DNA from: a virus | DNA length: 26,336 nt | Virus genome (UHGV): UHGV-0273073 | Direction: 5' to 3' (one strand) | Shown: one piece after another, positions 1-26,336 of the stretch | Numbering within the stretch: the first letter of the stretch is position 1 | How the letters are laid out: every line of letters begins with the position of its first letter | The notes under the pieces: generated by a model | Database searches by the model: none | What the model was told of the DNA's origin: nothing | Seen by the model: the letters and a program-made list of their open reading frames with translations, nothing else | Made by a program: the position numbers and the translations under genes

Positions 1-231
1 TTCCAGAACCATACGGACTGCCCGTTGACGGACTTCGGGGGAAAAACGAGTATTTTTAGTCATCCTGTTTACCTCTTTCTCAGGAAGTTTAGTCTCCAGG
101 ATTCCCGGGGCGGTTCACAGTGGGCTGCAATCGGTGTGCTGGGTAGCCTGGTTTTTGGCCTGCTGACGTATCTGACAAATCTTTATTTCAAGATTAAAGA
201 AGACAGGCGTAAGGCTGCGAGAGGAGAGTAA
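1..231 (+). CDS. Holin-like protein, 5'-partial at window edge; only the C-terminal TMD plus basic tail looks holin-like
   Basis: ORF track 25..231, frame open to base 1. C-terminal ~40 aa [38 protein letters not shown] is one hydrophobic helix plus Lys/Arg-rich tail, as in S21/pinholin-type holins. Sits directly upstream of the endolysin-spanin cassette. The in-window N-terminal part (…[24 protein letters not shown]) has no TMD. Confidence 0.5.
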
Positions 232-235
232 TCCA

Positions 236-543
236 ATGACTCAAGACTATGAACTGGTTGTGAAAGGAGTCCGTAATTTTGAGAATAAAGTTACGGTAAC
301 TGTAGCCTTACAGGACAAAGAACGCTTTGACGGTGAAATTTTTGACCTGGATGTCGCCATGGACCGTGTTGAAGGAGCTGCGCTGGAGTTTTATGAGGCA
401 GCAGCCAGAAGGAGCGTCCGGCAAGTCTTCCTGGAAGTAGCAGAAAAATTGTCAGAAAAAGTTGAGTCTTATCTGCAGCATCAGTACTCCTTTAAGATTG
501 AAAATCCTGCCAATAAGCACGAGCGTCCTCATCATAAATATCT

Positions 544-547
<4 letters not shown>
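236..547 (+). CDS. Hypothetical 103-aa protein between holin and endolysin (position and size match YdfR/DUF1327-like proteins of Qin-type prophages)
   Basis: ORF track 236..547; its stop overlaps the endolysin ATG (544); assignment by synteny and recollection only. Confidence 0.55.
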
Positions 548-1571
<1,024 letters not shown>

Positions 1572-1933
1572 GGTAATATTAAATCGGAACATTTACATCG
1601 CGGAATGTAAAATTTAAATAAAAAGGACTCTTCCATGAGCCAAAATTCCTGAAATCTTAAGGGTAAGATAAAAGGTCTTAATCAGAATGACACGTTTTAT
1701 TAATAAATAAAGCTATTCTTTCATTGCTGTGTTTTTCTTTACAAAAGTAATCCTTGCTATGGGTGGTTAATCATGCGTTAATGGTGTTCTGGTTTGTTAC
1801 AAATTTATCTGAAGCAGTCATTGTTATAATTTTATTATTTGTACCTCTTGAGATTTCCTTGTTGGTTTTTCTCTCTGATATTTTTTTTCGGACCATTCTG
1901 CCCAAGGGCTAATTTCTTCAAAAGGTAATAATT

Positions 1934-2146
1934 ATGTCTAACAAAATGACTGGTTTAGTGAAATGGTTTAACCCTGAAAAAGGTTTTGGTTTCATCACGC
2001 CGAAAGATGGCAGCAAAGATGTGTTTGTCCATTTCTCAGCAATTCAGAGCAACGATTTCAAAACATTAACTGAGAATCAGGAAGTTGAATTTGGTATTGA
2101 GAACGGACCTAAAGGTCCTGCCGCTGTTCATGTTGTGGCGCTTTGA
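1934..2146 (+). CDS. CspA-family cold-shock protein (CspI/CspB-like prophage paralog)
   Basis: 70 aa, [14 protein letters not shown] and [11 protein letters not shown] motifs; preceded by a long AT-rich leader (1572..1933). Confidence 0.95.
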
Positions 2147-2345
2147 GGTAGACAATATTACAAACCATATTCACTTTAGATGCCCGTGTTGTCATGGTTC
2201 CCAGTATAGAACATCATCTTTTGATGTTTCTGACATGAATCCTTTCGGGGCAAAATGTATCTTTTGTAAATCAATGATGATTACATTTGATAATATTTCA
2301 CAATACTTAAATGCCAGCCGTCTGTCGTTGGATTTAAAAAAGTGA
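2130..2345 (+). CDS. Possible small zinc-ribbon protein (CPCC…C..C), start uncertain
   Basis: ORF track 2085..2345; internal Met at 2130; Cys pattern FRCPCCHG…AKCIFCK; immediately followed by an intrinsic terminator. Confidence 0.3.
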
Positions 2346-2351
2346 AAATGA

Positions 2352-2373
2352 AGGCTCCTTCGGGAGCTTTTTT
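2352..2373 (+). terminator. Rho-independent terminator after the csp/zinc-ribbon unit
   Basis: GCTCC-TTCG-GGAGC hairpin (2354..2367) followed by a T-run (2368..2373). Confidence 0.65.
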
Positions 2374-2417
2374 GCTTGGTGTCTATTCGATGGATACTCA
2401 CATACTACGGTAACATC

Positions 2418-2648
2418 ATGAAAAAAATCATAGTTTTTTTTAACTCTGAACCAGCAGTGGTAGTGCCAGCGATGACTGGAGTTAACACCATCATGCGTGA
2501 ATATCCAAATGGCGAAAAAACACACCTTACTGTAATGGCCGCAGGGTTTCCATCTCTGACCGGAGATCATAAAGTCATTTATGTAGCCGCGGATCGACAT
2601 GTTACTTCAGAAGAAATTCTGGAAGCAGCAATAAGGCTCTTGAGTTGA
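2418..2648 (+). CDS. Hypothetical 76-aa protein
   Basis: ORF track 2376..2648; ATG at 2418 (MKKIIVFF…) is the first ATG after the terminator. Confidence 0.5.
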   Translation: MKKIIVFFNSEPAVVVPAMTGVNTIMREYPNGEKTHLTVMAAGFPSLTGDHKVIYVAADRHVTSEEILEAAIRLLS

Positions 2649-2816
2649 TTTGATGCTATTGCATTGATAATTCAGGAAAATTCTCTTTGTCTGTTTGTGT
2701 AAAATTTAGACTATCGTATGTTGATTATTGCGATGTTTCATCTTATCTTTTACACGTTTGCACCATATAATCGACTTACTGTGTAACTGGAAAGTCATAA
2801 CAGACTAAAAGAGGAA

Positions 2817-2993
2817 ATGATGAATATTGAAAACTTAAAAACAAAAGCAGAAGCAGATATTTCTGAATATATAACAAAAAAAATTATTGAACTTAAGAAA
2901 AAGACCGGGAAAGAAGTTACCAGTATTCAGTTTACCGCACGGGAAAAAATGACGGGTCTTGAAAGCTATGATGTCAAGATTAATTTAATCTGA
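2817..2993 (+). CDS. GnsA/GnsB-family small protein
   Basis: 58-aa ORF absent from the supplied track (below size cut-off). MMNIENLKTKAEADISEYITKKIIELKKKTGKEVTSIQFTAREKMTGLESYDVKINLI matches the Gns family. GAGG Shine-Dalgarno at 2811..2814; the second ATG (2820) is the more likely start. Confidence 0.8.
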   Translation: MMNIENLKTKAEADISEYITKKIIELKKKTGKEVTSIQFTAREKMTGLESYDVKINLI

Positions 2994-3144
2994 TGTATTC
3001 AATAATAAAATTTATCCATAAACCTCGTTTTTACGGGGTTTTGTTATATTTGAATGGTTCCGAATATCTAAATCACAATTGTTGATGGTTTTTATTAAAC
3101 CAATGCAGTCCGGCTCAGGAGTGAGAGAAGCCGGACGTTATGGT

Positions 3145-3570
3145 TTAGCGTGGTAAGATCTGTGTAGTTTTCTGGATGCTTTCAGTAAATAGTAATGAAT
3201 TATCAAAGGTATAGTAATATCTTTTTTGTTCGTGGATATTTGTAACCCACCGAAAAACTCCTGCTTTAGCAAGGTTTCTTCTGTATTCCTGAAATGTGAT
3301 CTCTCTGGATTTCAGCTTATTAGAGGTCGTTTCTATAAGATGCCTATCCTTTGAAAATTTGACAGACACAATGTTTTTTAGGCCCTTTAATAACACTGTA
3401 TTATCATTTTTTAATACAATATGAACATTCTCTGTGGCTAAATAGTAAATGTAATGTGAGACATTGTGACGTTTTAGCTCAGAATAAAACCATTGATAGT
3501 TTAAATCGTTTCGAACTTTATCAAATATTTGTTTAAAAATGACTACCTGATCCATAGATAAACCTTCCAT
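3145..3570 (-). CDS. DUF1398-like (YdfO/YbcV-like) prophage protein; likely start at second Met (3555)
   Basis: ORF track 3145..3570 (141 aa); family assignment from recollection and synteny with Qin-type prophages. Confidence 0.6.
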
Positions 3571-3612
3571 GTGATATGAGGGGGCGTAGTCTGCACGATT
3601 ATCTAAATTGCT

Positions 3613-3846
3613 TCAATCTGGTCTGACCTGTTTTCTGAGCAATTCAGTAATGTCACTCTTTTCTTTGTTTGCTTCAGAAGAAACTCTTTTTTCTGAGCAC
3701 AGTCTCCGGCGGCAGGCTTCAATGACCCAGGCTGAGAAATTCCCGGACCCTTTTTGCTCAAGAGCGATGTTAATTTGTTCAATCATTTGGTTAGGAAAGC
3801 GGATGTTGCGGGTTGTTGTTCTGCGGGTTCTGTTCTTCGTTGACAT
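3613..3846 (-). CDS. Small ribbon-helix-helix-like DNA-binding protein
   Basis: 77 aa; NIRFPNQMIEQINIALEQKGSGNFSAWVIEACRRRL has a beta-strand/helix/helix layout typical of CopG/Arc-type RHH; basic N-terminus. Confidence 0.5.
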   Translation of the reverse strand: MSTKNRTRRTTTRNIRFPNQMIEQINIALEQKGSGNFSAWVIEACRRRLCSEKRVSSEANKEKSDITELLRKQVRPD

Positions 3847-4015
3847 GAGGTTGCCCCGTATTCAGTGTCGCTGATTTGTATTGTCTGAAGTTGTTTTTAC
3901 GTTAAGTTGATGCAGATCAATTAATACGATACCTGCGTCATAATTGATTATTTGACGTGGTTTGATGGCCTCCACGCACGTTGTGATATGTAGATGATAA
4001 TCATTATCACTTTAC

Positions 4016-4223
4016 GGGTCCTTTCCGGTGATCCGACAGGTTACGGGGCGGCGACCTCGCGGGTTTTCGCTATTTATGAAAATTTTCCGGTTTAAGGCGT
4101 TTCCGTTCTTCTTCGTCATAACTTAATGTTTTTATTTAAAATACCCTCTGAAAAGAAAGGAAACGACAGGTGCTGAAAGCGAGCTTTTTGGCCTCTGTCG
4201 TTTCCTTTCTCTGTTTTTGTCCG
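4016..4223 (+). promoter_or_regulatory. cos: Prophage cos site (cosQ-cosN-cosB); cosN 12-nt cohesive-end sequence GGGCGGCGACCT at 4046..4057
   Basis: Sequence matches the lambda genome termini as I recall them (…GGTGATCCGACAGGTTACG | GGGCGGCGACCTCGCGGGTTTTCGCTATTTATGAAAATTTTCCGG…); lies immediately upstream of Nu1. Confidence 0.9.
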
Positions 4224-4234
4224 TGGAATGAGCA

Positions 4235-4754
4235 ATGGAAGTCAACAAAAAGCAGCTGGCTGACATTTTCGGTGCGAGTATCCGTACCATTCAGAACTGG
4301 CAGGAACAGGGAATGCCCGTTCTGCGAGGCGGTGGCAAGGGTAATGAGGTGCTTTATGACTCTGCCGCCGTCATAAAATGGTATGCCGAAAGGGATGCTG
4401 AAATTGAGAACGAAAAGCTGCGCCGGGAGGTTGAAGAACTGCGGCTGGCCAGCGAGACAGATCTCCAGCCAGGGACTATTGAGTATGAACGCCATCGACT
4501 TACGCGTGCGCAGGCCGACGCACAGGAGCTGAAAAATGCCAGAGACTCCGCTGAAGTGGTGGAAACCGCATTCTGTACTTTCGTGCTGTCGCGGATCGCA
4601 GGTGAAATTGCCAGTATTCTCGACGGGATCCCCCTGTCGGTGCAGCGGCGTTTTCCGGAACTGGAAAACCGACATGTTGATTTCCTGAAACGGGATATCA
4701 TCAAAGCCATGAACAAAGCAGCCGCGCTGGATGAACTGATACCGGGGTTGCTGA

Positions 4755-4780
<26 letters not shown>
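4235..4780 (+). CDS. Nu1: Terminase small subunit
   Basis: 181 aa; MEVNKKQLADIFGASIRTIQNWQEQGMPVLRGGGKGNEVLYDSAAVIKWY… essentially as lambda Nu1; winged-HTH N-terminus. Confidence 0.97.
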
Positions 4781-8461
<3,681 letters not shown>

Positions 8462-8481
<20 letters not shown>

Positions 8482-9793
8482 TCTCCCGCATATTGCCAGC
8501 ATGGCCTTTAATGAGCCGCTGATGCTTGAACCCGCCTATGCGCGGGTTTTCTTTTGTGCGCTTGCAGGCCAGCTTGGGATCAGCCGCCTGACGGATGCGG
8601 TGTCCGGCGACAGCCTGACTGCCCAGGAGGCACTCGCGACGCTGGCATTATCCGGTGATGATGACGGACCACGACAGGCCCGCAGTTATCAGGTCATGAA
8701 CGGCATCGCCGTGCTGCCGGTGTCCGGCACGCTGGTCAGCCGGACGCGGGCGCTGCAGCCGTACTCGGGGATGACCGGTTACAACGGCATTATCGCCCGT
8801 CTGCAACAGGCTGCCAGCGACCCGATGGTGGACGGCATTCTGCTCGATATGGACACGCCAGGCGGAATGGTGGCGGGGGCATTTGACTGCGCTGACATCA
8901 TCGCCCGTGTGCGTGACATAAAACCGGTATGGGCGCTGGCCAACGACATGAACTGCAGTGCAGGTCAGCTGCTTGCCAGTGCCGCCTCCCGGCGTCTGGT
9001 CACGCAGACCGCCCGGACAGGCTCCATCGGCGTCATGATGGCTCACAGTAATTACGGTGCTGCCCTGGAGAAACAGGGTGTGGAAATCACGCTGATTTAC
9101 AGCGGCAGCCATAAGGTGGATGGCAATCCCTACAGCCATCTTCCGGATGACGTCCGGGAGACACTGCAGTCCCGGATGGACGCAACCCGCCAGATGTTTG
9201 CGCAGAAGGTGTCGGCATATACCGGCCTGTCTGTGCAGGCTGTGCTGGATACCGAGGCTGCAGTGTACAGCGGTCAGGAGGCCATTGATGCCGGACTGGC
9301 TGATGAACTTGTTAACAGCACCGATGCGATCACCGTCATGCGTGATGCACTGGATGCGCGTAAATCCCGTCTCTCAGGAGGGCGAATGACCAAAGAGACT
9401 CAATCAACAACTGTTTCAGCCACTGCTTCGCAGGCTGACGTTACTGACGTGGTGCCAGCGACGGAGGGCGAAAACGCCAGCGCGGCGCAGCCGGACGTGA
9501 ACGCGCAGATCACCGCAGCGGTTGCGGCAGAAAACAGCCGCATTATGGGGATCCTCAACTGTGAGGAGGCTCACGGACGCGAAGAACAGGCGCGCGTTCT
9601 GGCAGAAACCCCCGGAATGACCGTGGAAACGGCCCGCCGCATTCTGGCTGCAGCACCACAGAGTGCACAGGCGCGCAGTGACACTGCGCTGGATCGTCTG
9701 ATGCAGGGTACACCGGCACCGCTGGCTGCAGGTAACCTGGCATCTGATACCAATAAAGAATTACTTAATACACCTGAAGCTTTACCGGTATAA
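8462..9793 (+). CDS. C: Prohead protease / scaffold fusion (ClpP/SppA-like protease domain)
   Basis: Starts VTAELRNLPHIASMAFNEPLMLEPAYARVFF (GTG 8462) inside the longer track ORF 8315..9793; overlaps the B 3' end; lambda gpC-like. Confidence 0.95.
9386..9793 (+). CDS. Nu3: Scaffolding protein Nu3, in-frame internal start within C
   Basis: ATG at 9386 in the C frame, preceded by CAGGAGGG; MTKETQSTTVSATASQ… as lambda Nu3. Confidence 0.85.
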   Translation: MTKETQSTTVSATASQADVTDVVPATEGENASAAQPDVNAQITAAVAAENSRIMGILNCEEAHGREEQARVLAETPGMTVETARRILAAAPQSAQARSDTALDRLMQGTPAPLAAGNLASDTNKELLNTPEALPV

Positions 9794-9802
9794 GAGGCAG
9801 TT

Positions 9803-10135
9803 ATGGCGACAAAAGAAGAGTTTAACCATTACCAGCCGCTGGGTAACAGTGATCCGGCTCATACAGCAATTGCGCCTGGCGGATTGAGTGCGAAAACGCC
9901 TGCAATGACCCCGCTGATGCTGGATGGCACTACCCGTAAGCTGGTTGTGTGGGATGGCACCACCGACGGTGCAGCCGTTGGCATTCTGGCGGTTGCTGCT
10001 GACCAGACCAGCACCACACTGACGTTCTACAAGTCCGGCTCGTTTCGTTATGAGGATGTGCTCTGGCCGGAGGCTGCCAGCGACGAGACTAAAAAACGGA
10101 CCGCGTTTGCCGGAACGGCAATCAGCATCGTTTAA
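9803..10135 (+). CDS. D: Head decoration protein
   Basis: 110 aa; …[75 protein letters not shown], lambda gpD-like. Confidence 0.97.
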
Positions 10136-10155
10136 TCTTCCCCTTCATCAACAAA

Positions 10156-10177
10156 GGCCGCCTGTGCGGCTTTTTTT
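10156..10177 (+). terminator. Stem-loop plus T-run in the D-E intergenic region (partial terminator/attenuator)
   Basis: GCCGC (10157..10161) - CTGT - GCGGC (10166..10170) followed by seven T (10171..10177). Confidence 0.5.
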
Positions 10178-10190
10178 ATGGAAATAATTT

Positions 10191-10466
10191 ATGTCTGTAT
10201 ATACAACTGCAGAATTACTGGCATCGACCCAGCATCACTTTAAGTTCGATCCGCTGTTTCTGCGCCTGTTTTTCCGTGAAACCTATCCTTTCACCACGGA
10301 AAAAGTCTATCTCTCACAAATTCCGGGACTGGTAAACATGGCGCTGTACGTTTCGCCGATTGTTTCCGGTGAGGTTATCCGATCCCGTGGCGGCTCCACC
10401 TCTGAATTTACGCCGGGTTATGTCAAACCCAAGCACTTAGCATGGCTTTCTGAGGCTTTCGTGTAG
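10191..10466 (+). pseudogene. E: Major capsid protein E, 5' fragment: codons 1-82 (10191..10436) fused to 9 island-encoded codons then stop
   Basis: MSVYTTAELLASTQHHFKFDPLFLRLFFRETYPFTTEKVYLSQIPGLVNMALYVSPIVSGEVIRSRGGSTSEFTPGYVKPKH is lambda gpE N-terminus; homology ends exactly after His82, followed by LAWLSEAFV*. Confidence 0.92.
10426..10435. repeat. Left copy of 10-bp direct repeat AACCCAAGCA (putative attL core)
   Basis: Identical 10-mer at 20558..20567; both copies sit at the breakpoints of E homology. Confidence 0.8.
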
Positions 10467-10563
10467 TTGCTGGTTTTTACACTTAATCTTTTGATAATAA
10501 AGAATAAGTTTATCTGGCGCTTTCACTGGATTTTCCTCGTTATCTGTGTGTTGCAATCATCTC

Positions 10564-10583
10564 TGTATTGCAGCTTGTATTGC
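10564..10583. repeat. Arm-type direct repeats TGTATTGCA / TGTATTGC at 12-bp phasing (left arm, between attL core and int)
   Basis: The same 9-mer occurs three times at 12-bp phasing on the right arm (20449..20481). Confidence 0.65.
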
Positions 10584-10598
10584 TTTTTGGGGCTAAAA

Positions 10599-11834
10599 AT
10601 GGCTGGCGAGAACAAACTGAGCGACAAAGCACTTAAAGGATATCTGGGGAAACCCAGAGAAAAGCAGATCACCATTGCTGATGGAAAGGGGCTTTCTATT
10701 CGTGTGAGTACCAAGGGGGCTGTGAGCTTTGTTTTCTTCTACAGGTTAGCAGGTGGCCGGGCTGCTCCGGTCTGGCTAACGTTGGGTAAATATCCTGATA
10801 TGTCACTCAAACAGGCAAGAGAAAAGCGCGACGAGTGCCGTGGTTGGTTGGCTGACAAACGTGATCCGCGTATCCAGATTAAGATTCAGGCTGAAGAACG
10901 CTTAAAGCCGGTCACAGTGGAGGATGCACTAAATTACTGGTATGAAAATTACTGTAAGGTGCGTCGTAAAACTCATGCTGTAACGCTTGGCAGATTTCGA
11001 AAGCATATCTTTCCCTATATCGGTCATTTGCCCGTAAATGACACTCACCTATATGAATGGCTGGACTGTTTTGACCGAATTAAACGTAATGCACCAGTTA
11101 TGGCGGCGTATGTTTTTTCTGACACTAAATTAGCTCTTCGTTTTTGTCGGGTACGCCAGTACGCGACGTGTGATGCTTTAAAGGATTTGCGCATGAGTGA
11201 TGTGGGGCAGATTGCAGGTAAGCGGGATCGGGTTCTGGATGAAGCCGAACTGGGCCAGCTCTGGAAGGCAATTTTTGTCGAGCCTGATTTAAAACTAATG
11301 TCTGAATACACGCGAAAAATGTTTGTGCTTTGTACAGTATTTGGATGTCGAATGAGTGAAGCCCGATTATCAGAATGGAGCGAATGGGATCTAGAAAGTT
11401 GGGTTTGGACTGTACCAAAAGAACACTCAAAAACCGGTGTTGAAATCGTCAGACCAGTACCTGAAATTCTACGACAGTGGGTAACGGATGTTCACGAAGA
11501 GACAAAACATACTGGTTATGTGCTGGGAAGTCTGCGAATTAGAGAAAGCGTAAGCAAGATTGGGGGGAAAATCGGTAAACGTTTGGGCCATGAAAAACAA
11601 TGGTCACTACACGACCTTAGAAGAACGCTATCTACTCATCTAAGTGATCTCGGTGTTGAATTTTATGTAGTAGAACAACTGTTAGGCCATGCGCTACCTG
11701 GCGTGGCAGGTGTTTACAACCGGAGTAAGTTTATGGCTAAAAAACTGGATGCTCTGGAACTCTGGACTACATATCTCAATAGCATCGCAGGTGCTGATTC
11801 AAAAGTGACAATCCTCAAACAAAAGGCTGGTTAA
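10599..11834 (+). CDS. int: Tyrosine site-specific integrase, P4 family (N-terminal arm-binding DUF4102-like domain)
   Basis: ATG at 10599 (MAGENKLSDKALKGYLGKP…); catalytic-region motifs HDLRRT and GVYNRSK (Tyr); the track's TTG-initiated extension 10467..10598 covers the arm repeats and is unlikely to be coding. Confidence 0.92.
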   Translation: MAGENKLSDKALKGYLGKPREKQITIADGKGLSIRVSTKGAVSFVFFYRLAGGRAAPVWLTLGKYPDMSLKQAREKRDECRGWLADKRDPRIQIKIQAEERLKPVTVEDALNYWYENYCKVRRKTHAVTLGRFRKHIFPYIGHLPVNDTHLYEWLDCFDRIKRNAPVMAAYVFSDTKLALRFCRVRQYATCDALKDLRMSDVGQIAGKRDRVLDEAELGQLWKAIFVEPDLKLMSEYTRKMFVLCTVFGCRMSEARLSEWSEWDLESWVWTVPKEHSKTGVEIVRPVPEILRQWVTDVHEETKHTGYVLGSLRIRESVSKIGGKIGKRLGHEKQWSLHDLRRTLSTHLSDLGVEFYVVEQLLGHALPGVAGVYNRSKFMAKKLDALELWTTYLNSIAGADSKVTILKQKAG

Positions 11835-11835
11835 C

Positions 11836-12066
11836 ATGAAAAAAATGGCAATTGTTGATAAAAAGGGTCTGGAGTACATTCCTAACATTGACCGAATGAT
11901 CCGTGAGAAAGAATGTCGGGAGCTAACCACTCTTGCGAACAGCACACGCTGGAAGCTGGAGAAGGAAGGAAAATTTCCTAAGCGGATCAAGATTGGTTCC
12001 ACTGCTGTTGCATATCGTCTTTCAGAAGTGCAGGCATGGATTCGAGGTGAGTGGGAAACAACTTAA
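11836..12066 (+). CDS. AlpA-family HTH regulator / excisionase-like protein
   Basis: 76 aa; core RELTTLANSTRWKLEKEGKFPKRIKIGSTAVAYRLSEVQAWI fits the AlpA/Xis pattern; directly downstream of int as in P4-like elements and PICIs. Confidence 0.75.
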   Translation: MKKMAIVDKKGLEYIPNIDRMIREKECRELTTLANSTRWKLEKEGKFPKRIKIGSTAVAYRLSEVQAWIRGEWETT

Positions 12067-12082
12067 CTATTAGGTGGGCATT

Positions 12083-12904
12083 GTGGCTATATTTCATTAT
12101 ACAGATCTTTTTGGTTTGAAAGGTATATTAGACTCTAATTCTTTATGGGCTACAAACATATATTTCTTAAATGATAAAGAGGAGTCTAACCATGGATGTG
12201 AATGCTTTCGAAATACAATTAAAATAGTTGATGACAATATCATTCCAAAAGATAAGAAAACTATTTTGCTCAAGTCTCTTGACATGTATGAGAAAGGGAG
12301 GTTACAAAAAGAAAAAGGGATTGATAAACATGTTTATAGCATCTCTTTTTGTAAGGAAAACGATAAGTTAAGTCAGTGGAGAGGTTACGGAAATAAACAG
12401 GGTGTTTGCATTGAGTTTGATGCGGATGAACTTGTGAGCTTTTCTCAAAATATTTATTTAAATTGTGTTGCACATGATGTTATATATTCAAATAATAACG
12501 ATGTTACTAAGATGAGTAAGGAGTTGGGGGCGTTTTTTTCTTGTAATGGTATTAATATTAAAGAAAAGAATGATCATTTTGTAACAATGGCCTCTACGTA
12601 TCAATTTATATCTAAATACATCCCATTTTTTAAACATCCTAGTTTTATCGAAGAAAATGAATTTAGATTGGTATTTACTCCGCGCATACTAATACCAGAT
12701 GTGCAATTCAGAATAAATAATAATGGTGTCATCCCTTATATCATCATTGGTAATAAAGATCATAGGAAGTTACCAATTAAAAGTATTACTATTGGCCCGA
12801 CAAACGATTATGATTTCATTGAGGCTGGTATAAAAATGTTCTTGGATTCAAAAGGATTTAGTTCAGTGGAAATTAAATCCTCATCAATTCCATTCAGGGG
12901 GTAA
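12083..12904 (+). CDS. Cargo protein of unknown function, AT-rich (possibly DUF2971-like)
   Basis: ORF track 12074..12904; GTG at 12083 preceded by AGGTGG; codon usage and AT content clearly differ from flanking genes; motifs IYFLNDKEE and YSISFCKENDKLSQWRGYGNKQGVCIEF. Confidence 0.7.
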   Translation: MAIFHYTDLFGLKGILDSNSLWATNIYFLNDKEESNHGCECFRNTIKIVDDNIIPKDKKTILLKSLDMYEKGRLQKEKGIDKHVYSISFCKENDKLSQWRGYGNKQGVCIEFDADELVSFSQNIYLNCVAHDVIYSNNNDVTKMSKELGAFFSCNGINIKEKNDHFVTMASTYQFISKYIPFFKHPSFIEENEFRLVFTPRILIPDVQFRINNNGVIPYIIIGNKDHRKLPIKSITIGPTNDYDFIEAGIKMFLDSKGFSSVEIKSSSIPFRG

Positions 12905-12949
12905 GGATTAACACTTTTAATCTATGATGTTATAAAAATGGTGGATAAA

Positions 12950-12969
12950 GGCGACCAGAATTGGTCGCC
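12950..12969. terminator. Hairpin between convergent cargo genes (possible bidirectional terminator)
   Basis: GGCGACCA-GAAT-TGGTCGCC, 8-bp perfect stem. Confidence 0.45.
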
Positions 12970-13035
12970 AATGTGAGTATATAGTTAGCCTTAATCAGAA
13001 TACGAGGTTGTCGACTGATAGGCAATGTGAACAGT

Positions 13036-13392
13036 TCAATATTTAGGTGGTTCAACAAGAGCGTTTATCATTGCTCTCAAATTATCGCGAACACTTATCC
13101 AAGTCTGTTCTGCTCGTTCTAACTCATCAGTGTACAACTTTAATGTTTTATCTATGCCATATGTGGCTATTAAATTTATAGCTTCTTGTAACTTTTCGGG
13201 ATTATTCCTTCTTGGGGGAGTGAATATACCACGGATTTTTCCGGTAATTAAAGCTTTACGGTGTCTACATAGAATACCTTTACTTCCTGCTGGACAATTG
13301 CAAGTCATGATTAGCGAGCCAGAATCGTTTGATACAGTGACTATGTATACATCCAAACTACTGCTACTTGTTGCGAAGAATTCGTATTTCAT
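13036..13392 (-). CDS. Small SWIM-type zinc-finger protein (CxC-x8-CxH)
   Basis: 118 aa; TCNCPAGSKGILCRHRKAL; strong AAGGAG Shine-Dalgarno 7 nt upstream of the ATG on the minus strand. Confidence 0.7.
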   Translation of the reverse strand: MKYEFFATSSSSLDVYIVTVSNDSGSLIMTCNCPAGSKGILCRHRKALITGKIRGIFTPPRRNNPEKLQEAINLIATYGIDKTLKLYTDELERAEQTWISVRDNLRAMINALVEPPKY

Positions 13393-13419
13393 GTGTTAGC
13401 TCCTTGACTTCAATTACTC

Positions 13420-13551
13420 TTATCCTTTTGGTTCAATACCGCGCCGTAGCAGCTCTTTGCGCCCTAATTCTTTAAGCCAGTTGGCTAGGCTTATGCCGTC
13501 GCTCTGCGCTTCTTTGTCGAATTGCTCTTTTAGCTCTGGAGAAATTCGCAT
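13420..13551 (-). CDS. Ribbon-helix-helix (CopG/Arc-like) protein, start uncertain
   Basis: MRISPELKEQFDKEAQSDGISLANWLKELGRKELLRRGIEPKG, C-terminal part of track ORF 13420..13734; 27 nt upstream of the SWIM gene on the same strand. Confidence 0.55.
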   Translation of the reverse strand: MRISPELKEQFDKEAQSDGISLANWLKELGRKELLRRGIEPKG

Positions 13552-13946
13552 TCTGAATTGTGGAGATTGCCCATCACCCTTAGGACTTTTATCGCGTTTG
13601 ATTGTTGACAAGTGACCACCTATTGAATTAGCCTTTTTACTGTTAGGTGACCACCTTAACACGGAGGCACTTAAAAAAGCAAAGCCCGAAGGCGCTAGGA
13701 ACACCAACGGGCTTCTAACCACCAACGATAGCAACAGTATCGAGATAGCTATGAGAAATCATACCACACACCCGCAAGGGCGGGACCCGCACAACCTGAA
13801 TAAATACATCTGGCGTTTTATCGCCCTGAGCACCGCACAACCACGCGTAATACACATCGAGGCCGCCAGCGGACAGGAAGCCCGCCAACAATCCCCAACT
13901 GGCTGCGTGATGATATTCGCCGCCCGTATTCGTCAGGAGGTATGCC

Positions 13947-14132
13947 GTGCTTAAAACCTTCCGTGTATTTGCTCGTGCTGTTAACCCACGAGGCCACACA
14001 ATTGGTATCGCTCAGAACGTGAAGGCTGTTAATGTTCAGACGGCTATTGCTGCGGTGAGAAGCGAATCATCAGAATATGGCTTATCACAAGTCATTATTT
14101 CAGCAGTGTATGAATTAAAAGAGGTGCATTAA
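13947..14132 (+). CDS. Hypothetical small protein, first gene of the replication operon
   Basis: GTG start with perfect AGGAGG 6 nt upstream; stop overlaps the next start. Confidence 0.6.
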   Translation: MLKTFRVFARAVNPRGHTIGIAQNVKAVNVQTAIAAVRSESSEYGLSQVIISAVYELKEVH

Positions 14133-14323
14133 TGCAGGAAATCACATTACACGAAGCCGCTGAACGTGCGCACCAGACAGAGATTATTTGCCGCCTTCTT
14201 GAGGTATACCCTGATAAATTAAATGATGCTGATATATCCGCATTAGCTAGTCTTCTGGCAAGACTGTCAGGAAGTGTTGCACTGTGGTTAATTGATCAGA
14301 GGGTAGAACGTTATGGAGAATAA
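14132..14323 (+). CDS. Hypothetical small protein (operon member)
   Basis: Translationally coupled to flanking ORFs. Confidence 0.55.
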   Translation: MQEITLHEAAERAHQTEIICRLLEVYPDKLNDADISALASLLARLSGSVALWLIDQRVERYGE

Positions 14324-14555
14324 TAAACTTTCGCTTGCAGAGGTGTCGGAATCCATGAACAGTGCAATAAGCTATAATAATTCGGCAATTGAAATTGCAA
14401 ACTTGTGGTTTCAATTGCTGTCAAACAACGAAAGAGATGAATCAACGGCAAGACTTATATTTGCTATTTCTGAATTGCTGGATATTTCCACCAGCAAGAT
14501 AAACAAAGCATTAGAAAAAATTCACGAATTAAAACACCACACAAACGGAATTTAA
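14313..14555 (+). CDS. Hypothetical small protein (operon member)
   Basis: Overlaps the previous ORF; AT-rich. Confidence 0.5.
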   Translation: MENNKLSLAEVSESMNSAISYNNSAIEIANLWFQLLSNNERDESTARLIFAISELLDISTSKINKALEKIHELKHHTNGI

Positions 14556-14559
14556 TTAT

Positions 14560-14859
14560 ATGGGAATGAAAAATACTGGTGTTAATGCCAGCGGCCCCGC
14601 TCGACCTGAATTTATGAACGGCGATATTTACCGCGATAAATACGGCGGCACGGTAACGATTAAAGGCGTGGCAGAACGGCGCATCACTTACCGCCGTGAG
14701 GGGTATAGCTATGACTGCGTGATGCCTGTTTATCAGTTCCGGCGTGATTTTTCCCTGGTATATGCCGCACCCCGCAGTAAGCCCACCAGCAGGGAAAAAG
14801 CGCGGGGAAACATCCAGAAAATGAAAAGCATGATTAACGCATTCAGGGGCAAAAAATGA
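14560..14859 (+). CDS. Hypothetical protein upstream of primase (operon member)
   Basis: 99 aa; stop overlaps the primase ATG (ATGA at 14856). Confidence 0.6.
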   Translation: MGMKNTGVNASGPARPEFMNGDIYRDKYGGTVTIKGVAERRITYRREGYSYDCVMPVYQFRRDFSLVYAAPRSKPTSREKARGNIQKMKSMINAFRGKK

Positions 14860-16607
14860 AACTGGCACCGAACTTAAAAAAACAGCCACGCGACAGACTG
14901 ACAGAGGTAATCATCTTTGCAGGTAGTGATGCGTGGAGCCATGCGAAAGAGTGGCAGGAATGGGCGGGTAAACATATTGCCGCCGACGATGTGCCGCCTG
15001 TCGTGCTGGCTGATGAGCAACTGAAAAACATCACCGATTACCGGATCATTGATGAAGATCGTCAGTGTGTGCGTGTTTACCGCGCAGGACATATCACAGA
15101 GCACAGCATGACGCAGATTGTTACGTTACTGGCTGTGGCTGGAGTGAAGACCGTACACGAATACGCGGGGATTACTGACACCAGCCCCGTGGATTTATCC
15201 GACCAGTTGCCGCGACTCAAAGAGGAATGCGAGCGTGGGGAAAGCCTGGTGCTTAATCTTCCGACGAAGCAAAAGGAGCAACTTTCACAGATGGCAGACA
15301 GTGAGCGGGCACAACTACTTGCCGATCGCTTTGATGGTGTTTGTGTTCATGCAGAAAGTGAAATCGTCCACGTATGGCGCGGCGGGGTATGGTGTCCGGT
15401 CAGCACAATGGAGCTGAGCCGCGAAATGGTGGCGATCTATTCAGAGCACAGGGCCACGTTCAGCAAACGCGTAATCAATAACGCCGTGGAAGCGTTAAAA
15501 GTTATTGCCGCCCCCATGGGGGAGCCGTCCGGTGATTTGCTACCGTTCACTAATGGTGTGCTTAATCTGAAAACGGGGGAATTTTCTCCGCACTCGCCGG
15601 AGCACTGGAGCACCACGCACAATGGTATTGAGTACACGCCACCAGTAGCAGGGGAAAACATCCGCGATAATGCGCCAAATTTCCATAAATGGCTTGAACA
15701 TGCTGCAGGAAAAGACCCGCGCAAGATGATGCGTATATGTGCCGCGTTATACATGATTATGGCGAACCGCTACGACTGGCAGATGTTCATTGAGGCCACC
15801 GGAGACGGGGGAAGCGGTAAGAGTACATTTACCCATATTGCCACCCTGCTTGCAGGCAAACAGAACACCGTAAGCGCAGAGATGACATCACTCGATGATG
15901 CAGGAGGGCGCGCGCAGGTTGTCGTGAGTCGTCTTATCGTCCTTGCCGATCAGCCGAAATATACGGGGGAAGGCACGGGCATCAAGAAAATCACGGGAGG
16001 CGATCCCGTTGAAATCAATCCGAAATATGAGAAGCGATTCACGACGATAATAAGGGCGGTGGTACTGGCAACCAATAACGACCCGATGATCTTTACCGAA
16101 CGGGCCGGAGGTGTGTCACGCCGTCGGGTGATTTTCCGGTTCGACAACATTGTAAGGGAGGACGAAAAAGACAAGGAATTACCGGAAAAGATAGCGGCAG
16201 AAATCCCCGTAATTATCCGCCGCTTGCTGGCTAACTTTGCTGACCCTGAAAAGGCAAGGGCTTTACTACTGGAACAGCGTGACGGTGATGAAGCTCTGGC
16301 AATAAAGCAGCAAACGGATCCAGTTGTTGAGCTTTGCGCGGCGCTTGAGTTTCTGGATGAAGCTCGTGGGCTAATGATGGGCGGTGGTGGTGACTCCGTG
16401 AAGTACACGACCAGAAACAGCCTTTACCGTGTCTATATGGCCTTCATGGCATACACAGGAAAGGGGAAATGTTTGAGCGTGAATGAGTTCGGAAAGGCTA
16501 TGAGGTCAGCGGCGAAAGTTTACGGATATGAATATATTACGCGAAAAGTTAAGGGAGTCACGCAGACCAACGCAACGACTACTGATGATTGCGATGCGTT
16601 TTTATAA
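14856..16607 (+). CDS. Replication primase/helicase (P4-alpha/PICI pri-rep-like, P-loop NTPase)
   Basis: 583 aa; Walker A GDGGSGKST; Walker B-like VLADQ; immediately followed by the iteron array. Confidence 0.85.
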   Translation: MKLAPNLKKQPRDRLTEVIIFAGSDAWSHAKEWQEWAGKHIAADDVPPVVLADEQLKNITDYRIIDEDRQCVRVYRAGHITEHSMTQIVTLLAVAGVKTVHEYAGITDTSPVDLSDQLPRLKEECERGESLVLNLPTKQKEQLSQMADSERAQLLADRFDGVCVHAESEIVHVWRGGVWCPVSTMELSREMVAIYSEHRATFSKRVINNAVEALKVIAAPMGEPSGDLLPFTNGVLNLKTGEFSPHSPEHWSTTHNGIEYTPPVAGENIRDNAPNFHKWLEHAAGKDPRKMMRICAALYMIMANRYDWQMFIEATGDGGSGKSTFTHIATLLAGKQNTVSAEMTSLDDAGGRAQVVVSRLIVLADQPKYTGEGTGIKKITGGDPVEINPKYEKRFTTIIRAVVLATNNDPMIFTERAGGVSRRRVIFRFDNIVREDEKDKELPEKIAAEIPVIIRRLLANFADPEKARALLLEQRDGDEALAIKQQTDPVVELCAALEFLDEARGLMMGGGGDSVKYTTRNSLYRVYMAFMAYTGKGKCLSVNEFGKAMRSAAKVYGYEYITRKVKGVTQTNATTTDDCDAFL

Positions 16608-16620
16608 AAAATGGCAATGG

Positions 16621-16850
16621 TTATCTACCTTGTCTACCTGACTGAAAGAAAATACTTTTATTTCAATGTATTAATGCAGGTAGATAACTATTTTTCACTG
16701 TCTACCTGTTATCTACCTTATCTACCCATTTTTGTAGACAGGTAAGGAGACGGGTAGAGATGAGGTAGACAGCTATTTGGGGCTGTCTACCTCCCTGAAA
16801 CCCGCGCCATTACTGGCCTGATAACTAATCAGGTAGACAAGGTAGACAAG
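16621..16850. repeat. Iteron-type replication origin: at least 12 copies of GTCTACC / GGTAGAC in both orientations plus an AT-rich spacer
   Basis: Copies at about 16623, 16632, 16678, 16701, 16711, 16720, 16734, 16753, 16764, 16785, 16831, 16841; AT-rich 16641..16676. Confidence 0.8.
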
Positions 16851-16896
16851 GTGGTGGTGCACAAAAAACTTTTTAAACGAGGGGGTAAAAATAAAA

Positions 16897-17154
16897 ATGC
16901 ACACATCAGGAAAACTGAACAAACATATAAAGCCACATTACCGCGCCCTTGATATGGCTGAACACTGGCTAAGGGTGGCGATTAAGGCAATAGACCGCAA
17001 CGCCGGGGAAGGATACGCGAAAGCACATCCCGAACTGATAAGCGCATTCATGACAACGGCGGCTGCAAACTTTGCCACGCTGACCGAACGGGAGATTGCC
17101 GAAGCGGAGGAAGTGACAACCATCAATATTAAGTCCGGAGAGCAGGCAGCATGA
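16897..17154 (+). CDS. Hypothetical 85-aa protein
   Basis: Stop overlaps the ssb start. Confidence 0.5.
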   Translation: MHTSGKLNKHIKPHYRALDMAEHWLRVAIKAIDRNAGEGYAKAHPELISAFMTTAAANFATLTEREIAEAEEVTTINIKSGEQAA

Positions 17155-17600
17155 CGGCGCAAATAGCAGCTTACGGGCGGCTGGTGGACGCCCCGCAGAC
17201 AAAACAGACCAGCAAGGGCACCCCCATGACGCTGGCGCGTATGGCGGTATCACTGCCCTGCAGCCAGTCGGATGACGGTCAGGCGACGATGTGGTTATCT
17301 GTTCTGGCGTTTGGCAGACAAGCCGACGCGCTGGCAAAGCATCACAAAGGCGAACTCCTGAGCGTGGCGGGTAACATGCAGGTGAGTCAGTGGACTGGAC
17401 AGAACGGTGAAACGCGGCAGGGCTGGCAGGTTATCGCAGACAGCGTAATCAGTGCGCGAACGGTGCGACCGGGCGGCAAAAAAGGCCAACAGGGGCAGGC
17501 TACTGACGCACTGAACAGAGCAAAACAACAGGCAGATCAGCAAGGAAGCCATCCACCAGTGGGAGATAATGAGCAATGGGGAGATGATATTCCGTTTTAA
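17151..17600 (+). CDS. ssb: Single-stranded DNA-binding protein
   Basis: 149 aa; OB-fold core and acidic C-terminal tail ending DDIPF, as in E. coli SSB. Confidence 0.9.
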   Translation: MTAQIAAYGRLVDAPQTKQTSKGTPMTLARMAVSLPCSQSDDGQATMWLSVLAFGRQADALAKHHKGELLSVAGNMQVSQWTGQNGETRQGWQVIADSVISARTVRPGGKKGQQGQATDALNRAKQQADQQGSHPPVGDNEQWGDDIPF

Positions 17601-17618
17601 ATATTGCCAATAAAAAAG

Positions 17619-17643
17619 GCCGGAAAAAAATAAATTTTCCGGC
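17619..17643 (+). other. Hairpin (9-bp stem GCCGGAAAA / TTTTCCGGC) between ssb and the capsid-homolog gene
   Basis: Perfect inverted repeat with 7-nt loop AAATAAA; no downstream T-run. Confidence 0.4.
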
Positions 17644-17817
17644 ATGCTACATAAATCCAGACCAAAGGGAGTGAAGATATTAACACTAATTATCCGCGCT
17701 GAAGTTGTCATCCCAAAACTTTATACAACATTGCACTCGGTTGCATGTATTCGCATGACAAATATCGGTGATAGCATATATCCACAATTATTTTTAATGA
17801 ATGCAAAGAGGATGCGT

Positions 17818-18858
17818 ATGGTTGATTTATATTCGCCTACCCAGCTTGTACAGGTGGTTAATGCTGTAGATGTACAAAAACAACTAAATGCGTTGTTTAC
17901 CAGTTTGTTTTTTACTCGCTCGGTAATGTTTGAATCGCGCGATATTATTCTTGATACAATCGACGATCCAAATATCCCAATTGCAGCGTTTTGTTCTCCT
18001 ATGGTGGGTAGTAAAGTTTCACGTGACGAAGGGTACGAATCAAAAACAATTCGTCCAGGCTATATGAAGCCGAAAAGCAGCATTGATCCAAATAAGTTAG
18101 CTGTGCGCCCTGCTGGTGTATCACCTGAGCAATACAATGCTTTTGGAGCGCGTAATATTAAAGTTAAACAGGCGATTGTAAATCAGGCTAAAGCTATTCG
18201 TGCACGTATTGAATGGCTTGCCGTTCAGGCAATCACAACGGGGAAAAATATCATTGAGGGCGATGGTATTGAACGTTATGAGCTGGACTGGAATATTAAA
18301 CCACAAAATATCATCACTCAGTCTGGCGGTGCTGAGTGGTCAGGTAAGGATAAAGAAACTTTTGATCCAAATGATGATATTGAGAGCTACGCAGAATTTA
18401 GTGAGGGCGTCACTAATATCATCATTATGGGCGGTAATGTATGGAAGAAATACCGTTCATTCAGAGCGATAAAAGAGGCTCTGGATACCCGTCGTGGTTC
18501 TAATTCCGAACTGGAAACGGCCCTTAAAGACCTTGGTGATTCGGTGAGTTTTAAAGGGTATATGGGCGATGTTGCGATTGTTGTATACAGCGGGCGTTAT
18601 ACCGACGAGGACGGAACTGAAAAACATTTCCTTGATCCTGATTTGATGGTGCTTGGCAATACGGCTCTTCAGGGGATTGTCGCCTATGGCGGTATTCAGG
18701 ATCCGGAGCTAATCCGAATGGGGCTGACTAAAGCCGAACTTGCACCGAAAAACTATATTGTGCCTGGTGATCCGGCTATTGAATATGTGCAGACACATTC
18801 AGCACCACAGCCAATACCGGCCCGCATCAATCGTTTTGTTACCGTTCGCATTGGCTAA
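17818..18858 (+). CDS. Island-encoded major capsid protein homolog (divergent gpE-like)
   Basis: 346 aa from ATG 17818 (AGAGG 6 nt upstream), inside track ORF 17644..18858. Blocks ITQSGGAEWSGKDKETFDPNDDIESYA and DTRRGSNSELETALKDLGDSVSFKGYMGDVAIVVYSG align with ITQSGGTEWSKRDKSTYDPTDDIEAYA and DTRRGSHSELETAVKDLGKAVSYKGMYGDVAIVVYSG of the resident E (20569..21348). Confidence 0.9.
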   Translation: MVDLYSPTQLVQVVNAVDVQKQLNALFTSLFFTRSVMFESRDIILDTIDDPNIPIAAFCSPMVGSKVSRDEGYESKTIRPGYMKPKSSIDPNKLAVRPAGVSPEQYNAFGARNIKVKQAIVNQAKAIRARIEWLAVQAITTGKNIIEGDGIERYELDWNIKPQNIITQSGGAEWSGKDKETFDPNDDIESYAEFSEGVTNIIIMGGNVWKKYRSFRAIKEALDTRRGSNSELETALKDLGDSVSFKGYMGDVAIVVYSGRYTDEDGTEKHFLDPDLMVLGNTALQGIVAYGGIQDPELIRMGLTKAELAPKNYIVPGDPAIEYVQTHSAPQPIPARINRFVTVRIG

Positions 18859-18867
18859 GGGGGAGCA

Positions 18868-19209
18868 ATGGCTACTCATTACACTGAACTCATGGCTGGC
18901 ACTGAAGCACTGGTGACTACGCTGGGGATATTTTCAGCTAATAAAGGGGTAATTCCTGCATTTACGCCACTGATGCAGGAAGATGCAACAGGTGCACTGG
19001 TGGTATGGGATGGTTCGAGCGTAGGTAAAGCGGTTTATGTTTCCGCTGTACAAATCGACACCGCGAAAAAAACACAGGCTCAGGTCTATAAGACAGGTGT
19101 CTTAAATGTTGATGCTCTGAACTGGCCTGAGTCTGTAAAAGAACTGTCAGTAAAGATTGCAGCGTTTGTTGGCTCAGGTATTTCTGTTCAGCCGCTGGCT
19201 CGTGTGTAA
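18868..19209 (+). CDS. Island-encoded head decoration protein homolog (divergent gpD-like)
   Basis: 113 aa; TPLMQEDATGALVVWDGSS…YKTGVLNVDALNWPES…AAFVGSGISV aligns with resident [20 protein letters not shown]…[16 protein letters not shown]…[11 protein letters not shown]. Confidence 0.8.
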   Translation: MATHYTELMAGTEALVTTLGIFSANKGVIPAFTPLMQEDATGALVVWDGSSVGKAVYVSAVQIDTAKKTQAQVYKTGVLNVDALNWPESVKELSVKIAAFVGSGISVQPLARV

Positions 19210-19220
19210 AGGGGGATACA

Positions 19221-19604
19221 ATGCAAAATGATTACAATGACCTTAAGCCAATTGCCGAAATGATGTACCCGAATCCAGCTGTAGAGGAATTAAAAGCTAT
19301 CGCTGACAAAATGTGTTTAAGCGAGCGCCTTGTTGATATGAATCAGGTGATGGAAATTACAACCCTGAGTCGGCGTACACTGCTAAACCTTGAGGCTAGT
19401 GGAGAGTTCCCGGAGCGTGTGCAGGTTACGGAAGGGCGTAAGGCCTGGTATTTAAGTGAAGTGATCGACTGGATAAATAATATTCCTCGCGCTTCTGAAT
19501 ATTGCCGCGTACCTGTCCCAAAAAAGCCAGATGCGGCGCTATGCCTCAAGATTGAGCGTGTACGCCGCAATGCACGGGATGGTCGCTATAAGCTGATTGG
19601 TTGA
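19221..19604 (+). CDS. HTH protein (AlpA/excisionase-like fold with N-terminal extension) adjacent to the cos-like site
   Basis: 127 aa; MNQVMEITTLSRRTLLNLEASGEFPERVQVTEGRKAWYLSEVIDWI. Confidence 0.6.
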   Translation: MQNDYNDLKPIAEMMYPNPAVEELKAIADKMCLSERLVDMNQVMEITTLSRRTLLNLEASGEFPERVQVTEGRKAWYLSEVIDWINNIPRASEYCRVPVPKKPDAALCLKIERVRRNARDGRYKLIG

Positions 19605-19629
19605 TGAAATTAGGGCCCGCTCTGGCTGG

Positions 19630-19838
19630 CGGGTCCTTTCCGGCGATCTGACAGGCTACGGGGCGTCAGGCGCGCGGATTTTCGCTATTTATGAAAATTT
19701 TCCGGTTTAAGGCGTTTCCGTTCTTCTTCGTCGTAACTTAATGTTTTTATTTAAAATACCCCCTGAAAAGAAAGGAAACGACAGGTGCTGAAAGCGAGCT
19801 TTTTGGCCTCTGTCGTTTCCTTTCTCGTTTTTTGTTCA
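19630..19838 (+). promoter_or_regulatory. Island cos-like packaging site: cosQ/cosB nearly identical to the prophage cos (4016..4223), divergent cosN-equivalent 12-mer GGGCGTCAGGCG at 19661..19672
   Basis: By-eye alignment: about 150 bp of the cosB arm differ by only a few substitutions; the cosN 12-mer differs at 5 of 12 positions; no terminase genes in the island. Confidence 0.85.
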
Positions 19839-20185
19839 ACAATTGCGCGGTAGCAACTCGCCTTTCTGCTGCTGGAACTTATCCGGCACGTTTCCAGTGA
19901 TATCTGTCAGACAGCAGGCAAACAGGAGACAACGCAGTCGGACAGCACGACCGCTGAAAATTACGCGCGTGTGGTGCTTGAGGTTATGCGCCGTGACGGT
20001 ATCGAGCTTAACGGCGTGGATATGTGCAACATACGCACCAGAGTTCTGGAGTTGTTGCCATATCGTCGCCGTTCCATGTAGCGAAGGGAGAGCGCGAAAA
20101 ACACTTACCAGTGGAAGAAGCAGGAGCGGTTACGGCGGTAACTTGCTGATATTCCCGATAACGCAAAATTGCGTTGGCTGGCAGA

Positions 20186-20404
20186 GTGCAAATTTGCACG
20201 ATGGTCTAACCCATTGATTCTTTCGAAAATCACCATTGGGGGATAACGGGGGAATAAGCCTAACCCATTGATTCTTCCACAATCCTCAATTTGAGGAGAG
20301 CGGAATTATTACATGGCTGGATCAGGACTCCTTGAATTCAAGGAGTTCTCCTGTGTGAAAATGAAATTACCCAAGTTGGTGGGTGAGTTGCAGATCTGCA
20401 ACTC
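20186..20404. promoter_or_regulatory. Cluster of four palindromes in the island right arm: 20186..20199, 20284..20296, 20328..20345, 20385..20404
   Basis: GTGCAAATTTGCAC (14 bp, perfect), CCTCAATTTGAGG (imperfect), CTCCTTGAATTCAAGGAG (18 bp, perfect), GAGTTGCAGATCTGCAACTC (20 bp, perfect). Confidence 0.6.
20206..20276. repeat. Two copies of the 17-mer CTAACCCATTGATTCTT (20206..20222, 20260..20276), resembling the att core (AACCCA…)
   Basis: Exact direct repeat; shares AACCCA with the core AACCCAAGCA. Confidence 0.6.
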
Positions 20405-20448
20405 GGCTATGAAACTTAATAATCGAACAGCATGTAAATTCATTTCTG

Positions 20449-20481
20449 TGTATTGCAGCATGTATTGCAGCATGTATTGCA
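20449..20481. repeat. Three phased copies of TGTATTGCA (12-bp period), right-arm arm-type sites
   Basis: 20449, 20461, 20473; the same motif occurs twice on the left arm (10564..10583). Confidence 0.65.
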
Positions 20482-20557
20482 ACATAGTCATTCTGGTAGA
20501 GATTATGCTCTATTTTTCCTCTTATATCATTCACATACTTACGTCATTGACTCATGT

Positions 20558-20567
20558 AACCCAAGCA
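20558..20567. repeat. Right copy of 10-bp direct repeat AACCCAAGCA (putative attR core)
   Basis: Identical to 10426..10435; E homology resumes 1 nt after it. Confidence 0.8.
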
Positions 20568-20568
20568 T

Positions 20569-21348
20569 GAGGTGAATCCGCAGATGACCCTGCGTCGCCT
20601 GCCGGATGAAGATCCGCAGAACCTGGCTGACCCGGCTTACCGTCGTCGCCGTATTATTCGGCAGAATATGCTGGATGAAAATCTGGCGATTGCCCAGGTC
20701 GAAGAGATGCAGGCAGTTTCTGCCGTGCTTAAGGGCAAATACACCATGACCGGTGAAGCCTTCGATCCGGTTGAGGTGGATATGGGCCGCAGTGCGGCGA
20801 ATAACATCACGCAGTCCGGCGGCACAGAGTGGAGCAAGCGTGACAAGTCCACGTATGACCCGACCGACGATATCGAAGCCTACGCGCTGAACGCCAGCGG
20901 TGTGGTGAATATCATCGTGTTTGATCCGAAAGGCTGGGCGCTGTTCCGTTCCTTCAAGGCCGTCAAGGAGAAGCTGGATACCCGTCGCGGCTCTCATTCC
21001 GAGCTGGAGACAGCGGTAAAAGACCTGGGCAAAGCGGTGTCTTATAAGGGAATGTATGGCGATGTGGCCATCGTCGTGTATTCCGGACAGTACGTGGAAA
21101 ACGGCGTCAAAAAGAACTTCCTGCCGGACAACACGATGGTGCTGGGGAACACTCAGGCACGCGGTCTGCGCACCTATGGTTGCATTCAGGATGCGGACGC
21201 ACAGCGCGAAGGCATTAACGCCTCTGCCCGTTACCCGAAAAACTGGGTGACCACCGGCGACCCGGCGCGTGAGTTCACCATGATTCAGTCAGCACCGCTG
21301 ATGCTGCTGGCTGACCCTGATGAGTTCGTGTCCGTTCAACTGGCGTAA
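20569..21348 (+). pseudogene. E: Major capsid protein E, 3' portion (codons 83-341), separated from its 5' part by the island
   Basis: Frame reads TAA-P-K-H-EVNPQMTLRRLPDEDPQNL… through the normal C-terminus …DPDEFVSVQLA; 82 + 259 residues = 341 as in lambda gpE; an in-frame TAA (20557..20559) lies just upstream. Confidence 0.92.
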
Positions 21349-21389
21349 TCATGGCCCTTCGGGGCCATTTTCTCTCTGTGGAGGAGTCC

Positions 21390-21785
21390 ATGACGAAAGA
21401 TGAACTGATTGCCCGTCTCCGGTCGCTGGGTGAGCAACTGAACCGTGATGTCAGCCTGACGGGGACGAAAGAAGAACTGGCGCTCCGTGTGGCAGAGCTG
21501 GAAGAGGAGCTTGATGACACGGATGACGCAGCCGGTCAGGACACGTCTGTCAGCCCGGAAAATGCGCTGACCGGACATGAAAATGAGGTGGTATCAGCAC
21601 AGCCGGATTCCGTGACTGATACGGCTGCTCTGGTCACGGTTGTGGCACTGGTGACGCTGCATACCGATGCACTTCACGTCACGCGGGATGAGGCTGTGGC
21701 ATTTGTGCTGCCGGGAACGGCGTTTCGTGTCTCTGCCGGTGTGGCAGCCGAAATGACAGAACGTGGCCTGGCCAGAATGCAATAA
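21390..21785 (+). CDS. FI: DNA packaging / head completion protein FI
   Basis: MTKDELIARLRSLGEQLNRDVSLTGTKEELALRVAELEEELDD…, lambda gpFI-like; ATG 21390 with GGAGG upstream. Confidence 0.93.
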   Translation: MTKDELIARLRSLGEQLNRDVSLTGTKEELALRVAELEEELDDTDDAAGQDTSVSPENALTGHENEVVSAQPDSVTDTAALVTVVALVTLHTDALHVTRDEAVAFVLPGTAFRVSAGVAAEMTERGLARMQ

Positions 21786-21796
21786 CGGGAGGCGCT

Positions 21797-22150
21797 GTGG
21801 CTGATTTCGATAACCTGTTCGATGCTGCCATTGCCCGCGCCGATGAAACGATACGCGGGTACATGGGAACGTCAGCCACCATGACATCCGGTGAGCAGTC
21901 CGGCGCAGTAATACGTGGTGTTTTTGATGACCCTGAAAATATCAGCTATGCCGGACAGGGCGTACGCGTTGAAGGCTCCAGCCCGTCCCTGTTTGTCCGG
22001 ACTGATGATGTGCGGCAGCTGCGGCGCGGCGACACGCTAACCATCGGTGAGGAAAACTTCTGGATAGACCGGATTTCGCCGGATGATGGCGGAAGCTGTC
22101 ATCTCTGGCTTGGGCGGGGCGTACCGCCTGCCGTTAACCGTCGCCGCTGA
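21797..22150 (+). CDS. FII: Head-tail connector protein FII
   Basis: 117 aa, lambda gpFII-like. Confidence 0.95.
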   Translation: MADFDNLFDAAIARADETIRGYMGTSATMTSGEQSGAVIRGVFDDPENISYAGQGVRVEGSSPSLFVRTDDVRQLRRGDTLTIGEENFWIDRISPDDGGSCHLWLGRGVPPAVNRRR

Positions 22151-22161
22151 AAGGGGGATGT

Positions 22162-22740
22162 ATGGCCATAAAAGGTCTTGAGCAGGCCGTTGAAAACCTC
22201 AGCCGTATCAGCAAAACGGCGGTGCCCGGTGCCGCCGCAATGGCCATTAACCGCGTTGCTTCATCCGCGATATCGCAGTCGGCGTCACAGGTTGCCCGTG
22301 AGACAAAGGTACGCCGGAAACTGGTAAAGGAAAGGGCCAGGCTGAAAAGGGCCACGGTCAAAAATCCGCAGGCCAGAATCAGGGTTAACCGGGGGGATTT
22401 GCCCGTAATCAAGCTGGGTAATGCGCGGGTTGTCCTGTCCCGCCGCAGGCGTCGTAAAAAGGGGCAGCGTTCATCCCTGAAAGGTGGCGGCAGCGTGCTT
22501 GTGGTGGGAAACCGTCGTATTCCCGGCGCGTTTATTCAGCAACTGAAAAATGGCCGGTGGCATGTCATGCAGCGTGTGGCCGGGAAAAACCGTTACCCCA
22601 TTGATGTGGTGAAAATTCCGATGGCGGTGCCGCTGACCACGGCGTTTAAACAGAATATTGAGCGGATACGGCGTGAGCGTCTTCCGAAAGAGCTGGGCTA
22701 TGCGCTGCAGCATCAACTGAGAATGGTAATAAAGCGATGA
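22162..22740 (+). CDS. Z: Tail completion protein Z
   Basis: 192 aa, lambda gpZ-like. Confidence 0.95.
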   Translation: MAIKGLEQAVENLSRISKTAVPGAAAMAINRVASSAISQSASQVARETKVRRKLVKERARLKRATVKNPQARIRVNRGDLPVIKLGNARVVLSRRRRRKKGQRSSLKGGGSVLVVGNRRIPGAFIQQLKNGRWHVMQRVAGKNRYPIDVVKIPMAVPLTTAFKQNIERIRRERLPKELGYALQHQLRMVIKR

Positions 22741-23132
22741 AACATACTGAACTCCGTGCAGCCGTACTGGATGCACTGGAGAAGCATGACACCGGGGCGA
22801 CGCTTTTTGATGGTCGCCCCGCTGTTTTTGATGAGGAAGATTTTCCGGCAATTGCCGTTTATCTCACCGGCGCTGAATACACGGGCGAAGAGCTGGACAG
22901 CGATACCTGGCAGGCGGAGCTGCATATTGAAGTTTTCCTGCCTGCTCAGGTGCCGGATTCAGAGCTGGATTCGTGGATGGAGTCCCGGATTTATCCGGTG
23001 ATGAGCGATATCCCGGCACTGTCAGATTTGATCACCAGTATGGTGGCCAGTGGCTATGACTACCGGCGCGACGATGATGCGGGCCTGTGGAGTTCAGCCG
23101 ATCTGACTTATGTCATTACCTATGAAATGTGA
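22737..23132 (+). CDS. U: Tail terminator protein U
   Basis: 131 aa, lambda gpU-like; start overlaps the Z stop. Confidence 0.95.
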
Positions 23133-23139
23133 GGACGAT

Positions 23140-23880
23140 ATGCCAACACCAAATCCTCTGGCACCGGTGAAAGGGGCCGGGACCACACTGTGGGTTTATA
23201 ACGGGAGCGGCGACCCTTATGCAAACCCGCTTTCAGACAATGACTGGTCGCGTCTGGCAAAGGTTAAAGACCTGACGCCCGGCGAACTGACCGCTGAGTC
23301 CTATGACGACAGTTATCTCGATGATGAAGATGCGGACTGGACCGCGACCGGACAGGGGCAGAAATCTGCCGGAGATACCAGCTTCACGCTGGCGTGGATG
23401 CCCGGAGAGCAGGGGCAGCAGGCGCTGCTGGCGTGGTTTAATGAAGGTGATACCCGTGCCTATAAAATCCGCTTCCCGAACGGCACGGTCGATGTGTTCC
23501 GCGGCTGGGTCAGCAGTATCGGTAAGGCGGTGACGGCGAAGGACGTGATCACCCGCACGGTGAAAGTCACCAACGTAGGACGTCCGTCGATGGCAGAAGA
23601 TCGCAGCACGGTAACAGCGGCAACCGGTATGACCGTGACGCCAGCCAGCGCTTCCGTAGTGAAAGGGAAGAGCACCACGCTGACCGTGGCATTCCAGCCG
23701 GAAGGCGCAACCGACAAGAGCTTCCGTGCGGTGTCAGCGGATAAAACAAAAGCCACCGTGTCGGTCAGTGGTATGACCATCACCGTGAATGGCGTTGCTG
23801 CAGGTAAGGTCAACATTCCGGTCGTATCCGGTAATGGTGAGTTTGCTGCGGTTGCAGAAATCACCGTCACCGCCAGTTAA
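23140..23880 (+). CDS. V: Major tail tube protein V (with C-terminal Ig-like domain)
   Basis: ATG 23140 ([20 protein letters not shown]…), 246 aa; lambda gpV-like. Confidence 0.95.
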
Positions 23881-23895
23881 TCCGGAGAGTCAGAG

Positions 23896-24318
23896 ATGTT
23901 CCTGAAAACCGAATCATTTGAACATAACGGTGTGACCGTCACGCTTTCTGAACTGTCAGCCCTGCAGCGTATTGAGCATCTCGCCCTGATGAAACGGCAG
24001 GCAGAACAGGCGGAGTCAGACAGCAACCGGAAGTTTACTGTGGAAGACGCCATCAGAACCGGCGCGTTTCTGGTGGCGATGTCCCTGTGGCATAACCATC
24101 CGCAGAAGACGCAGATGCCGTCCATGAATGAAGCCGTTAAACAGATTGAGCAGGAAGTGCTTACCACCTGGCCCACGGAGGCAATTTCTCATGCTGAAAA
24201 CGTGGTGTACCGGCTGTCTGGTATGTATGAGTTTGTTGTGAATAATACCCCTGAACAGACAGAGGACGCCGGGCCTGCAGAGCCTGTTTCTGCGGGAAAG
24301 TGTTCGACGGTGAGCTGA
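23896..24318 (+). CDS. G: Tail assembly chaperone G
   Basis: 140 aa, lambda gpG-like; contains the slippery heptamer near its 3' end. Confidence 0.95.
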   Translation: MFLKTESFEHNGVTVTLSELSALQRIEHLALMKRQAEQAESDSNRKFTVEDAIRTGAFLVAMSLWHNHPQKTQMPSMNEAVKQIEQEVLTTWPTEAISHAENVVYRLSGMYEFVVNNTPEQTEDAGPAEPVSAGKCSTVS

Positions 24319-24734
24319 GTTTTGCCCTGAAACTGGCGCGTGAGATGGGGCGACCCGACTGGCGTGCCATGCTTGCCGGGATGTCATCCACGGAGTATGC
24401 CGACTGGCACCGCTTTTACAGTACCCATTATTTTCATGATGTTCTGCTGGATATGCACTTTTCCGGGCTGACGTACACCGTGCTCAGCCTGTTTTTCAGC
24501 GATCCGGATATGCATCCGCTGGATTTCAGTTTGCTGAACCGGCGCGAGGCTGACGAGGAGCCTGAAGATGATGTGCTGATGCAGAAAGCGGCAGGGCTTG
24601 CCGGAGGTGTCCGCTTTGGCCCGGACGGGAATGAAGTTATCCCTACTTCCCCGGATGTGGCGGACATGACGGAGGATGACGTAATGCTGATGACAGTATC
24701 AGAAGGGATCGCAGGAGGAGTCCGGTATGGCTGA
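23896..24734 (+). CDS. GT: Tail assembly chaperone G-T fusion produced by programmed -1 frameshift (T-frame part 24300..24734)
   Basis: Slippery site G GGA AAG at 24294..24300 in the G zero frame; the T-frame ORF (track 24300..24734) has no independent start context. Confidence 0.85.
24294..24300 (+). promoter_or_regulatory. Programmed -1 ribosomal frameshift slippery heptamer GGGAAAG
   Basis: Canonical lambda G/GT slip site, in the correct frame relative to G. Confidence 0.85.
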
Positions 24735-26336
24735 ACCGGTAGGCGATCTGGTCGTTGATTTGAGTCTGGATGCGGCCAGATTTGACGAGCAGATGGCCAG
24801 AGTCAGGCGTCATTTTTCCGGTACGGAAAGTGATGCGAAAAAAACAGCGGCAGTCGTTGAACAGTCGCTGAGCCGACAGGCGCTGGCTGCACAGAAAGCG
24901 GGGATTTCCGTCGGGCAGTATAAAGCCGCCATGCGTATGCTGCCTGCACAGTTCACCGACGTGGCCACGCAGCTTGCAGGCGGGCAAAGTCCGTGGCTGA
25001 TCCTGCTGCAACAGGGTGGTCAGGTTAAGGACTCCTTCGGCGGGATGATCCCCATGTTCAGGGGGCTTGCCGGTGCGATCACCCTGCCGATGGTGGGGGC
25101 CACCTCGCTGGCGGTGGCGACCGGTGCGCTGGCGTATGCCTGGTATCAGGGCAACTCAACCCTGTCCGATTTCAACAAAACGCTGGTCCTTTCCGGCAAT
25201 CAGGCGGGACTGACGGCAGATCGTATTCTGGCCCTGTCCAGAGCCGGGCAGGCGGCAGGGCTGACGTTTAACCAGACCAGCGAGTCACTGACGGCGCTGG
25301 TGAATGCCGGTGTGCGTGGTGGTGAGCAGTTTGAGGCGATCAGCCAGAGTGTGGCGCGTTTCTCCTCTGCATCCGGCGTGGAGGTGGACAAGGTCGCTGA
25401 AGCCTTCGGGAAGCTGACCACAGACCCGACGTCGGGACTGACAGCGATGGCACGTCAGTTCCATAACGTGACGGCGGAGCAGATTGCGTATGTTGCTCAG
25501 TTGCAGCGTTCCGGAGATGAAGCCGGGGCATTGCAGGCGGCGAACGAGGCCGCAACGAAAGGGTTTGATGACCAGACCCGCCGCCTGAAAGAGAACATGG
25601 GCACGCTGGAGACCTGGGCAGACAGGACAGCACGGGCATTCAAATCCATGTGGGATTCGGTGCTGGATATTGGTCGCCCGGACACTGCCCGGGAAATGCT
25701 GGAGAAAGCAGAAAAGGCTTTTGATGAGGCGGACAAAAAATGGCAGTGGTATCAGAGCCGGAGCCACCGGCGCGGTAAAACATCCGCATTTCTTGCCAAT
25801 CTCCGGGGAGCATGGGAGGACAGAGCGAATGCGCAACTTGGGCTTTCAGCCGCCACGTTGCAGGCCGATCTTGAAAAGGCCAGAGAGATGGCAGCAAAGG
25901 ACTGGGCCGAGTCTGAGGCATCACGGCTGAAATATACCGAAGAGGCGCAGAAGGCTTATGAACGCCTGCAGACGCCGCTGGAGAAATATACCGCCCGTCA
26001 GGAAGAACTGAACAAGGCACTGAAGGACGGGAAAATTCTGCAGGCAGATTACAACACGCTGATGGCGGCGGCGAAAAAGGACTATGAAGCGACGCTGAAA
26101 AAGGCGAAACAGTCCGGCGTGAAGGTGTCTGCGGGCGATCGTCAGGAAGACAGTGCTCATGCTGCCCTGCTGACGCTTCAGGCTGAACTCTGGACGCTGG
26201 AGAGGCATGCCGGAGCAAATGAGAAAATCAGCCAGCAGCGCCGGGATTTGTGGAAGGCGGAGAGTCAGTTCGCGGTACTGGAGGAGGCGGCGCAACGTCG
26301 CCAGCTGTCTGCACAGGAGAAATCCCTGCTGGCGCA
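24727..26336 (+). CDS. H: Tail tape-measure protein H, 3'-partial (runs off the window)
   Basis: ATG 24727 overlapping the T stop; MAEPVGDLVVDLSLDAARFDEQMARVRRHFSGTESDAKKTAAVVEQ… is lambda gpH-like; open to the end of the window; not in the ORF track because no stop is reached. Confidence 0.93.
   Translation, partial: MAEPVGDLVVDLSLDAARFDEQMARVRRHFSGTESDAKKTAAVVEQSLSRQALAAQKAGISVGQYKAAMRMLPAQFTDVATQLAGGQSPWLILLQQGGQVKDSFGGMIPMFRGLAGAITLPMVGATSLAVATGALAYAWYQGNSTLSDFNKTLVLSGNQAGLTADRILALSRAGQAAGLTFNQTSESLTALVNAGVRGGEQFEAISQSVARFSSASGVEVDKVAEAFGKLTTDPTSGLTAMARQFHNVTAEQIAYVAQLQRSGDEAGALQAANEAATKGFDDQTRRLKENMGTLETWADRTARAFKSMWDSVLDIGRPDTAREMLEKAEKAFDEADKKWQWYQSRSHRRGKTSAFLANLRGAWEDRANAQLGLSAATLQADLEKAREMAAKDWAESEASRLKYTEEAQKAYERLQTPLEKYTARQEELNKALKDGKILQADYNTLMAAAKKDYEATLKKAKQSGVKVSAGDRQEDSAHAALLTLQAELWTLERHAGANEKISQQRRDLWKAESQFAVLEEAAQRRQLSAQEKSLLA

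Follow-up and report, generated by a model that had tools for sequence, protein, structure and literature searches.

The window, the 26,336-nucleotide virus genome UHGV-0273073 taken at its full length, begins inside an open reading frame that ends like a holin, and the question raised by this locus is what the front part of that frame represents. Frame 1 is open from base 1 to a TAA at 229-231, whereas stop codons interrupt frames 2 and 3, as the initial annotation had described. In that annotation, only the last ~40 codons were considered holin-like, no hydrophobic TMD1 was recognized upstream, and the gene was proposed to be chimeric or truncated at its 5' side, with the reservation that it starts outside the window. 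The cause, which was missed at that time, is an insertion of IS629. Comparison with complete genomes and deposited elements indicates that IS629 almost certainly transposed into essQ, the pinholin gene of a lambdoid prophage of the Qin type, and that it entered this gene after codon 34 (TCA) and before codon 35 (CAG). The features on which this reading is built, together with the lysis genes that follow, are collected in Table 1.

Table 1. Features at the 5' end of the window and in the adjoining lysis cassette (positions are those of the window)
Feature	Position	Strand	Basis
Left end of IS629 (IS3 family; 1310 bp when complete)	1..117	-	117/117 identity to two complete copies
First 21 codons of IS629 orfA, cut by the window edge	63..1	-	Minus-strand translation; identical to the orfA start of full copies
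IRL, the terminal inverted repeat of IS629 (minus strand: TGAACCGCCCCGGGAATCCTGGAGA)	93..117	-	25-nt repeat of the chromosomal copy L002
3' fragment of the pinholin gene essQ	118..231	+	K-12 identity from base 115; PF04971; protein alignment
Mechanical chimeric ORF, 68 aa, TTG start (probably not a gene)	25..231	+	30 IS-antisense codons plus the essQ 3' fragment
ydfR (DUF1327), intact	236..547	+	Pfam PF07041, E = 1e-53; 100% identical to K-12
rrrQ, SAR-type endolysin (T4-lysozyme fold family), intact	544..1077	+	Pfam Phage_lysozyme; 3hde, 4zpu
rzpQ (i-spanin, DUF2514), intact	1074..1571	+	Pfam PF10721, E = 8e-39
rzoQ, putative o-spanin embedded in rzpQ, +1 frame	~1267-1521 (ORF 1249-1521)	+	Lipobox LTSC (..LIVLTSC..), by reading

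The extent of the holin sequence was delimited by a megablast search in 5,426 complete E. coli genomes with bases 1-1100 as the query, which returned thousands of matches. The best of these, including K-12 MG1655, were 100% identical, covered at most 90% of the query and all started at base 115. Bases 115-1100 are 100% identical to the Qin prophage locus of K-12 MG1655, in which they match essQ, ydfR, rrrQ and rzpQ, and this identity breaks off abruptly at base 115; in the pairwise alignment with K-12, the match was perfect from TCACAGTGGGC... on, with no similarity upstream. In the PGAP annotation, essQ is labelled essD. Base 118 of the window is equivalent to nucleotide 103 in essQ, where codon 35 begins. 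The three bases ahead of it (115-117) read TCA, which is both codon 34 of essQ and the end of the insertion sequence, so that the junction is ambiguous by 3 nt. Within 1-231, holin sequence comprises 37 codons and the stop, and these are 100% identical in DNA to codons 35-71 of essQ, a phage-21-type pinholin gene.

At the protein level, the early impression of a holin-like end was borne out, at a level well above chance, for the last 37-38 residues of the ORF (S being the first of the 38), in which a single strongly hydrophobic stretch precedes a basic tail. The window ORF matched the Pfam family PF04971 (Bacteriophage P21 holin S; Phage_holin_2_1) over profile positions 30/31-63 of 64 (E = 7.6e-18), and its residues 1-30 had no Pfam match, whereas intact K-12 EssQ matched positions 1-63 (E = 4.4e-34). 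The window ORF thus falls short of a whole-length match, and the fragment is derived from a member of the PF04971 family and is not a complete member. The same family includes S21 68/71 of phage 21, a class II pinholin with a dual-start antiholin. Intact EssQ shows 100% identity to a holin from Escherichia phage HannyBb and shares 77.5-81.7% identity with the listed S holins of Stx phages.

Pinholins of the phage 21 S type have two transmembrane domains: TMD1, which is SAR-like and weakly hydrophobic, and TMD2, which lines the pore. In the window ORF, TMD2 is retained, with a hydropathy maximum of 2.0 (Kyte-Doolittle, 17-residue window); TMD1 (TTGVAYGTSAGNAGFWALQLL) is absent and residues derived from IS629 stand in its place, which leaves the ORF with one of the two transmembrane domains of a pinholin. 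For the IS-derived residues, the hydropathy maximum was 0.64. As a test for TMD1, hydropathy was rejected as uninformative, because the genuine TMD1 of EssQ is itself weakly hydrophobic and peaks no higher than these residues do (maximum 0.58). The earlier statement that no hydrophobic TMD1 lies upstream consequently stands as to the missing domain, which is replaced by IS629 sequence, but not as to hydropathy, which does not discriminate. The dual start MKSM (Met1...Met4), present in EssQ of K-12 and of TO73 (a complete genome with a related prophage), does not occur in the window ORF, in which TTG at 25 and GTG at 136 are the sole in-frame candidates for a start and ATG is absent. The highly charged, basic C-terminal tail is kept, and the fragment is placed ahead of ydfR and then rrrQ as in K-12, with the same ydfR-rrrQ-rzpQ neighbourhood. 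As read from the window frame, essQ has lost codons 1-34 and with them both start codons (M1, M4), the N-terminal anchor and all of TMD1, and IS629 antisense sequence is found instead. The proposed truncation at the 5' side was right in this respect, the frame being joined at codon 35 to foreign DNA.

The foreign DNA itself could be identified in some detail. Bases 1-117 agree at every position with the chromosomal copy L002 and the plasmid-borne copy L003, both complete at 1310 bp. These two copies sit in unrelated contexts, and within a few bases past the position equivalent to base 117 they differ both from the window and from one another. Bases 1-125 were located at 23,338 places in 3,606 of the 5,426 complete E. 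coli genomes, all annotated as 'IS3 family transposase'; genomes with at least one such place had a median of 3 and a maximum of 50. The 1310-bp copy is bounded by inverted repeats of 25 nt that are 92% complementary (1308-1332 and 2593-2617 of L002); base 2617 of L002 corresponds to base 117 of the window, the outermost base of the element. These repeats read TGAACCGCCCCGGG(TTT/AAT)CCTGGAGA. Both marks of IS629, a terminal inverted repeat TGAACCGCCCCGGG... and 5'-TG...CA-3' ends, were found, and the IRL in the window is the same as in the complete copies. The annotated 'IS629 transposase OrfA' begins 55 nt inside the element, and the orfA codons within the window agree with those of full copies, which carry orfA, orfB and an annotated frameshift pseudoknot. 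Stx-phage genomes contain elements deposited as 'insertion sequence: IS3 family IS629', to which the full copy is 99.5% identical; both of their ends are the same, they encode OrfA/OrfB, and a 4-bp target duplication accompanies them. From this identity and these shared ends it follows that the foreign DNA in 1-117 is IS629, in antisense orientation relative to the late genes of the phage; the window edge cuts off the remainder of this copy. IS1203 and IS3411 are isoforms of the same element.

A C(A/T)GTGG shared by the three compared flanks was considered as a 'CAGTGG' target preference or as part of a longer IS end, and was rejected as selection bias: the compared copies had ranked first on account of flanks that carried the match on into query bases 118-125, and the position of the inverted repeat puts the end of the IS at base 117, not further on.

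The identity to IS629 also decides against reading the frame as a real holin, either recombinant or of an unrecognised family, with its N-terminus in 1-117 and further upstream. This alternative, raised by the initial annotation itself, is left with virtually no probability. Frame 1 is indeed open to the window edge, and the IS-derived residues are weakly hydrophobic like a true pinholin TMD1. However, the bases concerned match IS629 throughout, including the inverted repeat and the start of orfA on the opposite strand, and neither a Pfam match over residues 1-30, nor an ATG, nor a promoter-like site accompanies them. A stretch of 39 stop-free codons in unrelated DNA is expected ~15% of the time, so the open frame upstream of the fragment carries no weight, and the frame-1 reading to the window edge is IS antisense sequence that is stop-free by chance. 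The initial annotation had named a normal TMD1 encoded in frame upstream as the finding that would overturn it; what lies upstream is IS629. Its word 'chimeric' fits in the trivial sense that an IS-gene junction is present, but not in the sense of a recombinant between holin families.

The junction was searched for in several collections. Its exact form was absent from the 5,426 complete E. coli genomes (megablast), a junction 40-mer had 0 matches in GTDB species representative genomes, a junction 30-mer had 0 matches in JGI metagenome contigs, and the chimeric 68-aa ORF was not on record in the public gene-position index. In comparison with other IS629 copies, the present one shows only its left end, at an insertion site not found in the complete E. 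coli genomes, GTDB representatives or JGI contigs. An assembly error at a repeat, by which the IS629 end was joined to essQ while the real genome has an intact holin, is extremely unlikely. The window starts 117 bases inside a highly repeated element, as the end of a short-read contig would, but a contig that passes from unique sequence into the end of a repeat reports a genuine junction. Furthermore, the break falls on the last base of the IS terminal repeat, which is expected of transposition and not of random chimeras, and essQ itself is not a repeat boundary.

Given a real junction, two forms of the IS629 event were weighed. The default is a simple insertion, in which the transposase genes run opposite to the phage late operon, with the window starting inside the IS. 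The remaining 5' 102-105 bases of essQ would then probably lie ~1.3 kb upstream, past the window and across the IS, and the idea that the gene simply starts outside the window fails, since any 5' half would be that far off on the other side of the element. Simple insertion predicts a target duplication of CAG or CAGT (118-120/121) and a far junction, on the left of the element, with GTAACTCCGTCACAG(T) directly ahead of the IS629 right end TGAACCGCCCCGGGTTTCC... (5' essQ plus a 3-4 bp direct repeat), the join itself reading ...GATAAAGTAACTCCGTCACAG(T)|TGAACCGCCCCGGGTTTCCTGGAGAG....

Within this same explanation, an IS629-mediated rearrangement (a deletion next to the element, or else recombination or inversion involving two copies of IS629) is a possible but rather unlikely form. 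The far-side DNA would then be unrelated, and the 5' half of essQ, perhaps with the Q antiterminator/cspB/cspF region, would be missing or relocated. It was reported that IS629 makes 3-4 bp duplications, but in O157:H7 genomes matching target duplications were present at only 21 of 47 IS629 sites (PMC3271280), which is in favour of rearrangement. The two complete copies compared here point the same way: target-site duplications are absent from the flanks of both L002 and L003, which therefore provide no model for the present insertion, and both adjoin truncated genes. By comparison, the deposited IS629 in Stx2_499 has the duplication CCAG. Only one junction lies within the window, and nothing in the window speaks against a rearrangement; simple insertion is preferred as the default. 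A break exactly at the IS terminus is predicted by both forms alike, and both give the IS629 junction and the same truncation of the holin.

The prophage setting is a usual one for this element. In O157:H7 genomes, 62% of IS629 copies were located in prophages or prophage-like elements (PMC3271280), so that the present location is typical. In other genomes, IS629 copies adjoin prophage genes, among them those for lysozyme, xisR and DUF968. As a separate observation, IS629 is also present in GenBank AF017626.1 (the 'phage 21' int region of E. coli strain EC38) at 731-2040, under the int feature; this copy is 100% identical to L002 and represents another lambdoid prophage gene with IS629.

With IS629 insertion into essQ as the preferred reading, its effect on lysis depends on the type of endolysin encoded next to it. 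RrrQ matches the solved R21 lysozyme 3hde with E = 2e-16 over residues 9-174, and RrrD (4zpu) is likewise matched from residue 9. Its N-terminal Gly/Ala-rich segment has 11 Gly, Ala or Ser among 21 residues, and the catalytic E35/D44/T50 were read from the translation. These features support the assignment of RrrQ as a SAR endolysin of the R21/RrrD type, with predicted release from the membrane. It was reported that SAR endolysins alone cause slow, gradual lysis, and that pinholins depolarise the membrane, thereby time the release of the tethered endolysin and make lysis saltatory (PMC9025707). With essQ split, the holin and antiholin would not be made from their native starts, and the timing of lysis by membrane depolarisation would be lost. 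Because the endolysin is of the SAR type, an induced prophage would be expected to show, at best, slow and gradual lysis, with loss of sharp timing rather than of all lytic capacity. The earlier suggestion of a defective holin beside a SAR endolysin is thereby upheld on both sides, by the lost TMD1 and dual start and by the lysozyme with its SAR-type segment, catalytic residues and structural matches.

Whether the remaining fragment would be entirely silent is a further consideration. S21 variants that are truncated N-terminally and keep TMD2 still form transient pores if artificially expressed (bioRxiv 10.1101/2021.04.20.440580), and the segment retained here (~32-68 in S21 68 numbering) is nearly the same as that of TMD2-only constructs of the S21 30-68 type; a 'completely inert' fragment is therefore not proven. 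The engineered truncations, however, have engineered promoters and start codons, whereas the window fragment has no ATG or promoter-like site and has 30 unrelated residues before TMD2, which would carry a net positive charge. By reading, no clear Shine-Dalgarno motif was seen in the sequence ahead of the essQ fragment, and no sign in favour of residual activity through a chance start was encountered. The scan of 1-700, which is weak evidence either way, found no promoter-like site and no outward promoter or terminator at the IS end. It is very unlikely that low-level translation of the IS629-essQ' fusion ORF, or initiation at GTG-136, would yield a TMD1-less pinholin free of the cis/trans inhibition by TMD1 and without antiholin, or that the insertion was selected in the host for taming the prophage and its embedded satellite, with timed lysis lost and the SAR endolysin and spanins kept.

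Both IS629 and the essQ/S21-type pinholins are well known, and this kind of event is ordinary and already known; the holin cut by IS629 raises no new question. Its importance lies mainly in annotation: the appropriate record for ORF 25-231 is a pseudogene fragment of essQ, interrupted by IS629, rather than a novel or chimeric holin, and bases 1-117 should be annotated as a mobile element. Beyond that, the locus is another example of IS629 eroding prophage late genes, and the presumed loss of the timing component of pinholin/SAR-endolysin lysis bears on whether efficient release is still possible for the prophage and for the satellite that its capsid gene harbours.

Beyond the lysis region, the window contains a fuller lambdoid prophage of the Qin type, which has genes for terminase, portal, head and tail and is colinear at ~97.6% identity with prophages in 20 complete genomes, for example TO73. 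Smaller replaced segments relative to TO73 were located at 14277-14547 and 25701-25915. Between the lysis and packaging genes lies an ordinary Qin 'moron' cluster, the cspI region; around cspI (1934-2146), an Rfam cspA thermoregulator match of 110 bits (1788-2173) extends over the 5' leader and the coding region.

A separate observation concerns the lambda-E-type major capsid gene, which is split between ..GYVKPK and HEVNPQ.. by a ~10.1-kb island at about 10436-20567 (feature span 10426-20567), leaving gene halves at 10191-10435 and 20568-21348. The 10-bp direct repeat AACCCAAGCA occurs on both sides of the island, and the flanks, once joined, again read ..GYVKPKHEVNPQ... Its genes encode an integrase, an AlpA-like regulator, DUF2971, SWIM, a D5_N/DUF5906 primase and SSB, and it carries its own Phage_cap_E (E-type) capsid and HDPD (D-type) decoration genes. 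A 204-bp segment of the island (19629-19832) is a 94% copy of the prophage region just upstream of nohA (small terminase), the counterpart of which lies at ~4014-4218, as converted by offset from 7897-8101 of L004, the TO73 locus. The copied segment is presumed to be the cos region, and it fits satellite packaging by the helper cos machinery as proposed for 11capE. The island matches that published helper-embedded PICI on two points, the cos-like segment in common with the helper and the identity block of 10 bp within capsid gene E (PMC10111431); by these sequence features, the island, though striking, is of a helper-embedded satellite type (HE-PICI) that is already known.

A 12-nt motif, TGTATTGCAGC(T/A), is repeated just inside each end of the island, as two tandem units on the left (10560-10583) and as three overlapping units on the right (20445-20468 and 20457-20480); these may be arm-type binding sites of the integrase. 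A 44-nt imperfect repeat occurs at 20206-20249 and 20260-20303. The right end of the island (19832-20527) measures 695 bp in the window and 1895 bp in TO73, the closest complete genome (23706-25601 of L004), in which this segment includes a 1317-bp hypothetical gene on the minus strand.

Follow-up and report, generated by a model that had tools for sequence, protein, structure and literature searches.

The window analysed here, a single 26,336-nt stretch of viral DNA, carries the late genes of a lambdoid prophage whose major capsid gene E is split by an island of 10,132 nt. The 5' part of E (10191..10435, + strand) covers codons 1-82 and ends with the attL core AACCCAAGCA (10426..10435, no strand assigned); the 3' part (20568..21348, + strand) follows directly on a second copy of AACCCAAGCA, the attR core (20558..20567, no strand assigned), and completes codon 82 with its last base before continuing through codons 83-341 to the stop. 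The truncated E' ORF runs past attL to a stop at 10466, nine codons inside the island, and the annotations of the comparison sequences L001, L003 and L004 list an incomplete major capsid protein at the stretch equivalent to 10191..10435. No further copy of the core exists in the window, exact or with one mismatch; as we estimate ~330 repeated 10-mer pairs by chance in 26 kb, the repeat by itself proves nothing and takes its weight from its position. The insertion is precise, with the 10-bp core lying in codons 79-82 of E, and the island is co-oriented with the late operon, its int, alpA and primase genes being on the same strand as E.

Joining 10191-10435 to 20568-21348 yields a stop-free frame of 1026 nt and 341 codons. 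The rejoined E aligns over its full length (1-341 to 1-341) with 7vi9, a solved structure of the major capsid protein of lambda (E = 2e-220), and is 100.0% identical over 1026 nt to an intact gene annotated 'major capsid protein' in Escherichia coli WS0115A, which lies uninterrupted in the same Qin-locus prophage, so that a 100% identical empty site exists. BLAST against a further sequence (L002) matched window positions 9161-10435 to 9971-11245 and 20558-26336 to 11236-17014, with both flanks abutting there with exactly a 10-bp overlap. A first-pass annotation had read this locus as an island bounded by a 10-bp direct repeat, with the left flank, one repeat and the right flank forming a continuous in-frame E; every coordinate of that observation holds, the two halves are collinear with intact E, and the intact E that it had proposed to look for at this locus in relatives was found in WS0115A.

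The left part of the island comprises integration and accessory zones. A tyrosine integrase of 411 aa (10599..11834, + strand; Arm-DNA-bind_3 and Phage_integrase domains) and an AlpA-family excisionase/regulator (11836..12066, + strand; PF05930, E = 3e-15) are, respectively, 99.5% identical over 411 aa and 100% identical over 73 aa to their counterparts in the satellite Eco567.11capE. The variable 'Bro/dynamic' zone includes a DUF2971 accessory gene (12074..12904, + strand; PF11185, phrog_1762), a weak PADLOC candidate (PDC-S31) that is missing from the corresponding position of Eco567.11capE; no Bro-N domain was detected in this zone. On the - strand lie an accessory SWIM zinc-finger protein (13036..13392; PF04434, and phrog_13130 at E = 1e-82) and an ORF with a ribbon-helix-helix-like C-terminus (13420..13734; Arc-like repressor phrog_228 at E = 4e-6, and a weak HicB match), the final ~44 aa of which (MRISPELKEQ...) resemble a small Arc/HicB-like protein. 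Divergent from the neighboring operon, this ORF might be an island regulator, and it shows no similarity to the YlcI/YnfO genes found at the same position in Eco567.11capE and EcCICFT073. The rightward operon is headed by an Icd-like host cell-division inhibitor gene (13751..13954, + strand; NF033153, E = 2e-17), whose homologue carries the same PGAP annotation in L001 and L004, and continues with four small ORFs (13947..14859, + strand), three with PHROG matches only and the last encoding a DUF4222 protein (14560-14859).

The replication zone opens with a primase/helicase (14856..16607, + strand) containing D5_N, DUF5906, Pox_D5 and P4-family primase C-terminal domains, which shares 80% identity with that of EcCICFT073 and 48% with that of Eco567.11capE. 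A putative replication origin (16622..16848, no strand assigned) contains, in both orientations, 10 of the 11 GGTAGAYA copies in the window, where 0.8 would be expected, in agreement with the iteron origin named in the first-pass annotation. Downstream are a small conserved protein upstream of ssb (16897..17154, + strand; phrog_1231, 89% to its Eco567.11capE homologue) and a single-stranded DNA-binding protein (17151..17600, + strand; PF00436, 97% to that of Eco567.11capE). The late zone encodes the island's own gpE-family capsid protein of 346 aa (17818..18858, + strand; PF03864, E = 2e-41), which is 100% identical to the Eco567.11capE capsid and 42% identical to helper E, and matches PDB 3bqw (E = 3e-121) and lambda 7vi9 (E = 2e-76); a 404-aa version of this ORF was rejected as an ORF-calling artefact. 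It is followed by a gpD-family head decoration homologue (18868..19209, + strand; PF02924), which aligns locally with helper D across 78 aa at 41% identity, and by a second AlpA-family helix-turn-helix protein of 127 aa, AlpA2 (19221..19604, + strand; PF05930, E = 8e-9; PDB 8c3t AlpA, E = 2e-9), both 100% identical to those of Eco567.11capE. Close to the right end, a homologue of the last EcCICFT073 gene (19869..20138, + strand; 63% over 90 aa) contains an internal stop and is probably a pseudogene, and a 124-aa ORF at 19843-20217, in another frame than this overlapping remnant and with no family match, looks spurious. Pfam or NCBIfam confirmed the listed island genes, including the integrase, AlpA-like protein, primase/helicase, SSB, capsid and decoration homologues recognized in the first pass, and the lack of terminase, portal and tail genes reported there was borne out, with no such family matched by island ORFs of at least 60 aa in Pfam or PHROG. 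Lysis genes are likewise absent.

Both helper and island carry a cos site. That of the helper (4015..4220, + strand) has a canonical cosN and cosB and lies just upstream of Nu1/nohA (4235-4780), with the 12-nt cosN GGGCGGCGACCT at 4046-4057 after an ACG at 4043-4045. The island copy (19630..19835, + strand), noted earlier as cos-like, forms with it a 206-nt direct repeat of 94% identity, a likeness that bears on packaging and transfer by a helper; its cosB is nearly the same as that of the helper, and its variant cosN GGGCGTCAGGCG (12 nt at 19661-19672, after an ACG at 19658-19660) differs from that of the resident helper at 5 of 12 positions.

Helper-embedded PICIs (HE-PICIs) were described by Tommasini, Mageeney, and Williams (2023, NAR Genom Bioinform 5:lqad036, PMC10111431), whose prototype, Eco567.11capE of E. 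coli NRG857c, occupies the site E:Phage_cap_E:80 with the same 10-bp core AACCCAAGCA; 201 instances at this site were reported in 2023 (PMC10111431). The island agrees with the general traits of Gram-negative PICIs in a size within the ~10-15 kb of that class, int, alpA, primase module, origin, and lack of tail and lysis genes, and with those of HE-PICIs in its co-oriented insertion into a helper late gene that is disrupted with no replacement sequence, and in its four ordered zones: integration (Int, AlpA), dynamic/Bro, replication, and late. Its core is the att identity block of Eco567.11.E_Phage_cap_E_80 in the supplement and lies at ~position 80 of the Phage_cap_E profile, as in the site group, where the block reads AACCCAAGCA or AGCCGAAGCA; the attL text of supplement file 5 differs from the window by 1 nt, with the att core the same. 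HE-PICIs also carry a doubled motif on either side of the attP centre, 81 +/- 2 upstream of it and 132 +/- 2 downstream (PMC10111431), and the window has this spacing: the doubled motif TGTATTGCAGCTTGTATTGCT (10564..10584, + strand) starts ~133 nt after the core centre, and three tandem units of TGTATTGCAGCA (20449..20481, + strand) end 81 nt before it, the doubled form tgTGTATTGCantgTGTATTGCa matching the window 3 times where 0.01 matches would be expected. Near-identity of the integrase to that of the founding member suffices, on sequence grounds, to place it in the HE-PICI clade or subclade.

The likeness to Eco567.11capE further extends to the target codon in E, the orientation to the late operon, the spacing of the doubled TGTATTGC motif and the island-type cosN, and at the DNA level reaches 99.1% across 8096-12055, a block that begins in the late genes of the helper and crosses E' to reach int and alpA, and 98.4% across 16944-19835. 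The two elements differ in size (10.1 kb in the window, 11.1 kb in the prototype), in the accessory zone, where the window island has the DUF2971, SWIM and ribbon-helix-helix proteins, in the primase, and in right-end cargo, which is HEPN and DUF262 in the prototype but a short stretch with the pseudogene in the window. Their helpers also lie at different locations, icd for Eco567.11capE and the Qin locus here. We conclude that the island is very probably an HE-PICI of the site group E:Phage_cap_E:80, a mosaic relative of Eco567.11capE in gene E of a Qin prophage. The proposal of a PICI-type satellite whose excision restores E is thus supported and corresponds to the published model; a helper structural gene as attachment site, which the first-pass annotation considered unusual, is a real arrangement but, having been published in 2023, not a new one.

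After mitomycin C, the entire helper-satellite composite of the prototype excises and replicates, and the satellite then excises precisely at ~2 h postinduction, restoring E, though neither virions nor plaques were obtained (PMC10111431). By extension to the window copy, helper gpE could not be made while the island is integrated, and helper late transcription would read through E' into int and alpA, between which and E' no terminator-like site was found on the + strand. Int and AlpA would next cut the island out and make E whole again; the excised circle would replicate from its own origin, helper terminase would cut it at its own cos and package it into heads of the lambda type, and it would leave on helper tails. 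A satellite that keeps the helper capsid gene hostage, with its own excision tied to the helper late phase, has already been described; the value of the window lies in one more intact-looking mosaic member of the family, in a late-gene-complete form of Qin, and in the questions it raises for the family: whether any member is packaged and, given the cosN mismatch, with which terminase, what role the satellite's capsid and decoration proteins play, and whether such elements are still mobile inside cryptic prophages.

Three other satellite types resemble the island in part. EcCICFT073, the model Gram-negative cos PICI (Fillol-Salom et al. 2018 ISME J; 2019 Mol Cell, PMC6739421), shares the order of int, alpA, divergent small regulator, Icd-like operon, DUF4222, primase, origin, SSB, capsid, D and cos, and besides its primase its DUF4222 protein (72%), SSB (69%) and capsid (55%) are alike. 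In contrast to the island, it is chromosomal, next to phoQ with no prophage gene as target, its Int is 46% identical, and it combines a canonical cosN and private cosB with Rpp, a Nu1-like protein by which helper TerS is retargeted. The 144-aa Nu1-like protein of EcCICFT073 gave nothing in a tblastn search against the window, and with a cosB almost identical to the helper's we rejected an Rpp-type cos PICI. Satellite phage P4 shares an Arm-DNA-bind_3 integrase, an AlpA-family gene, a P4-family primase domain, an Icd-like gene and a cos site, which in P4 is used by helper terminase, but its helper is P2-like and its target a tRNA gene, whereas here the helper is lambdoid and the target a phage gene. 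This assignment was also rejected, as no family for Sid, Psu or Delta, the genes for capsid size and transactivation, was found in Pfam and PHROG searches of island ORFs and no C4/isrK RNA (the CI immunity RNA) matched Rfam at E <= 0.1. The capsid homologue recalls cf-PICIs, but the genes that define these (portal, protease, terminase and head-tail connector) are missing, and with capsid and decoration homologues only, this class was rejected as well.

The genes flanking the island in the helper are the Qin set (cspF/B/I, essD, ydfR, rrrQ, nohA, tfaQ and pinQ), and the surrounding prophage is a long version of Qin, a lambdoid prophage of E. coli, with a complete set of late genes. The lambda-like prophage of the first-pass annotation is lambdoid as claimed, but its activity as a helper is clouded by the early region, which lies outside the window and has been replaced by IS elements in the closest complete relative. 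It is accordingly possible, if the less favored account, that the island is the same element left as an abandoned relic in a cryptic, noninducible prophage, inherited vertically and able to excise or be packaged only with a newly infecting helper. Copies at the Qin locus in relatives are decayed, with IS1 in the primase and internal stops in ssb and a captured terS; many HE-PICI helpers look truncated (PMC10111431), and one island gene in the window is itself a pseudogene. Against such a relic, int, alpA, primase, ssb, capsid and D-like genes are all full length in the window and, with the exception of the primase (48%), 97 to 100% identical to those of the excising prototype, while every visible helper late gene is intact, including a tape-measure frame that stays open to the window end. 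The island is also set apart from the closest copies at the Qin locus by its right end and by its core allele (AACCCAAGCA, where theirs is AGCCGAAGCA), which is evidence against one frozen insertion.

The island is also not confined to one prophage. A survey of 5,426 complete E. coli genomes turned up its attL junction in 173 (best match NRG857c, 99.7%), dozens of IMG/VR contigs contain both junctions, and a search for it elsewhere, as the first-pass annotation had suggested, located it in E of the icd-site prophage of NRG857c as well as at Qin in the window, with ybhC and tRNA-Arg as further helper sites in the published table (PMC10111431). This spread over prophages at different chromosomal sites speaks against a DNA switch that, as a functional part of the prophage, serves prophage or host by timing capsid synthesis ("active lysogeny") with no parasite involved, as do the replication module, cos site, capsid genes and PICI gene order of the insert and the existence of identical, island-free E genes; although restoration of the gene on excision and co-orientation with the late operon are reminiscent of known regulated-gene-integrity elements, we regard such a switch as very improbable. 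An assembly chimera, in which repeated E-like sequences (the island's own homologue, and lambdoid E genes in up to 5 places per E. coli genome) led to misjoining, can practically be dismissed given the recurring junctions, which are base-precise with the target core, and an island homologue that is just 42% identical to helper E and different at the core.

Against the HE-PICI reading stands the mismatch at 5 of 12 cosN positions, with which the resident terminase would not be certain to cut the island. The difference is consistent: in 11 of 11 composites checked, the NRG857c pair included, the island has GGGCGTCAGGCG and the helper GGGCGGCGACCT, a distinction absent from the 2023 HE-PICI paper (PMC10111431). 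As a tentative and rather unlikely proposal, this HE-PICI subfamily may keep a private cohesive-end sequence with a helper-type cosB, either as a route that separates satellite from helper DNA in packaging or end-joining, or because its true packaging helper is another prophage. The first version could represent a so far undescribed mode of separation, the mirror image of the Rpp-based packaging of EcCICFT073. In the second, packaging would fall to a helper other than the embedding prophage, and the partner may belong to a rarer lambdoid lineage (L074, L109 and L122) that carries GGGCGTCAGGCG as its cosN, which might explain the failure to obtain virions of the prototype. Regarding excision, a search of IMG/VR gave no attP junction. 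In favor of it, a human-gut metagenome contig (L123) has an island right end joined to int through a single AACCCAAGCA, an attP-type junction for which a tandem pair could be an alternative source.

The 10-bp sequence AACCCAAGCA lies at 10426-10435 and 20558-20567 and, with one mismatch permitted, has no other copy in the window. Some repeated 10-mer is expected by chance alone within 26 kb, so the real test is the position of the two copies. Fusing the 5' part of helper gene E (E', 10191-10435) to 20568-21348 gave 1026 nt of uninterrupted reading frame (341 codons), whose product aligned over residues 1-341 with residues 1-341 of the solved major capsid protein of lambda (7vi9; E = 2e-220). 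The first-pass annotation had claimed, from the E halves and the 10-bp repeats, that an island splits this gene, and had proposed comparison with intact E and a search for relatives uninterrupted at this locus. Its observation is confirmed: in Escherichia coli WS0115A the same prophage, at an identical chromosomal position, carries an annotated, unbroken major capsid gene that is collinear with, and over its full length 100.0% identical to, the rebuilt E. In a BLAST comparison of the window with WS0115A, the flanks join at this empty site with an overlap of exactly 10 bp; attL, attR and attB were also aligned. The attP junction expected for the excised island is …ATTGACTCATGTAACCCAAGCACTTAGCATGG…, and the E junction expected after repair is …GTCAAACCCAAGCATGAGGTG…. 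A search for tRNA genes found none, excluding a tRNA-type att site. In some relatives (L010, L011, L012, L018, and L026) the attL and attR core alleles are unequal, with AACCCAAGCA on one side and AGCCGAAGCA on the other, so that a match is not required over the initial five bases of the "10-bp identity block"; this would place strand exchange within or to the right of AAGCA.

Island open reading frames were assigned by Pfam, PHROG, and NCBIfam searches and lie on the strand of E unless stated. The left end encodes a tyrosine integrase (10599-11834) with Arm-DNA-bind_3 and catalytic domains and an AlpA protein (11836-12066), followed by a variable zone with a DUF2971 protein (12074-12904) and, on the minus strand, a SWIM protein (13036-13392) and what is probably a small ribbon-helix-helix protein (within 13420-13734). 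An Icd-like gene (13751-13954), three small ORFs, and a DUF4222 protein then precede a P4-family primase/helicase (14856-16607) and 10 GGTAGAYA iterons (16622-16848), for which 0.8 would be expected in the whole window. Beyond a small conserved ORF follow SSB (17151-17600), a gpE-family capsid gene (17818-18858), a gpD-family decoration gene (18868-19209), a second AlpA-family gene, AlpA2 (19221-19604), and a 206-nt copy of the cos region (19630-19835) that is 94% identical to its helper counterpart at 4015-4220. No island ORF matched terminase, portal, protease, tail, or lysis families in these three databases. The island capsid is 42% identical to helper E, and its gene is unlike helper E at the site equivalent to the att core; the decoration protein is 41% identical to helper D over a 78-aa local alignment. 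A 404-aa capsid ORF with an apparent N-terminal extension was rejected in favor of the ATG at 17818, which has an AGAGGA ribosome-binding site and gives a product of 346 aa that matches the annotated prototype protein exactly. Because the minus-strand ORF at 13715-13999 lacks matches and shares sequence with the Icd-like gene, it was considered spurious. So, probably, is a 124-aa ORF at 19843-20217, Cys/Trp-rich and devoid of family or structure matches; we preferred the pseudogene in another frame at 19869-20138, a homologue of the last gene of the model Gram-negative cos phage-inducible chromosomal island (PICI) EcCICFT073 (63% over 90 aa) with an internal stop. Near the right end are two 44-nt direct repeats (20206-20249 and 20260-20303; 75% identical), each holding an inverted CCCATTG/CAATGGG-like element and the second sharing 88% similarity with sequence close to the EcCICFT073 right end; these are possible protein-binding sites. 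At a permissive E-value, Rfam returned neither C4 nor isrK nor any further RNA from the island; its sole match, the cspA thermoregulator at 1788-2173 (110 bits, E = 9e-28), spans the leader of cspI, a Qin cold-shock gene, and is unrelated to the island.

A full-text search showed that the same configuration has already been published by Tommasini, Mageeney and Williams in 2023 (PMC10111431), whose survey reported 491 helper-embedded PICIs (HE-PICIs) distributed over 14 late-gene sites, including 201 at site E:Phage_cap_E:80. Their prototype, Eco567.11capE (11capE), is an 11-kb PICI that interrupts E in a lambdoid prophage of E. coli NRG857c; it has a 10-bp identity block and its own capsid gene (PMC10111431). 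The prototype attL in the supplement of that paper (PMC10111431) is one base apart from that of the window, and both share the core AACCCAAGCA. Identity at the DNA level was 99.1% across window positions 8096-12055 (helper late genes, E', int, and alpA) and 98.4% across 16944-19835; the 411-aa integrase was 99.5% identical, SSB 97%, and AlpA, the capsid, the D-like protein, and AlpA2 each 100%. The doubled TGTATTGC motif common to the family lies at fixed distances from the attP center, 81 +/- 2 and 132 +/- 2 (PMC10111431); in the window, where the motif has three matches against 0.01 expected, it occurs at 20449-20481, stopping 81 nt ahead of the core center, and at 10564-10584, beginning 133 nt past it. 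In contrast, the primase was 48% identical to that of 11capE but 80% to that of EcCICFT073, the island middle carries other accessory genes, and the right end, which in 11capE holds HEPN and DUF262 cargo, is a short stretch with a pseudogene. This right end matches other listed family members, e.g., Eco1042.11. Together, these identities, the motif spacing, and the divergent middle and right end place the island, as a mosaic, within a group already known and named (HE-PICI, site E:Phage_cap_E:80), in support of the earlier satellite interpretation. Accessory slots vary by copy (window 12074-13392; L003, the NRG857c sequence, 11537-13253; L004, strain LST200A, 30083-30841) and look like variable defense-type cargo: the window has DUF2971 and SWIM (weak PADLOC candidates PDC-S31 and PDC-S62), the prototype has HEPN and DUF262, and LST200A has a second DUF2971.

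The attL junction was found with a 300-nt probe in 173 of 5,426 complete E. coli genomes (best match NRG857c, 99.7%), while 3,153 genomes carried a contiguous E of the window's type. At least 80% of the window's island variant was present in 26 genomes, none exceeding 98.7% identity. A close integrase relative is encoded at 67 IMG/VR loci; wherever the junctions can be seen, the island (10.3-11.3 kb) is inserted at this same point of E, and the core is AACCCAAGCA, AGCCGAAGCA, or AGCCCAAGCA.

Though cosB is nearly identical between island and helper, the island cosN GGGCGTCAGGCG (19658-19672) differs at five of 12 positions from the canonical GGGCGGCGACCT of the helper (4043-4057). The 2023 HE-PICI paper (PMC10111431) does not discuss cosN. 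The variant is kept in 11capE and the Qin-locus relative L001 (further cosN coordinates are 11087 in L003 and 2948-2962 in L124), and a canonical helper cosN paired with a variant island cosN was seen in all 11 composites with both cos visible, including the published NRG857c pair. Among 53 IMG/VR contigs with the variant, 49 showed the AlpA2 or capsid context of the island, one was cut off by the contig edge, and three were lambdoid prophages (L074, at position 1260, L109, and L122). We therefore rejected the notion that the variant is exclusive to satellites: in these three it sits directly upstream of Nu1 and TerL 98-99% identical to those of the window, and E is uninterrupted in L074, showing that the variant cohesive end also exists in phages. 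One terminase type probably tolerates both cosN alleles. EcCICFT073 presents the reverse arrangement, with a canonical cosN, a private cosB, and a Nu1-like Rpp, whereas the window's island has no Rpp homologue (tblastn with the Nu1-like protein of EcCICFT073 gave no match). The 127-aa HTH protein (AlpA2) was considered as an Rpp candidate and set aside, an AlpA structure being the only one that it matched.

Both flanks match E. coli chromosomes at 98-99% identity, and the closest complete relatives are annotated with the Qin gene set (flxA, relBE, hokD, ydfU, quuQ, cspF/B, essD, ydfR, rrrQ, rzpQ, cspI, gnsB, ydfO, nohA ... tfaQ, pinQ, ydfK). In this form of Qin the lambda-type head and tail region is complete, as it is not known to be in the K-12 form. 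The window carries full-length copies of Nu1, A, W, B, D, FII, Z, U, V, and G, and the tape-measure frame is open up to the window end. The prophage early region falls outside the window; in LST200A, IS elements stand in its place.

E is disrupted precisely by a co-oriented element with an intact integration module, an autonomous replication module, and cos. We propose that late-operon transcription would run through into int and alpA, as the plus strand has no terminator-like site between E' and int (the sole use made of a promoter/terminator scan whose counts were at shuffle level), that Int and AlpA would excise the island and so rebuild E, and that the island would replicate from its iteron origin before helper terminase cleaved its cos and packaged it. 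For 11capE, mitomycin C causes the composite to excise and replicate, after which the satellite excises precisely (42-98% by 2-3 h), with no virions recoverable (PMC10111431). Evidence from nature that family members excise is sparse. The attP junction pattern was absent from IMG/VR viral contigs; a metagenome scan returned a single human-gut contig, L123 (8,651 nt, ~2.9x coverage), in which the island right end is joined to int via one AACCCAAGCA at 6599-6630. This attP-type junction could reflect either an excised, circular island or two islands in tandem.

A serious alternative, bearing on activity and not on identity, is that the Qin prophage is cryptic and this copy is trapped within it, a situation suggested for many family members (PMC10111431). 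Qin-locus relatives are indeed decayed, with IS1 within the primase (L001 17529-18225), an internal stop in ssb (L001 19503-19952 and L004 26727-27176), and, downstream of the island cos, a captured Nu1 (terS) with an internal stop (L001 22201-22752). However, none of these features is seen in the window, whose copy is intact except for one pseudogene and differs from its closest Qin-locus relatives in core allele and right end. That the insert is instead a switch serving the prophage is unlikely for a satellite that owns replication, cos, and capsid genes and sits in E of prophages at various chromosomal sites. Misassembly or a chimeric contig, which the first-pass annotation had named as grounds for abandoning its reading, is excluded by the recurrence of identical, base-precise junctions in complete genomes.

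Follow-up and report, generated by a model that had tools for sequence, protein, structure and literature searches.

The proteins closest to the one described here belong to DUF2971, a family that a 2025 survey placed in the HYE clade of ADP-ribosyltransferases (ARTs), as kin to DarT, AbiGi and Tox-ART-HYD1; its hallmarks are a conserved tyrosine, an ExE motif and, separating strand 1 from 2 and strand 4 from 5, large helical inserts (PMC12522546). The DarT proteins of DarTG toxin-antitoxin defence systems (PDB 7omv, 7yk3, 7omu and 8baq) are also among the closest known systems. Aristaios, a 316-aa single-gene, Abi-like system from the Lactococcus plasmid pUCCL641 (Grafakou et al., 2024; PMC11381338), is the only experimentally characterised DUF2971 protein that we found. 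It blocks Skunavirus transcription, and hence protein production, with an abortive-infection-type phenotype (PMC11381338, PMC13064643, PMC12967558). PADLOC also contains a DUF2971-type defence-island candidate, PDC-S31, which is itself a prediction, and a literature search found no mention of it.

Gram-negative PICIs reportedly carry immune cargo, as Fillol-Salom et al. are said to have described in 2022. The closest described carrier is 11capE, a helper-embedded PICI (HE-PICI) type at site E:Phage_cap_E, in a lambda-E-like capsid gene (Tommasini, Mageeney & Williams, 2023; PMC10111431). The same work reported a 10-bp identity block for 11capE, gave the HE-PICI arm motif as tgTGTATTGCa, present twice, and assigned DNA-interactive proteins and immunity RNAs to a "Bro zone" following alpA; defence cargo was not analysed there (PMC10111431). 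Finally, the defence hotspots of P4 (Rousset et al., 2022; PMC9122126), like PICI-encoded immune systems, combine common fixed flanks with highly variable, AT-rich defence cargo, mostly of one or two genes. The DUF2971 family, its ART prediction, a validated single-gene defence member, the carrier type and the idea of defence hotspots in satellites are all already published. We add that the enterobacterial subfamily forms a discrete one-gene cassette, that HE-PICIs have two defence-type hotspots, and that the nearest solved structures are specifically those of DarT.

The DUF2971 gene and its predicted fold

We analysed a 26,336-nucleotide stretch of viral DNA (UHGV-0273073; hereafter the window), for which a preliminary description, made from the letters alone, had proposed a 273-aa ORF at 12083-12904 as a candidate anti-phage or accessory gene. 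We confirmed that the gene exists at these coordinates, on the plus strand. An ORF scan gives its extent as 12074-12904, taking an upstream GTG as the start. The likely true start is the GTG at 12083: in complete E. coli genomes PGAP starts identical genes there, and it agrees with the N-termini of homologues (MxI[FY]HYTD). A strong Shine-Dalgarno sequence, AGGTGGG, can be read on the plus strand at 12072-12078, 4 nt 5' of this GTG. No promoter was detected for the gene, in a scan that was uninformative because it returned fewer sites than expected by chance.

The GC content of the gene, 0.309, and its GC3, 0.274, are the lowest among all island genes, in agreement with the low GC and deviating codon usage that had first drawn attention to it. 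The corresponding values for int are 0.453 and 0.393; GC content is 0.442 in alpA, 0.516 in the primase gene and 0.54-0.60 in the helper head genes. At such a composition (about 0.08 stops per codon), simple arithmetic gives a 273-codon open frame a chance probability of about 1e-10. The protein has 293 homologues in a 90%-clustered database, and 13,073 representatives at E <= 0.001 in a 50%-clustered library, nearly all of which span residues 3-272. Among E. coli alleles of the gene, which differ by 2.6-5.2% of nucleotides, dN/dS is 0.11-0.41 and internal stops are absent. The stop-frequency odds, the number of homologues and the dN/dS values together exclude an AT-rich chance ORF, and we conclude that the gene is real and under purifying selection. 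The same 2.6-5.2% divergence, seen between the window and islands L019 and L020, separates three allele groups of the cargo gene in E. coli islands. It exceeds the divergence of the flanking int-alpA segment (about 1-4% across the sister islands compared), which suggests either repeated exchange of the cassette or faster evolution.

Membership of DUF2971, which the preliminary description had suggested, was confirmed by a profile search. The Pfam model (PF11185) matches at E 9.5e-12 and 46.5 bits, against a curated gathering cut-off of 22, and aligns over its full length (model positions 1-89) with residues 98-196; the two motifs quoted earlier, NIYFLNDKEE and YSISFCKENDKLSQWRGYGNKQGVCIEF, are both present in the translation. 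We examined conservation in an alignment of 67 homologues with identity down to 27%, all 67 of which match the DUF2971 model. Eleven columns are invariant (Y6, N30, D31, E34, Q98, W99, Y102, K184, E191, E193 and R195), and H5 is conserved in at least 90% of the sequences. An AlphaFold2 model built from this alignment is confident (mean pLDDT 87.7, pTM 0.85), and structure comparison detected an ART beta-sandwich core in it. The top Foldseek match was M. tuberculosis DarT (E 4.6e-3, probability 0.97), followed by Thermus DarT and Tpt1. The H-Y-[QE]xE pattern is present, its motifs being assigned by position: a histidine on strand 1, an aromatic tyrosine, and an ExE that starts the catalytic strand. 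In the model E191-x-E193 opens strand 193-200, and inserts occupy residues 32-74 and 141-182. The modelled fold and these residues thus reproduce the published description of DUF2971 (PMC12522546). Below the Pfam threshold, 24 of the 67 homologues also match Tox-ART-HYD1, through the N-terminal HYT strand, and 3 of the 67 match AbiGi.

These results lead us to conclude that the window protein is a DUF2971 member with a predicted ART fold and conserved motif residues (H5, Y6, Y102 and E191-x-E193). By its model it appears to be a divergent H-Y-E-type ART, closest among solved structures to the DarT DNA ADP-ribosyltransferases, the predicted structural similarity to DarT being moderate. The original remark that the protein has no recognisable nuclease or ATPase motif therefore needs correction: the predicted structure does have a recognisable catalytic fold, that of a DarT-like ART. 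Other searches were less informative. NCBIfam returned no match for this protein or for 7 other island ORFs tested, and a search of the viral structures in BFVD with the model found uncharacterised proteins only. Matches to the GABA-A receptor in a sequence-profile search of the PDB (E about 0.1) came through the string LWxxxxFLNDK and were rejected as chance.

The conserved residues bear on whether the protein could be a catalytically inactive, ART-derived binder, acting as a sensor of NAD+ or nucleotides or binding nucleic acid in a regulatory or accessory role. The similarity to active ARTs is indeed remote, and across the family as a whole the histidine of motif I has been described as poorly conserved (PMC12522546). 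However, the conservation of H5 and the invariance of Y6, Y102, E191 and E193 across the 67 sequences form a pattern typical of a retained active site, and we consider an inactive binder improbable.

Despite its DarT-like fold, the protein is not, as judged from sequence, a member of the DarT family, because no Pfam DarT (DUF4433) match was found for any of the 67 members at E values up to 1 and no DarG macrodomain antitoxin adjoins the gene, its neighbours being alpA, a SWIM gene and an Arc/HicB-like gene. The PDB sequence-profile search with the window protein found no DarT chain. The window protein belongs, distantly, to the superfamily of PDC-S31, which it matches weakly and in part (E 1.3e-5, 23 bits, residues 67-171).

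The carrier satellite and its helper prophage

The gene is carried by a satellite island of 10,132 bp, flanked by the 10-bp direct repeat AACCCAAGCA at 10426-10435 (attL core) and 20558-20567 (attR core), both on the plus strand. The repeat falls within the codons K-P-K-H of the lambda-E-like major capsid gene of a helper prophage, which is left as an N-terminal fragment (10191-10436, plus strand) and a C-terminal fragment (20558-21348, plus strand). Excision across AACCCAAGCA in silico restores the gene and yields an intact capsid protein of 341 aa. A repeat search (family D2) located the arm-type motif GTATTGCAGC, which matches the published HE-PICI motif, doubled near attL (10560-10583, plus strand); the search and the sequence itself place further repeats of it near attR (20445-20480, plus strand).

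The island begins with the gene for a tyrosine integrase with an arm-binding domain (10599-11834, plus strand; Pfam Arm-DNA-bind_3 and Phage_integrase) and with alpA, encoding the satellite activator/excisionase (11836-12066, plus strand; Pfam Phage_AlpA, E 3e-15). The DUF2971 gene starts 16 nt after the alpA stop, in the same orientation, so that its placement directly after int-alpA holds, with both neighbours confirmed by Pfam. A convergent leftward operon follows, in which an Arc/HicB-like small repressor gene comes first (13420-13614, minus strand; weak Pfam HicB, PHROG Arc-like repressor, PGAP in L005) and a SWIM zinc-finger gene (13036-13392, minus strand; Pfam SWIM) faces the DUF2971 gene. 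Beyond these lie an Icd-like repressor and small ORFs, DUF4222, a D5-type primase gene in the replication zone (14856-16607, plus strand; Pfam D5_N/DUF5906), iteron-like repeats, SSB, the satellite's own major capsid gene (346 aa) with head-decoration genes (17818-19209, plus strand; PGAP in relatives, and translation), an AlpA-like HTH gene and a copy of the helper's probable cos region.

Several features of this backbone can be described further. The control region (13420-13954) is divergent, the leftward Arc/HicB-like and SWIM operon being opposed to a rightward Icd-like "transcriptional repressor" gene (13751-13954) that heads the replication operon; in relatives, the PGAP annotation of this region has an opposite-strand pseudogene. 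Directly downstream of the primase gene, at 16620-16792, lie iteron-like direct repeats, GTTATCTACCTTGTCTACC, together with AGGTAGA..TCTACCT palindromes, probably the satellite's origin of replication. Positions 19630-19835 are a 206-bp copy, 93.7% identical, of helper positions 4015-4220, which lie directly upstream of the small-terminase gene. This copy is probably a cos site for hijacking helper packaging. Relatives have a nu1-like ORF, which in the window is replaced. The DUF2971 and SWIM genes converge on a hairpin, seen in the sequence and by folding, with an 8-bp GC-rich stem (12950-12969; about -15 kcal/mol), followed on the minus strand by TTTAT and belonging to the conserved backbone. 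The hairpin probably terminates the leftward operon; a consensus terminator scan did not call it, because the plus strand has no canonical T-run there.

Rfam found no RNA family on the island, its sole match in the window being a cspA thermoregulator in the helper prophage. That match (1788-2173) accompanies a putative Csp-family cold-shock gene in a helper accessory region of 36.5% GC, between the lysis and terminase genes (1500-4100). A putative GnsB-like ORF and a YlcI/YnfO-like ORF, read from translations, lie in the same region, which looks like a moron region of the Qin/Rac type.

The island thus lies inside a prophage late gene and in its orientation, with an att identity block, the arm motif, int, alpA and a primase gene, the features of a helper-embedded PICI. 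It shares with 11capE the capsid-gene site, the 10-bp identity block, the doubled TGTATTGCA arm motif, the order int-alpA-...-primase-capsid and the co-orientation with the late operon. We conclude that the carrier is an HE-PICI of the known type 11capE and is not P4-like; of the setting first suggested, "P4-like satellites and PICIs", only the second part stands. Where 11capE was described as having a "Bro zone" after alpA, the window has an ART-type cassette and its relatives have TIR or AbiC-type genes.

The cargo slot and its occupants

Comparison with sister islands delimits the exchanged DNA. Alignments to relatives break off within the last alpA codons, at 12042-12057, making the 3' end of this gene the left recombination boundary. 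In blastn against L005 and L006 the left breakpoint falls at 12042-12054 and the right one at 12947, and in islands with a SWIM-type backbone the alignment resumes at 12947, 3 bases before the hairpin. These breakpoints define the exchanged unit as 12055-12946, a swappable cassette of one gene that differs between islands with common flanks.

We then compared the distribution of the cassette with that of its flanks. Of 5,426 complete E. coli genomes, 175 contain the int-alpA segment (identity >= 95%, coverage >= 80%) and 36 the DUF2971 gene; in all five of the positive genomes that were opened, the gene lay in the same island type. The slot had at least eight different occupants in sister islands at the same capsid-gene site. 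They include a CAP12/Pycsar-type TIR protein (PADLOC PDC-S35, E 7e-67), a putAbiC protein in 11 genomes, a protein of 265 aa whose N-terminal segment is hydrophobic (4 genomes; L005), an unrelated 273-aa protein (4 genomes; L006), a 305-aa protein of unknown type, a 168-aa membrane protein and a copy of IS5. The L005 and L006 proteins were considered as divergent DUF2971 members and rejected as unrelated (hhalign probability <1%). The slot is therefore variable and otherwise holds defence-type genes, as the preliminary description had expected; the outcome that would have counted against it, a gene conserved as part of the island core, is not what we found.

The slot is not the only such site. 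A second hotspot lies just before attR, at 19605-20557 in the window and at L001:12387-13145, L002:11212-12928 and L003:11306-12448 in relatives, where it holds TIR-DUF3298, GmrSD_N with HEPN (PD-T4-2/NsnA-like), or a DUF2971 protein of the PDC-S31 type. This last protein truly belongs to PDC-S31 (E 4.6e-25); its identity to the window protein is 21%. In the window itself the second hotspot contains no ORF with a family match and consists of mosaic DNA unlike that of relatives. HE-PICIs accordingly carry two defence-type hotspots, one after alpA and one before attR. The P4 hotspots resemble them in design but belong to another satellite family and differ in position.

A cassette of one gene also bears on the idea that the island is maintained by an addiction or stabilisation module, in which the protein would be the toxin and, for example, an sRNA, the SWIM protein or the Arc/HicB-like protein an unrecognised antitoxin. 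In structure the protein comes closest to the toxins (DarT) of DarTG modules, the island has a HicB/Arc-like gene in the vicinity, and a Symbiopectobacterium homologue is found among toxin-antitoxin loci. Nevertheless, neither a macrodomain nor any other conserved partner accompanies the gene; the cassette contains no second or antisense ORF conserved across genera, and the Rfam search of the island found no candidate RNA. The SWIM and Arc-like genes also occur beside unrelated cargo, and other islands lack them. As a cognate partner SWIM can be rejected: it adjoins other cargo in L005 and L006 and is missing from L007, L004 and L014-16, and so is a backbone neighbour of the DUF2971 gene and no specific partner of it. 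We think an addiction module quite unlikely.

The subfamily extends beyond E. coli. Orthologues from Klebsiella aerogenes and Buttiauxella, 59-60% identical, also lie directly after int-alpA in helper-embedded satellites, although these sit in other late genes and the Klebsiella satellite has a different primase type. In Enterobacter, a DUF2971 protein of 43-47% identity is encoded by the second of two stacked cargo genes, the first of which is 71% identical to the sole slot gene of one E. coli island. The recurrence of the gene across genera in one slot, combined with its dispensability within a lineage, is what marks shuffled cargo, accessory or defensive, and not a core function of the satellite. 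A family of proteins of 254-265 aa, with a hydrophobic N-terminal segment and no Pfam match (L011:6212-6976, L012:6207-6974, L005:7453-8250), stands alone in the slot in four E. coli genomes and upstream of DUF2971 in the Enterobacter satellites; it is possibly an independent defence gene or an occasional partner. In one K. aerogenes assembly, an int-alpA-DUF2971-primase-capsid satellite is present both integrated in a prophage (L008) and as a 10,541-bp circle (L009; CP142848.1), the latter apparently an excised or episomal form of the satellite that was deposited as a "plasmid".

Homologues at greater distance stand alone, either on plasmids or among genes of the mobile-element type. A tblastn search of a plasmid collection found DUF2971 homologues in 568 records; with the window protein and with a homologue from the Streptococcus satellite Javan305 as queries, Lactococcus was not among the matches listed or the ten commonest genera. 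One homologue on an IncI plasmid has Abi_C and DUF3800 downstream, one on a Klebsiella plasmid is flanked by alpA and IS5, and one from Deinococcus adjoins an MmeI-type enzyme. Phage genomes carry family members too (phrog_1762, E 1e-27; six phage records). Together with the prediction that about 18% of DUF2971 proteins are effectors (PMC12522546), these phage members would fit an offensive ART, one that disables host or competitor immunity in the manner of phage Alt and Mod, or a secreted virulence effector, as proposed for some DUF2971 proteins of Legionella. But the genes identified in this phage and satellite window include none for a secretion system, the alternative occupants of the slot are of the defence and not the anti-defence type, and the IncI homologue keeps company with Abi_C and DUF3800. 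Either role is very unlikely in our judgement.

A different alternative is that the satellite uses the enzyme as a weapon or to manipulate its helper. The ART would be expressed only on induction, from an AlpA-activated operon or by read-through from the helper late genes, and would act on helper DNA, helper proteins or host RNA polymerase, biasing replication or packaging or timing helper late functions. The short distance to alpA, the common orientation with alpA and the interrupted late gene, and the failure of the uninformative scan to find a promoter are all consistent with this idea, as are the orthologues in the same position in helper-embedded satellites of four genera. The helper-embedded configuration has been described as cis-regulatory (PMC10111431), and expression on induction only would explain why no antitoxin is needed. 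However, the gene is present in 36 E. coli genomes against about 175 with int-alpA, and elsewhere the slot holds TIR, AbiC-like or membrane proteins. Because sister islands can dispense with it, an essential role in the satellite life cycle is unlikely. Thousands of homologues, moreover, are solitary on plasmids and chromosomes outside satellites, and the validated family member, Aristaios, is a host defence. We rate this alternative, the main rival, below defence, since most sister islands lack the gene and it abounds outside satellites, and regard it as unlikely.

Proposed function and significance

Taken together, the analysis points to an anti-phage gene of the abortive-infection type as the most likely identity of the DUF2971 gene. 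In its specific form, the best explanation is that it encodes a stand-alone ART of about 270 aa, carried as a one-gene cassette of an HE-PICI and acting as an Aristaios-like abortive-infection or defence effector; we believe this with slightly more confidence than doubt. The addiction, counter-defence or effector, and inactive-binder readings are less well supported. Aristaios and the window protein are both DUF2971 proteins, stand-alone at about 270-316 aa, with no partner gene, a predicted ART fold and a mobile carrier. The likeness is one at the level of the Pfam family, and Aristaios comes from another phylum and from a plasmid rather than a phage satellite. Its phenotype is demonstrated, whereas the anti-phage role proposed for the window protein is supported by homology and context.

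From these comparisons we infer catalysis, a target, a trigger, a timing of expression and an anti-phage phenotype for the window protein. It would be silent or inactive in the lysogen, until triggered by phage infection or by the switching on of the alpA operon or the helper late transcript. It would then use NAD+ to ADP-ribosylate either nucleic acid (ssDNA or RNA, like DarT and Tpt1-like enzymes) or the transcription machinery. Phage gene expression would be shut down, and the consortium of satellite, helper and host would be protected from competing phages. We propose an NAD+-dependent ART because of the DarT/Tpt1-like fold and the retained H, Y and ExE residues.

How such an enzyme might be restrained without an antitoxin can be envisaged in two ways. 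Infection may activate a protein made beforehand; or the gene may be transcriptionally silent until AlpA activates it or the late transcript of the helper extends into it, an option that shades into the use of the enzyme as a satellite weapon. Taken to its limit, this second option would give an antitoxin-less, DarT-like nucleic-acid ART under purely transcriptional control. The lysogen would not express it; AlpA, or transcription running on from the helper late operon into the embedded satellite, would turn it on, and at a defined late stage it would mark DNA or RNA or block them. The effect would be either to sabotage superinfecting competitors or to bias replication and packaging against the satellite's own helper. 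We offer this as a speculative scheme that is probably not the right one.

The window gene overturns nothing in current understanding; it is a new example of things already described and not a new kind of system. Its interest lies in its setting. HE-PICIs were described in 2023, and their two defence-type hotspots were left unanalysed in the original description. DUF2971 is a very large family, with its 13,073 representatives at 50% identity and its 568 plasmid records, in which one member has a demonstrated phenotype and neither a substrate nor a trigger is known. The E. coli copy, a clean and swappable one-gene cassette in a tractable host with tractable phages, offers an entry point to the targets of DUF2971 ARTs, and is equally suited to finding how a DarT-like enzyme that lacks an antitoxin is kept in check. 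If transcriptional control of such an antitoxin-less ART proved true, ADP-ribosylation would be used in a new, timing-based way in the conflict between satellites and their helpers.

Follow-up and report, generated by a model that had tools for sequence, protein, structure and literature searches.

A two-gene module on the minus strand of the virus genome UHGV-0273073 raises the question of what is achieved by a small ribbon-helix-helix (RHH) protein and a SWIM zinc finger protein encoded directly behind it. The window, i.e., the whole stretch of DNA analyzed here, is 26,336 nucleotides long. Comparison with related loci indicates that the module is probably a leftward operon for regulation and cargo in a helper-embedded PICI (HE-PICI); the RHH protein would repress both promoters of the locus, and the SWIM protein would be passenger cargo.

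The island in the window is an HE-PICI, a phage satellite located inside the capsid gene of a lambdoid Escherichia coli prophage. Its genes are arranged in the order int, alpA, and DUF2971, followed by the SWIM and RHH genes on the opposite strand and then by an Icd-like gene leading into primase, SSB, capsid, and TerS, which agrees with the published HE-PICI layout and zone definitions (PMC10111431). Open reading frames and RefSeq annotation show the co-oriented int, alpA, and primase genes and the four-zone order that characterize HE-PICIs; the RHH-SWIM module lies in the variable zone. Integration into the late genes of a prophage, another HE-PICI feature, is evident from the split capsid gene, whose fragments flank the island at positions 10191-10466 and 20572-21348 and are both annotated as partial in the near-identical RefSeq locus L001. 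The Icd-like gene (13751..13954, plus strand) heads the divergent early/replication operon, as judged from RefSeq, a match to phrog_6196, and the layout of related loci. Of 80 such loci, only 26 yielded int and 10 yielded primase in tblastn searches with the window proteins, and for this reason the largest flanking ORFs of these loci were scanned against Pfam.

The RHH gene occupies positions 13420..13611 on the minus strand, with a TTG start codon at 13611-13609 and a stop codon that ends at 13420. The preliminary description had placed it at 13420..13551; the gene is genuine, but the ATG at 13551 is internal, and the product has 63 amino acid residues rather than 43. Homologs are 61 to 70 residues long, mostly 63 or 64, and their start codon at the equivalent position is ATG, TTG, or GTG. 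The ORF is kept in about 89 loci across Enterobacterales. Differences from the window sequence fall on the three codon positions of this frame in the proportion 591/496/1353, and this third-position bias identifies the minus strand as the coding one. The ORF that RefSeq places over the RHH gene on the plus strand, a pseudogene in a near-identical twin of the window and a 247-aa protein in O157:H7, is a shadow ORF; it is ruled out by the codon position bias, by the presence, in 43 of the 89 loci, of stops in every antisense frame, and by the lack of any Pfam match.

The RHH protein is predicted to have an Arc-like fold. In its AlphaFold2 model (pLDDT 82), an extended segment (residues 18-24) is followed by helices 25-37 and 42-56, which is the β-strand and two-helix arrangement of the ribbon-helix-helix (Arc/MetJ) class. 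Foldseek searches with this model put Arc chains on top (probability, 1.0; TM score, 0.89), with AmrZ, NikA, and CopG also among the top matches. The best match of the family profile in the PDB is P22 Arc (E value, 0.0065), and a search of PHROGs, which have no curated cutoff, retrieves phrog_228, “Arc-like repressor” (1.2e-6). The PQFRMR segment aligns with PQFNLR of Arc, so that Q18, R20, and R22 correspond to Q9, N11, and R13. The alternating strand residues that contact bases in the Arc/MetJ class are thus present, and changes at the two variable positions go along with changes in the core of the predicted operator (see below). The literature searched does not describe this small gene.

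Two near-identical 11-mers had been noticed upstream of the gene. Both are there, reading AGTGACCACCT at 13611-13621 and GGTGACCACCT at 13646-13656 on the plus strand (35 bp start to start); the second copy had been set one position off, at 13647..13657, and the dyad is GGTG-NN-CACC instead of the GGTNACC type suggested before. Allowing one mismatch, the repeat pattern occurs 3 times in the window, compared to 0.36 times expected, and three matches are seen in only 1 of 100 shuffled sequences. The proximal predicted operator, O_P (13611..13621; minus-strand reading, AGGTGGTCACT), abuts the RHH start codon, a relationship that follows from the corrected TTG start. The distal one, O_D, covers 13645..13656 and reads AGGTGGTCACCT on the minus strand. 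Two copies of a 10- to 14-bp dyad are found in each of the approximately 89 homologous loci, one at the RHH start codon and another 30 to 35 bp upstream, and the sequence of the sites differs from locus to locus. This recurrent two-site layout, a comparative argument, speaks most strongly against chance repeats.

The central bases of the dyads co-vary with the RHH residues that align with the base-contacting Gln9 and Asn11 of Arc. The β-strand QFRMR is accompanied by the operator GGTG[AG][CT]CACC, QFKMR by GGTGGCCACC, PFHMR by GGTGTACACC, TFQIR by GGTACGTACC, MFNVR by GGTCTATAC, and QYQIR by TTGTAATTACAA. A 4-nt operator core is common to 66% of locus pairs with the same key residues and to 0.3% of those with different ones, a value that was reached in 0 of 2,000 permutations by a statistic that ignores kinship among the loci. 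The two-site layout exists and co-varies with the residues predicted to read DNA. Arc/MetJ proteins bind (pseudo)palindromic operators as dimers; the sites here are palindromic, and we infer that the RHH protein binds both O_P and O_D.

A simple consensus scan of positions 12900-13900 yielded neither a σ70 promoter nor a terminator, which is why the calls given here are based on folding and on sequence elements conserved from locus to locus. The putative rightward promoter P_R (13605..13634, plus strand), directed toward the operon of the Icd-like and primase genes, consists of a −35 element TTGACA (13605-13610), an 18-nt spacer containing O_P, and a −10 element TAGCCT (13629-13634). A perfect TTGACA is found in 78 of 84 unique loci, as enforced by the choice of TCA for the Ser2 codon of RHH in 78/84, and TAnnnT follows it at a distance of 16 to 19 nt in 61/84. 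The putative leftward promoter P_L (13653..13682, minus strand), which would serve the RHH-SWIM operon, has a −35 element TTGCTT (13682-13677), an extended −10 TG (13661-13660), and a −10 element TAAGGT (13658-13653). The pattern TGnTAnnnT overlaps O_D in 68/84 loci versus 6/84 in shuffled controls. In the window itself, the −10 of P_R and the −35 of P_L are weak. The promoter-like elements as such are conserved.

Two hairpins belong to the same region. A terminator-like hairpin at 12945..12969 (minus strand; stem GGCGACCA/TGGTCGCC, followed by UUUAU; −15.2 kcal/mol; z-score, −6.1) lies at the end of the RHH-SWIM operon; the simple scan missed it because its T-run is short. Just upstream of P_L, a conserved hairpin in leftward RNA, with a U-run behind it, is found at 13673..13715 (minus strand), with a folding energy of −22.8 kcal/mol compared to −13.1 kcal/mol for the plus strand. 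In 81 of 82 loci, the RNA of the minus strand folds more stably, and G-U pairs make up 18% of all pairs. This hairpin likely terminates a leftward transcript that is antisense to the beginning of the Icd-like gene. An immunity RNA of the C4/IsrK type would be expected before the Icd-like gene; searches of positions 12900-14200 with E values up to 10 retrieved no Rfam match.

Taken as a regulatory circuit, P_R and P_L would face each other, and RHH would sit as dimers on the two dyads. At O_D, which overlaps the extended −10 of its own promoter, it would limit its own transcription and that of the SWIM gene; at O_P, which fills the spacer of the opposite-strand promoter with the consensus −35, it would keep the early and replication genes of the satellite off. 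Repression in both directions would make RHH an autoregulated regulator and the repressor system of the island, and both of these earlier proposals are well supported by comparison, through the predicted Arc-like fold, the co-varying sites, and promoter elements overlapped both ways.

The founding paper on Gram-negative PICIs left it unclear whether they possess a global repressor and assigned control to the activator AlpA (PMC6092414). RHH is a candidate for such a repressor, none having been identified so far in these islands; given the published control by AlpA, it may merely tune the locus. In a rival reading, RHH would act locally, autoregulating the cargo operon alone, with the early operon driven from elsewhere, e.g., in an AlpA-dependent manner, and with TTGACA being there for some other purpose. 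The role of AlpA as an activator of PICI genes (PMC6092414), the weak rightward −10 in the window, and the empty consensus scan would all fit such an arrangement, which we nevertheless consider rather doubtful: the fixed TCA codon for Ser2, with TTGACA and a TAnnnT 18 nt away, is hard to explain without a rightward promoter, and RHH and its operators are also retained in loci devoid of any cargo gene, where a regulator of cargo alone would have nothing to regulate.

If RHH does repress in both directions, its role would be the same as that of the master repressors of Gram-positive PICIs, Stl/Rpr in SaPIs, namely, keeping the island quiet. The likeness extends to the opposition of a leftward regulatory gene set and a rightward excision/replication operon and to the location of int on the side of the repressor (PMC6092414). 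The proteins are of unrelated types, and here int and alpA are rightward and are not grouped with RHH. The gene is not universal among Gram-negative PICIs. The prototype, EcCICFT073, shares int, alpA, a leftward small regulator with a small gene, the conserved hairpin, and the Icd-like gene leading to primase; at the equivalent place, however, it encodes a different small regulator, of the YlcI/YnfO family, accompanied by direct repeats of its own (two copies of AGGTGTGGCCCAC, separated by 21 bp), and SWIM is absent.

The gene downstream of RHH is a different matter. Homology to PICIs that lack SWIM starts exactly at the RHH stop codon, at position 13420, and in most loci RHH is found without SWIM, followed by varied genes or by none. 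Besides SWIM, the genes seen in this position encode a 128-aa membrane protein, an Hcp-like protein, a DUF4225 protein, a pentapeptide/ion channel protein, a PemK domain protein, and a methyl-directed restriction enzyme (PADLOC, 6.7e-43). The slot behind RHH thus holds variable genes, SWIM being one interchangeable cargo. The “regulator-effector pair” proposed earlier is right about the regulator but not about a fixed pairing, as RHH belongs to the backbone and often has either nothing or unrelated genes behind it.

The SWIM gene itself (13036..13392, minus strand) was described correctly: a 118-aa protein with a CxC-x8-CxH motif, a 27-nt gap after the RHH stop codon, and an AAGGAG ribosome-binding site, the Shine-Dalgarno sequence being located at 13400..13405 on the minus strand, 7 nt before the ATG as read from the sequence. 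The gene is genuine, under purifying selection, and AT-rich: all 14 of its nucleotide differences from locus L002 are synonymous, and its GC content is 0.37, versus 0.45 for the island. The motif is C31-x-C33-x8-C42-x-H44, and Tyr16, Cys31, Cys33, Cys42, and His44 are invariant in 38 family members. The protein matches phrog_13130 across its full length, and its AlphaFold2 model (pLDDT 88) combines the zinc finger with a long C-terminal helix. The protein gives a Pfam SWIM match (PF04434; 24.1 bits versus a gathering score of 19.6); no informative match was found with the structural model, and comparison of the family profile with PDB sequences returned only coiled-coil noise. With its CxCxnCxH signature and a score above the curated threshold, the protein resembles other SWIM domains; it differs from them in being a stand-alone protein of ~115 residues with a long C-terminal helix rather than a segment within a large SNF2 helicase, transposase, or kinase. 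Elsewhere, SWIM domains mediate contacts between proteins. The stand-alone family comprises at least 187 cluster representatives; the phage records searched encode no relative.

The relatives of SWIM in prophages are found right after S24, CI, or HTH_3 repressor genes, or one gene later. In distant prophages, no conserved partner gene follows SWIM, and the downstream genes encode unrelated membrane, lipoprotein, or secreted proteins. Accessory exclusion genes directly behind an immunity repressor, expressed in the resident state, are known from the cI-rexA-rexB operon of phage lambda. SWIM relatives occupy the same post-repressor place in several prophages; SWIM differs in that neither its sequence nor its fold resembles RexA or RexB.

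Under the preferred reading of the module as a regulatory and cargo operon, the AT-rich SWIM gene would have been inserted exactly after the RHH stop codon and would be co-transcribed with RHH, the transcript ending at the hairpin at 12950-12969. Such co-transcription would hold SWIM expression low and self-limited for as long as the satellite stays resident. Any activity of the protein might depend on its zinc finger and long helix, with a protein or a nucleic acid as the binding partner. Our leading guess is that SWIM is a lysogenic conversion factor, with a role in superinfection exclusion or another anti-phage or phage-modulating role. The earlier suggestion of a defense module is possible for SWIM on the basis of its position by repressor genes and a PADLOC match, the only one, to the candidate PDC-S62, which is weak and partial (E value, 4.9e-5; 20 bits; profile positions 54-138 of 566); PADLOC gave no full-length defense match.

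In P22, Arc is encoded by the first gene of the small arc-ant operon of the immI region and represses its own promoter, with a promoter facing it and a small antisense RNA nearby; it binds one 21-bp operator as a tetramer. RHH resembles Arc in its predicted ribbon-helix-helix fold and in the PQF-x-x-R β-strand motif. It differs in having 17 extra N-terminal residues and a conserved C-terminal tail, RGIEPKG, and its locus has two separate dyads 30 to 35 bp apart; it belongs to a satellite and not to a phage, and SWIM or another cargo, not Ant, is encoded downstream. With Arc being the closest solved relative of RHH, SWIM could be the counterpart of Ant, i.e., an antirepressor or a manipulator of the helper prophage that RHH represses and that is released on induction, and the contacts made by SWIM domains in other proteins would suit such a function. 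The PICI zone concerned is rich in proteins of the Bro/Ant/Rha type (PMC10111431), and in locus L006 a gene for a BRO-N protein lies beside the RHH-SWIM pair. Still, we regard this as unlikely. A place in the repressor's own operon, as seen in distant prophages, is odd for an antirepressor acting on the same phage, SWIM has no similarity to known antirepressors, and other cargos of the slot (the restriction enzyme, the membrane proteins, and the PemK domain protein) resemble exclusion or defense genes.

A type II toxin-antitoxin system, with RHH as the antitoxin and SWIM as the toxin, is suggested by the succession of a small DNA-binding protein and a second small protein after a short gap, by the name “HicB family antitoxin” that some RHH homologs carry in RefSeq, and by the presence of RHH antitoxins lower among the structural matches. 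The Pfam HicB profile (its RHH part) scores 20.3 on the protein, below the gathering score of 21, with positions 18-48 of 51 matched; there is no N-terminal HicB domain and no HicA gene, as the neighbors are SWIM and Icd-like and none of them matches Pfam HicA. The 63 residues include no evident extra toxin-binding domain, and the RGIEPKG tail stays constant whatever the cargo. Given also that RHH has no fixed partner, in most loci standing alone or before unrelated genes, and that SWIM relatives follow true CI and S24 phage repressors of unrelated types (once with an intervening gene), we consider a toxin-antitoxin function very unlikely, and the earlier suggestion of it is not upheld.

Finally, short two-copy repeats frequently arise by chance and AlpA is a known island regulator (PMC6092414), but it is most improbable that the repeats are chance or the sites of another protein, since their sequence tracks the β-strand residues of RHH over many genera, on which ground AlpA sites were rejected, and one copy always lies at the RHH start codon.

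At its widest, the interpretation would make RHH the missing master repressor of Gram-negative PICIs and P4-like satellites, with “immunity types” set by residue-operator pairs and with face-to-face promoters and a leftward antisense RNA, and would make stand-alone SWIM proteins a new repressor-linked class of exclusion or defense factors in temperate phages and satellites; we consider this rather unlikely. In a narrower sense, a conserved Arc-like RHH protein with predicted operators over a replication-facing promoter is a concrete, testable repressor candidate. The natural residue/operator pairs predict specificity-switching mutations, e.g., Q18T/R20Q, which would change recognition from GGTGGTCACC to GGTACGTACC. 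The gene call corrects RefSeq, where a plus-strand pseudogene or hypothetical protein lies over the RHH gene. An uncharacterized family of small SWIM proteins becomes tied to prophage repressor operons, and the position after the repressor stop codon emerges as a cargo slot and a possible source of new anti-phage genes.

The minus-strand module of the preliminary description, a small ribbon-helix-helix (RHH) gene followed by a SWIM zinc-finger gene and preceded by two repeats, is present, with corrected coordinates for the RHH start and the second repeat. The RHH gene runs from 13611 to 13420 (minus strand) and encodes 63 amino acids from a TTG codon at 13611-13609. It is real and longer than first described, as its homologues start at the position equivalent to this TTG. 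Across further E. coli islands and 80 species-representative Enterobacterales genomes, they are 61 to 70 residues long, mostly 63 or 64, and begin with MST(I)KRDK, with ATG, TTG or GTG at a constant position. Codon-position differences from the window in the RHH frame (591, 496 and 1353) indicate that the minus strand is the coding one. RefSeq instead carries plus-strand ORFs here: a pseudogene in the near-identical RefSeq twin of the window (L001 13522-13788, which corresponds to 13421-13687 in the window) and, in the O157:H7 island, a “hypothetical protein” of 247 aa (L003 3058-3801). The codon-position bias rules these out as genes and marks them as shadow ORFs. In L001 and L003, the actual gene is left without RefSeq annotation. 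All antisense frames of RHH contain stops in 43 of 89 loci.

The RHH protein matches the PHROG “Arc-like repressor” family (1.2e-6) and scores 20.3 against the Pfam HicB domain, whose threshold is 21. When a profile built from 27 homologues is used, the best hit of known structure is P22 Arc (E 0.0065), with PQFRMR aligned to PQFNLR of Arc, so that Q18, R20 and R22 correspond to Q9, N11 and R13, the base-contacting residues of Arc. The AlphaFold model (pLDDT 82) contains both helices expected for the fold, and Foldseek searches with it return Arc chains at the top (probability 1.0, TM 0.89), followed by AmrZ, NikA and CopG.

The two repeats, in plus-strand reading, are AGTGACCACCT at 13611-13621 (proximal) and GGTGACCACCT at 13646-13656 (distal), 35 bp apart; with the start codon corrected, the proximal one touches it. 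In 89 loci, a short dyad is found in two copies per island, of which one ends at the start codon while its partner lies 30 to 35 bp upstream, and its sequence varies among islands in step with two variable β-strand residues. Thus, QFRMR is associated with the operator GGTG[AG][CT]CACC, QFKMR with GGTGGCCACC, PFHMR with GGTGTACACC, TFQIR with GGTACGTACC, MFNVR or LFNVR with GGTCTATAC, and QYQIR with TTGTAATTACAA. The 4-nt operator core is common to 66% of locus pairs with the same key residues versus 0.3% of those with different ones, a value reached in 0 of 2000 permutations by a statistic that ignores kinship among loci. No fewer than six residue classes each have an operator core of their own. 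Some loci (L035, L047, L032 and L015) have a third operator-like site, such as AGGTGATCAC or AGGTGCACAC, which precedes the distal operator by about 21 bp and lies between an upstream hairpin and the leftward -10 element; in the window it is recognizable only in weak form.

A strict consensus scan called no promoter in the RHH upstream region, so the promoter assignments rest on conservation. Serine can be encoded in six ways, yet Ser2 of RHH is TCA in 78 of the 84 unique loci; with the start codon before it and one base after it, this codon forms an exact TTGACA on the complementary strand. This putative rightward -35 element lies at 13605-13610 (plus strand). A TAnnnT sequence follows 16 to 19 nt downstream in 61 of the 84 loci, most commonly at 18 nt, the candidate -10 element in the window being TAGCCT at 13629-13634 (plus strand), and the spacer between the two elements is taken up by the proximal operator. 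A TGnTAnnnT motif on the RHH strand shares sequence with the left arm of the distal operator in 68 of 84 loci versus 6 of 84 in shuffled controls, which gives a putative extended -10 element (TG at 13661-13660, TAAGGT at 13658-13653, minus strand). The TG is not part of the operator, since the proximal site lacks it. We infer that two promoters face each other, with starts some 10 bp apart and each overlapped by an operator. The first rightward gene, 130 to 145 nt away, is Icd-like, SymE-like or another early-operon first gene. When the largest flanking ORFs are considered, the cargo side has a P4-type integrase in 26 of 56 loci and the early side a primase-helicase in about 16 of 42.

Immediately 5' of the putative leftward promoter, positions 13715-13673 (minus strand) form a 12- to 15-bp hairpin followed by a U-run. 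Compensatory changes maintain it in nearly all loci, and it is more stable as minus-strand RNA in 81 of 82; G-U pairs, which become mismatches on the other strand, make up 18% of its pairs. No Rfam family matches this region. The hairpin resembles a terminator for a leftward RNA, which would run antisense to the start of the Icd-like gene. This would imply a short transcript, possibly from about 13771, covering the ribosome-binding site and start codon of that gene. An extended -10-like sequence, TGGTATGAT, is found at 13771-13763 (minus strand).

The same hairpin is present in EcCICFT073 (L103 9243-9870, E. coli CFT073), the prototype Gram-negative PICI, where the place of RHH is taken by a different leftward regulator, a 59-aa member of the YlcI/YnfO family that has direct repeats of its own (two copies of AGGTGTGGCCCAC at a spacing of 21 bp). 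The next gene encodes 57 aa and is of the type that comes after RHH in O157:H7. This different regulator with its own repeats beside the same hairpin suggests that such small regulators and their repeats might be alternative “immunity” cassettes.

The sequence of the window is that of a lambdoid prophage of E. coli. An island of about 10 kb (from about 10467 to 20570) interrupts its major capsid gene, of which parts remain at 10191-10466 and 20572-21348. The island carries rightward int, alpA and DUF2971 genes, leftward SWIM and RHH, and a second rightward block of an Icd-like gene, several small ORFs, DUF4222, primase, SSB, capsid, decoration protein, HTH protein and TerS. The satellite thus has its own capsid and decoration genes. 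It is a helper-embedded PICI of the configuration described in PMC10111431, with Integration, “Bro”, Replication and Late zones, and the RHH-SWIM module occupies the variable “Bro” zone. That paper mentions neither SWIM nor HicB, its gene-content section does not describe the small regulator, and the other literature searched mentions none of the three. The primase gene (14856-16607) is intact in the window and carries an IS1 (L001 16057-16753) in the closest RefSeq relative of the island, which differs further near the TerS end. Elsewhere in the prophage, a match to the Rfam cspA thermoregulator (110 bits, 1788-2173, plus strand) precedes the cold-shock gene cspI.

The SWIM gene (13036-13392, minus strand; 118 aa) was correctly described: the C31-x-C33-x8-C42-x-H44 motif scores 24.1 bits against the Pfam SWIM domain (curated cut-off, 19.6), an AAGGAG Shine-Dalgarno sequence (13405-13400, minus strand) lies 7 nt before the ATG, and 27 nt separate the gene from the RHH stop codon. 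Of 5426 complete E. coli genomes, 53 carry it. The homology that the window shares with the SWIM-less islands of O157:H7 and SF-468 begins exactly at the RHH stop codon, 13420. In other loci, this position is empty or holds an unrelated gene, for example one encoding a 128-aa membrane protein, an Hcp-like, DUF4225, pentapeptide/ion-channel or PemK-domain protein, or a methyl-directed restriction enzyme (PADLOC, 6.7e-43). The GC content is 0.37 for SWIM and 0.31 for the DUF2971 gene versus 0.46 for RHH and 0.45 for the island. Purifying selection acts on SWIM; all 14 nucleotide differences from the related locus L002 are synonymous, and differences from a 69%-identical copy fall 28/15/68 by codon position. 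A hairpin at 12969-12950 (minus strand; -15.2 kcal/mol, z -6.1) would terminate the operon. By these sequence features, SWIM is evidently a passenger gene, which would be expressed together with the repressor. The DUF2971 gene (12074-12904, plus strand), directly 3' of alpA, has a weak PADLOC match to candidate PDC-S31; sister islands carry a 265-aa hypothetical, BRO-N or TIR-domain protein there, and this position looks like a second cargo slot.

Close SWIM relatives fall into no more than 8 clusters, which come exclusively from PICIs of E. coli, Klebsiella and their relatives, and an RHH family gene lies immediately upstream in 6 of 7 diverged loci, the window included. In the Klebsiella locus L009, its place is taken by a DUF3950 gene of about 60 aa that has a two-site dyad of its own. 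Profile searches retrieve 187 cluster representatives of about 110 to 120 aa as full-length matches, with invariant Tyr16, Cys31, Cys33, Cys42 and His44. Seven distant members were looked up. Four are found in the prophage's own repressor operon, divergent from the early genes, directly after the repressor (S24, CI twice, and HTH_3) or one gene on; another is carried as a moron by a P2-like prophage, and one has an uninformative context. The genes 3' of SWIM in distant prophages encode unrelated membrane, lipoprotein or secreted proteins. The AlphaFold model (pLDDT 88, pTM 0.73) contains three strands, a pair of short helices around the zinc site and two further helices, of which the one at 65-77 precedes a long one at 80-113. 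Neither the model nor the family profile has an informative match among solved structures, and PADLOC gives a weak, partial match to candidate PDC-S62. The leading guess, by analogy, is that SWIM would serve in exclusion or defence, because its position mirrors that of exclusion genes in prophage repressor operons. It may instead be a helper-directed factor like P22 Ant. A toxin-antitoxin pair with RHH, one of the readings first proposed, is unlikely, as RHH is not tied to any one partner, is without HicB features and retains the conserved tail whichever gene comes next.

The early readings are thus supported in part: that of an autoregulated regulator and island repressor holds up better, and RHH is best read as an Arc-like repressor that would limit its own operon. 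We also infer that it would shut the satellite promoter that serves the early and replication genes. The type of circuit, an Arc-type repressor with operators and a repressor-linked cargo gene, is already known and appears here as a variant. No published satellite-repressor role for RHH was found in the literature searched, and RHH is a testable candidate for the repressor of at least part of the Gram-negative PICIs.

Follow-up and report, generated by a model that had tools for sequence, protein, structure and literature searches.

Small coding ORFs between an Icd-like gene and the replicase in the putative early operon of a helper-embedded satellite island

The window considered here is a 26,336-nt stretch of viral DNA (UHGV virus genome UHGV-0273073) in which four small open reading frames (ORFs) lead into a replication gene. 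The initial annotation placed these ORFs at 13947-14859, described them as translationally coupled, and compared their position with that of epsilon, the antirepressor by which P4 derepresses its helper. The locus raises the question of whether the four ORFs are genuine genes, in what kind of element they reside, and whether any of them is likely to act on a helper phage. Their coordinates and their lengths of 61, 63, 80 and 99 aa proved exact, and the AGGAGG site noticed ahead of the first ORF is present at 13935-13940, 6 nt from the GTG start. The genes concerned are as follows, where the slot denotes the stretch between the Icd-like gene and DUF4222:

13751..13954, + strand: Icd-like ORF, 67 aa, first gene of the operon; match to NF033153 (host cell division inhibitor Icd-like), E=1.7e-17
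13947..14132, + strand: ORF1, 61 aa, GTG start; position one of the slot, accessory small protein
14132..14323, + strand: ORF2, 63 aa, ATG start; accessory small protein
14313..14555, + strand: ORF3, 80 aa; fast-evolving and semi-conserved, usually immediately 5' of DUF4222
14560..14859, + strand: ORF4, 99 aa, DUF4222; core gene of the cassette
14856..16607, + strand: replicase, 583 aa; D5_N, DUF5906 (SF3 helicase) and Pox_D5 C-terminal domain (Pfam)

ORF1 had been taken as the first gene of the chain; it is in fact the second, as the stop codon of the preceding Icd-like gene lies 8 nt inside it, and the AGGAGG site falls within the Icd-like coding sequence. Further downstream, the ORF1 stop and the ORF2 ATG have 1 nt in common (TAATG), ORF2 and ORF3 overlap by 11 nt, and the ORF4 stop overlaps the replicase start by 4 nt (ATGA). 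The overlap of stop and start codons claimed for the whole series therefore holds at these three junctions but not between ORF3 and ORF4, which are separated by a 4-nt gap; since the Shine-Dalgarno site of ORF4 is also weak, coupling at this junction is an assumption. ORF1, ORF2 and the replicase each possess a good Shine-Dalgarno site of their own, and no promoter-like or terminator-like site was seen on the + strand within 13947-14859. The replicase had been described as a primase/helicase, of which the helicase part stands and the primase part does not, as the protein lacks a primase domain (no Zn-finger or TOPRIM). Its N-terminal domain of ~100-135 aa is common to DUF927-type and RepA-type replicases of phage-inducible chromosomal islands (PICIs).

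All four ORFs yield essentially full-length PHROG matches (E 5e-26 to 3e-45), and the same genes are annotated by RefSeq in related E. coli genomes. For ORF2-4, dN/dS amounts to 0.2-0.3 among loci at 75-98% nucleotide identity. Conservation of ORF1 within E. coli is too high for such an estimate, and this gene was therefore judged on its homologue in E. albertii (48% amino-acid identity), against which pN/pS is 0.44 in frame and 1.4 and 0.9 in the two shifted frames. Because of the PHROG and Pfam matches, the dN/dS values, the frame-specific signal in ORF1 and the RefSeq annotation, ORF1-4 are, on comparative grounds, to be regarded as genuine protein-coding genes under purifying selection. 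That they might instead be open frames arising by chance could be argued from the shortness of all four proteins and the very small number of ORF1 homologues. Such an interpretation is already contradicted by the comparative data, namely the family matches, the purifying selection, the frame-specific substitution pattern, and a gene order with junctions kept across loci down to 24-35% identity, and its probability appears negligible.

The element that carries these genes is delimited by short repeats and contains the following further landmarks:

10426 and 20558: 10-bp repeats AACCCAAGCA, the island ends
ending at 11834: int, located with alpA at the left end, both pointing inward
11836..12066, + strand: alpA (PF05930, 3e-15)
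17151-17600: SSB gene
17644-19209: capsid and decoration genes of the island, lambda-E-like

The span between the 10-bp repeats is about 10.1 kb and also includes a DUF2971 gene, a SWIM gene, a second AlpA-like HTH gene and a terS-like region. A nearly identical locus in RefSeq (98%) shows the island wedged into the major capsid gene of a prophage, with one half of that gene on either side. On the basis of int, alpA, the replicase, SSB, the capsid and decoration genes, the split helper capsid gene and the 10-bp att repeat, the element is identified as a helper-embedded PICI of the published '11capE' type, located within a lambdoid prophage whose major capsid gene it interrupts. It has the features by which PICIs are recognized, including inward-pointing int and alpA, a replicase module, a late zone with captured capsid genes and a size within ~10-15 kb. 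The published example, Eco567.11capE, is an 11-kb satellite that interrupts the capsid gene of a lambdoid helper and points in the same direction as that gene; its two ends share a 10-bp identity block. Once embedded, such a satellite has been proposed to be transcribed and replicated passively, as helper late transcription and helper replication run on into it (PMC10111431). In the model Gram-negative PICI EcCICFT073, the helper induces alpA, and AlpA in turn activates the downstream early genes (PMC6092414). Like Eco567.11capE and other Gram-negative PICIs, the present island measures ~10-11 kb and carries inward int and alpA at the left together with a P4-alpha-related replicase and SSB. 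With Eco567.11capE it further shares a capsid/decoration late zone of its own, insertion into and co-orientation with the major capsid gene of a lambdoid prophage, and the 10-bp end identity, whereas its accessory zone consists of DUF2971 and SWIM genes rather than Bro-N proteins. Neither PMC10111431 nor PMC6092414 describes small ORFs in the stretch from the accessory ('Bro') zone to the replicase, and no characterization of the small ORFs was found in these papers or in the other literature searched.

Upstream of the Icd-like gene, a candidate control region was delineated from 5-6 aligned loci:

13420..13611, - strand: divergent ribbon-helix-helix (RHH, Arc/HicB-like) gene, candidate operon repressor
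13605..13656, + strand: candidate promoter/operator region, with TTGACA at 13605-13610 and two exact copies of GTGACCACCT at 13612-13621 and 13647-13656
13682..13714, + strand: leader hairpin (AAGCCCG, 19-nt loop, CGGGCTT)

The two GTGACCACCT copies flank the presumed -10 element. TTGAC(A/G) is invariant in five loci, in each of which the same two positions are taken by a pair of repeats peculiar to that locus, about 10-12 bp long and in many cases palindromic (TGTGCGCACA twice in locus L003 and GTGTTyAACACC twice in L004). This arrangement looks like a pair of candidate operators for an element-specific dimeric binder, which could most obviously be the divergent RHH protein or, alternatively, AlpA. 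The RHH protein is probably 63 aa long when read from a TTG at 13611, with a minimum of 43 aa from the ATG at 13551. It matches phrog_228 'Arc-like repressor' (4e-6) and Pfam HicB (1.4e-3), has a 64-aa homologue in L010, and has its position taken by YlcI/YnfO-family genes in L003-L006; it is a putative repressor of the operon. The pairs of the leader hairpin are kept through two-sided changes (RNAalifold, five loci). Separately, an immunity RNA of the C4/CI/isrK type upstream of the Icd-like gene was considered and rejected. Neither Rfam family, C4 (RF01695) or isrK (RF01394), was matched in 12900-15000 even with E<=10 allowed, nor anywhere in the window, L001 or L003-L006 at the gathering score; the P4 positive control yielded both.

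The distribution of the cassette was assessed with a sensitive blastn search of 13740-14860 against 5,426 complete E. coli genomes. Matches were obtained in 1,914 of the 5,426, with at least 80% query coverage in 152, and most of them are restricted to the Icd-like gene alone or DUF4222 alone. A closer comparison covered 11 loci (L001, L003-L008, L010, L013, L015 and L017) from E. coli, Shigella, E. albertii and four metagenomic contigs; in the distant members (L010, L013, L015 and L017), DUF4222 is 24-35% identical to ORF4. All 11 share a constant frame made up of an opposite-strand RHH gene (YlcI/YnfO in several), the Icd-like gene, one to four small ORFs, DUF4222 and the replicase. The ATGA overlap between the DUF4222 stop and the replicase start is likewise present in 11 of 11 loci with any helicase type, and the replicase cores themselves differ, comprising D5_N/DUF5906 (P4-alpha-like), DUF927, RepA/AAA_25 and an alpha-like Zn-finger primase. 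In a spread sample of the E. coli blastn matches, 27 rows extend to the 3' end of the query, and each of these has a replicase beneath the match (10 'primase family', 5 DUF927 and 12 RepA).

Within this frame, homologues of ORF1 occur in four of the 11 loci, the ORF2 family also in four, and the ORF3 family directly 5' of DUF4222 in six or seven; in the remaining loci the slot is filled by unrelated small ORFs. As the comparison of these loci indicates, ORF1-3 occupy a variable slot, of which ORF1 and ORF2 are optional occupants. Variation is also evident at close range. The window and L001 are 98% identical, with ORF1 at 98% and ORF4 at 95%, and their ORF3 alleles are only 25-31% identical, a divergent allele in L001 replacing the C-terminus of ORF2 together with the whole of ORF3. 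Judged by this pattern of identity, the ORF2/ORF3 region is clearly a recombination mosaic between the two.

ORF4 is the member of the cassette with a recognizable domain. Its residues 16-67 match Pfam DUF4222 (PF13973) with 83.2 bits against a cut-off of 27 (E=9e-24), its PHROG family is phrog_285, and among the matches listed it shares 75-91% identity with at least 120 cluster representatives from E. coli and Shigella. The domain, which is predicted with confidence, would be a small SH3/Tudor-like barrel, accompanied by a basic C-terminal helix and a conserved N-terminal tail. In one database protein (P0211), the DUF4222 domain is fused to an alpha-like Zn-finger N-terminus. The literature search on DUF4222 returned passing mentions only. 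What is added here is its predicted SH3/Tudor-like fold and its invariant, ATGA-coupled position ahead of satellite replicases. DUF4222 is most likely a replicase-associated accessory protein. DUF4222 accompanies at least four unrelated replicase N-termini or cores, which argues against a specific contact with one replicase domain, and this diversity of partners fits equally well with a role outside replication, such as regulation or interference, for a protein that shares the operon.

ORF1 matches phrog_3672 (E=2.7e-45) over essentially the whole protein, and its homologues form ~10 clusters among 5.8 billion proteins, all from E. coli. Its fold was predicted by AF2 as beta-beta-alpha-beta, with a pLDDT of 93 for the best model and a range from 44 to 93 across five models. 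An assignment of function from this fold was set aside, as the best structural matches, ribosomal eL20/LX, represent a generic small fold and model confidence varies between runs. ORF2 matches phrog_1478 (E=4.1e-34), again over essentially the whole protein, and has homologues in L001, L003 and L005 at 52-89% identity with dN/dS of 0.18-0.30. Its N-terminus shows weak similarity to hypothetical genes in the early region of Klebsiella temperate phages. ORF3 is covered essentially in full by phrog_5796 (E=4.7e-26) and also matches phrog_2196. Its family, found immediately 5' of DUF4222 in L001, L003, L004, L005, L007 and L010 at 23-60% identity, has the common motif W-x3-L-x2-(N/D)E(R)D, and its dN/dS is 0.21. 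Pfam gave no match for ORF1-3 and no antirepressor domain in any of ORF1-4; PADLOC gave no defence-system match for the four, and no solved-structure relatives were found for them by sequence, including a profile search with ORF3.

The left operon of P4 offers a further point of comparison. It reads vis, an eta/kil ORF annotated 'cI 1-137' (with the CI RNA), epsilon, orf151, orf106 and alpha, and P4 and the island thus agree in gene order and orientation and in having the regulator followed by four small ORFs before the replicase is reached. The Icd-like ORF, which matches phrog_6196 and phrog_1743 and is 84-98% identical in L001 and L003-L006 with dN/dS of about 0.2, shares phrog_1743 with the C-terminus of the P4 'cI 1-137' ORF (eta/kil region). 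The replicase is 41% identical to P4 alpha over alpha residues 321-762 only, corresponding to the helicase and C-terminal part. P4 alpha contains a Zn-finger/TOPRIM primase that the island replicase lacks, and P4 encodes CI (C4-family) and isrK-like RNAs, neither of which was detected in the island with Rfam. The junction at the second gene reads GGAGGTGTCCCGTGCGTAA in P4 and AGGAGGTATGCCGTGCTTAA in the window; in both, a Shine-Dalgarno site is followed by a GTG start that overlaps the end of the upstream gene by 8 nt, and from this conserved junction it follows that the ORF1 start is the nucleotide homologous to the epsilon start. The positional analogy with epsilon drawn initially is therefore exact, the flanking genes being homologous as well.

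The analogy does not extend to the protein itself. P4 epsilon belongs to Pfam PF25738 'Derepression' (9e-51) and to phrog_10016, neither of which was matched by any of ORF1-4. Moreover, blastp of the ORFs against P4 epsilon gave no match, and hhalign of the ORF3 alignment with epsilon returned E=0.64. Homology of ORF1-4 to epsilon was consequently rejected by Pfam, PHROG and blastp, and for ORF3 also by hhalign; the position noted at the outset is upheld, and the helper-acting role suggested there has no sequence support. A relationship between DUF4222 and orf151 was also tried. ORF4 aligns with the N-terminus of orf151 at E=0.02 by blastp and at E=0.002 by hhalign with a probability of only 14%, with the broader DUF4222 HMM the alignment moves to another region of orf151 (E about 0.1), and orf151 is not within the best 50 BFVD structural matches for DUF4222. 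This homology is thus borderline only, confirmed by neither the broader HMM nor the structure search, and P4 orf106 (DUF5375) has no detectable homologue among ORF1-4.

In phage P1, the immI operon consists of c4 RNA, icd and ant, and the gene coupled to icd is the antirepressor ant. As in immI, a small ORF of the Icd family opens the operon of the island, ahead of genes that would be translationally coupled to it. Unlike in immI, no C4 RNA (Rfam) and no Ant-type domain (Pfam) was detected in the island, and its operon ends in a replicase rather than an antirepressor.

We favour, with moderate confidence, an explanation in which the coding small ORFs belong to a PICI early operon, with DUF4222 serving as a replication accessory and ORF1-3 as exchangeable protein-binding modulators. 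The Icd-like gene, ORF1, ORF2, ORF3, DUF4222 and the replicase would form a translationally chained early operon of six genes. Its expression would probably be governed at the promoter by AlpA and the divergent RHH protein and, as the satellite is embedded, by helper late read-through, and would then be relayed along the chain by coupled translation. DUF4222 would be an accessory subunit of replication initiation produced at a fixed ratio to the replicase, and may link the helicase, which lacks a primase, to a partner from the host or one bound at the origin. ORF1-3 would be small protein-binding modulators co-expressed with the replicase, directed at helper or host targets that probably differ between satellites.

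An alternative closer to the original suggestion is that a protein from among ORF1-3, with ORF1 the most plausible, acts in the manner of epsilon or P1 Ant, in that it binds the helper repressor, derepresses the helper or otherwise couples satellite replication to helper induction. It is position that speaks for such a role: ORF1 begins at the epsilon-homologous start, after an Icd/Kil-like ORF, with the same 8-nt overlap and Shine-Dalgarno context, the coupling of ant to icd in P1 provides a precedent, and variation of the slot between satellites is expected of helper-specific interactions. The absence of epsilon homology and of a Pfam antirepressor domain in ORF1-4 argues against it, as does the absence of ORF1 from most related satellites. 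In addition, the control of EcCICFT073 runs from helper to AlpA to satellite and not in reverse (PMC6092414), and once the helper is induced, a satellite located in one of its late genes will be transcribed and replicated along with it in cis (PMC10111431). An epsilon-like role seems less necessary because the satellite already sits within the helper late operon, and on balance this alternative is considered improbable. Somewhat less unlikely, yet still well short of an even chance, is the possibility that ORF1-3, and possibly DUF4222, are interference or takeover factors, small inhibitors that block the helper (its replication, late expression or packaging) or a host function to the benefit of the satellite, as opposed to replication accessories or derepressors.

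It could also be supposed that the peptides are unimportant and that the small ORFs are translated spacers, which relay ribosomes, prevent Rho-dependent polarity and tie replicase synthesis to translation of the Icd-like gene. From 13751 to 14856 the starts and stops overlap or almost touch without a break, which is compatible with this, and the leader of the Icd-like gene is structured and conserved; read-through in P4 is governed by whether eta is translated (summarised in PMC10111431). However, the dN/dS of 0.2-0.3 and the conserved motifs indicate selection on the proteins, the DUF4222 domain is confidently predicted, and ORF1, ORF2 and the replicase have good Shine-Dalgarno sites of their own, so that a pure spacer function is very improbable.

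Within the favoured explanation, in which DUF4222 assists replication and ORF1-3 are exchangeable modulators, a more specific version may be considered. The Tudor-like barrel predicted for DUF4222 is the fold by which UvrD, PcrA, CarD and Mfd grip RNA polymerase; the domains concerned are the CarD/TRCF RID and the UvrD/PcrA C-terminal domain. DUF4222 might be a satellite initiation adaptor that tethers the primase-less replicase to RNA polymerase or another host machine, with replication primed or licensed by transcription and the slot acting as an effector cartridge; this version is speculative and would have to be called unlikely at present. If the adaptor part were true, helper late transcription into the embedded island would prime or license satellite replication. 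If the cartridge part were true, the slot from the Icd-like gene to DUF4222 would be a general place for swapping small helper-specific effectors, which in P4 holds epsilon.

The type of element has already been described, and near-identical copies of the genes are present in 76-152 complete E. coli genomes, annotated 'hypothetical' or 'DUF4222'; the cassette is therefore not a new system. Its value is organizational, as it defines a conserved early-operon frame of Gram-negative PICIs, in which a core can be separated from exchangeable genes and the slot is positionally homologous to the helper-derepressor site of P4. A replication phenotype may accordingly be looked for in DUF4222, and effects specific to the helper or the host in ORF1-3 and the alleles that replace them; all of these genes are plausible players in how Gram-negative PICIs sense and manipulate their helpers. 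By tblastn against 50,697 phage records, no match was obtained for ORF1, ORF3 or ORF4, and ORF2 gave a weak N-terminal match in Klebsiella temperate phages only; the absence of ORF1, ORF3 and ORF4 from these records indicates that they are genes of satellites and not of phages. The Icd-like ORF has a tblastn match in one 16.5 kb 'induced prophage' phage record, which is probably itself a satellite.

The PICI island is embedded in its helper and splits the major capsid gene of a lambdoid prophage, with copies of a 10-bp direct repeat, AACCCAAGCA, at positions 10426 and 20558 of the window. This arrangement, together with capsid and decoration genes of its own, matches the published 11capE type (PMC10111431). 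The features considered here are as follows (window coordinates; strand where noted):

10426-20567, helper-embedded PICI island
12074-12904, DUF2971 protein gene, in the accessory zone that separates alpA from the operon
13036-13392, SWIM zinc-finger protein gene, same zone
13420-13611, minus strand, gene for a small ribbon-helix-helix protein, with a TTG as the probable start (63 aa)
13605-13714, candidate promoter and leader region
17644-18858, the island's own capsid gene
18868-19209, the island's own decoration gene
19221-19604, second AlpA/HTH_17-like gene, 127 aa (PF05930, 7.6e-9)

The window replicase (14856-16607), although labelled a primase, lacks a primase domain. The first 100-135 aa of the protein (residues 1-135 correspond to window 14856-15260; MKxAPNxK...EVIIFAGSDAW...) form a module that matches no Pfam family and is common to PICI replicases with three helicase cores, namely D5_N/SF3, DUF927 and RepA. 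Because the module is common and the cores differ, PICI replicases of these three types are chimeras in which a common N-terminal module is joined to swapped helicases. In the distant metagenomic PICI L017, a tandem pair of DUF4222 genes (69 and 94 aa, 3778-4285) lies ahead of a RepA-type replicase.

Upstream of the Icd-like gene, the candidate promoter and leader region carries two exact copies of GTGACCACCT, 35 bp apart; in other PICIs these two positions are occupied by other repeat pairs. Near the candidate promoter lies a leader hairpin with compensatory base changes between loci. Together, the candidate promoter, repeats and hairpin look like an element-specific operator/leader system. 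Elsewhere, in the helper prophage, an Rfam match to the cspA thermoregulator (window 1788-2173, 110 bits) represents the cspI leader of Qin-like prophages and has no connection with the small-ORF operon.

The probable TTG start of the divergent ribbon-helix-helix gene overlaps the -35 hexamer of the candidate promoter on the opposite strand, and a 64-aa homologue is present in the distant metagenomic PICI L010 (3093-3287). The near-identical RefSeq locus carries a pseudogene annotation on the opposite strand over this stretch, which is probably a mis-annotation of the gene. Elsewhere among PICIs, the place divergent from the Icd-like operon is taken by a gene of the YlcI/YnfO family (e.g., L003 4609-4806), a family that also occurs in the late region of lambdoid helper prophages (helper ynfO, 4226-4459 in L001, a 98%-identical relative). 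Cross-talk between helper and satellite copies of this family is conceivable.

Within the accessory zone, the DUF2971 and SWIM zinc-finger proteins have weak matches among the candidate defence families of PADLOC, to PDC-S31 (1e-5) and PDC-S62 (5e-5), and may constitute anti-phage cargo. The second AlpA/HTH_17-like gene follows the satellite's decoration gene, the place that in E. coli PICIs holds the gene for the packaging-redirection protein Rpp.

Follow-up and report, generated by a model that had tools for sequence, protein, structure and literature searches.

The helper-embedded island and its repeat array

The window, as we call the whole 26,336-bp stretch of DNA analysed here, carries a ~10.1-kb helper-embedded PICI inside a lambda-like prophage (Table 1). 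The prophage sequences on its two sides (4046–10435 and 20558–21900) are contiguous in the lambda-like phage Perceval, with 98.5% and 97.4% identity, respectively, and join within the major capsid gene E. The island genes are arranged in one direction: a tyrosine integrase, AlpA, accessory genes, DUF4222 and a D5_N/DUF5906/Pox_D5 protein, in the following named Pri-Rep, and further 3′ the repeat array, ORF85, SSB, a capsid-E-like gene, a decoration-like gene and a second AlpA-like gene. The constellation of a PICI is thereby present: int, alpA and pri-rep are co-directional, the element measures ~10 kb and it contains a helper cos site. The order around the SSB gene is the same in the PICI EcCICFT073, in 11capE and in other relatives, and ORF85 yields no Pfam or NCBIfam match. 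The helper-embedded arrangement was first described for Eco567.11capE of E. coli NRG857c (PMC10111431). At least 80% of the island is present in ~26 complete E. coli genomes; the segment comprising pri, ori and ORF85 gave matches in 1007 of 5426 genomes, all of them chromosomal. A match to a 32.5-kb ‘plasmid’ (CP088587.1) was considered as evidence for episomal replication and rejected, the record being a chromosomal fragment with a capsid-forming PICI.

Table 1. Features of the island and of its repeat array (positions in the window)
Feature	Position	Strand	Remarks
Helper-embedded PICI	10426–20567	+	flanked by 10-bp direct repeat AACCCAAGCA; interrupts lambda-like major capsid gene E
int	10467–11834		tyrosine integrase with arm-binding domain; profile match
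alpA	11836–12066		AlpA-family match; island has two AlpA-family proteins
pri-rep	14856–16607	+	583 aa; assigned as initiator and replicative helicase; Pfam D5_N, DUF5906, Pox_D5
Coding region of C-terminal origin-binding (winged-helix) domain	16314–16589	+	aa 487–578; putative reader of the hexamers
Left outer iteron pair	16624–16638	+	exact TCTACC at 16624 and 16633, 9 bp apart; invariant in 56 unique related origins
AT-rich spacer	16639–16678	.	40 bp, 78% AT; candidate DNA-unwinding element
Single inverted iteron closing the AT-rich spacer	16679–16684	-	exact hexamer (GGTAGA); offset 54–55 bp as in P4 ori and the Serratia relative
Inner left iteron triplet	16701–16726	+	exact TCTACC at 16701, 16712 and 16721
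Inner right iterons	16733–16769	-	degenerate TGTAGA at 16733; exact GGTAGA at 16753 and 16764
Single iteron, mirror of the 16679 site	16786–16791	+	exact hexamer match
Right spacer	16792–16831	.	40 bp, 50% AT; holds conserved non-iteron block
Right outer iteron pair	16832–16846	-	exact GGTAGA at 16832 and 16841, 9 bp apart; mirrors left outer pair
ORF85	16897–17154	+	85 aa; directly 3′ of the origin; overlaps ssb start
Island SSB	17151–17600	+	likely replication accessory; Pfam SSB, TIGR00621
Island's own cos (packaging) site	19630–19835	+	94% identical over 206 bp to prophage cos 4015–4220

Between the helicase gene and ORF85 lies an intergenic gap of 289 bp (16608–16896) that contains no ORF of at least 50 aa. 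The array occupies 16622–16848 of this gap, beginning 15 bp past the pri-rep stop codon (16607), and a search for TRTCTACC with at most one mismatch yields 12 sites in it, 10 exact and 2 with one mismatch. An earlier note on this DNA had described at least 12 copies of GTCTACC in both orientations within ~230 bp: number, orientations and extent hold, but the 7-mer itself is exact at six sites only (GTCTACC 6, ATCTACC 4, CTCTACC 1 and GTCTACA 1). The unit common to all copies is the hexamer TCTACC/GGTAGA, with 11 exact copies and a degenerate one within 16624–16846 (223 bp). In the whole window the exact 7-mer GTCTACC occurs seven times, six of them within 16632–16847, compared to 1.34 expected, and none of 100 shuffles reached seven. 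For the hexamer, 0.03 copies would be expected by chance in the array stretch (Poisson P ~4e-25); the remaining ~26 kb holds three isolated copies, and neither island nor window contains a second cluster. Chance as the origin of the repeat cluster is excluded.

The sites follow a strict geometry. Counted from the left end the hexamers are found at offsets 0+, 9+, 55−, 77+, 88+ and 97+, and counted from the right end on the opposite strand at 0+, 9+, 55−, 77+ and 88+. Since these offsets are identical from both ends, the array consists of two mirror-image modules, in which five mirrored +/− hexamer pairs surround a dyad centre at ~16735. Each module opens with a tandem pair at a distance of 9 bp; a spacer of exactly 40 bp separates this pair from a lone inverted site, beyond which two or three further tandem sites follow. 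A 21-nt inverted repeat with 95% complementarity (I2) supports the right outer pair. The AT-rich stretch that had been pointed out before was recovered as the left spacer. It is bounded by two + sites on its left and a − site on its right, with two of the 12 hexamer sites to its left and 10 to its right; it therefore sits off-centre, and the dyad centre is not AT-rich. When the non-overlapping 30-mers of the window are ranked by instability, the 30-bp core of this spacer, which starts at 16646, comes 8th (nearest-neighbour dG −29.7 compared to a window mean of −41.1, sd 4.1). The left spacer is poorly conserved in sequence; an AT-rich spacer is found at the equivalent position in EcCICFT073, in the Serratia and Morganella relatives, in 11capE and in P4 ori. 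The right spacer contains the block CTGAAAsCCGCGyCATTACTGG (16795–16816), which is as conserved as the iterons themselves.

The initiator Pri-Rep and the iteron classes of related islands

Pri-Rep comprises a variable N-terminal domain (aa 1–135), a D5_N and SF3 ATPase part (aa ~150–480) and a C-terminal domain (aa 487–578). In PDB sequence searches the helicase core (aa 225–441) matched the SaPI5 PriRep helicase (7OLA, E 2.4e-14) and aa 487–578 matched the origin-binding domain (OBD) of P4 alpha (1KA8, E 2.9e-7), a structure that reportedly goes back to Yeo et al. 2002. A tblastn comparison gave 41% identity to P4 alpha for aa 137–579. The Walker A motif (GDGGSGKS), Walker B (D365), motif C (N408) and the RRR arginine finger (R422–424) are invariant in the alignment. 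On the strength of these homologies we regard the assignment of Pri-Rep as an SF3 helicase with an origin-binding domain as established; in P4 alpha, the 1KA8-type domain is the DNA-binding module following the helicase (PMC2777425). An AlphaFold model of full-length Pri-Rep was poor (pLDDT 45) because the available homologs are all at least 79% identical, the homologous-protein search having returned near-identical E. coli proteins only. The N-terminal domain alone was folded confidently; owing to the poor full-length model, the winged-helix fold of the C-terminal domain is assigned from sequence homology only.

The gene upstream of the array had been described as a primase/helicase, of which the helicase half proved correct. 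A primase domain was detected neither in Pri-Rep (Pfam) nor elsewhere in the island. The N-terminal domain is without sequence similarity to the primase region of P4 alpha, it has no zinc ribbon and canonical EGxxD or DxD motifs were not found in it. A match to TIGR01613 (‘primase_Cterm’) sits on the helicase part and stays under its cutoff. The word ‘primase’ in Pri-Rep thus appears, from the sequence of the protein, to be a name inherited from family annotation. As no primase is detectable, the self-sufficiency of the replicon is not fully explained, which raises the question of who primes.

The pri-rep/ori region of EcCICFT073 is the Gram-negative PICI origin described by Fillol-Salom et al. 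2018, ISME J (PMC6092414). We located EcCICFT073 in the CFT073 chromosome and found its Pri-Rep 80% identical over the full length to that of the window; the stretch 16590–16900 aligns colinearly with EcCICFT073 ori, with a mean column identity of 87% and all hexamers in place. Given the colinear ori and the 80% identical Pri-Rep, the array is of the same origin type as this published and functionally tested one. In both islands the ori lies directly 3′ of pri-rep, consists of TCTACC hexamers in the same number and spacing (0, 9, 55, 77, 88, 97, 128/129 and so on), contains the AT-rich spacer and the conserved right-spacer block, and is followed by the same ORF85–ssb–capsid–decoration synteny. 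The differences concern the setting, a prophage capsid gene here and a chromosomal site for EcCICFT073, the dinucleotides flanking several hexamers, and the N-terminal 135 aa of Pri-Rep, which are only 43% identical (helicase 94%, binding domain 82%). In the published assay, rep plus ori of EcCICFT073, with rep driven from an arabinose promoter, maintained a temperature-sensitive plasmid at 44°C in E. coli; deletion of rep abolished maintenance, whereas deletion of ori ‘significantly reduced’ colony numbers and did not abolish them (PMC6092414).

Conservation was determined for 87 related loci, which gave 56 distinct sequences. It reaches 93.7% in the hexamer columns, compared to 73.8% in the other columns of 16608–16860 (Mann-Whitney P 2e-15), and points to the hexamers as the functional units; the dinucleotides flanking the hexamers vary among relatives. 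A contig scan for more distant relatives yielded four loci, three of them informative: here position and layout of the array are kept while the iteron word is changed. The word is TGTTCAC in Serratia aquatilis and TGTTCAT in Morganella (both proteins 51% identical), and TTGTCCC in E. albertii, where the protein has a different C-terminus. TGTTCAC(C) iterons are present in 11capE, in the Serratia relative and in one further locus (L096). The OBDs form two clades that coincide with the iteron classes and share ~30% identity with each other: the first contains the window, EcCICFT073 and a further locus (L005), 81–97% identical and all with TCTACC iterons, and the second 11capE, Serratia, Morganella and P4, with 46–55% mutual identity and TGTTCA(C/T) iterons. 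While EcCICFT073, with its divergent N-terminal domain, shares the TCTACC iterons, 11capE has the N-terminal domain closest to that of the window (64%) but a helicase of 47% and a binding domain of 33% identity, and its iterons differ. These comparisons indicate that the iteron type follows the C-terminal OBD and not the N-terminal domain, the integrase or the insertion site.

Two neighbouring genes were considered as further partners in recognition and rejected. ORF85 is 78–84% conserved across relatives of both iteron classes and is therefore not the specificity determinant that an iteron binder would be. DUF4222, the upstream gene, is itself mosaic and shows no consistent pattern; judging from the wording of the paper, it was probably absent from the published EcCICFT073 rep-ori construct. 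A TCTACC replicon is found in a capsid-forming PICI, too. The unit of helicase, OBD and ori therefore behaves as a cassette.

Function of the array and alternative explanations

The feature as such is already known: it is a standard PICI origin, of a design described for E. coli PICIs since 2018. We consider it very probable that the array serves a Gram-negative PICI as its vegetative replication origin and that the initiator is the Pri-Rep encoded directly upstream. The earlier note had proposed an iteron origin that is bound by Rep and has an AT-rich element for unwinding, and position, anatomy, the adjacent initiator and the comparative data all support this proposal. In the mechanism that we envisage, the C-terminal domain of Pri-Rep would bind the TCTACC hexamers, and the mirror-image modules would position helicase assemblies in opposite orientations for double-hexamer loading. 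First melting would most likely occur at the AT-rich left spacer; the helicase would next close around single strands and open the duplex outward, with the island SSB coating the strands and host polymerase elongating.

By analogy with the EcCICFT073 ortholog, the window's own copy of the origin would be active and the island would replicate autonomously after excision, as the earlier note had supposed. 11capE, the model helper-embedded PICI of Tommasini, Mageeney and Williams 2023, is the only helper-embedded PICI that has been followed after induction, and it carries a TGTTCAC-type replicon: its attP:attB ratio was ~1 in two of three experiments and 1.6–1.9 in the third (PMC10111431). Because this ratio is near 1, autonomous replication after excision may be weak in the helper-embedded configuration, and passive copying with the helper may prevail.

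That 11capE replicated little or not at all after excision in two of three experiments could also be taken to mean that the array is an inactive or auxiliary relic and that the island is copied passively with its helper, although 11capE belongs to the other replicon class. A related possibility is that the array acts as a cis enhancer comparable to crr of P4 while initiation takes place elsewhere, for P4 depends on crr as a second cis element apart from ori, and it is crr that directly follows the alpha gene on its 3′ side. We regard both as unlikely. A relic is at odds with a full-length pri-rep ORF with intact ATPase motifs and with hexamers that are all in place relative to the functional EcCICFT073 ori. 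As for an enhancer, the array itself holds a module of the P4 ori type, and since there is no second hexamer cluster and the three other copies are isolated, a candidate for a separate ori is missing.

Slightly less probable still is that the repeats serve mainly as operator or regulatory region for the ORF85–ssb–capsid-like operon, bound by Pri-Rep or by an AlpA-type regulator. The array lies directly upstream of this co-oriented gene block, the island encodes two AlpA-family proteins, and the 3′ end of the gap (16865–16886, AAAACTTTTTAAACGAGGGGGT) is invariant across relatives. The iterons of plasmid origins, too, often autoregulate. However, what is invariant at the 3′ end is the ribosome-binding region of ORF85, and no sigma-70-like promoter or terminator was found; both had been considered as identities of the element and were rejected for want of consensus matches. 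A known RNA family was rejected as well, there being no Rfam match in 10000–21000. Furthermore, the iteron type tracks the binding domain of the helicase, while ORF85 is equally conserved across both types, and the orthologous EcCICFT073 region acts as an origin although rep is expressed from the arabinose promoter (PMC6092414). A secondary regulatory role of the array is possible.

Two further explanations have a negligible probability. Packaging signals (cosB- or pac-like) and recombination sites (integrase arm-type or excisionase) are likewise short repeated protein-binding sites in the case of cosB and attP arms, and the island integrase has an arm-binding domain; but the island's cos copy lies elsewhere, ~3 kb downstream, the att cores are located at the island ends (10426–10435 and 20558–20567, 6 kb and 4 kb from the array) with no hexamer cluster near either of them, and the iteron type differs between two islands using the same capsid-gene site. 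Equally improbable is a plasmid-type origin dependent on a host initiator (DnaA boxes, RepA/pi-type iterons), or else the chance cluster dismissed above: TTATCTACC resembles the DnaA box TTATCCACA at seven of nine positions, but TTWTNCACA has no match without mismatch and one unrelated match with one mismatch, GATC is absent, the TTAT prefix is not conserved (relatives have CTG, CCC or CCA as flanks), and the 6-bp cores in both orientations are unlike direct repeats of 17–22 bp. The array contains no DnaA-box cluster, no GATC cluster and no conserved IHF site.

With the array read as the origin of Pri-Rep, the replicon of the island is complete and to all appearances intact, and it belongs to a type that has been published and tested; this speaks for annotation of the 10.1-kb insert as a functional satellite of phages and not as prophage debris. 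The rule that the iteron class follows the class of the C-terminal binding domain could be used to predict incompatibility or cross-talk between co-resident satellites. Four observations may not have been made before: that the sites mirror each other exactly and share this geometry with the module of P4 ori, that OBD class and iteron class are linked while cassettes are exchanged, that one spacer carries a conserved GC-rich block, and that no primase is detectable.

Comparison with known replication origins

In plasmid iteron origins such as those of pSC101, R6K, RK2 and P1, initiator-binding repeats lie beside an AT-rich unwinding element; the iterons are 17–22 bp long and mostly direct, DnaA boxes are present, and a winged-helix dimer/monomer initiator recruits host DnaA and DnaB. 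The array shares with them the repeated initiator-binding sites beside an AT-rich element, but here the initiator is itself an SF3 helicase, the 6-bp cores are found in both orientations and DnaA boxes are absent. SaPI origins are reportedly the subject of work by Ubeda et al. In a SaPI, rep is directly followed by 6–12 iterons of five or six nucleotides with an AT-rich centre; at least two iterons lie on either side of it, and the two sides point in opposite directions. The SaPI Rep and PriRep proteins are self-loading helicases (Qiao et al. 2022, PMC9371898). In common are the location of the ori directly downstream of rep, short iterons and a helicase initiator with a C-terminal winged-helix domain; the helicase core is detectably homologous to PriRep5. 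An AT-rich region lies between opposed sites in the window as well, though off-centre and with a dyad centre that is not AT-rich. In contrast, neither the iteron sequences nor the binding domains are related, a recognisable primase, separate or fused, is usually encoded by SaPIs, and they belong to a Gram-positive lineage with regulation by the Stl repressor.

11capE resembles the island in its setting: in both cases the insertion is in capsid gene E of lambda-like type, an identity block of 10 bp is shared and the gene order is the same, and the N-terminal domain of Pri-Rep is related as described above. The difference is in replicon specificity, as the 11capE origin has the TGTTCAC(C) iterons of P4 type.

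In the P4 record (NC_001609), TGTTCACC is annotated as ‘ori type 1 repeats’ for ori as well as for crr. With P4 ori read on the matching strand, its sites fall at offsets of 0+, 10+, 54−, 75+, 86+ and 96+, within 2 bp of each half-array of the window. In both systems the SF3 helicase continues at its C-terminus into an origin-binding domain of alpha type, the two domains being homologous. Both also have iterons of the 8-bp class in both orientations, a module of the form ++ / ~40-bp AT-rich spacer / − / +++, and a cis element directly 3′ of the initiator gene, which in P4 is crr. The site layout and the domain order are therefore those of P4, whereas other marks of the P4 replicon are missing: the iteron is TCTACC in place of TGTTCACC, with OBDs only ~31% identical, type 2 repeats are absent, the zinc-ribbon/TOPRIM primase region at the N-terminus of P4 alpha is not found, and the bipartite organisation, with ori and crr ~4.5 kb apart in P4, is replaced by one compact dyad-symmetric array. 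At the sequence level the window's origin shows no similarity to P4. The 11capE origin does: its left half matches P4 ori with 73% identity over 109 nt (E 4e-10), and its right half matches P4 ori on the opposite strand with 77% over 75 nt (E 3e-11). As the match occurs in both orientations, the PICI origin could best be described as an inverted duplication of a P4-ori module, and in the TCTACC class the geometry of this module is kept while the word and the right spacer differ.

From this we derive a broader reading, which we put forward tentatively. PICI and P4 replicons would form one family with at least two OBD/iteron classes (TCTACC and TGTTCAC), exchanged as helicase–OBD–ori cassettes among classical, capsid-forming and helper-embedded PICIs, and the PICI origin would have arisen as an inverted P4-ori-module duplication; in the TCTACC class one of the two 40-bp spacers would have been replaced by the conserved GC-rich block, and a working primase would have been lost, with a variable TOPRIM-like N-terminal domain without catalytic motifs being kept. 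With the primase lost, priming would have to be borrowed from the host or the helper. From the mirror-symmetric geometry, in common with P4 ori, one obtains a concrete model of how a bacterial SF3 helicase could be loaded as a double hexamer.

Island position and accessory genes

The major, lambda-like capsid gene E is interrupted by a 10.1-kb PICI that carries the origin, has the same orientation as the late operon and bears the 10-bp repeat AACCCAAGCA at both of its borders. With its insertion in gene E, the island matches the configuration of the published helper-embedded PICI '11capE'. A 206-bp cos region of the helper prophage is duplicated within the island at 94% identity, and this copy has the second AlpA-like gene on one side and two small ORFs on the other.

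Furthermore, the island encodes a capsid protein of the lambda E family, in a 404-aa ORF, together with a decoration protein of the lambda D family; it has its own capsid gene although its insertion breaks the E gene of the helper. The counterparts of these two genes in the E. coli PICI EcCICFT073, c1499 and c1500, are reportedly not needed for transfer or interference. Two proteins are encoded in the variable slot that separates alpA from the replication genes, and both weakly match candidate defence families of PADLOC, PDC-S31 and PDC-S62. In relatives, accessory slots contain HicB, Abi or HEPN/DUF262 genes.

Features of the island and its helper prophage, with window positions
Feature	Position	Strand	Remark
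Helper cos region	4015-4220
Gene E, N-terminal fragment	10191-10435
PICI	10426-20567
Variable slot	12074-13392
DUF2971 protein	12074-12904	+
SWIM zinc-finger protein	13036-13392	-
Conserved spacer block	16795-16816		right 40-bp spacer
85-aa ORF	16897-17154		directly 3' of origin; no family assignment
Capsid and decoration genes	17644-19209
Island cos copy	19630-19835
Small ORF beside cos copy	19843-20217		no family assignment
Small ORF beside cos copy	20313-20570		no family assignment
Gene E, C-terminal fragment	20558-21348

Replicon exchange among related islands

Eco567.11capE of E. coli NRG857c (origin at 25051-25337 of locus L094), which serves as the model for helper-embedded PICIs, occupies the same capsid-gene insertion site as the window island. 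However, its replicon is a different one, with TGTTCAC(C) iterons of the P4 type and a P4-like binding domain, and the P4 ori aligns with each half of its origin, in opposite orientations. As these islands have integrase and target site in common and yet differ in their replicon, replicon cassettes are exchanged between them. The TCTACC-type pri-rep/ori cassette was also found in a capsid-forming PICI with HK97 capsid, portal, terminase and HNH genes (CP088587.1, 14777-15064). This 32.5-kb 'plasmid' record carries the chromosomal genes pntAB and mdtJI on its flanks and is apparently a fragment of a chromosome that was misassigned. Another record, the circular 10,790-bp NZ_CP148328.1, was submitted as a plasmid of E. 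coli and is a complete PICI with integrase, AlpA, DUF4222, pri, a protease-capsid fusion and iterons TGTTCACC at about 5555-5790. Here the assembly of a finished genome includes a satellite as a circle outside the chromosome.

Conserved elements at the origin

The 85-aa ORF overlaps the SSB start codon and shows 78-84% conservation in satellites of both replicon classes. Within the origin, the non-iteron block CTGAAAsCCGCGyCATTACTGG is as conserved as the iterons among 56 distinct TCTACC-type origins, and the left spacer, its mirror counterpart, is AT-rich and variable. In contrast, the TGTTCAC-type origins of 11capE and NZ_CP148328.1 have an AT-rich spacer at the equivalent position, which shares a 15-nt identity with the spacer of P4 crr.

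Follow-up and report, generated by a model that had tools for sequence, protein, structure and literature searches.

The window analyzed here, a stretch of 26,336 nucleotides from the virus genome UHGV-0273073, is the late region of a lambdoid prophage, in which the terminase, portal, protease, and D genes come after cosN. Gene E, which encodes the major capsid protein of this prophage, is split by an insert of about 10.1 kb, a satellite element co-oriented with E and flanked by a 10-bp identity block (Table 1). The satellite genes are all located on the plus strand, in the order of integrase, AlpA, Icd-like gene, primase, iteron-type replication origin (ori), ssb, E′, D′, and a second AlpA-family gene (alpA2). 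The element is a member of the published 11capE type of helper-embedded PICI, whose type strain is Escherichia coli NRG857c (Tommasini, Mageeney and Williams, 2023; PMC10111431): it is inserted into a lambdoid E gene in the same orientation, the 10-bp block is present, and its content includes int, alpA, primase, ori, and a capsid gene of its own. The ssb–E′ junction is 99.1% identical to that of NRG857c and is found in 366 of 5,426 complete E. coli genomes, where some copies reside in prophage capsid or portal genes and others at chromosomal sites.

In near-identical genomes, the ssb product is annotated as single-stranded DNA-binding protein, and the E′ ATG at 17818 is the start assigned by PGAP. 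The E′ protein is 42% identical to lambda E, and a comparison with phage records gave none above 60% identity, phage capsids reaching at most 42%. The alpA2 product matches an AlpA-family structure (PDB 8c3t, E = 2e-9), and Rpp structures gave no match to it at E ≤ 1. The E′-D′-alpA2 order is the same in E. coli, Kluyvera, Cedecea, Kosakonia, and Superficieibacter loci, in which alpA2 always follows E′-D′. The AlpA antiterminator of Pseudomonas aeruginosa folds like 21Q, its C-terminal HTH lying at about residues 128–142 (PMC9371919); a corresponding role of AlpA as a Q-like antiterminator in the present element was rejected, the P. aeruginosa protein being judged different from the AlpA of about 70 residues (PF05930) in PICIs.

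In addition to the genes, the satellite has an ori directly after the primase gene and a cos-like region after alpA2. In the latter, cosQ and the cosB-side sequence are nearly unchanged from the prophage cos, and the 12-nt cosN is GGGCGTCAGGCG in the satellite and GGGCGGCGACCT in the prophage, all of the differences falling in the right half. Another structured element of the window, between the prophage lysis region and cos, is a full-length match to the Rfam cspA thermoregulator (1788–2173, plus strand; 110 bits, E = 9e-28), inside which a cold-shock-like ORF of 70 codons is found at 1934–2146. The hairpin that is the subject of this study was considered as part of the satellite ori or of a cos site, and both assignments were discarded because the iterons with their AT-rich core and the cos-like region are situated elsewhere (Table 1).

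Table 1. Positions of genes and sequence elements in the window; promoter elements, RNA ends, and regulator sites are predictions.
Feature	Position	Strand	Remarks
Prophage cosN	4046–4057		
Prophage capsid gene E, N-terminal fragment	10191–10466		
10-bp identity block flanking the satellite	10426–10435 and 20558–20567		AACCCAAGCA
Satellite AlpA gene	11836–12066	+	
Satellite replication origin	16620–16860		Iterons GGTAGACA / TGTCTACC / TATCTACC around AT-rich core
12-bp perfect hairpin inside satellite ori	16762–16793		
ssb	17151–17600	+	Last gene of satellite replication module; Pfam SSB, E = 5e-15
ssb stop codon	17598–17600	+	
T-tract of minus-strand terminator	17609–17618	−	Reads C TTTTTT A TT right after the stem
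Predicted small RNA, about 60 nt	17610–17671	−	Ends predicted, ±3 nt
Hairpin	17619–17643		
Putative extended −10 of small RNA, TGnTAnnnT	17685→17677	−	TGTTAATAT; predicted start about 17669–17672
Alternative sigma-70-like promoter	17689–17716	−	TTGGGA, 16 nt, GATAAT; consensus scan; window's own subfamily only
Conserved motif	17721–17729		TTTATACAA; family form CTTTATACA at 17719–17727, minus strand TGTATAAAG
Phased direct repeats, 10-bp period	17731–17756	+	TTGCAC 17731–36, TTGCAT 17741–46, TCGCAT 17751–56
Putative extended −10 of capsid operon	17769–17777	+	TGATAGCAT; predicted start near 17784
E′ ribosome-binding site	17806–17812	+	AAGAGGA
Satellite major capsid gene E′	17818–18858	+	Pfam Phage_cap_E, E = 1e-41
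Head-decoration gene D′	18868–19209	+	Pfam HDPD
alpA2	19221–19604	+	Pfam Phage_AlpA (PF05930)
Satellite cos-like region	19630–19832		94% identical to prophage cos region 4015–4218
Prophage capsid gene E, C-terminal fragment	about 20572–21348		

The hairpin between ssb and E′ has the structure GCCGGAAAA-AAATAAA-TTTTCCGGC, so that the perfect 9-bp stem described in the first-pass annotation is confirmed, here with a 7-nt loop. It lies 19 nt past the ssb stop codon and 174 nt ahead of the E′ ATG. Its calculated folding energy is −13.2 kcal/mol for the plus strand (z = −2.9; a value equaled by 1 of 200 shuffled sequences) and −13.5 kcal/mol for the minus strand. The window has just two perfect hairpins whose stem is 9 bp or longer and whose loop is 3–10 nt, this one and the one in the ori, and dinucleotide shuffles of the window give 0.8 ± 1.1 of them; the hairpin by itself is therefore only mildly unusual. 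What takes it beyond chance is conservation: each homologous locus analyzed has a hairpin in this place even though the stem sequence turns over, as described below.

The sequences flanking the stem give the hairpin a polarity opposite to the one assumed in the first-pass annotation, in which the minus-strand T-run after the stem is not mentioned. A consensus scan made a single terminator call at the site, on the minus strand (17643→17619; 9 pairs with 5 GC, a loop of 7, and the tail CTTTTTTATT). The minus-strand tail CUUUUUUAUU has six consecutive T beginning within one base of the stem and 8 T in 10 bases. Together with the GC-rich stem in the range of 5–14 bp, the short loop, and compensatory changes among relatives, this U-run gives the minus-strand hairpin the constitution of a Rho-independent terminator. 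On the plus strand, A6 precedes the stem and AUGCUACA follows it; the tail AUGCUACAU has 2 U in 8, the U-run that should directly follow the stem is missing, and the scan made no plus-strand terminator call at the hairpin. From this flanking sequence, rightward termination is not expected by the usual criteria, and the absence of a U-tract from the coding strand also means that the hairpin is not bidirectional, unlike its symmetric homologues in the loci L121 and L124.

The same polarity is found in the relatives. Through the capsid protein, 142 related loci were gathered from E. coli, Kluyvera, Cedecea, Kosakonia, Superficieibacter, and metagenome contigs, and these gave 68 distinct upstream sequences. 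Simple terminator scans mostly miss the hairpins of the relatives because of their rules on loop length and greedy stem extension; the hairpins were scored uniformly by the number of T in the first 8 nt after the stem on each strand. The minus-strand tail is richer in T in 64 of the 67 distinct homologues, with a mean of 5.9 T on the minus strand versus 1.9 on the plus strand. Within the E. coli type, the hairpin is retained with small changes and the plus-strand flank after the stem is invariant. In distant relatives, whose capsids are 80–88% identical, the stems are wholly different (unrelated stems across the families include GCCGGAAAA, GCGGGYC, GCAGCC, CGGGCC, and GACGGG), and 5–8 A are still present ahead of the stem on the plus strand, corresponding to a T-run after the stem on the minus strand. 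RNAalifold analysis of 11 divergent relatives recovered the terminator with compensatory exchanges between AU and GC at two pairs, and with a U·G pair, valid on the minus strand only, in six of the 11 sequences. Furthermore, distant relatives have a gene other than ssb upstream of the hairpin, which nonetheless remains associated with the capsid module; the hairpin-E′-D′-alpA2 block moves as a unit among relatives with differing upstream genes.

A more elaborate arrangement is seen in the L126 type, in which two hairpins lie between ssb and the capsid gene (1744–1768 and 1789–1816 of L126). The first, directly after ssb, is a canonical plus-strand terminator (GCCGGAGAAATCCGGCTTTTAT), while the second (A8-GGCCGGAATATTCCGACC; AAAAAAAAGGCCGGAATATTCCGACC) is the homologue of the hairpin of the window, with a T8 tail and a U·G pair valid only on the minus strand. 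Back-to-back hairpins of this kind would be expected at the meeting point of two convergent transcription units. The plus-strand terminator of the L126 type is missing from the window type, either through loss or because it was never there. Nucleotide exchanges that leave a G·U pair on one strand and an A·C mismatch on the other give a mixed answer on the transcribed strand: the L126 type, L121, L123, and six terminator pairs point to the minus strand, and the L003 type (about nine distinct sequences) and L004 point to the plus strand, where an A→G exchange in the plus-strand 5′ arm keeps a G·U pair on the plus-strand RNA and leaves an A·C mismatch on the minus-strand RNA.

In the first-pass annotation, the hairpin was taken as a boundary between early and late transcription, and possibly as a site at which helper late regulation such as antitermination is exploited. 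In such a model, the hairpin would end or attenuate rightward transcription from ssb and be overridden by helper Q or another antiterminator. Its position, directly behind the final replication gene and ahead of the capsid module, is right for this role, and since the element is embedded in the helper late operon in the same direction, it should be traversed by Q-modified polymerase (PMC10111431). The two A→G variants mentioned above, which keep pairing in the plus-strand RNA only, are also in agreement with it. Nevertheless, rightward termination at this hairpin is improbable when the invariant or T-poor plus-strand flank and the missing terminator call are considered, and the capsid gene appears to have conserved promoter elements of its own (see below). 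The true plus-strand terminator of the L126 type means that an early/late termination point is present in some relatives, at a different hairpin, and it is the second, minus-oriented hairpin to which that of the window is homologous. The module boundary itself stands, with a block that moves together and an apparent promoter of its own for the capsid genes, while a function of the hairpin as a rightward terminator or attenuator is not supported.

The suggestion that helper antitermination is exploited at this site has also found no footing. No sequence similar to boxA (CGCTCTTA) was found within 17500–17900, and no plus-strand terminator is present between the predicted capsid start site and E′, whereas an N- or Q-type antitermination site would have boxA/boxB-like nut elements or a promoter-proximal terminator ahead of the regulated genes on the same strand. 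In the absence of a U-tract and a boxA, antitermination at the hairpin is neither needed nor indicated. Given also the minus-strand T-tails of the homologues, read-through from ssb into the region is the expected default, which is the outcome that the first-pass annotation had itself named as speaking against its proposal. A proposal that helper late (Q-modified) transcription enters the embedded satellite has already been published for the 11capE type (Tommasini et al., 2023; PMC10111431), and this idea is independent of the hairpin.

What would be terminated on the minus strand is suggested by a conserved promoter motif. About 45 nt upstream of the hairpin on this strand lies the element TGTTAATAT. 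In a minus-strand alignment of 11 divergent sequences with a mean identity of 66%, the invariant positions T42, G43, T45, A46, and T50 spell TGnTAnnnT, the consensus of an extended −10 element. All 68 distinct sequences have it in the more general form TGnYAnnnT (TGnCAnnnT in the L126 type), between −120 and −148 relative to the capsid ATG, and the distance from it to the hairpin is 31–58 nt. The putative promoter consists of the extended −10 alone, with no convincing −35, and was not among the sites given by the consensus scan. The scan proposed instead a sigma-70-like promoter slightly upstream, whose transcript would be about 73 nt long with its end at the same terminator; the −35 of this promoter is not conserved in the L002-type relatives. 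An ORF on the minus strand (17711–17295) was rejected as a small protein gene, for its start codon is not conserved (ATG, GTG, ATA, or GTA) and the frame runs through the terminator.

Stem-loops at the 3′ ends of transcripts are a well-established block to 3′ exonucleases. A stable hairpin 19 nt past a stop codon could accordingly serve as a non-terminating stem-loop or processing barrier of the plus strand that stabilizes ssb mRNA after Rho-dependent termination or trimming, and the G·U-compatible variants of the plus strand would suit such a function. This explanation is nonetheless unlikely, because it accounts neither for the A-run conserved ahead of otherwise unrelated stems, which is a T-run on the minus strand, nor for the conserved extended −10 on the minus strand, nor for the association of the hairpin with the capsid module where the upstream gene is not ssb.

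The RNA predicted between the minus-strand promoter and the terminator would be about 60 nt in length; in its predicted fold, some 29 nt at the 5′ end (ACUCCCUUUGGUCUGGAUUUAUGUAGCAUG) are unstructured, and the terminator hairpin and a U-tail come after them. The 5′ part contains a C-rich CUCC core, complementary to a GGAG motif of the plus strand. The region for the RNA body (17644–17671) is the best-conserved stretch of the junction: 3 of its 28 columns are variable among 52 distinct E. coli-type sequences, compared with 56 of 61 at the 3′ end of ssb and 16 of 35 across 17686–17720. Judged by its sequence, the unit has the attributes of a cis-antisense RNA gene, namely, a promoter and a terminator of its own, a product within 50–150 nt, and a location opposite a sense transcript.

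In the distant family, the predicted RNA begins with a hairpin that exposes a CCUCC loop (folding z of −3 to −4), and the stems of this hairpin covary (CUGUCGC/GCGACAG, CUGUUAC/GUAACAG, and UGUUAUUU/AAAUAACA). A comparison of the minimum free energies of the CCUCC and GGAGG forms favors neither strand, L121 alone being clearly minus. A covariance model built from the distant family aligns in full length to 17610–17727 on the minus strand of the window, exactly at the predicted unit. The match is weak (17.7 bits, E about 0.1–0.4) and owes most of its score to the promoter part; between the RNA bodies of the E. coli type and the distant type, no structural alignment is obtained. The same model gave a second weak match at 5228–5340 of L007 (plus strand, 21.6 bits, E about 0.02–0.07), downstream of the Cedecea capsid module. 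A search with Rfam 15 at E ≤ 1, C4 and isrK included, returned no match in the junction region of the window or of nine related loci. A frame of seven codons after GGAGG was discarded as a small protein gene, being confined to the L005 type.

For the targets of the predicted RNA, the cis duplex with rightward read-through RNA has a calculated energy of −52.6 kcal/mol. When all translation starts and both strands of the window were scanned for targets in trans, the best duplex was −27.9 kcal/mol, within the tail of the background, and no covariation was found between the predicted RNA and the ribosome-binding sites of E′ and D′ to which it is complementary. Since these scans gave the RNA no target and the RNA body differs between families, the hairpin might be a real minus-strand terminator without a discrete gene, an insulator of the replication module against antisense transcription, spurious or divergent, that arises in the capsid promoter region; the evidence for minus-strand orientation applies to it equally. 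There is only a small chance that this is the whole explanation, for the RNA body would then hardly be the most conserved intergenic part within E. coli, and there would be no reason for the covarying stems around the conserved CCUCC loop of the distant family or for the limited range of promoter-to-terminator distance. That the hairpin is a chance or relic palindrome, or a protein-binding site at the DNA level with no role in transcription, is very improbable, for although the hairpin count is only about one above that of the shuffles, a hairpin with stem turnover and compensatory changes is kept at the same position in every relative, and the iteron ori and the cos-like region are located elsewhere.

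Thus, the hairpin is probably an intrinsic terminator at which a short RNA of the minus strand, antisense to the 3′ UTR of ssb, comes to its end. Rightward transcription would be left unhindered by the hairpin, and the RNA would be the sole strong complement of read-through RNA in the window. The basis of this reading in the sequence is the orientation of the T-tract, the retention of the hairpin despite stem turnover, and the conservation of the promoter motif and of the RNA body; from these we infer that the minus-strand RNA is produced.

The region beyond the putative RNA gene was described in the first-pass annotation as an AT-rich leader of about 170 bp. It is AT-rich indeed (17644–17805, 162 nt, 35.8% G+C), and it is not a leader: besides the minus-strand extended −10, it holds phased TTGCAY repeats and a plus-strand extended −10, from which the predicted 5′ UTR of E′ is only about 34 nt. 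The stretch of 170 bp rather appears to be a bidirectional regulatory region. A search for a phage origin of this region gave no nucleotide match in 50,697 phage records. The motif CTTTATACA is nearly invariant across families, and of its nine columns one varies in the E. coli type. All families have two or three copies of ATTGCAY spaced 10–11 bp apart upstream of the capsid gene (4 of 27 columns variable in the E. coli type), and in the window they are centered near −50, −40, and −30 as candidate regulator sites for the capsid promoter. The AlpA-family gene that ends the E′ operon encodes a candidate binder of these repeats. The sequence TGnTAnnAT is found 44–55 nt ahead of the capsid ATG in all families, and the order of phased repeats and then an extended −10 is kept across genera. 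In the L002 type, TG is lost and the hexamer is improved from TAGCAT to TAGAAT. From the conservation of the −10, and from the loss of TG in the L002 type being offset by a better hexamer as in a promoter, the capsid operon E′-D′-alpA2 most likely has its own regulated promoter. The same interval contains a stop-free frame of 58 codons, from an ATG at 17644 directly after the hairpin and in frame into the capsid ATG. Such a frame is unexpected at 36% G+C; it looks like chance because an indel of 1 nt breaks it in the L002 type, and it was rejected as a gene.

If the hairpin terminates a small antisense RNA, the region would work as follows. Leftward polymerase would start at TGTTAATAT and stop at the hairpin, producing an RNA of about 60 nt (roughly 17671→17610) from a gene which is divergent from the capsid promoter and whose sense counterpart is the 3′ UTR of ssb or any read-through RNA made rightward. 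By analogy, this RNA would act in cis by pairing with the read-through RNA, possibly leading to cleavage by RNase III as with lambda OOP. The capsid operon may thereby be uncoupled from early read-through out of the replication module or from read-through driven by the helper, and E′-D′-alpA2 would then be expressed from its own promoter TGATAGCAT, flanked by the phased TTGCAY repeats.

The cassette may have a wider distribution. Tentatively, and with rather less confidence than in the terminator itself, it is proposed that enterobacterial PICIs with their own capsid gene carry a conserved unannotated cassette, in which an antisense RNA with an anti-Shine-Dalgarno-like CUCC/CCUCC element is divergent from an activator-dependent capsid promoter with phased TTGCAY sites, and that, until the helper enters its late phase, the RNA keeps the capsid module silenced or uncoupled, or else that it acts on helper transcripts. 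If true, no other small RNA would have been shown before to control the morphogenesis module of a PICI.

The intrinsic terminator itself is ordinary, while the literature and databases searched appear to contain no description of the putative small-RNA gene or of the capsid-promoter architecture. The literature search turned up neither a reported promoter, terminator, or RNA in front of a PICI capsid gene nor a description of the timing of capsid or packaging expression in Gram-negative PICIs, for which only autoactivation by AlpA has been reported. Should the antisense reading be true, the satellite capsid module would be no simple extension of the early operon; it would be autonomous, with a promoter of its own, and a small antisense RNA would guard it. 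In the helper-embedded state, Q-modified helper transcription would collide with it. Should it be wrong, the hairpin would be an ordinary stem-loop at a module junction. NRG857c 11capE and EcCICFT073-like islands are existing model systems for these questions.

Among known systems, 11capE of NRG857c agrees with the element of the window in its integration site in E, its 10-bp identity block, and its gene order. Its published description deals with zones, att sites, and passive late transcription, and mentions no promoter, terminator, or RNA upstream of the satellite capsid gene (PMC10111431). With the Rho-independent terminators of E. coli, the hairpin shares the GC-rich stem, the T-run, and a structure that is kept while the sequence turns over, and it differs from them in pointing against every annotated gene of the element.

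Small structured RNAs of satellites and phages with exposed loops complementary to an RBS-like sequence are represented by P4 CI, P1/P7 C4, and IsrK, which the predicted RNA resembles through the CCUCC loop of the distant family. Rfam C4 and isrK RNAs have been reported in the Bro zone of some PICIs (PMC10111431). These RNAs are processed from sense transcripts and are located in the Bro zone upstream of the replication genes, whereas the RNA predicted here would be a primary antisense transcript adjoining the capsid gene.

The lambdoid PR′/6S RNA/tR′ system with Q, the analogue on which the early/late boundary idea draws, is similar in that a promoter followed by a short terminated transcript is placed beside late structural genes. 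In the present case, however, the terminated transcript would point away from the structural genes, no genes lie beyond the terminator, and there is no terminator between the capsid promoter and E′.

Lambda OOP is a 77-nt antisense RNA that ends at an intrinsic terminator inside the rightward early operon. The predicted RNA has neither sequence similarity to OOP nor an Rfam match, and it would overlap only the 3′ UTR of ssb and not a coding sequence. In design, it would be like OOP: a short leftward transcript with its own promoter inside an array of rightward genes, ending at an intrinsic terminator just past the 3′ end of the upstream gene and fully complementary to the rightward transcripts.

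Follow-up and report, generated by a model that had tools for sequence, protein, structure and literature searches.

The E'-D' capsid and cement gene pair of a helper-embedded PICI: a satellite lineage of lambda-type shell proteins and its possible role

Introduction

The satellite island described here belongs to a published group of elements. In Escherichia coli NRG857c, the element 11capE (Eco567.11capE; Tommasini, Mageeney & Williams 2023, PMC10111431) occupies the same site, E:Phage_cap_E_80, and uses the same 10-bp block. Its excision after induction has been demonstrated, yet virions of the composite were not detectable (PMC10111431). EcCICFT073 (Fillol-Salom et al. 2018/2019) shares the architecture of our island and carries an E'-D' pair (c1499/c1500) in the same place and order, but it lies outside any prophage, whereas the present island is prophage-embedded. 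In EcCICFT073, deletion of c1499 or c1500 left transfer and interference unchanged, and the authors reported no phenotype; the island with c1499::cat was still transferred at 1e5-1e6, and all DNA packaged with lambda was phage-sized (PMC6092414). Among the cloned genes of that region, only rppA reduced lambda plaquing, which was fully restored by deletion of rppA (PMC6739421). Our search of later papers for a role of the PICI capsid/decoration pair returned nothing past these negative results of 2018.

Other satellites resemble the island in part. SaPIbov5 is cos-packaged and encodes a homologue of the major capsid protein of its helper, Ccm (PMC8569155). Penton occupancy and shell shrinkage have been demonstrated for Ccm, whereas no size change was seen with the E. 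coli PICI homologue; moreover, Ccm has no partner cement protein, whereas E' is paired with D'. The cf-PICIs (e.g., EcCIEDL933) likewise combine a PICI backbone (int, alpA, rep) with a capsid gene of their own of the HK97 fold. However, they also encode a portal, a protease, head-tail connectors, HNH and terminase subunits, all of which are absent here, and the island falls outside this class. P4 is similar in being a satellite with a helper-type cos, but it depends on helper capsid protein only, and its Psu and Sid proteins have no sequence relationship with gpD and gpE. Psu is a satellite-supplied protein that decorates and stabilises the capsid holding satellite DNA.

The puzzle is that hundreds of enterobacterial satellites keep capsid and cement genes under strong selection although their deletion has no effect in the laboratory model. 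We do not add a new kind of element, as both the two genes and their setting have been published before. The initial annotation of this DNA overstated their novelty, since Tommasini et al. 2023 (PMC10111431) had already reported identical proteins and made the same comparison of att sequences. What we add is that the pair forms a satellite-only lineage with a constant E'-D' order, strong purifying selection and joint divergence, and that it is present regardless of whether the helper gene E is interrupted. Together, these features rule out the most obvious explanations: that the pair was captured recently, that it is decaying, or that it merely backs up the split gene.

The island and its prophage setting

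The window, that is, the whole stretch of 26,336 nucleotides that was analysed (UHGV virus genome UHGV-0273073), contains a lambdoid prophage with a satellite of 10,132 bp in codons 79-82 of gene E. The satellite lies in the same orientation as its host gene. The features of the setting are:

9803-10135, plus strand: helper D, 110 aa, with which D' is compared
10191-10435, plus strand: helper E, 5' part, codons 1-82
10426-10435, plus strand: AACCCAAGCA, left copy (attL) of the 10-bp identity block, within codons 79-82 of helper E
10564-10583, plus strand: doubled TGTATTGC motif, 133/145 bp downstream of the attP centre
10599-11834, plus strand: satellite tyrosine integrase, 411 aa (Pfam Arm-DNA-bind_3 and Phage_integrase)
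11836-12066, plus strand: alpA, excisionase/regulator (Pfam Phage_AlpA, 3e-15)
14856-16607, plus strand: primase/replicase (Pfam D5_N, DUF5906)
17151-17600, plus strand: SSB (Pfam SSB, 5e-15)
19221-19604, plus strand: second AlpA-like helix-turn-helix gene, 127 aa (Pfam Phage_AlpA, 7.6e-9; phrog_2790, 1.1e-49)
20449-20480, plus strand: tripled TGTATTGC motif, 90-114 bp upstream of the attP centre
20558-20567, plus strand: AACCCAAGCA, right copy (attR) of the 10-bp identity block
20568-21348, plus strand: helper E, 3' part

A scan of the window found AACCCAAGCA at 10426 and 20558 only. This core is present at both ends of the island, and an uninterrupted 341-aa lambda-type E is regained when the two flanking parts are joined, as expected for the E:Phage_cap_E_80 site. 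Upstream copies of TGTATTGC lie at -114/-102/-90, the last one ending at -82, and downstream copies at +133/+145, with no further plus-strand copy anywhere in the window. The published spacing of this motif from the attP centre in helper-embedded PICIs is 132 +/- 2 downstream and 81 +/- 2 upstream (PMC10111431); hence, the motif is at least doubled at the fixed distances on both sides. By pairwise identity (99.5%) to the founding 11capE integrase, the integrase can be assigned to the helper-embedded PICI clade.

Identity to 11capE is 100% for E', D' and the AlpA-like protein and also, over 73 aa, for alpA. The flanking TGTATTGC motifs, the orientation and the variant cosN are also the same. 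The two islands differ in their mosaic middle, where the primases are only 48% identical, in their cargo (HEPN and DUF262 genes in 11capE, DUF2971 and SWIM genes here) and in the chromosomal locus of the helper. These data show that the element belongs to the published 11capE type of helper-embedded PICIs.

The island also has the architecture of Gram-negative PICIs of the EcCICFT073 type. Its left end holds int and alpA, its genes are co-oriented and include a primase/replicase, and its length of 10,132 bp is within the 10-20 kb of such elements. Its replication genes are 72-87% identical to those of EcCICFT073 (primase 80%), and c1499 and c1500 are 55% and 54% identical to E' and D', respectively. 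The allele type is different, as EcCICFT073 has a 351-aa capsid protein and a conserved 68-aa ORF ahead of it. In addition, EcCICFT073 has RppA and its own cosB, whereas our island has neither RppA nor TerS and carries a helper-like cosB. In the allele type found here, the AlpA-like gene after D' keeps the same position in L006, L014-L018 and L021-L023. No Rfam match to P4-type immunity RNAs (C4/isrK) or to other RNA families was obtained in the island; the sole Rfam match in the window is a cspA thermoregulator in the helper.

E' and D' as lambda-type shell proteins

Two genes of the island are predicted to encode structural proteins:

17818-18858, plus strand: E', major capsid protein, 346 aa, of the lambda gpE/HK97-fold type (Pfam PF03864, structure match)
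18868-19209, plus strand: D', head-decoration (cement) protein, 113 aa, of the gpD/SHP type (Pfam PF02924, structure match)

E' is preceded by an AAGAGGA ribosome-binding site 7 nt upstream of its start. Its residues 12-343 match Pfam Phage_cap_E (PF03864) with E=1.4e-41 (143.1 bits, cut-off 22.9), and the protein is 42% identical to the reconstituted helper E over 328 residues (E=9e-85). It also matches PDB 3BQW, a crystal structure of the c1499 protein rather than of an assembled capsid, at E=2.6e-121 and lambda gpE at 2.3e-76. In agreement with these matches, Foldseek aligned the AlphaFold model of E' (pLDDT 79.8) best with 3BQW, at TM 0.90, and with lambda gpE at TM 0.83-0.87. E' is full length and has all HK97-fold elements without large indels. 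Profile and predicted fold thus confirm E' as a putative major capsid protein of the gpE type.

D' matches Pfam HDPD (PF02924) with E=4.4e-15 (56.3 bits, cut-off 29.1), helper D with 41% identity over 78 residues (E=2e-17), phage 21 SHP at 6e-16 and lambda gpD at 1e-11. Its AlphaFold monomer model (pLDDT 82) superimposes on phage 21 SHP (1TD0) with TM 0.82-0.83 for the query and 0.90-0.91 for the target (rmsd 1.4-1.5 A), and on lambda gpD (1C5E) with TM 0.78/0.91. Hence, D' is likewise confirmed, by profile and modelled fold, as a predicted cement protein of the gpD/SHP type.

Both proteins share Pfam families and folds with lambda gpE/gpD and phage 21 SHP and align over their full length without large indels, but identity is 38-45% for E and 30-39% for D, and the gene order is reversed. 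Compared with gpD and SHP, the N-terminus of D' is shorter and conserved in a different way, and a tail, SVQPL, has been added. Both this N-terminus and the C-terminal tail are conserved among D' proteins and missing from phage D. The parts of E' that have diverged furthest from E are the N-arm and the spine helix. These differences are consistent with a cement protein specific to the shell it belongs to. The most conserved E'/E block covers about residues 157-260 of E' and probably corresponds to the A-domain around the capsomer axis. A search for E' residues that discriminate the satellite clade yielded 10 positions only, scattered and without a clear surface signal.

The alignments of E' and D' with the resident E and D, as well as the order E'-D', opposite to the D-E of the helper, had been noted from the letters of this DNA, and they hold in profiles, predicted folds and coordinates. 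The accompanying view that both genes are too diverged for recent duplication is also borne out. Identity at third codon positions is about 30-50%, close to the random level, and exact nucleotide matches between E and E' do not exceed 14 nt, which excludes recent duplication or gene conversion between these two genes. Moreover, E' had correctly been described as free of the att core: its matching codons read ATGAAGCCGAAAAGCAGC (GYMKPKSS), whereas those of the helper read GTCAAACCCAAGCATGAG.

A satellite-only lineage under purifying selection

Satellite E' proteins are 53-74% identical among themselves and 38-45% identical to phage E; the corresponding values for D' are 47-58% and 30-39%. In 50,697 phage records, the best phage match reached 42% for E' and 40% for D'. 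A phage source still visible among sequenced phages was therefore rejected, as 0 of the 437 matching phage records exceeded 42% identity. All contexts examined in which E' had at least 52% identity were int-alpA-primase islands with the order E'-D', and the first match at 42% identity or below was a true phage with the order C-D-E. The order E'-D' was found in all 12 island types examined, against D-E in the helper. In a neighbour-joining (NJ) tree, 44 of 45 satellite sequences fell into one clade; the exception, an E::E' hybrid, was the single sequence that had broken a first NJ bipartition test. As judged from these comparisons, the E'/D' lineage is shown to be confined to enterobacterial PICIs.

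Both genes are under strong purifying selection, with dN/dS of 0.06-0.09 for E' and about 0.12 for D'. Pairwise distances of E' and D' are correlated (r=0.92, Mantel p about 2e-4), although such a correlation could result from tight linkage alone. Other modules are mosaic, and the primase can be 48% identical where E' is 100% identical. Strong purifying selection together with joint divergence fits real shell proteins. The pair remains intact across genera, and 395 of 5,426 complete E. coli genomes carry the allele described here; in strain STEC711, the E'-D' DNA is 100% identical to ours. Chromosomally integrated PICIs have the pair as well (EcCICFT073 near phoQ; fis in Serratia and Lelliottia; cspD-clpS), and so does an Edwardsiella island embedded in a portal gene, where the helper D-E genes are intact.

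Possible roles of the pair

The reading that we favour, tentatively and at somewhat short of an even chance, is that E' and D' form an accessory module that makes helper-sized, lambda-type shells on the portal, scaffold and protease of the helper. E' and D' would be made late. We found no plus-strand terminator between SSB and E' (a hairpin at 17619-17643 has no plus-strand T-run), and consensus scans for a promoter or terminator of the pair's own gave no more sites than shuffled sequence; co-transcription with the upstream satellite genes and read-through from the helper late operon are thus probable. E' would then assemble on the helper portal, scaffold and protease, whose compatibility is assumed, into shells of pure E' or of mixed E/E', which D', probably as a trimer, would cement after expansion. 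In this way, the satellite may gain a supply of shell protein independent of helper E, a gene that stays split by the satellite until excision. The module would be accessory, as helper E alone is enough for transfer in the model PICI. Counting against this reading as well are the missing phenotype of c1499 or c1500 deletions, the absence of an effect on lambda of cloned genes from that region other than rppA, and the failure to detect 11capE virions.

A different proposal, made in the initial annotation, is that the pair builds or forces a smaller, satellite-sized shell that excludes helper genomes, either of pure E' or with E' at the pentons as in Ccm, while the helper portal, scaffold, terminase and tail are used. 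Ccm in pentamers leading to T=4 shells is a precedent (PMC8569155), and PmCI172 makes small heads and has a capsid homologue. The sizes would also be suitable, as one copy (10.1 kb) corresponds to 74% of T=3 capacity and two copies (20.3 kb) to 97% of T=4, and purifying selection indicates that the pair does something. However, DNA packaged by EcCICFT073 with lambda was phage-sized, deletion of its capsid or decoration gene neither relieved interference nor lowered transfer, cloned genes of that region other than rppA did not inhibit lambda, and a comparison of E' with gpE reveals no indels or additional domains hinting at an altered geometry. A smaller shell thus appears unsupported and is unlikely. 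Particles made from helper E alone, the outcome named at the outset as contrary to a shell built by the island, are what the transfer of c1499 deletion mutants points to in this relative. Because E' is only 55% identical to c1499, inference from EcCICFT073 is uncertain in either direction. It is similarly improbable that the old satellite-only pair assembles satellite-specific shells, possibly T=4 with two 10.1-kb copies, on the helper portal, scaffold/protease, terminase and tail. If it did, the island would represent a "shell-only" class between classical PICIs and cf-PICIs, and laboratory assays with lambda/phi80 would have failed to reveal the activity, since this would depend on the native helper or on the embedded configuration.

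The location of the island inside E, together with an E homologue that has no att core, raises the idea that E' (with D') replaces the split gene in cis, so that heads could form before or without excision of the satellite. As a general explanation this substitution fails, since the pair is also found where helper E is intact: the chromosomal PICIs and the Edwardsiella island listed above carry it. Besides, a stand-in for E would need no D' of its own, as helper D is intact here. We regard replacement as quite unlikely. Interference, in which E' and/or D' compete with or poison helper shell assembly and so cut helper yield, has in its favour that capsid assembly of the helper is a common target of satellites and that mixed capsomers are conceivable if the conserved block at residues 157-260 is indeed the A-domain. 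On the other hand, rppA was the only cloned gene of the EcCICFT073 region that lowered lambda plaquing, recovery was complete after its deletion, and loss of c1499 or c1500 gave no relief, which makes interference by the pair an unlikely role. The lowest probability, in our judgement, goes to the absence of any virion role, with the pair being decaying captured cargo or serving a non-structural use, e.g., by deceiving or setting off sensors of the host or of rival phages. The lack of a phenotype in the model PICI is compatible with it, and helper late genes do get captured by the late zones of PICIs. Nevertheless, dN/dS of 0.06-0.12, conservation of the intact pair across genera, a satellite-only lineage so far from any phage copy that capture cannot be recent, and the frequency of the allele in E. 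coli genomes all argue against this. If the pair builds or alters shells with its native helper, it would mark a step between capsid-borrowing and capsid-making satellites.

The cos region and packaging

Packaging of the island would start from its own cos region, which lies downstream of the AlpA-like gene and provides the packaging signal or specificity factor (cos, terS or rpp) typical of PICIs:

4046-4057, plus strand: helper cosN GGGCGGCGACCT, upstream of Nu1 (4235-4780)
19630-19835, plus strand: satellite cos region, like the cos of lambda-like phages, with the variant cosN GGGCGTCAGGCG at 19661-19672 followed by a cosB-like stretch

The cosB-like stretch is about 95% identical to helper cosB (aligned with helper 4015-4221). 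If E' and D' act as an accessory module making helper-sized shells, DNA would enter these through the satellite cos, with its near-identical cosB that helper Nu1 could bind. The island would probably be packaged as multimers, four copies amounting to 40.5 kb and five copies to 50.7 kb. In lambda, gpD is required only when the head is filled beyond about 80% of genome length. From this biology, the retention of a dedicated cement protein suggests that shells containing E' hold DNA at full density.

Searches with Pfam and PHROG profiles found no portal, protease, head-tail adaptor/connector, terminase or tail genes among the ORFs of the island, E' and D' being the only structural genes. The initial claim that such genes are missing therefore stands for this island, but not as a general trait, because close relatives have, directly after the AlpA-like gene, a Nu1-like small-terminase gene that is absent from this copy, where a helper-like cosB is found instead. 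In 19605-20557, tblastn detected no remnant of terS or rpp; it did reveal a truncated homologue of a small 93-aa ORF that follows TerS in the relatives.

Identity of the element

The window corresponds to the late region of a lambdoid prophage that harbours a satellite. This satellite belongs to the helper-embedded PICI (HE-PICI) type reported by Tommasini, Mageeney and Williams (2023; PMC10111431). It breaks the helper major capsid gene E at 10435/10436, the gene continuing from 20568, and the 10-bp direct repeat AACCCAAGCA flanks the insert at 10426 and 20558. When the flanks are joined, an unbroken 341-aa lambda-type E is obtained. The insert comprises 10,132 bp, and every gene lies on the plus strand save one SWIM-domain gene. 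It codes for an integrase, AlpA, a DUF2971 protein, small ORFs (one Icd-like), a DUF4222 protein, a D5_N/DUF5906 primase, SSB, E', D' and a second AlpA-like protein. Among the island ORFs, none was found that would code for a portal, a scaffold/protease, the large terminase, head completion or a tail.

Capsid and small-terminase genes in the window
4235-4780: helper Nu1, followed by A, W, portal gene B and protease gene C
9803-10135: helper D, after protease gene C
17818-18858, plus strand: satellite E', 346 aa, good ribosome-binding site; Pfam Phage_cap_E, 1.4e-41
18868-19209, plus strand: satellite D', 113 aa; Pfam HDPD, 4.4e-15

The HE-PICI-specific motif TGTATTGC is present in two copies near attL (10564-10583) and three near attR (20449-20480), 12 bp apart. 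Their spacing from the attP centre is as published, and the plus strand of the window has no other copy. The third copy near attR departs from the doubled motif expected. The gene-free right end of the island also holds a 17-bp direct repeat, CTAACCCATTGATTCTT, at 20206-20222 and 20260-20276, 54 bp apart.

The founding element of the group, Eco567.11capE (11capE) of E. coli NRG857c, is inserted in an icd prophage, at a 10-bp identity block within its capsid gene, and "bears its own capsid gene", one from the same family (PMC10111431). Figure 1 of that study sets the att region against its island homologue, with differences said to prevent self-integration, and 201 elements were counted at this site. 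The window integrase is 99.5% identical to that of 11capE, alpA is 100% identical over 73 aa, and E', D' and the downstream AlpA-like protein are 100% identical. Hence, the pair is already known, down to identical proteins. The primases are just 48% identical, so the window element is a mosaic 11capE variant with the same capsid module. At least 80% of the island is present at ~98% identity in 26 complete E. coli genomes, and its E'-D' allele in 395 of 5,426, where the usual annotations are major capsid protein and head decoration protein. The element shows all the testable features that define Gram-negative PICIs and the HE-PICI E-site group. It falls outside the cf-PICI definition, as it has no portal, protease, connectors or terminase, and it probably works like EcCICFT073, the model Gram-negative PICI, and 11capE.

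E' and D' are full-length shell and cement proteins

E' aligns over nearly its full length with the reconstituted helper E (42% identity, E=9e-85), and D' is 41% identical to helper D. Sequence searches matched E' to PDB 3BQW (E=2.6e-121) and lambda gpE (2.3e-76), and D' to phage 21 SHP (6e-16) and lambda gpD (1e-11). The AlphaFold models (pLDDT 79.8 for E', 82.0 for D') superpose on 3BQW (TM 0.90) and gpE (TM 0.83-0.87), and on SHP (rmsd 1.4-1.5 A) and gpD, respectively. Alignment and structure prediction thus both agree with the E-like and D-like assignment of the initial annotation, whose descriptive statements were all borne out. E and E' share ~30-50% of third-codon positions and no exact nucleotide match longer than 14 nt, so they are not recent duplicates, in agreement with the initial annotation. 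The att core is indeed missing from E', which reads ATGAAGCCGAAAAGC at the position of helper GTCAAACCCAAGCAT.

The N-arm and spine helix are the parts of E' furthest from E (31% identity between clades), and the block of residues 157-260 is 57-77% identical. Members of the D' family share an N-terminus, PYxELxAGTE..V.TL, and an added SVQPL tail, both lacking in phage D. A search for clade-discriminating residues gave no clear signal.

A satellite-only lineage under selection

Among satellites, E' identity is 53-74%, against 38-45% to phage E; for D', the values are 47-58% and 30-39% to phage D. Database matches to E' leave a gap between 51% and 42% identity, the first match below it being a true phage (Nu1-A-W-B-C-D-E), and the best matches among 50,697 phage records reach 42% for E' and 40% for D'. 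In a neighbor-joining tree, 44 of 45 satellite sequences fall in one clade. Judged by these comparisons, the pair is a satellite-only lineage. Wherever an E' of this lineage was examined in its context, it lay in an int-alpA-primase island, with the order E'-D' throughout, opposite to the helper D-E as first noted. These contexts included islands embedded in E, one of the same type that no prophage surrounds (L014), a cspD-clpS island, islands of the EcCICFT073 type near phoQ, further chromosomal islands of E. coli and Salmonella, and islands at fis in Serratia and Lelliottia. A further one, from Edwardsiella, is embedded in a portal gene, and its helper D-E is intact.

In unsaturated comparisons, dN/dS is 0.06-0.09 for E' and ~0.12 for D', indicating strong purifying selection on both. 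Pairwise distances of E' and D' correlate across 12 islands (r=0.92, Mantel p ~2e-4) and the remainder of the island is mosaic, a pattern indicating that the two proteins diverge together. Altogether, these results show that both proteins are full-length, intact and under selection, E' as a shell protein and D' as a cement protein.

The first tree test was disturbed by one E::E' hybrid, on a 4,432-bp metagenome scaffold (L019 2801-3829; order B-C-D-hybrid-D'-AlpA-like). It joins lambda-type E residues 1-~225 to E' ~226-342, with the crossover inside the conserved LDTRRGSNSELETA block. An assembly artefact does not readily explain the hybrid, because the longest exact E/E' match is 14-17 nt; the gene may be a natural recombinant. 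In a Lelliottia fis PICI (L012 10001-12752), E'-D' precedes an S49 protease/scaffold gene (50-57% identity to phage gpC), and a head-closure-type gene adjoins alpA, which brings the head genes of this satellite to three or four. A 68-90-aa ORF (GGVSVYISPDIV..AL...GLDPL), whose stop overlaps the E' start, is conserved in PICIs with 348-351-aa E' alleles, including EcCICFT073 (L020 5463-5669; L003 9795-10001; also L008, L010, L011 and L012); it is absent upstream of the window E'. The L014 island (GCA_052627445.1, ~2940-12777), whose E' is 85% identical, is flanked by ynfA and rspA; no prophage genes are called nearby, and the island may be a leftover after helper loss or an off-target integration. 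Two database proteins, P0005 (463 aa, E' fused to D' with the stop codon read as Leu) and P0147 (194 aa, Nu1 and HDPD domains combined), probably reflect mutation, deletion or sequencing error in islands of this kind.

Packaging signals

Downstream of the AlpA-like gene, 19630-19835 matches lambda-like phage cos and helper 4015-4221 at ~95%, taking in the entire cosB-like part and ending just short of Nu1. At that place, L002 has an intact Nu1-like small-terminase gene, with 38% identity to helper Nu1, and a cosB of its own; L001 has a pseudogene. No such gene is present at the corresponding place in the window (19605-20557, compared with L002 16612-18391 and L001 17170-19116), nor was a terS or rpp remnant found, or an RppA homologue in the island. 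The statement that the satellite lacks terminase therefore holds for this island, as a deletion state of this copy. Helper Nu1 presumably binds the borrowed cosB directly. Four or five island copies amount to 40.5 or 50.7 kb, both inside the acceptance range of the lambda head. These sizes fit the multimer packaging reported for EcCICFT073.

The 93-aa ORF following TerS in relatives has a homologue at 19869-20138, shortened by an in-frame TAG. The satellite cosN overhang GGGCGTCAGGCG (19661-19672) differs at 6 of 12 bases from the helper canonical GGGCGGCGACCT (4046-4057), with conserved flanks (ACG and CGCGG), so a satellite cohesive end would not anneal to a helper one. The GGGCGTCAGGCG variant is common to the window, 11capE and three other islands, two further variants exist, and EcCICFT073 and some relatives keep the canonical site (sites compared: L023 18089, L001 17227, L014 11803, L021 11845, L015 11800, L011 11490).

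Possible roles of the capsid pair

The EcCICFT073 counterparts of E' and D' are c1499, a capsid protein gene, and c1500, a head decoration protein gene, which match E'-D' in position and order. PDB 3BQW is the c1499 protein: its fragment is identical to the CFT073 gene product, and the entry title names E. coli CFT073. The replication genes of the two islands are 72-87% identical; E' and D' are 55% and 54% identical to the EcCICFT073 pair. Deletion of c1499 or c1500 left lambda interference and transfer unchanged, and an island with c1499 replaced by cat was transferred at 1e5 with the resident helper and 1e6 with phi80 (PMC6092414). The module was thus dispensable with lambda, phi80 and the CFT073 helper; packaged DNA was all phage-sized, and small capsids were not seen (PMC6092414). 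A capsid gene occurs in 21 of the 29 Gram-negative PICIs used as references, and transfer does not require it (PMC10111431). In the later literature, we found no paper giving the PICI capsid/decoration pair a function.

The likeliest role is that E' joins or forms lambda-type shells on the helper portal and scaffold, with D' cementing them. It would be a shell-protein supply independent of helper E, which in the embedded configuration cannot be made until the satellite excises. The helper late operon lies upstream of E' and D' and has the same orientation; between SSB and E', no terminator was found on the plus strand, and promoter and terminator scans yielded nothing for the island. Lambda requires gpD only for nearly full heads. 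Since a matched cement has been kept, E'-containing shells would hold DNA at full density, which argues against a mere decoy or poison. We tentatively favor helper-sized or mixed E'-containing shells, cemented by D' and completed with helper parts, at somewhat under an even chance.

The initial annotation had proposed a smaller, satellite-sized shell. The phage-sized DNA, the lack of small capsids and the neutral deletions in EcCICFT073 make this unlikely, one of the less likely readings still open, and place helper-sized or mixed shells well above it. The nearest mechanistic precedent with a known role, Ccm of SaPIbov5, forms pentons and shrinks the shell (PMC8569155), which is not seen for the E. 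coli pair. It had also been suggested that E' substitutes for the interrupted E. As a general explanation this fails on distribution, as in the Edwardsiella island, and D' is kept although helper D is intact in the window; we consider it improbable. Interference with the helper is as doubtful as a small shell, weakened by the finding that c1503 (rppA) was the sole lambda inhibitor among cloned genes after the origin and that its deletion fully restored plaquing (PMC6739421). Decay or a non-virion role, contradicted by dN/dS of 0.06-0.12, seems least probable, and these last three readings all rank below helper-sized or mixed shells. What remains of interest is the role of this capsid pair, which is widespread and strongly conserved in satellites.

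Accessory regions

An Rfam scan of the island returned nothing. The helper prophage has an AT-rich accessory region, in which a cspA thermoregulator RNA (RF01766, 110 bits; 1788-2173) sits 5' of a cold-shock-type gene. The variable zones of the islands hold differing likely defence cargo: DUF2971 and SWIM genes in the window (12074-13392), TIR and abortive-infection genes in L021 (4772-5647 and 13222-13983), HEPN and DUF262 genes in 11capE (L023 18536-20252), and Abi_C in L014 (13180-13941).

Follow-up and report, generated by a model that had tools for sequence, protein, structure and literature searches.

Laboratory cosmids and the satellite P4, which uses the cos of P2, are small terminase-less replicons that carry a helper cos and are packaged by the helper terminase. 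P4 remodels the capsid with Sid, and its cohesive ends are those of P2. Satellites that lie inside their helper were described as 'helper-embedded PICIs' (HE-PICIs) by Tommasini, Mageeney and Williams in 2023 (PMC10111431). The founder, Eco567.11capE, is inserted in capsid gene E of the lambdoid prophage 50icd of E. coli NRG857c, and 201 further instances were reported at the 11capE site (PMC10111431). A 258-bp segment with 90% identity is common to 11capE and its helper at the lambda cos position, and packaging by the helper cos machinery was presumed by the authors; in the NRG857c system a plaque assay gave no detectable virions, and transfer was not shown (PMC10111431). For the terms searched, the main text of PMC10111431 holds no discussion of cosN or of the modularity of cosB and TerS.

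The Rpp-type PICIs such as EcCICFT073, whose description by Fillol-Salom 2019 is taken here from the review of Murialdo and Feiss 2022 (PMC9026076), have a cosQ and a cosN that are near-identical to those of lambda, while their unrelated cosB is read by an Rpp-TerS heterocomplex. The rpp gene lies after cosB and encodes a TerS-DBD-like product of 135-153 aa (PMC9026076). For lambda itself, Feiss and co-workers found that cosN is asymmetric in function and that changes at bp 7-12 have minimal effect, that C11G has no phenotype and G2C costs about 10-fold, and that the nick-flanking CG pairs and cosQ are invariant (PMC4669245). The departures from the lambda sequence are at bp 9 and 12 in N15 and phiD326 and at bp 8, 9 and 11 in Gifsy-1, and the N15 cosN is cut by lambda TerL as well as lambda's own (PMC4669245).

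We analysed a window of 26,336 nucleotides (the whole stretch of DNA, from virus genome UHGV-0273073), in which an island of 10,132 bp, measured core to core, lies inside capsid gene E of a lambda-like helper. The E frame is lambda-like until 10435 and again from 20568, and the 10-bp core AACCCAAGCA is found at both junctions. All matches in the Pfam assignments of the island proteins were above the cut-off. The features of the helper and the island are as follows:

4235-4780, plus strand: helper Nu1 gene (181 aa)
4755-6680, plus strand: helper gpA/TerL gene (641 aa)
10191-10435, plus strand: N-terminal fragment of gene E, the helper's major capsid gene, which runs to the attL core
10426-10435, plus strand: attL core AACCCAAGCA, a 10-bp identity block as for 11capE (PMC10111431)
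10436-20567, plus strand: embedded satellite (HE-PICI), from Pfam hits and the same layout in other E. coli genomes
10599-11834, plus strand: int, P4-type tyrosine integrase (Pfam Phage_integrase/Arm-DNA-bind_3)
11836-12066, plus strand: alpA (Pfam Phage_AlpA)
12074-12904, plus strand: DUF2971 protein gene (Pfam)
13036-13392, minus strand: SWIM-finger protein gene (Pfam)
14856-16607, plus strand: D5-type primase gene (Pfam D5_N/DUF5906)
17151-17600, plus strand: SSB gene (Pfam SSB)
17818-18858, plus strand: E-like capsid gene of the lambda-E family (Pfam Phage_cap_E)
18868-19209, plus strand: D-like decoration gene of the gpD family (Pfam HDPD)
19221-19604, plus strand: second AlpA-family HTH gene, 127 aa (Pfam), with cos directly after it
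19839-20557, plus strand: segment in the TerS-gene position of relatives, with a stop-interrupted 91-aa ORF remnant and repeats
about 19902-20138, plus strand: the stop-interrupted remnant of the 91-aa ORF, a homologue of the ORF after TerS in the related island L160
20206-20303, plus strand: short direct repeats
20558-20567, plus strand: attR core AACCCAAGCA
20568-21348, plus strand: C-terminal part of the helper capsid gene E, resuming past attR

All the major island genes share their strand with the helper late genes, and they follow the Gram-negative PICI layout, with integrase and AlpA, an accessory zone, a primase/replication zone and a late zone with a capsid gene. The island resembles 11capE in its site in gene E, in its 10-bp core AACCCAAGCA and in its gene order (int, alpA, accessory, primase, SSB, E-like, D-like, AlpA-like HTH, cos). 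The cosN alleles are also the same, since in the NRG857c locus (L185) the island core is GGGCGTCAGGCG and the helper core is lambda-type, which is the allele pair of the window. It differs from 11capE in that its cosB is nearer to the lambda type and no Nu1 fragment follows R1, whereas the NRG857c island has a 64-aa Nu1-derived stub, then HEPN and DUF262 cargo. The island belongs, as a helper-embedded PICI, to the published 11capE family. Most of it is present in 26 of 5,426 complete E. coli genomes, the capsid gene being split in every one with annotation listed, and the island-type cos occurs in about 133 complete E. coli genomes.

Accessory cargo varies among island copies, with DUF2971 in the window (12074-12904), HEPN and DUF262 in NRG857c (L185 18009-19725), and other hypothetical genes in L183 (17933-18868) and L184 (17490-18806); the cos-to-attR slot varies particularly strongly. 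IS insertions or pseudogenes are present in several copies, and in L182 the primase is split by IS1 and SSB has an internal stop. The E-like capsid and D-like decoration genes of the window island (17818-19209) are intact, with about 41% identity between the E-like protein and a helper-type E (L125). PICI capsid genes are dispensable for transfer, according to literature cited in PMC10111431. A motif containing TGTATTGCAGC lies just inside both island ends (10560-10583; 20445-20480) and is doubled at the right end near attR; these motifs may be integrase arm-type sites, possibly the HE-PICI 'doubled DNA motif' of PMC10111431. Immediately 3' of the primase gene, short repeats, both direct and inverted, are clustered (16620-16800; GTTATCTACCTT; AGGTAGA...CTGTCTACCT) in the place where a PICI replication origin is expected.

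In L182 and L183 (558-2193), ydfO/ynfO-like genes precede the helper cos and the Nu1 gene is annotated nohA, like the K-12 Qin region, and two minus-strand ORFs of the window (3145-3846) lie at the matching position. The NRG857c helper is located at icd. Lambda-like prophages at different chromosomal sites therefore carry one and the same island type.

The subsites of the helper cos were placed by lambda numbering (PMC9026076, R3 = bp 50-65) and by exact matches to the R1 and R2 16-mers; the island subsites are listed with them:

4016-4210, plus strand: helper cos, containing cosQ, cosN, R3, R2 and R1
4016-4022, plus strand: helper cosQ GGGTCCT (lambda numbering)
4046-4057, plus strand: helper cosN 12-mer GGGCGGCGACCT, the lambda cohesive-end sequence
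4095-4110, plus strand: helper R3 (lambda numbering)
4154-4169, plus strand: helper R2 (exact 16-mer match)
4195-4210, plus strand: helper R1 (exact 16-mer match)
19631-19637, plus strand: island cosQ GGGTCCT, the same as the helper's and at the same distance to cosN
19661-19672, plus strand: island cosN 12-mer GGGCGTCAGGCG, with the conserved CG on either side
19710-19825, plus strand: island cosB, with R3, the IHF-site interval, R2 and R1
19710-19725, plus strand: island R3, identical to helper R3
19769-19784, plus strand: island R2 (inverted), identical to helper R2
19810-19825, plus strand: island R1, identical to helper R1

The earlier note had aligned island 19630-19838 with helper 4016-4223 by eye. 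The alignment is real, with the island start off by one base: 19631-19838 pairs without gaps with 4016-4223, and 193 of the 208 positions are identical (15 mismatches, 92.8% identity). The five differences that it counted in the cosN 12-mer are exact (GGGCGTCAGGCG in the island versus GGGCGGCGACCT in the helper, at positions 6, 8, 9, 10 and 12), and the few substitutions that it saw on the cosQ side and in the cosB arm come to 10 mismatches in the 196 positions outside the 12-mer. Since mismatches pile up in the core (5/12 versus 10/196 elsewhere; Fisher p = 6e-4), the island cosN is a different allele and not the product of random drift.

The homology between island and helper begins exactly at cosQ and ends just past R1, and within it cosQ, R3, R2, R1 and the CG dinucleotides beside both predicted nick sites have the same bases at the same spacing. 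In the island, the cosQ heptamer GGGTCCT precedes the first cohesive-end base by 30 bp, as in a lambda-type cos, and R3, the IHF site I1, the inverted R2 and R1 follow at lambda spacing, with two substitutions relative to the helper between the R sites (19733, 19762). The island 12-mer occurs once in the whole window. Compared with the lambda-type left half GGGCGG, it keeps bp 1-5 and the flanking CG and has T instead of G at bp 6. Of 16 bp at cosN, 8 are rotationally symmetric compared with 10 in lambda, and 10 of the 12 bases of the core are G or C, with a predicted duplex stability of the ends about that of lambda's. The best explanation, to which we give a probability of about three in four as a whole, is that the 208-bp segment represents a complete lambda-type cos with a natural variant core and a recombinant origin, and would be the packaging site of an 11capE-type HE-PICI.

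In diverged island cos copies, the G before TTTCC of an R repeat is changed to A, at the same relative base each time. This change was seen in R2 and R1 of L184 (17000-17260), in R2 of L183 (17000-17260) and in R3 and R2 of the NRG857c island (L185 17500-17770), as well as in some helper R3 sites (L182, L183). Co-variation with TerS specificity is a possible cause, as is chance.

To place the two cores among natural variants, IMG/VR was scanned for lambda-type cos with any 12-mer and then for the right half AGGCG, and the sites were sorted by their neighbouring genes. Among the matches listed, the lambda-type core GGGCGGCGACCT was the commonest in Nu1 and gpA contexts without island genes, the proportions being rough, and it was found in one island context (L171). 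The core GGGCGGAAGGCG was found in about 35 Nu1 and gpA contexts without island genes and in 4 island contexts of IMG/VR, and also in the deposited phages PhiR46_1 and YDC107_1. The window island's core, GGGCGTCAGGCG, was found in 18 island contexts and in three island-free Nu1 and gpA contexts of IMG/VR (L125, L168, L174), and GGGCGGCAGGCG in one Nu1-only context on a truncated contig and in no island context. The three island-free contigs are prophage-derived and show no island genes in the 1.3-13 kb of available upstream sequence. Identity to the window helper in these contigs is 99% for Nu1 and 98-99% for gpA, and L125 has an intact Nu1-A-W-B-C-D-E cluster. These contigs are what the database search proposed in the earlier note brought up; an exact GGGCGTCAGGCG in a lambda-type cos context was absent from the deposited phage genomes of the INPHARED set, in which PhiR46_1 and YDC107_1 were the best matches. 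In L171 (IMGVR_UViG_2623620496_000002), the roles are reversed, with GGGCGGAAGGCG in the helper cosN and GGGCGGCGACCT in the cosN of the embedded island (cos sites at 2312 and 14577, minus-strand reading).

The gpA of the window helper is identical to that of PhiR46_1, whose cosN differs, at 609 of the 610 residues available. Because gpA is near-identical across alleles in this way, one TerL essentially serves all three alleles in nature. The earlier note had offered different cohesive ends, reduced nicking or an origin from another lambdoid phage as the meaning of the altered core. The last is the favoured reading, as the same or a near-identical 12-mer is present in island-free lambda-like contigs and in deposited phages with essentially identical TerL. 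Among E. coli lambda-like phages, the variant core thus appears to be a second naturally occurring cosN allele and not a satellite-specific device.

The island allele retains G2, C11, both CG pairs and cosQ, and four of its five changes fall within bp 7-12. Reduced nicking is unlikely because these four changes lie in the part of cosN that is insensitive in the published genetics (PMC4669245). The sole left-half change is G6T, for which the parts of the published terminase genetics literature that were consulted gave no data on its effect; its presence in three island-free contexts suggests that it is tolerated. Like N15, phiD326 and Gifsy-1, the island allele varies mostly at bp 7-12 and conserves cosQ, the flanking CG and, except at bp 6, the left half, and a variant allele of that group is cut equally well by lambda TerL. 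It differs from them in having more changes (five), including G6T, which is outside the scope of PMC4669245.

It is quite unlikely that the island cos is weakened or decaying, that is, that the five substitutions, and G6T above all, lower nicking and leave a poorly used or relic signal. Left-half changes in cosN can harm, as G2C does (PMC4669245), the TerS gene of relatives has been lost from the window island, TerS or SSB pseudogenes and IS insertions are found in several relatives, and the published system gave no detected virions (PMC10111431). However, the 12-mer is unchanged in the 18 island copies, including those with markedly diverged cos flanks (L183, L184, NRG857c), and the window island has kept all its R sites, cosQ and the CG pairs at the predicted nicks intact. 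In addition, GGGCGTCAGGCG stands in front of island-free head-gene clusters with Nu1 and A, and the cluster of L125 is intact from Nu1 to E.

The absence of terminase genes from the island, as the earlier note had stated, is true for the window: tblastn with helper Nu1, gpA and two island TerS types (L160 and L124) gave no significant match in the island, with noise-level matches only. In close relatives, a TerS gene or pseudogene lies directly after cos. In L160-type islands (L160 4238-4996), an unrelated cosB is followed by the gene for a 183-aa Pfam Phage_Nu1 protein (E = 1e-24) that is 34% identical to Nu1. L144, L148, L173, L179, L180 and others have an L160-like arrangement, and their E, D and HTH proteins are 98-100% identical to those of the window. 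The 183-aa protein seems to be a TerS of the island's own, with a private recognition site, which would amount to a SaPI-like redirection. Compared with PDB sequences, among which RppC and the Nu1 DNA-binding domain were sought, L160 TerS had no match at E <= 1, and it is identified by Pfam Phage_Nu1 only. A term search of the main text of the HE-PICI paper (PMC10111431) gave no mention of the L160-type arrangement of TerS and private cosB.

In L124-type islands (12251-12802), cos is that of the window from cosQ through R1 and is followed by an intact TerS gene. This TerS is chimeric, with the first approximately 100 aa being helper Nu1 bar one residue and the C-terminal approximately 80 aa being divergent; the divergent part is the region said to bind TerL. 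In L001 (12753-13304) and L182, the chimeric TerS gene has an internal stop and cos is more diverged, being PhiR46_1-like in cosB, and in the NRG857c island (L185 17751-17945) the chimeric TerS is shortened to the 64-aa Nu1-derived stub. The window and the L139 contig, which is 98.9% identical to it over 1.1 kb, have a lambda-type cosB with no TerS after it, only the stop-interrupted homologue of the post-TerS 91-aa ORF of L160. A SaPI-like TerS of its own is thus missing from the window island and present in relatives, with a private cosB in L160 and as a chimera in L124. Taken together, the family appears to span three packaging configurations.

The L160-type islands also point to the origin of the window cos. 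In the E, D and HTH proteins they are 100% identical to the window island, and from upstream of cosQ through cosN to approximately bp 36 of cos the two match with one difference (19678); past this point, L160-type islands have unrelated sequence at the expected R3 position. Because the diagnostic bases of the window cos are island-type up to 19678 and lambda-type from R3 on, the island cos is, judged from its sequence, a recombinant of an island-type cosQ and cosN with a lambda-type cosB, in a lineage that has lost TerS. Its ancestor, an island that had a TerS of its own and a private cosB, would have swapped the part to the right of approximately cos bp 36 for a lambda-type cosB; the present lineage lacks TerS. 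The cosB donor was probably a close relative and not necessarily the resident prophage, because of the differences at 19733 and 19762. The earlier proposal that the island recruits helper Nu1/A through a copied cosB therefore holds in part: the cos appears to be complete and lambda-type with intact subsites, but its cosB was not simply copied from the resident helper. Many relatives appear to rely on a TerS of their own and a private cosB.

The window island resembles Rpp-type PICIs (EcCICFT073) as a putatively cos-packaged E. coli satellite of a lambda-like helper, with lambda's placement of cosQ and cosN and a predicted need for the helper terminase. The arrangement is the inverse, however, since the window island keeps the lambda cosB, varies cosN and encodes neither Rpp nor TerS. 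Its cosB is lambda-type, no Nu1- or TerS-like coding sequence follows cos, and the 127-aa protein is encoded upstream. We considered this 127-aa HTH protein as a relative of Rpp or TerS and rejected it, as it belongs to the AlpA family by Pfam and by PDB 8c3t; it is also unlikely to read cosB, being 100% conserved in islands with unrelated cosB types. Unlike P4, the island has 12-nt ends that differ from those of its helper, and it carries its own E- and D-like genes.

Most likely, helper Nu1 and gpA would package the island, as for a cosmid or P4. From the anatomy, the allele distribution, the near-identity of TerL and the mosaic structure of cos, all of them observed, we infer binding, nicking and packaging along the following lines. 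Upon induction, the composite would excise and replicate and the island would excise afterwards, an order of composite replication and then island excision that was measured for NRG857c (PMC10111431). The island would replicate by its own primase and origin. Helper Nu1 and IHF would assemble on the island R3-I1-R2-R1, and Nu1 would position helper gpA, which would make nicks 12 bp apart at 19660/19661 and 19672/19673. Because the unit is 10.1 kb and multimers of 4 (40.5 kb) or 5 (50.7 kb) are within the lambda range, such island multimers would fill the helper heads, as multimer packaging is expected for a cosmid-like 10-kb unit in a lambda head. Phage-length concatemers have been reported for a model PICI, in work cited in PMC10111431.

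In all seven composites examined (the window, L182, L183, L184, L070/L071, NRG857c and L171), the helper and island alleles differ, and L171 is mismatched with the roles reversed (helper GGGCGGAAGGCG, island lambda-type). We consider it improbable that this reflects adaptive private ends, with the satellite keeping a cosN unlike the helper's to stop its ends annealing with those of the helper. As long as the island stays inside the replicating composite, the next helper cos would come roughly one phage length downstream of a fully competent island cos (about 46 kb in the published 61-kb NRG857c composite, an estimate and not a measurement), and island-to-helper molecules with mismatches at 5 of 12 end positions could not cyclise; incompatible ends as an adaptation to this situation are similarly improbable. 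If true, the products from island cos to helper cos would be helper genomes without head genes, dead on arrival, and the satellite and helper packaging series would stay genetically separate. The commonest island allele is rare in phage contexts, and a cohesive-end mismatch of 2 nt already cuts the yield about 4-fold (PMC4669245). However, among the matches listed about two-thirds of the phage contexts are lambda-type and about four-fifths of the islands have TCAGGCG, and since these allele frequencies give about 90% mismatch by chance, the 7/7 mismatch is uninformative; we rejected it as a signal of selection, as it has no power. The composite samples are also non-independent, the difference in allele frequency is explained by common descent of the island cos, and there is no evident benefit to the island from killing hybrid molecules. 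Islands with near-identical proteins carry either alternative allele (L144 versus L160), which suggests neutral exchange.

It is very improbable that the island is tuned to a different lambdoid helper with GGGCGTCAGGCG and is a mere passenger in the resident prophage: such contexts without island genes exist (L125, L168, L174), but the Nu1 and gpA of these contigs are 98-99% identical to the resident helper's, which leaves no basis for discrimination, the integrase targets gene E of exactly the resident phage type, and the helper cosN is unlike the island cosN in 7/7 composites with both cos read.

The reading of the island cos as a lambda-type packaging site with a natural variant core does not overturn current understanding. 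This kind of satellite and the tolerance of changes in the cosN core were each described before, and the case, though real, is largely ordinary. What is added is modest: the cosN difference appears to be a shared natural polymorphism, consistent with the known tolerance of the right half, the cos appears to be recombinant, and three configurations are seen. Natural variation adds support for the indifference of lambda TerL to the right half of cosN, a view already published, and G6T provides a left-half change that is apparently tolerated in nature. For a published class that is embedded in helper late genes, the packaging route in this lineage is apparently plain cos mimicry, without an island packaging gene. 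Of the sister lineages with identical capsid genes, some combine a private cosB with a Nu1-family TerS of their own, and others have a chimeric TerS that carries the lambda DNA-binding domain. The family would therefore provide a natural series for how recombination just to the right of cosN swaps packaging specificity.

Follow-up and report, generated by a model that had tools for sequence, protein, structure and literature searches.

A palindrome array at the right end of a helper-embedded PICI: candidate operator copies for phage regulators and IHF

We analyzed the noncoding right end of a phage satellite that interrupts a prophage capsid gene and found that it carries an array of palindromes interspersed with IHF boxes. 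Judging from its relation to sites in phage genes, we think it rather probable that this array, at 20139-20404, consists of cis-acting duplex-DNA binding modules, namely, operator copies for phage Bro-network regulators combined with IHF sites, and that these modules function neither as RNA nor as parts of the att sites. All coordinates are those of the window, by which we mean the whole stretch of 26,336 nucleotides analyzed. The cluster is real and far beyond chance: within 245 bp, two near-perfect dyads accompany perfect palindromes of 14, 20, and 20 bp.

The window is a Qin-like lambdoid prophage with lysis genes and Nu1, A, W, B, C, and D, whose lambda-E-type major capsid gene E starts at 10191, is interrupted by a 10.1-kb island, and resumes at about 20560. 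The duplicated att core (AACCCAAGCA, + strand) lies at 10426-10435 (attL) and 20558-20567 (attR), the latter being the point where the capsid gene resumes. Genes of the island encode an Int with an arm-binding domain, AlpA, a DUF2971 protein, a SWIM protein, an RHH-like protein, a D5-type primase, and SSB, as well as the island's own capsid-E and gpD homologues and an AlpA-like protein of 127 aa; a lambda-type cos follows them at about 19650-19830. The array sits between a pseudogenised last gene of 93 aa, with its stop at about 20140, and three tandem 12-mers (TGTATTGCAGCA, 20449-20485, + strand), which are the published attP arm motif of such elements and form the boundary of the array. The co-oriented partner of this motif lies at about 10562-10585, with an exact TGTATTGCA at 10564. 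Tommasini, Mageeney, and Williams (2023; PMC10111431) described a helper-embedded PICI at the site E:Phage_cap_E:80, with the TGTATTGCA attP motif doubled about 81 bp upstream and about 132 bp downstream of the attP centre, and the element in the window is a helper-embedded PICI (HE-PICI) of this published kind. Palindromes, inverted repeats, and the IHF sites considered here are not mentioned in the text of that paper. A search of genome contigs with the protein of the 93-aa last gene gave no match. The preliminary description had regarded the region as noncoding, which is borne out by the 85-aa ORF at 20313-20570: in the closest relative, a stop closes it after four codons.

Palindromes and IHF boxes of the array

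As a chance test, we generated 5,000 dinucleotide-preserving shuffles of 20140-20420, none of which contained three perfect palindromes with arms of at least 7 (mean, 0.019 per shuffle); an arm of at least 10 occurred in 0.02% of them. Only four palindromes in the whole 26-kb window have arms of at least 7, three of them in the array, and both 10-arm palindromes of the window fall there as well, with 0.01 expected per window. The palindromes P0 to P4 have no second copy elsewhere in the window, and none was found near any island promoter or regulatory gene, which speaks against the island's own HTH or RHH proteins as the binders, as had been proposed in the preliminary description.

The leftmost dyad, P0 (AACGCAA-AA-TTGCGTT, 20160-20175), lies 17 nt past the stop codon of the last gene and is centred 16.5 nt from IHF box 0. 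Other PICIs hold different dyads at this offset (AGCGCA/TGCGTT, CCCA/TGGG, and AAGTGCA/TGCACTT); some P0 variants have G-T rather than complementary pairs, which would fit an RNA hairpin equally. P1 is a perfect 14-bp palindrome (GTGCAAATTTGCAC, 20186-20199) located 7 nt upstream of IHF box 1, with which it always occurs together in long-form arms, and its half-sites, GTGCA/TGCAC, are those of the P0 variant AAGTGCAAAAATGCACTT. U1 (TCACCATTGGGGGA, 20230-20243) is a degenerate dyad read as CCCCCAATGGTGA on the − strand of 20230-20242. U2 (CCTCAATTTGAGG, 20284-20296; CCTCAAATTGAGG on the − strand) is a perfect dyad, 6+1+6 in this span and 7+1+7 in the longer TCCTCAATTTGAGGA at 20283-20297. P3 (ACTCCTTGAATTCAAGGAGT, 20327-20346), a perfect 20-bp palindrome, is lineage specific: it is shrunk to TCCTTGA-TT-TCAAGGA in arms of the L001 type, and its surroundings were matched in only 5 of 5,426 complete E. 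coli genomes. Palindromes resembling P3 in other viral and phage contigs lie in mixed intergenic contexts with no common neighbouring gene. The last member, P4 (GAGTTGCAGATCTGCAACTC, 20385-20404), is again a perfect 20-bp palindrome and is the one associated with KilA-N genes. P0, P1, U2, P3, and P4 are given without strand. All four sequences listed in the preliminary description lie where it placed them, but its 18-mer is really the perfect 20-mer P3, its supposedly imperfect second palindrome is the perfect dyad U2, and it missed P0 and U1.

Three IHF boxes accompany these dyads, all of them on the − strand and exact matches to the consensus WATCARNNNNTTR. Box 0 (TATCAGCAAGTTA, 20139-20151) overlaps the TAA stop codon that the 93-aa last gene has in relatives and is conserved before every P0-type dyad. 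Boxes 1 and 2 share the sequence AATCAATGGGTTA and lie at 20207-20219 and 20261-20273, the second 54 nt after the first. The 26-kb window holds six exact consensus matches, against 2.2 expected. These three boxes are among them, within 135 bp of array, and the other att arm contributes a fourth, at 10484-10496. Read on the + strand, P0, U1, and U2 are each preceded by TAAnnnnYTGATW, the reverse complement of the IHF consensus, and each dyad is 16 to 17 nt from its perfect box. The same geometry recurs across PICI arms: of 34 distinct units with an IHF box, 27 show a perfect dyad whose centre is 16 to 16.5 nt from the end of the box. The sequences of these dyads are very diverse (TCCCCCATTGGGGGA, CCTGCAATGCAGG, TCCTCAA[AT]TTGAGGA, AAGTGCAAAAATGCACTT, AACGCAAAATTGCGTT, CCCAAAAATGGG, CAGCCAACGGCTG, and TTCGCCAGCGGCGAA). 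IHF boxes elsewhere in the loci seldom have such a dyad, and where one is present the unit nearly always proved to be another PICI-arm unit. One locus (L069) has four box-dyad units, the last three in a 54-nt phase, with all three dyad types known from roi genes.

A reading of the dyads as transcript hairpins, which would fold in the mRNA of the late operon and serve to stabilise its 3' UTR, terminate it, or direct its processing, was the one we favoured at first, on account of the compensatory changes in P0. Both strands of the region fold far better than shuffled sequence (z = -4.0 and -5.6), P0 lies just past the last stop codon, and its stem varies between islands by compensatory and G-U-compatible substitutions. 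Folding on both strands is, however, automatic for palindromes. The spacers of P0 to P4 are absent or 1 to 2 nt long, making poor loops; no U-tract follows any of them, and there is no T-run after them on either strand. The two weak sites called in a terminator scan are not in excess of those in shuffled sequence, and neither is at a palindrome; Rfam 15 gave no relevant match at E values up to 1 for 10000-21000 of the window and three related arms. RNA folding would also leave unexplained both the fixed distance to the IHF boxes and the identity to a site inside phage genes, and we dropped hairpins as the main reading on these two grounds; we now regard them as very unlikely.

Conservation and mosaic structure of the arm

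The preliminary description had tied its interpretation to conservation in related islands, and the arm is indeed kept among relatives. The IMG/VR contig L016 is identical to the window across 19840-20570 except for one additional 12-nt repeat, and five other loci are 93.5 to 94% identical across 20157-20570. Whole or in part, the arm matches DNA in 1,152 of 5,426 complete E. coli genomes. When about 100 to 130 occurrences of the arm motif were gathered from IMG/VR and oriented, P4 and P3 were seen at positions -64 and -120 relative to the motif only in the lineage of the window (L001, L016, L018, L019, L023, and L037). Several other arm types with the capsid-E core have sequence upstream of the TGTATTGCA motif that is unrelated to the dyads; the arm type of L041, compared with the phage collection, gave no match. 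P0 and P4 are also found in PICIs at fis and beside clpS, one type of which forms capsids and has a different terminase.

The commonest form of the arm has P0 followed directly by P4, and the window represents a 225-bp long form, in which P1, U1, U2, and P3 separate the two. Many PICIs have a conserved module at their right end that starts with P4; in loci anchored downstream of P4, this palindrome is invariant save for two central N positions in 33 distinct contexts. The window retains P4 and 11 nt of this module, after which the integrase-specific arm starts. In the window, U1 is degenerate and P4 lies at a recombination joint with the rest of its module lost, so P4 is possibly a relic. Several other explanations of arm features were considered and set aside. 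An origin of the long form as a MITE-like insertion, with GGCTGG flanks, was rejected when no terminal inverted repeats were seen by eye. A chi reading also failed, since the GCTGGTGG that precedes P4 in many arms is GTTGGTGG in the window and variable elsewhere. Finally, a 26-aa ORF that follows P4 in short-form arms (MKLRKLPVVWVV...) is absent from the window, and a compensatory change spans its stop codon.

The distribution of the dyads bears on an alternative reading, close to one in the preliminary description, in which the AlpA, RHH, or Int protein of the island would bind them. They would then act as accessory sites in the P arm of attP or, in the circularised form, as operators for a promoter directed into int. 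The excised form does place the arm upstream of int-alpA, the other att arm has an IHF consensus as well (the match at 10484-10496), and the island has two AlpA-type HTH proteins in addition to the RHH-like protein. There is also, by eye, a possible weak rightward promoter overlapping P3, with P4 downstream, formed by a weak -35-like TTGAAT, 18 nt, and an extended -10, TGTGAAAAT, and conserved in both arm variants. A promoter scan, however, called none in the array, and the dyads lie 155 to 400 bp from the core, with no copy near the island's regulatory genes. The promoter envisaged for int was moreover a leftward one, and int is transcribed rightward, on the + strand, from 10599. Other satellites with this att core and motif carry unrelated sequence where the dyads would be, and P0 and P4 recur in satellites whose integrases and att sites are different; the dyads are therefore no part of the integrase or att machinery. 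Control of excision or of an int promoter is not supported as the role of the array, and we give this reading very little weight.

Counterparts in roi and KilA-N genes

When phage genomes were searched with 20130-20420, roi genes were the only matches. The segment 20255-20297, comprising box 2 and U2, is identical at 43 of 43 nt to roi of JLK-2012, Lahn2, and phi330 (the JLK-2012/Stx1 type) and shows 97.7% identity to roi of Stx1a-converting phages, while 20213-20244, comprising U1, shows 94% identity over 32 nt to roi of VT2-Sakai, HK629, and others. The piece common to the array and roi is exactly a 13-bp dyad, 10 bp, and the IHF consensus (roi nt 130-165), and the coding flanks are not shared. 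On the − strand, the U1 sequence CCCCCAATGGTGA agrees at 12 of 13 positions with CCCCCAATGGTGG, the roi dyad of the HK629/VT2-Sakai type, which it copies imperfectly; the noncoding U1 copy of L001 is perfect (CCCCCAATGGGGG), and the coding roi allele is constrained to ...GTGG. The spacing between dyad and IHF site in U1 and U2 is the same as in roi, and P0 has the same centre-to-box distance with a different dyad form. As far as sequence comparison can tell, the composite site inside lambdoid roi genes is the origin of U1 and U2, each copied from a different allele.

To see how this site behaves within the gene itself, we compared 83 roi genes. Their dyads take the form CCTCAA[AT]TTGAGG, CCCCCAATGGTGG, or CCTGCATTGCAGG (CCTGCATTGCAGC in HK022), and the symmetry is kept even though the encoded residues vary (PQIE, PPMV, or PALQ). 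The IHF consensus is fixed at nt 153, and one roi allele that has no dyad has no IHF consensus either. The dyad type covaries with the putative recognition helix of the protein, which is RHDKVKQSIERL in the HK629/VT2-Sakai allele and RHDNVKRTIE[TM]L in the JLK-2012/Stx1 allele. Roi has been cited as a DNA-binding protein (PMC4587872, PMC3430580). We found a Rha-type N-terminal region in it, with a Pfam score under the curated cutoff, and a KilAC/ANT C-terminal domain. Roi belongs among the HTH proteins of the "antirepressor" type. The layout of dyad and IHF site is the same in roi of HK022, which we take to be the allele studied experimentally. Work by Clerget and Boccard in 1996 reportedly showed binding of HK022 Roi inside its own gene, beside an IHF site, in a complex that IHF stabilises, the mapped site being perhaps not exactly this dyad.

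P4 points to a second family of phage proteins. It contains exactly the palindrome AGTTGCAGATCTGCAACT, which is linked to KilA-N genes, and its 18-mer core was found in 80 IMG/VR loci, comprising about 67 PICI arms, 4 positions inside KilA-N genes, and 9 upstream of KilA-N genes, so that outside PICI arms all 13 of 13 occurrences are KilA-N linked. The four intragenic cores lie in genes with Pfam KilA-N matches at E values of about 1e-22 and code for (E/K)LQICNS in a variable loop. The nine upstream cores lie 131 to 134 nt before the KilA-N start codons, just past a terminator. From this association, P4 is presumably the operator of a KilA-N protein. A decayed KilA-N or roi pseudogene was rejected as the source of the array, since tblastn gave only ELQICNS and weak, non-colinear motifs.

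The satellite itself encodes none of the proteins in question. No Roi, Rha, ANT, or KilA-N protein is encoded by the island, and about 170 PICI loci, among them many partial ones, likewise yielded no homologue of Roi or KilA-N. A cognate roi in the helper was also considered and discarded: intact relatives of the Qin-like helper show no roi between the replication genes and Q, and the closest E. coli relative, L001, has a DLP12-like helper that lacks roi as well. If the sites are in use, the proteins would have to be supplied by other lambdoid phages.

These comparisons could also be read as signs of nonfunctional recombination debris, that is, of short fragments of Bro-network genes (roi and KilA-N) left behind by mosaic exchange between satellites and phages, in which the palindromes would be incidental. 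The arm is a mosaic with short and long forms and has joints right beside P0 and P4, the adjacent 93-aa gene is a pseudogene in the window, and the module downstream of P4 is truncated. It also fits debris that the resident helper type has no roi and that the − strand reads as peptide-like matches to Roi and, weakly, to KilA-N motifs. Against this, all that was kept of roi is a site-bearing 43-nt piece; two or more copies of it, derived from different alleles, share one orientation and a 54-nt phase. The IHF consensus and the 16- to 17-nt geometry are preserved across dozens of diverged units, one dyad is more symmetric in the noncoding copy than in the gene, the fragments are colinear with no gene, and P4 does not vary in its 33 contexts. 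We therefore consider debris a rather unlikely explanation.

The roi matches weigh likewise on a possible role in packaging, in which cosB-like IHF sites and dyads, bound by the small terminase or an Rpp-type protein, would aid terminase at cos. The array lies about 300 to 750 bp to the right of the lambda-type cos, in relatives it comes after terS and the AlpA-like 127-aa HTH gene, and in lambda cosB sites for an HTH dimer are combined with an IHF site. The window, however, already has an apparently complete lambda-like cosQ-cosN-cosB, which we assigned by eye from the lambda sequence. In phages, moreover, the roi segments to which the units are identical are far from any cos, and the same units are found in the capsid-forming PICIs with a different terminase system. 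Packaging is accordingly the reading to which we attach the least credence, which is scarcely any.

Proposed function and comparison with known systems

In the reading that we prefer, the array is a set of duplex-DNA binding modules. P0, U1, and U2 are predicted to be composite binding sites, each made up of a host IHF site and a dyad 16 to 17 nt away. U1 and U2 would be Roi-type dyads of at least two allelic specificities, P0 a third module of the same geometry, P4 a candidate docking site for KilA-N proteins, and P1 and P3 further dyads of the array. Since neither Roi nor KilA-N is encoded by the satellite, our inference is that IHF, together with Roi- or KilA-N-type proteins supplied by infecting or coresident lambdoid phages, occupies the sites in trans. 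The satellite may use the array to sense such phages or to titrate their regulators; alternatively, its output could be control of the weak rightward promoter that overlaps P3. This agrees with the suggestion in the preliminary description of operator-like dyads for several dimeric proteins, possibly encoded by the helper, in that U1 and U2 match the roi dyad and IHF site, P0 shares their geometry, and P4 is linked to KilA-N. More tentatively, it is conceivable that enterobacterial PICIs in general keep a modular operator library at their right end, with several Roi alleles, IHF, and KilA-N, to detect or titrate the early regulators of many helpers.

If this is true, the array would be the missing cis element, and Roi and KilA-N proteins the missing trans factors, in helper sensing and interference by Gram-negative PICIs. 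Binding of Roi- or KilA-N-type proteins to the modules would put names to concrete candidate proteins and DNA sites. It would also give a first hint of the targets of two common and poorly understood families of phage proteins, namely, palindromes in or beside their own genes. Should the array be inert, it would still document that satellites acquire short, site-bearing pieces of phage regulator genes.

The type of element and its arm motif were known from published work, as was the Roi/IHF site of HK022. New, to our knowledge, are the tandem, multiallelic copies of the site on a satellite that does not encode the proteins, and the palindrome linked to KilA-N genes. The element resembles the HE-PICIs of PMC10111431 in its position inside a lambda-E-type gene, in the doubled TGTATTGCA motif, and in its order of int-alpA, replication genes, and late zone, but it differs from them in the array beyond the arm motif, which is absent in most HE-PICIs.

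With the Roi/IHF site internal to roi, the array shares the 13-bp dyad, the 10-bp A/T-rich spacer, and the consensus WATCARNNNNTTR, U2 being 100% and U1 94% identical to two alleles. In contrast to that site, the copies in the array are extragenic and tandem, are predicted to have several specificities, and lie on a satellite without Roi. Similarly, the same 18- to 20-bp palindrome occurs in phages and, as P4, in the satellite; in phages it is found in a KilA-N gene or about 130 nt upstream of one, whereas the satellite's copy has no KilA-N gene nearby. We know of no earlier description of a palindrome linked to KilA-N genes.

In the RIB/RIP elements of E. coli, which lie at operon 3' ends, REP palindromes stand on either side of an IHF site. 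The array resembles them in having IHF sites beside palindromes, in tandem, at the noncoding end of a transcription unit. Its palindromes, however, seem unlike REP; they are diverse, match sites internal to phage genes, and occur on satellites and not chromosome-wide.

A functional parallel may be drawn with satellite P4, whose late promoters Psid and PLL carry a dyad recognised by the activators Ogr of P2 and Delta of P4, making the satellite responsive to its helper. Common to both is noncoding satellite DNA with sites for a helper regulator, predicted as such for our array. The two would differ in the proteins concerned, which are of the Roi/Rha and KilA-N types here and of the Ogr type in satellite P4, and in the number of specificities, several as opposed to one.

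Conserved sequence around P4 and a palindrome associated with KilA-N genes

The palindrome at 20385-20404 in the noncoding right arm (P4) is closely preceded by the Chi sequence GCTGGTGG in many PICI arms, among them those of the related loci L001, L002, and L003. The same position reads GTTGGTGG in the window (20375-20382) and ACTGGTGG or TAATGGGG in other arms. In PICIs located at fis or next to clpS, a series of four 7-mers with a 9-bp spacing lies downstream of P4 (about 3580-3615 in L002 and about 3295-3330 in L003) and reads AAACTAC GG AAACTAC CC GTAGTTT GG GTAGTAA. Alignment of these two arms showed that a further ∼400 nucleotides downstream of P4 are conserved, including one hairpin with a compensatory change from GATACCC/GGGTATC to GATCCCC/GGGGATC. 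The 7-mers and the conserved region, neither of which is present in the window, may represent the arm sites of another integrase clade or, alternatively, an RNA.

The palindrome AGTTGCAGATCTGCAACT is found within KilA-N genes, where it lies in a variable loop and codes for (E/K)LQICNS, or else ∼130 nucleotides upstream of related KilA-N genes (L297, 5335-6108; L298, 46-789; L296; L299-L305; and L307). Given these two locations, we suggest that AGTTGCAGATCTGCAACT is a cis element traveling with the KilA-N gene family.

IHF-box units and the integrase arms

Units composed of an IHF consensus and a nearby dyad also occur in other PICI loci. Another HE-PICI, L069, carries four consecutive units on the reverse strand (about 12048-12460), of which the last three are in a 54-nucleotide phase; a P0-type dyad comes first, followed by all three dyad types known from phage roi genes (CCTGCAATGCAGG, CCCCCATTGGGGG, and TCCTCAATTTGAGGA). 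A further conserved unit, in which the IHF consensus is followed by TAAAAATTTTTA at the same 16-nucleotide offset as in other units, is located elsewhere in PICI loci (L005, for example at 509-560, L015, L039, L044, and L174), beside a possible gene start.

In the attL-side arm, an exact IHF consensus, TATCAAAAGATTA, lies on the minus strand at 10484-10496, with the core on one side and the TGTATTGCA motif on the other, a position at which one would expect an H′-type site. The HE-PICI arm motif itself bears no resemblance to an IHF site according to its authors (PMC10111431). Copies of this 12-nucleotide repeat, TGTATTGCAGCA, vary in number among otherwise near-identical elements, with three in the window (20449-20485), four in L016, and two in L001.

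Putative replication origin, cos, and the last gene

Directly 3′ of the primase gene are 9-bp tandem repeats, TTATCTACC (two copies, 16709-16726) and AGGTAGACA (2.4 copies, 16831-16852), in roughly inverted mutual orientation, which are probably the iterons of the satellite replication origin. A lambda-like cos (19650-19830), near-identical by eye to the lambda sequence, stands where the relatives L001 and L003 have a terS gene. Downstream of it, the last gene (19843-20142), annotated as a 93-amino-acid hypothetical protein, has lost its start codon and contains a premature stop (20078-20080), and is thus a pseudogene in the window.

Location of the satellite in capsid gene E

The major capsid gene E of the prophage (10191-10466 and 20560-21348) is split by a 10.1-kb PICI-type satellite (about 10436-20567), with the duplicated core AACCCAAGCA at the island ends (10426-10435 and 20558-20567). 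The satellite encodes its own homologues of capsid protein E (17644-18858) and gpD (18868-19209). Its position agrees with the published HE-PICI site E:Phage_cap_E:80 (Tommasini et al. 2023, PMC10111431).
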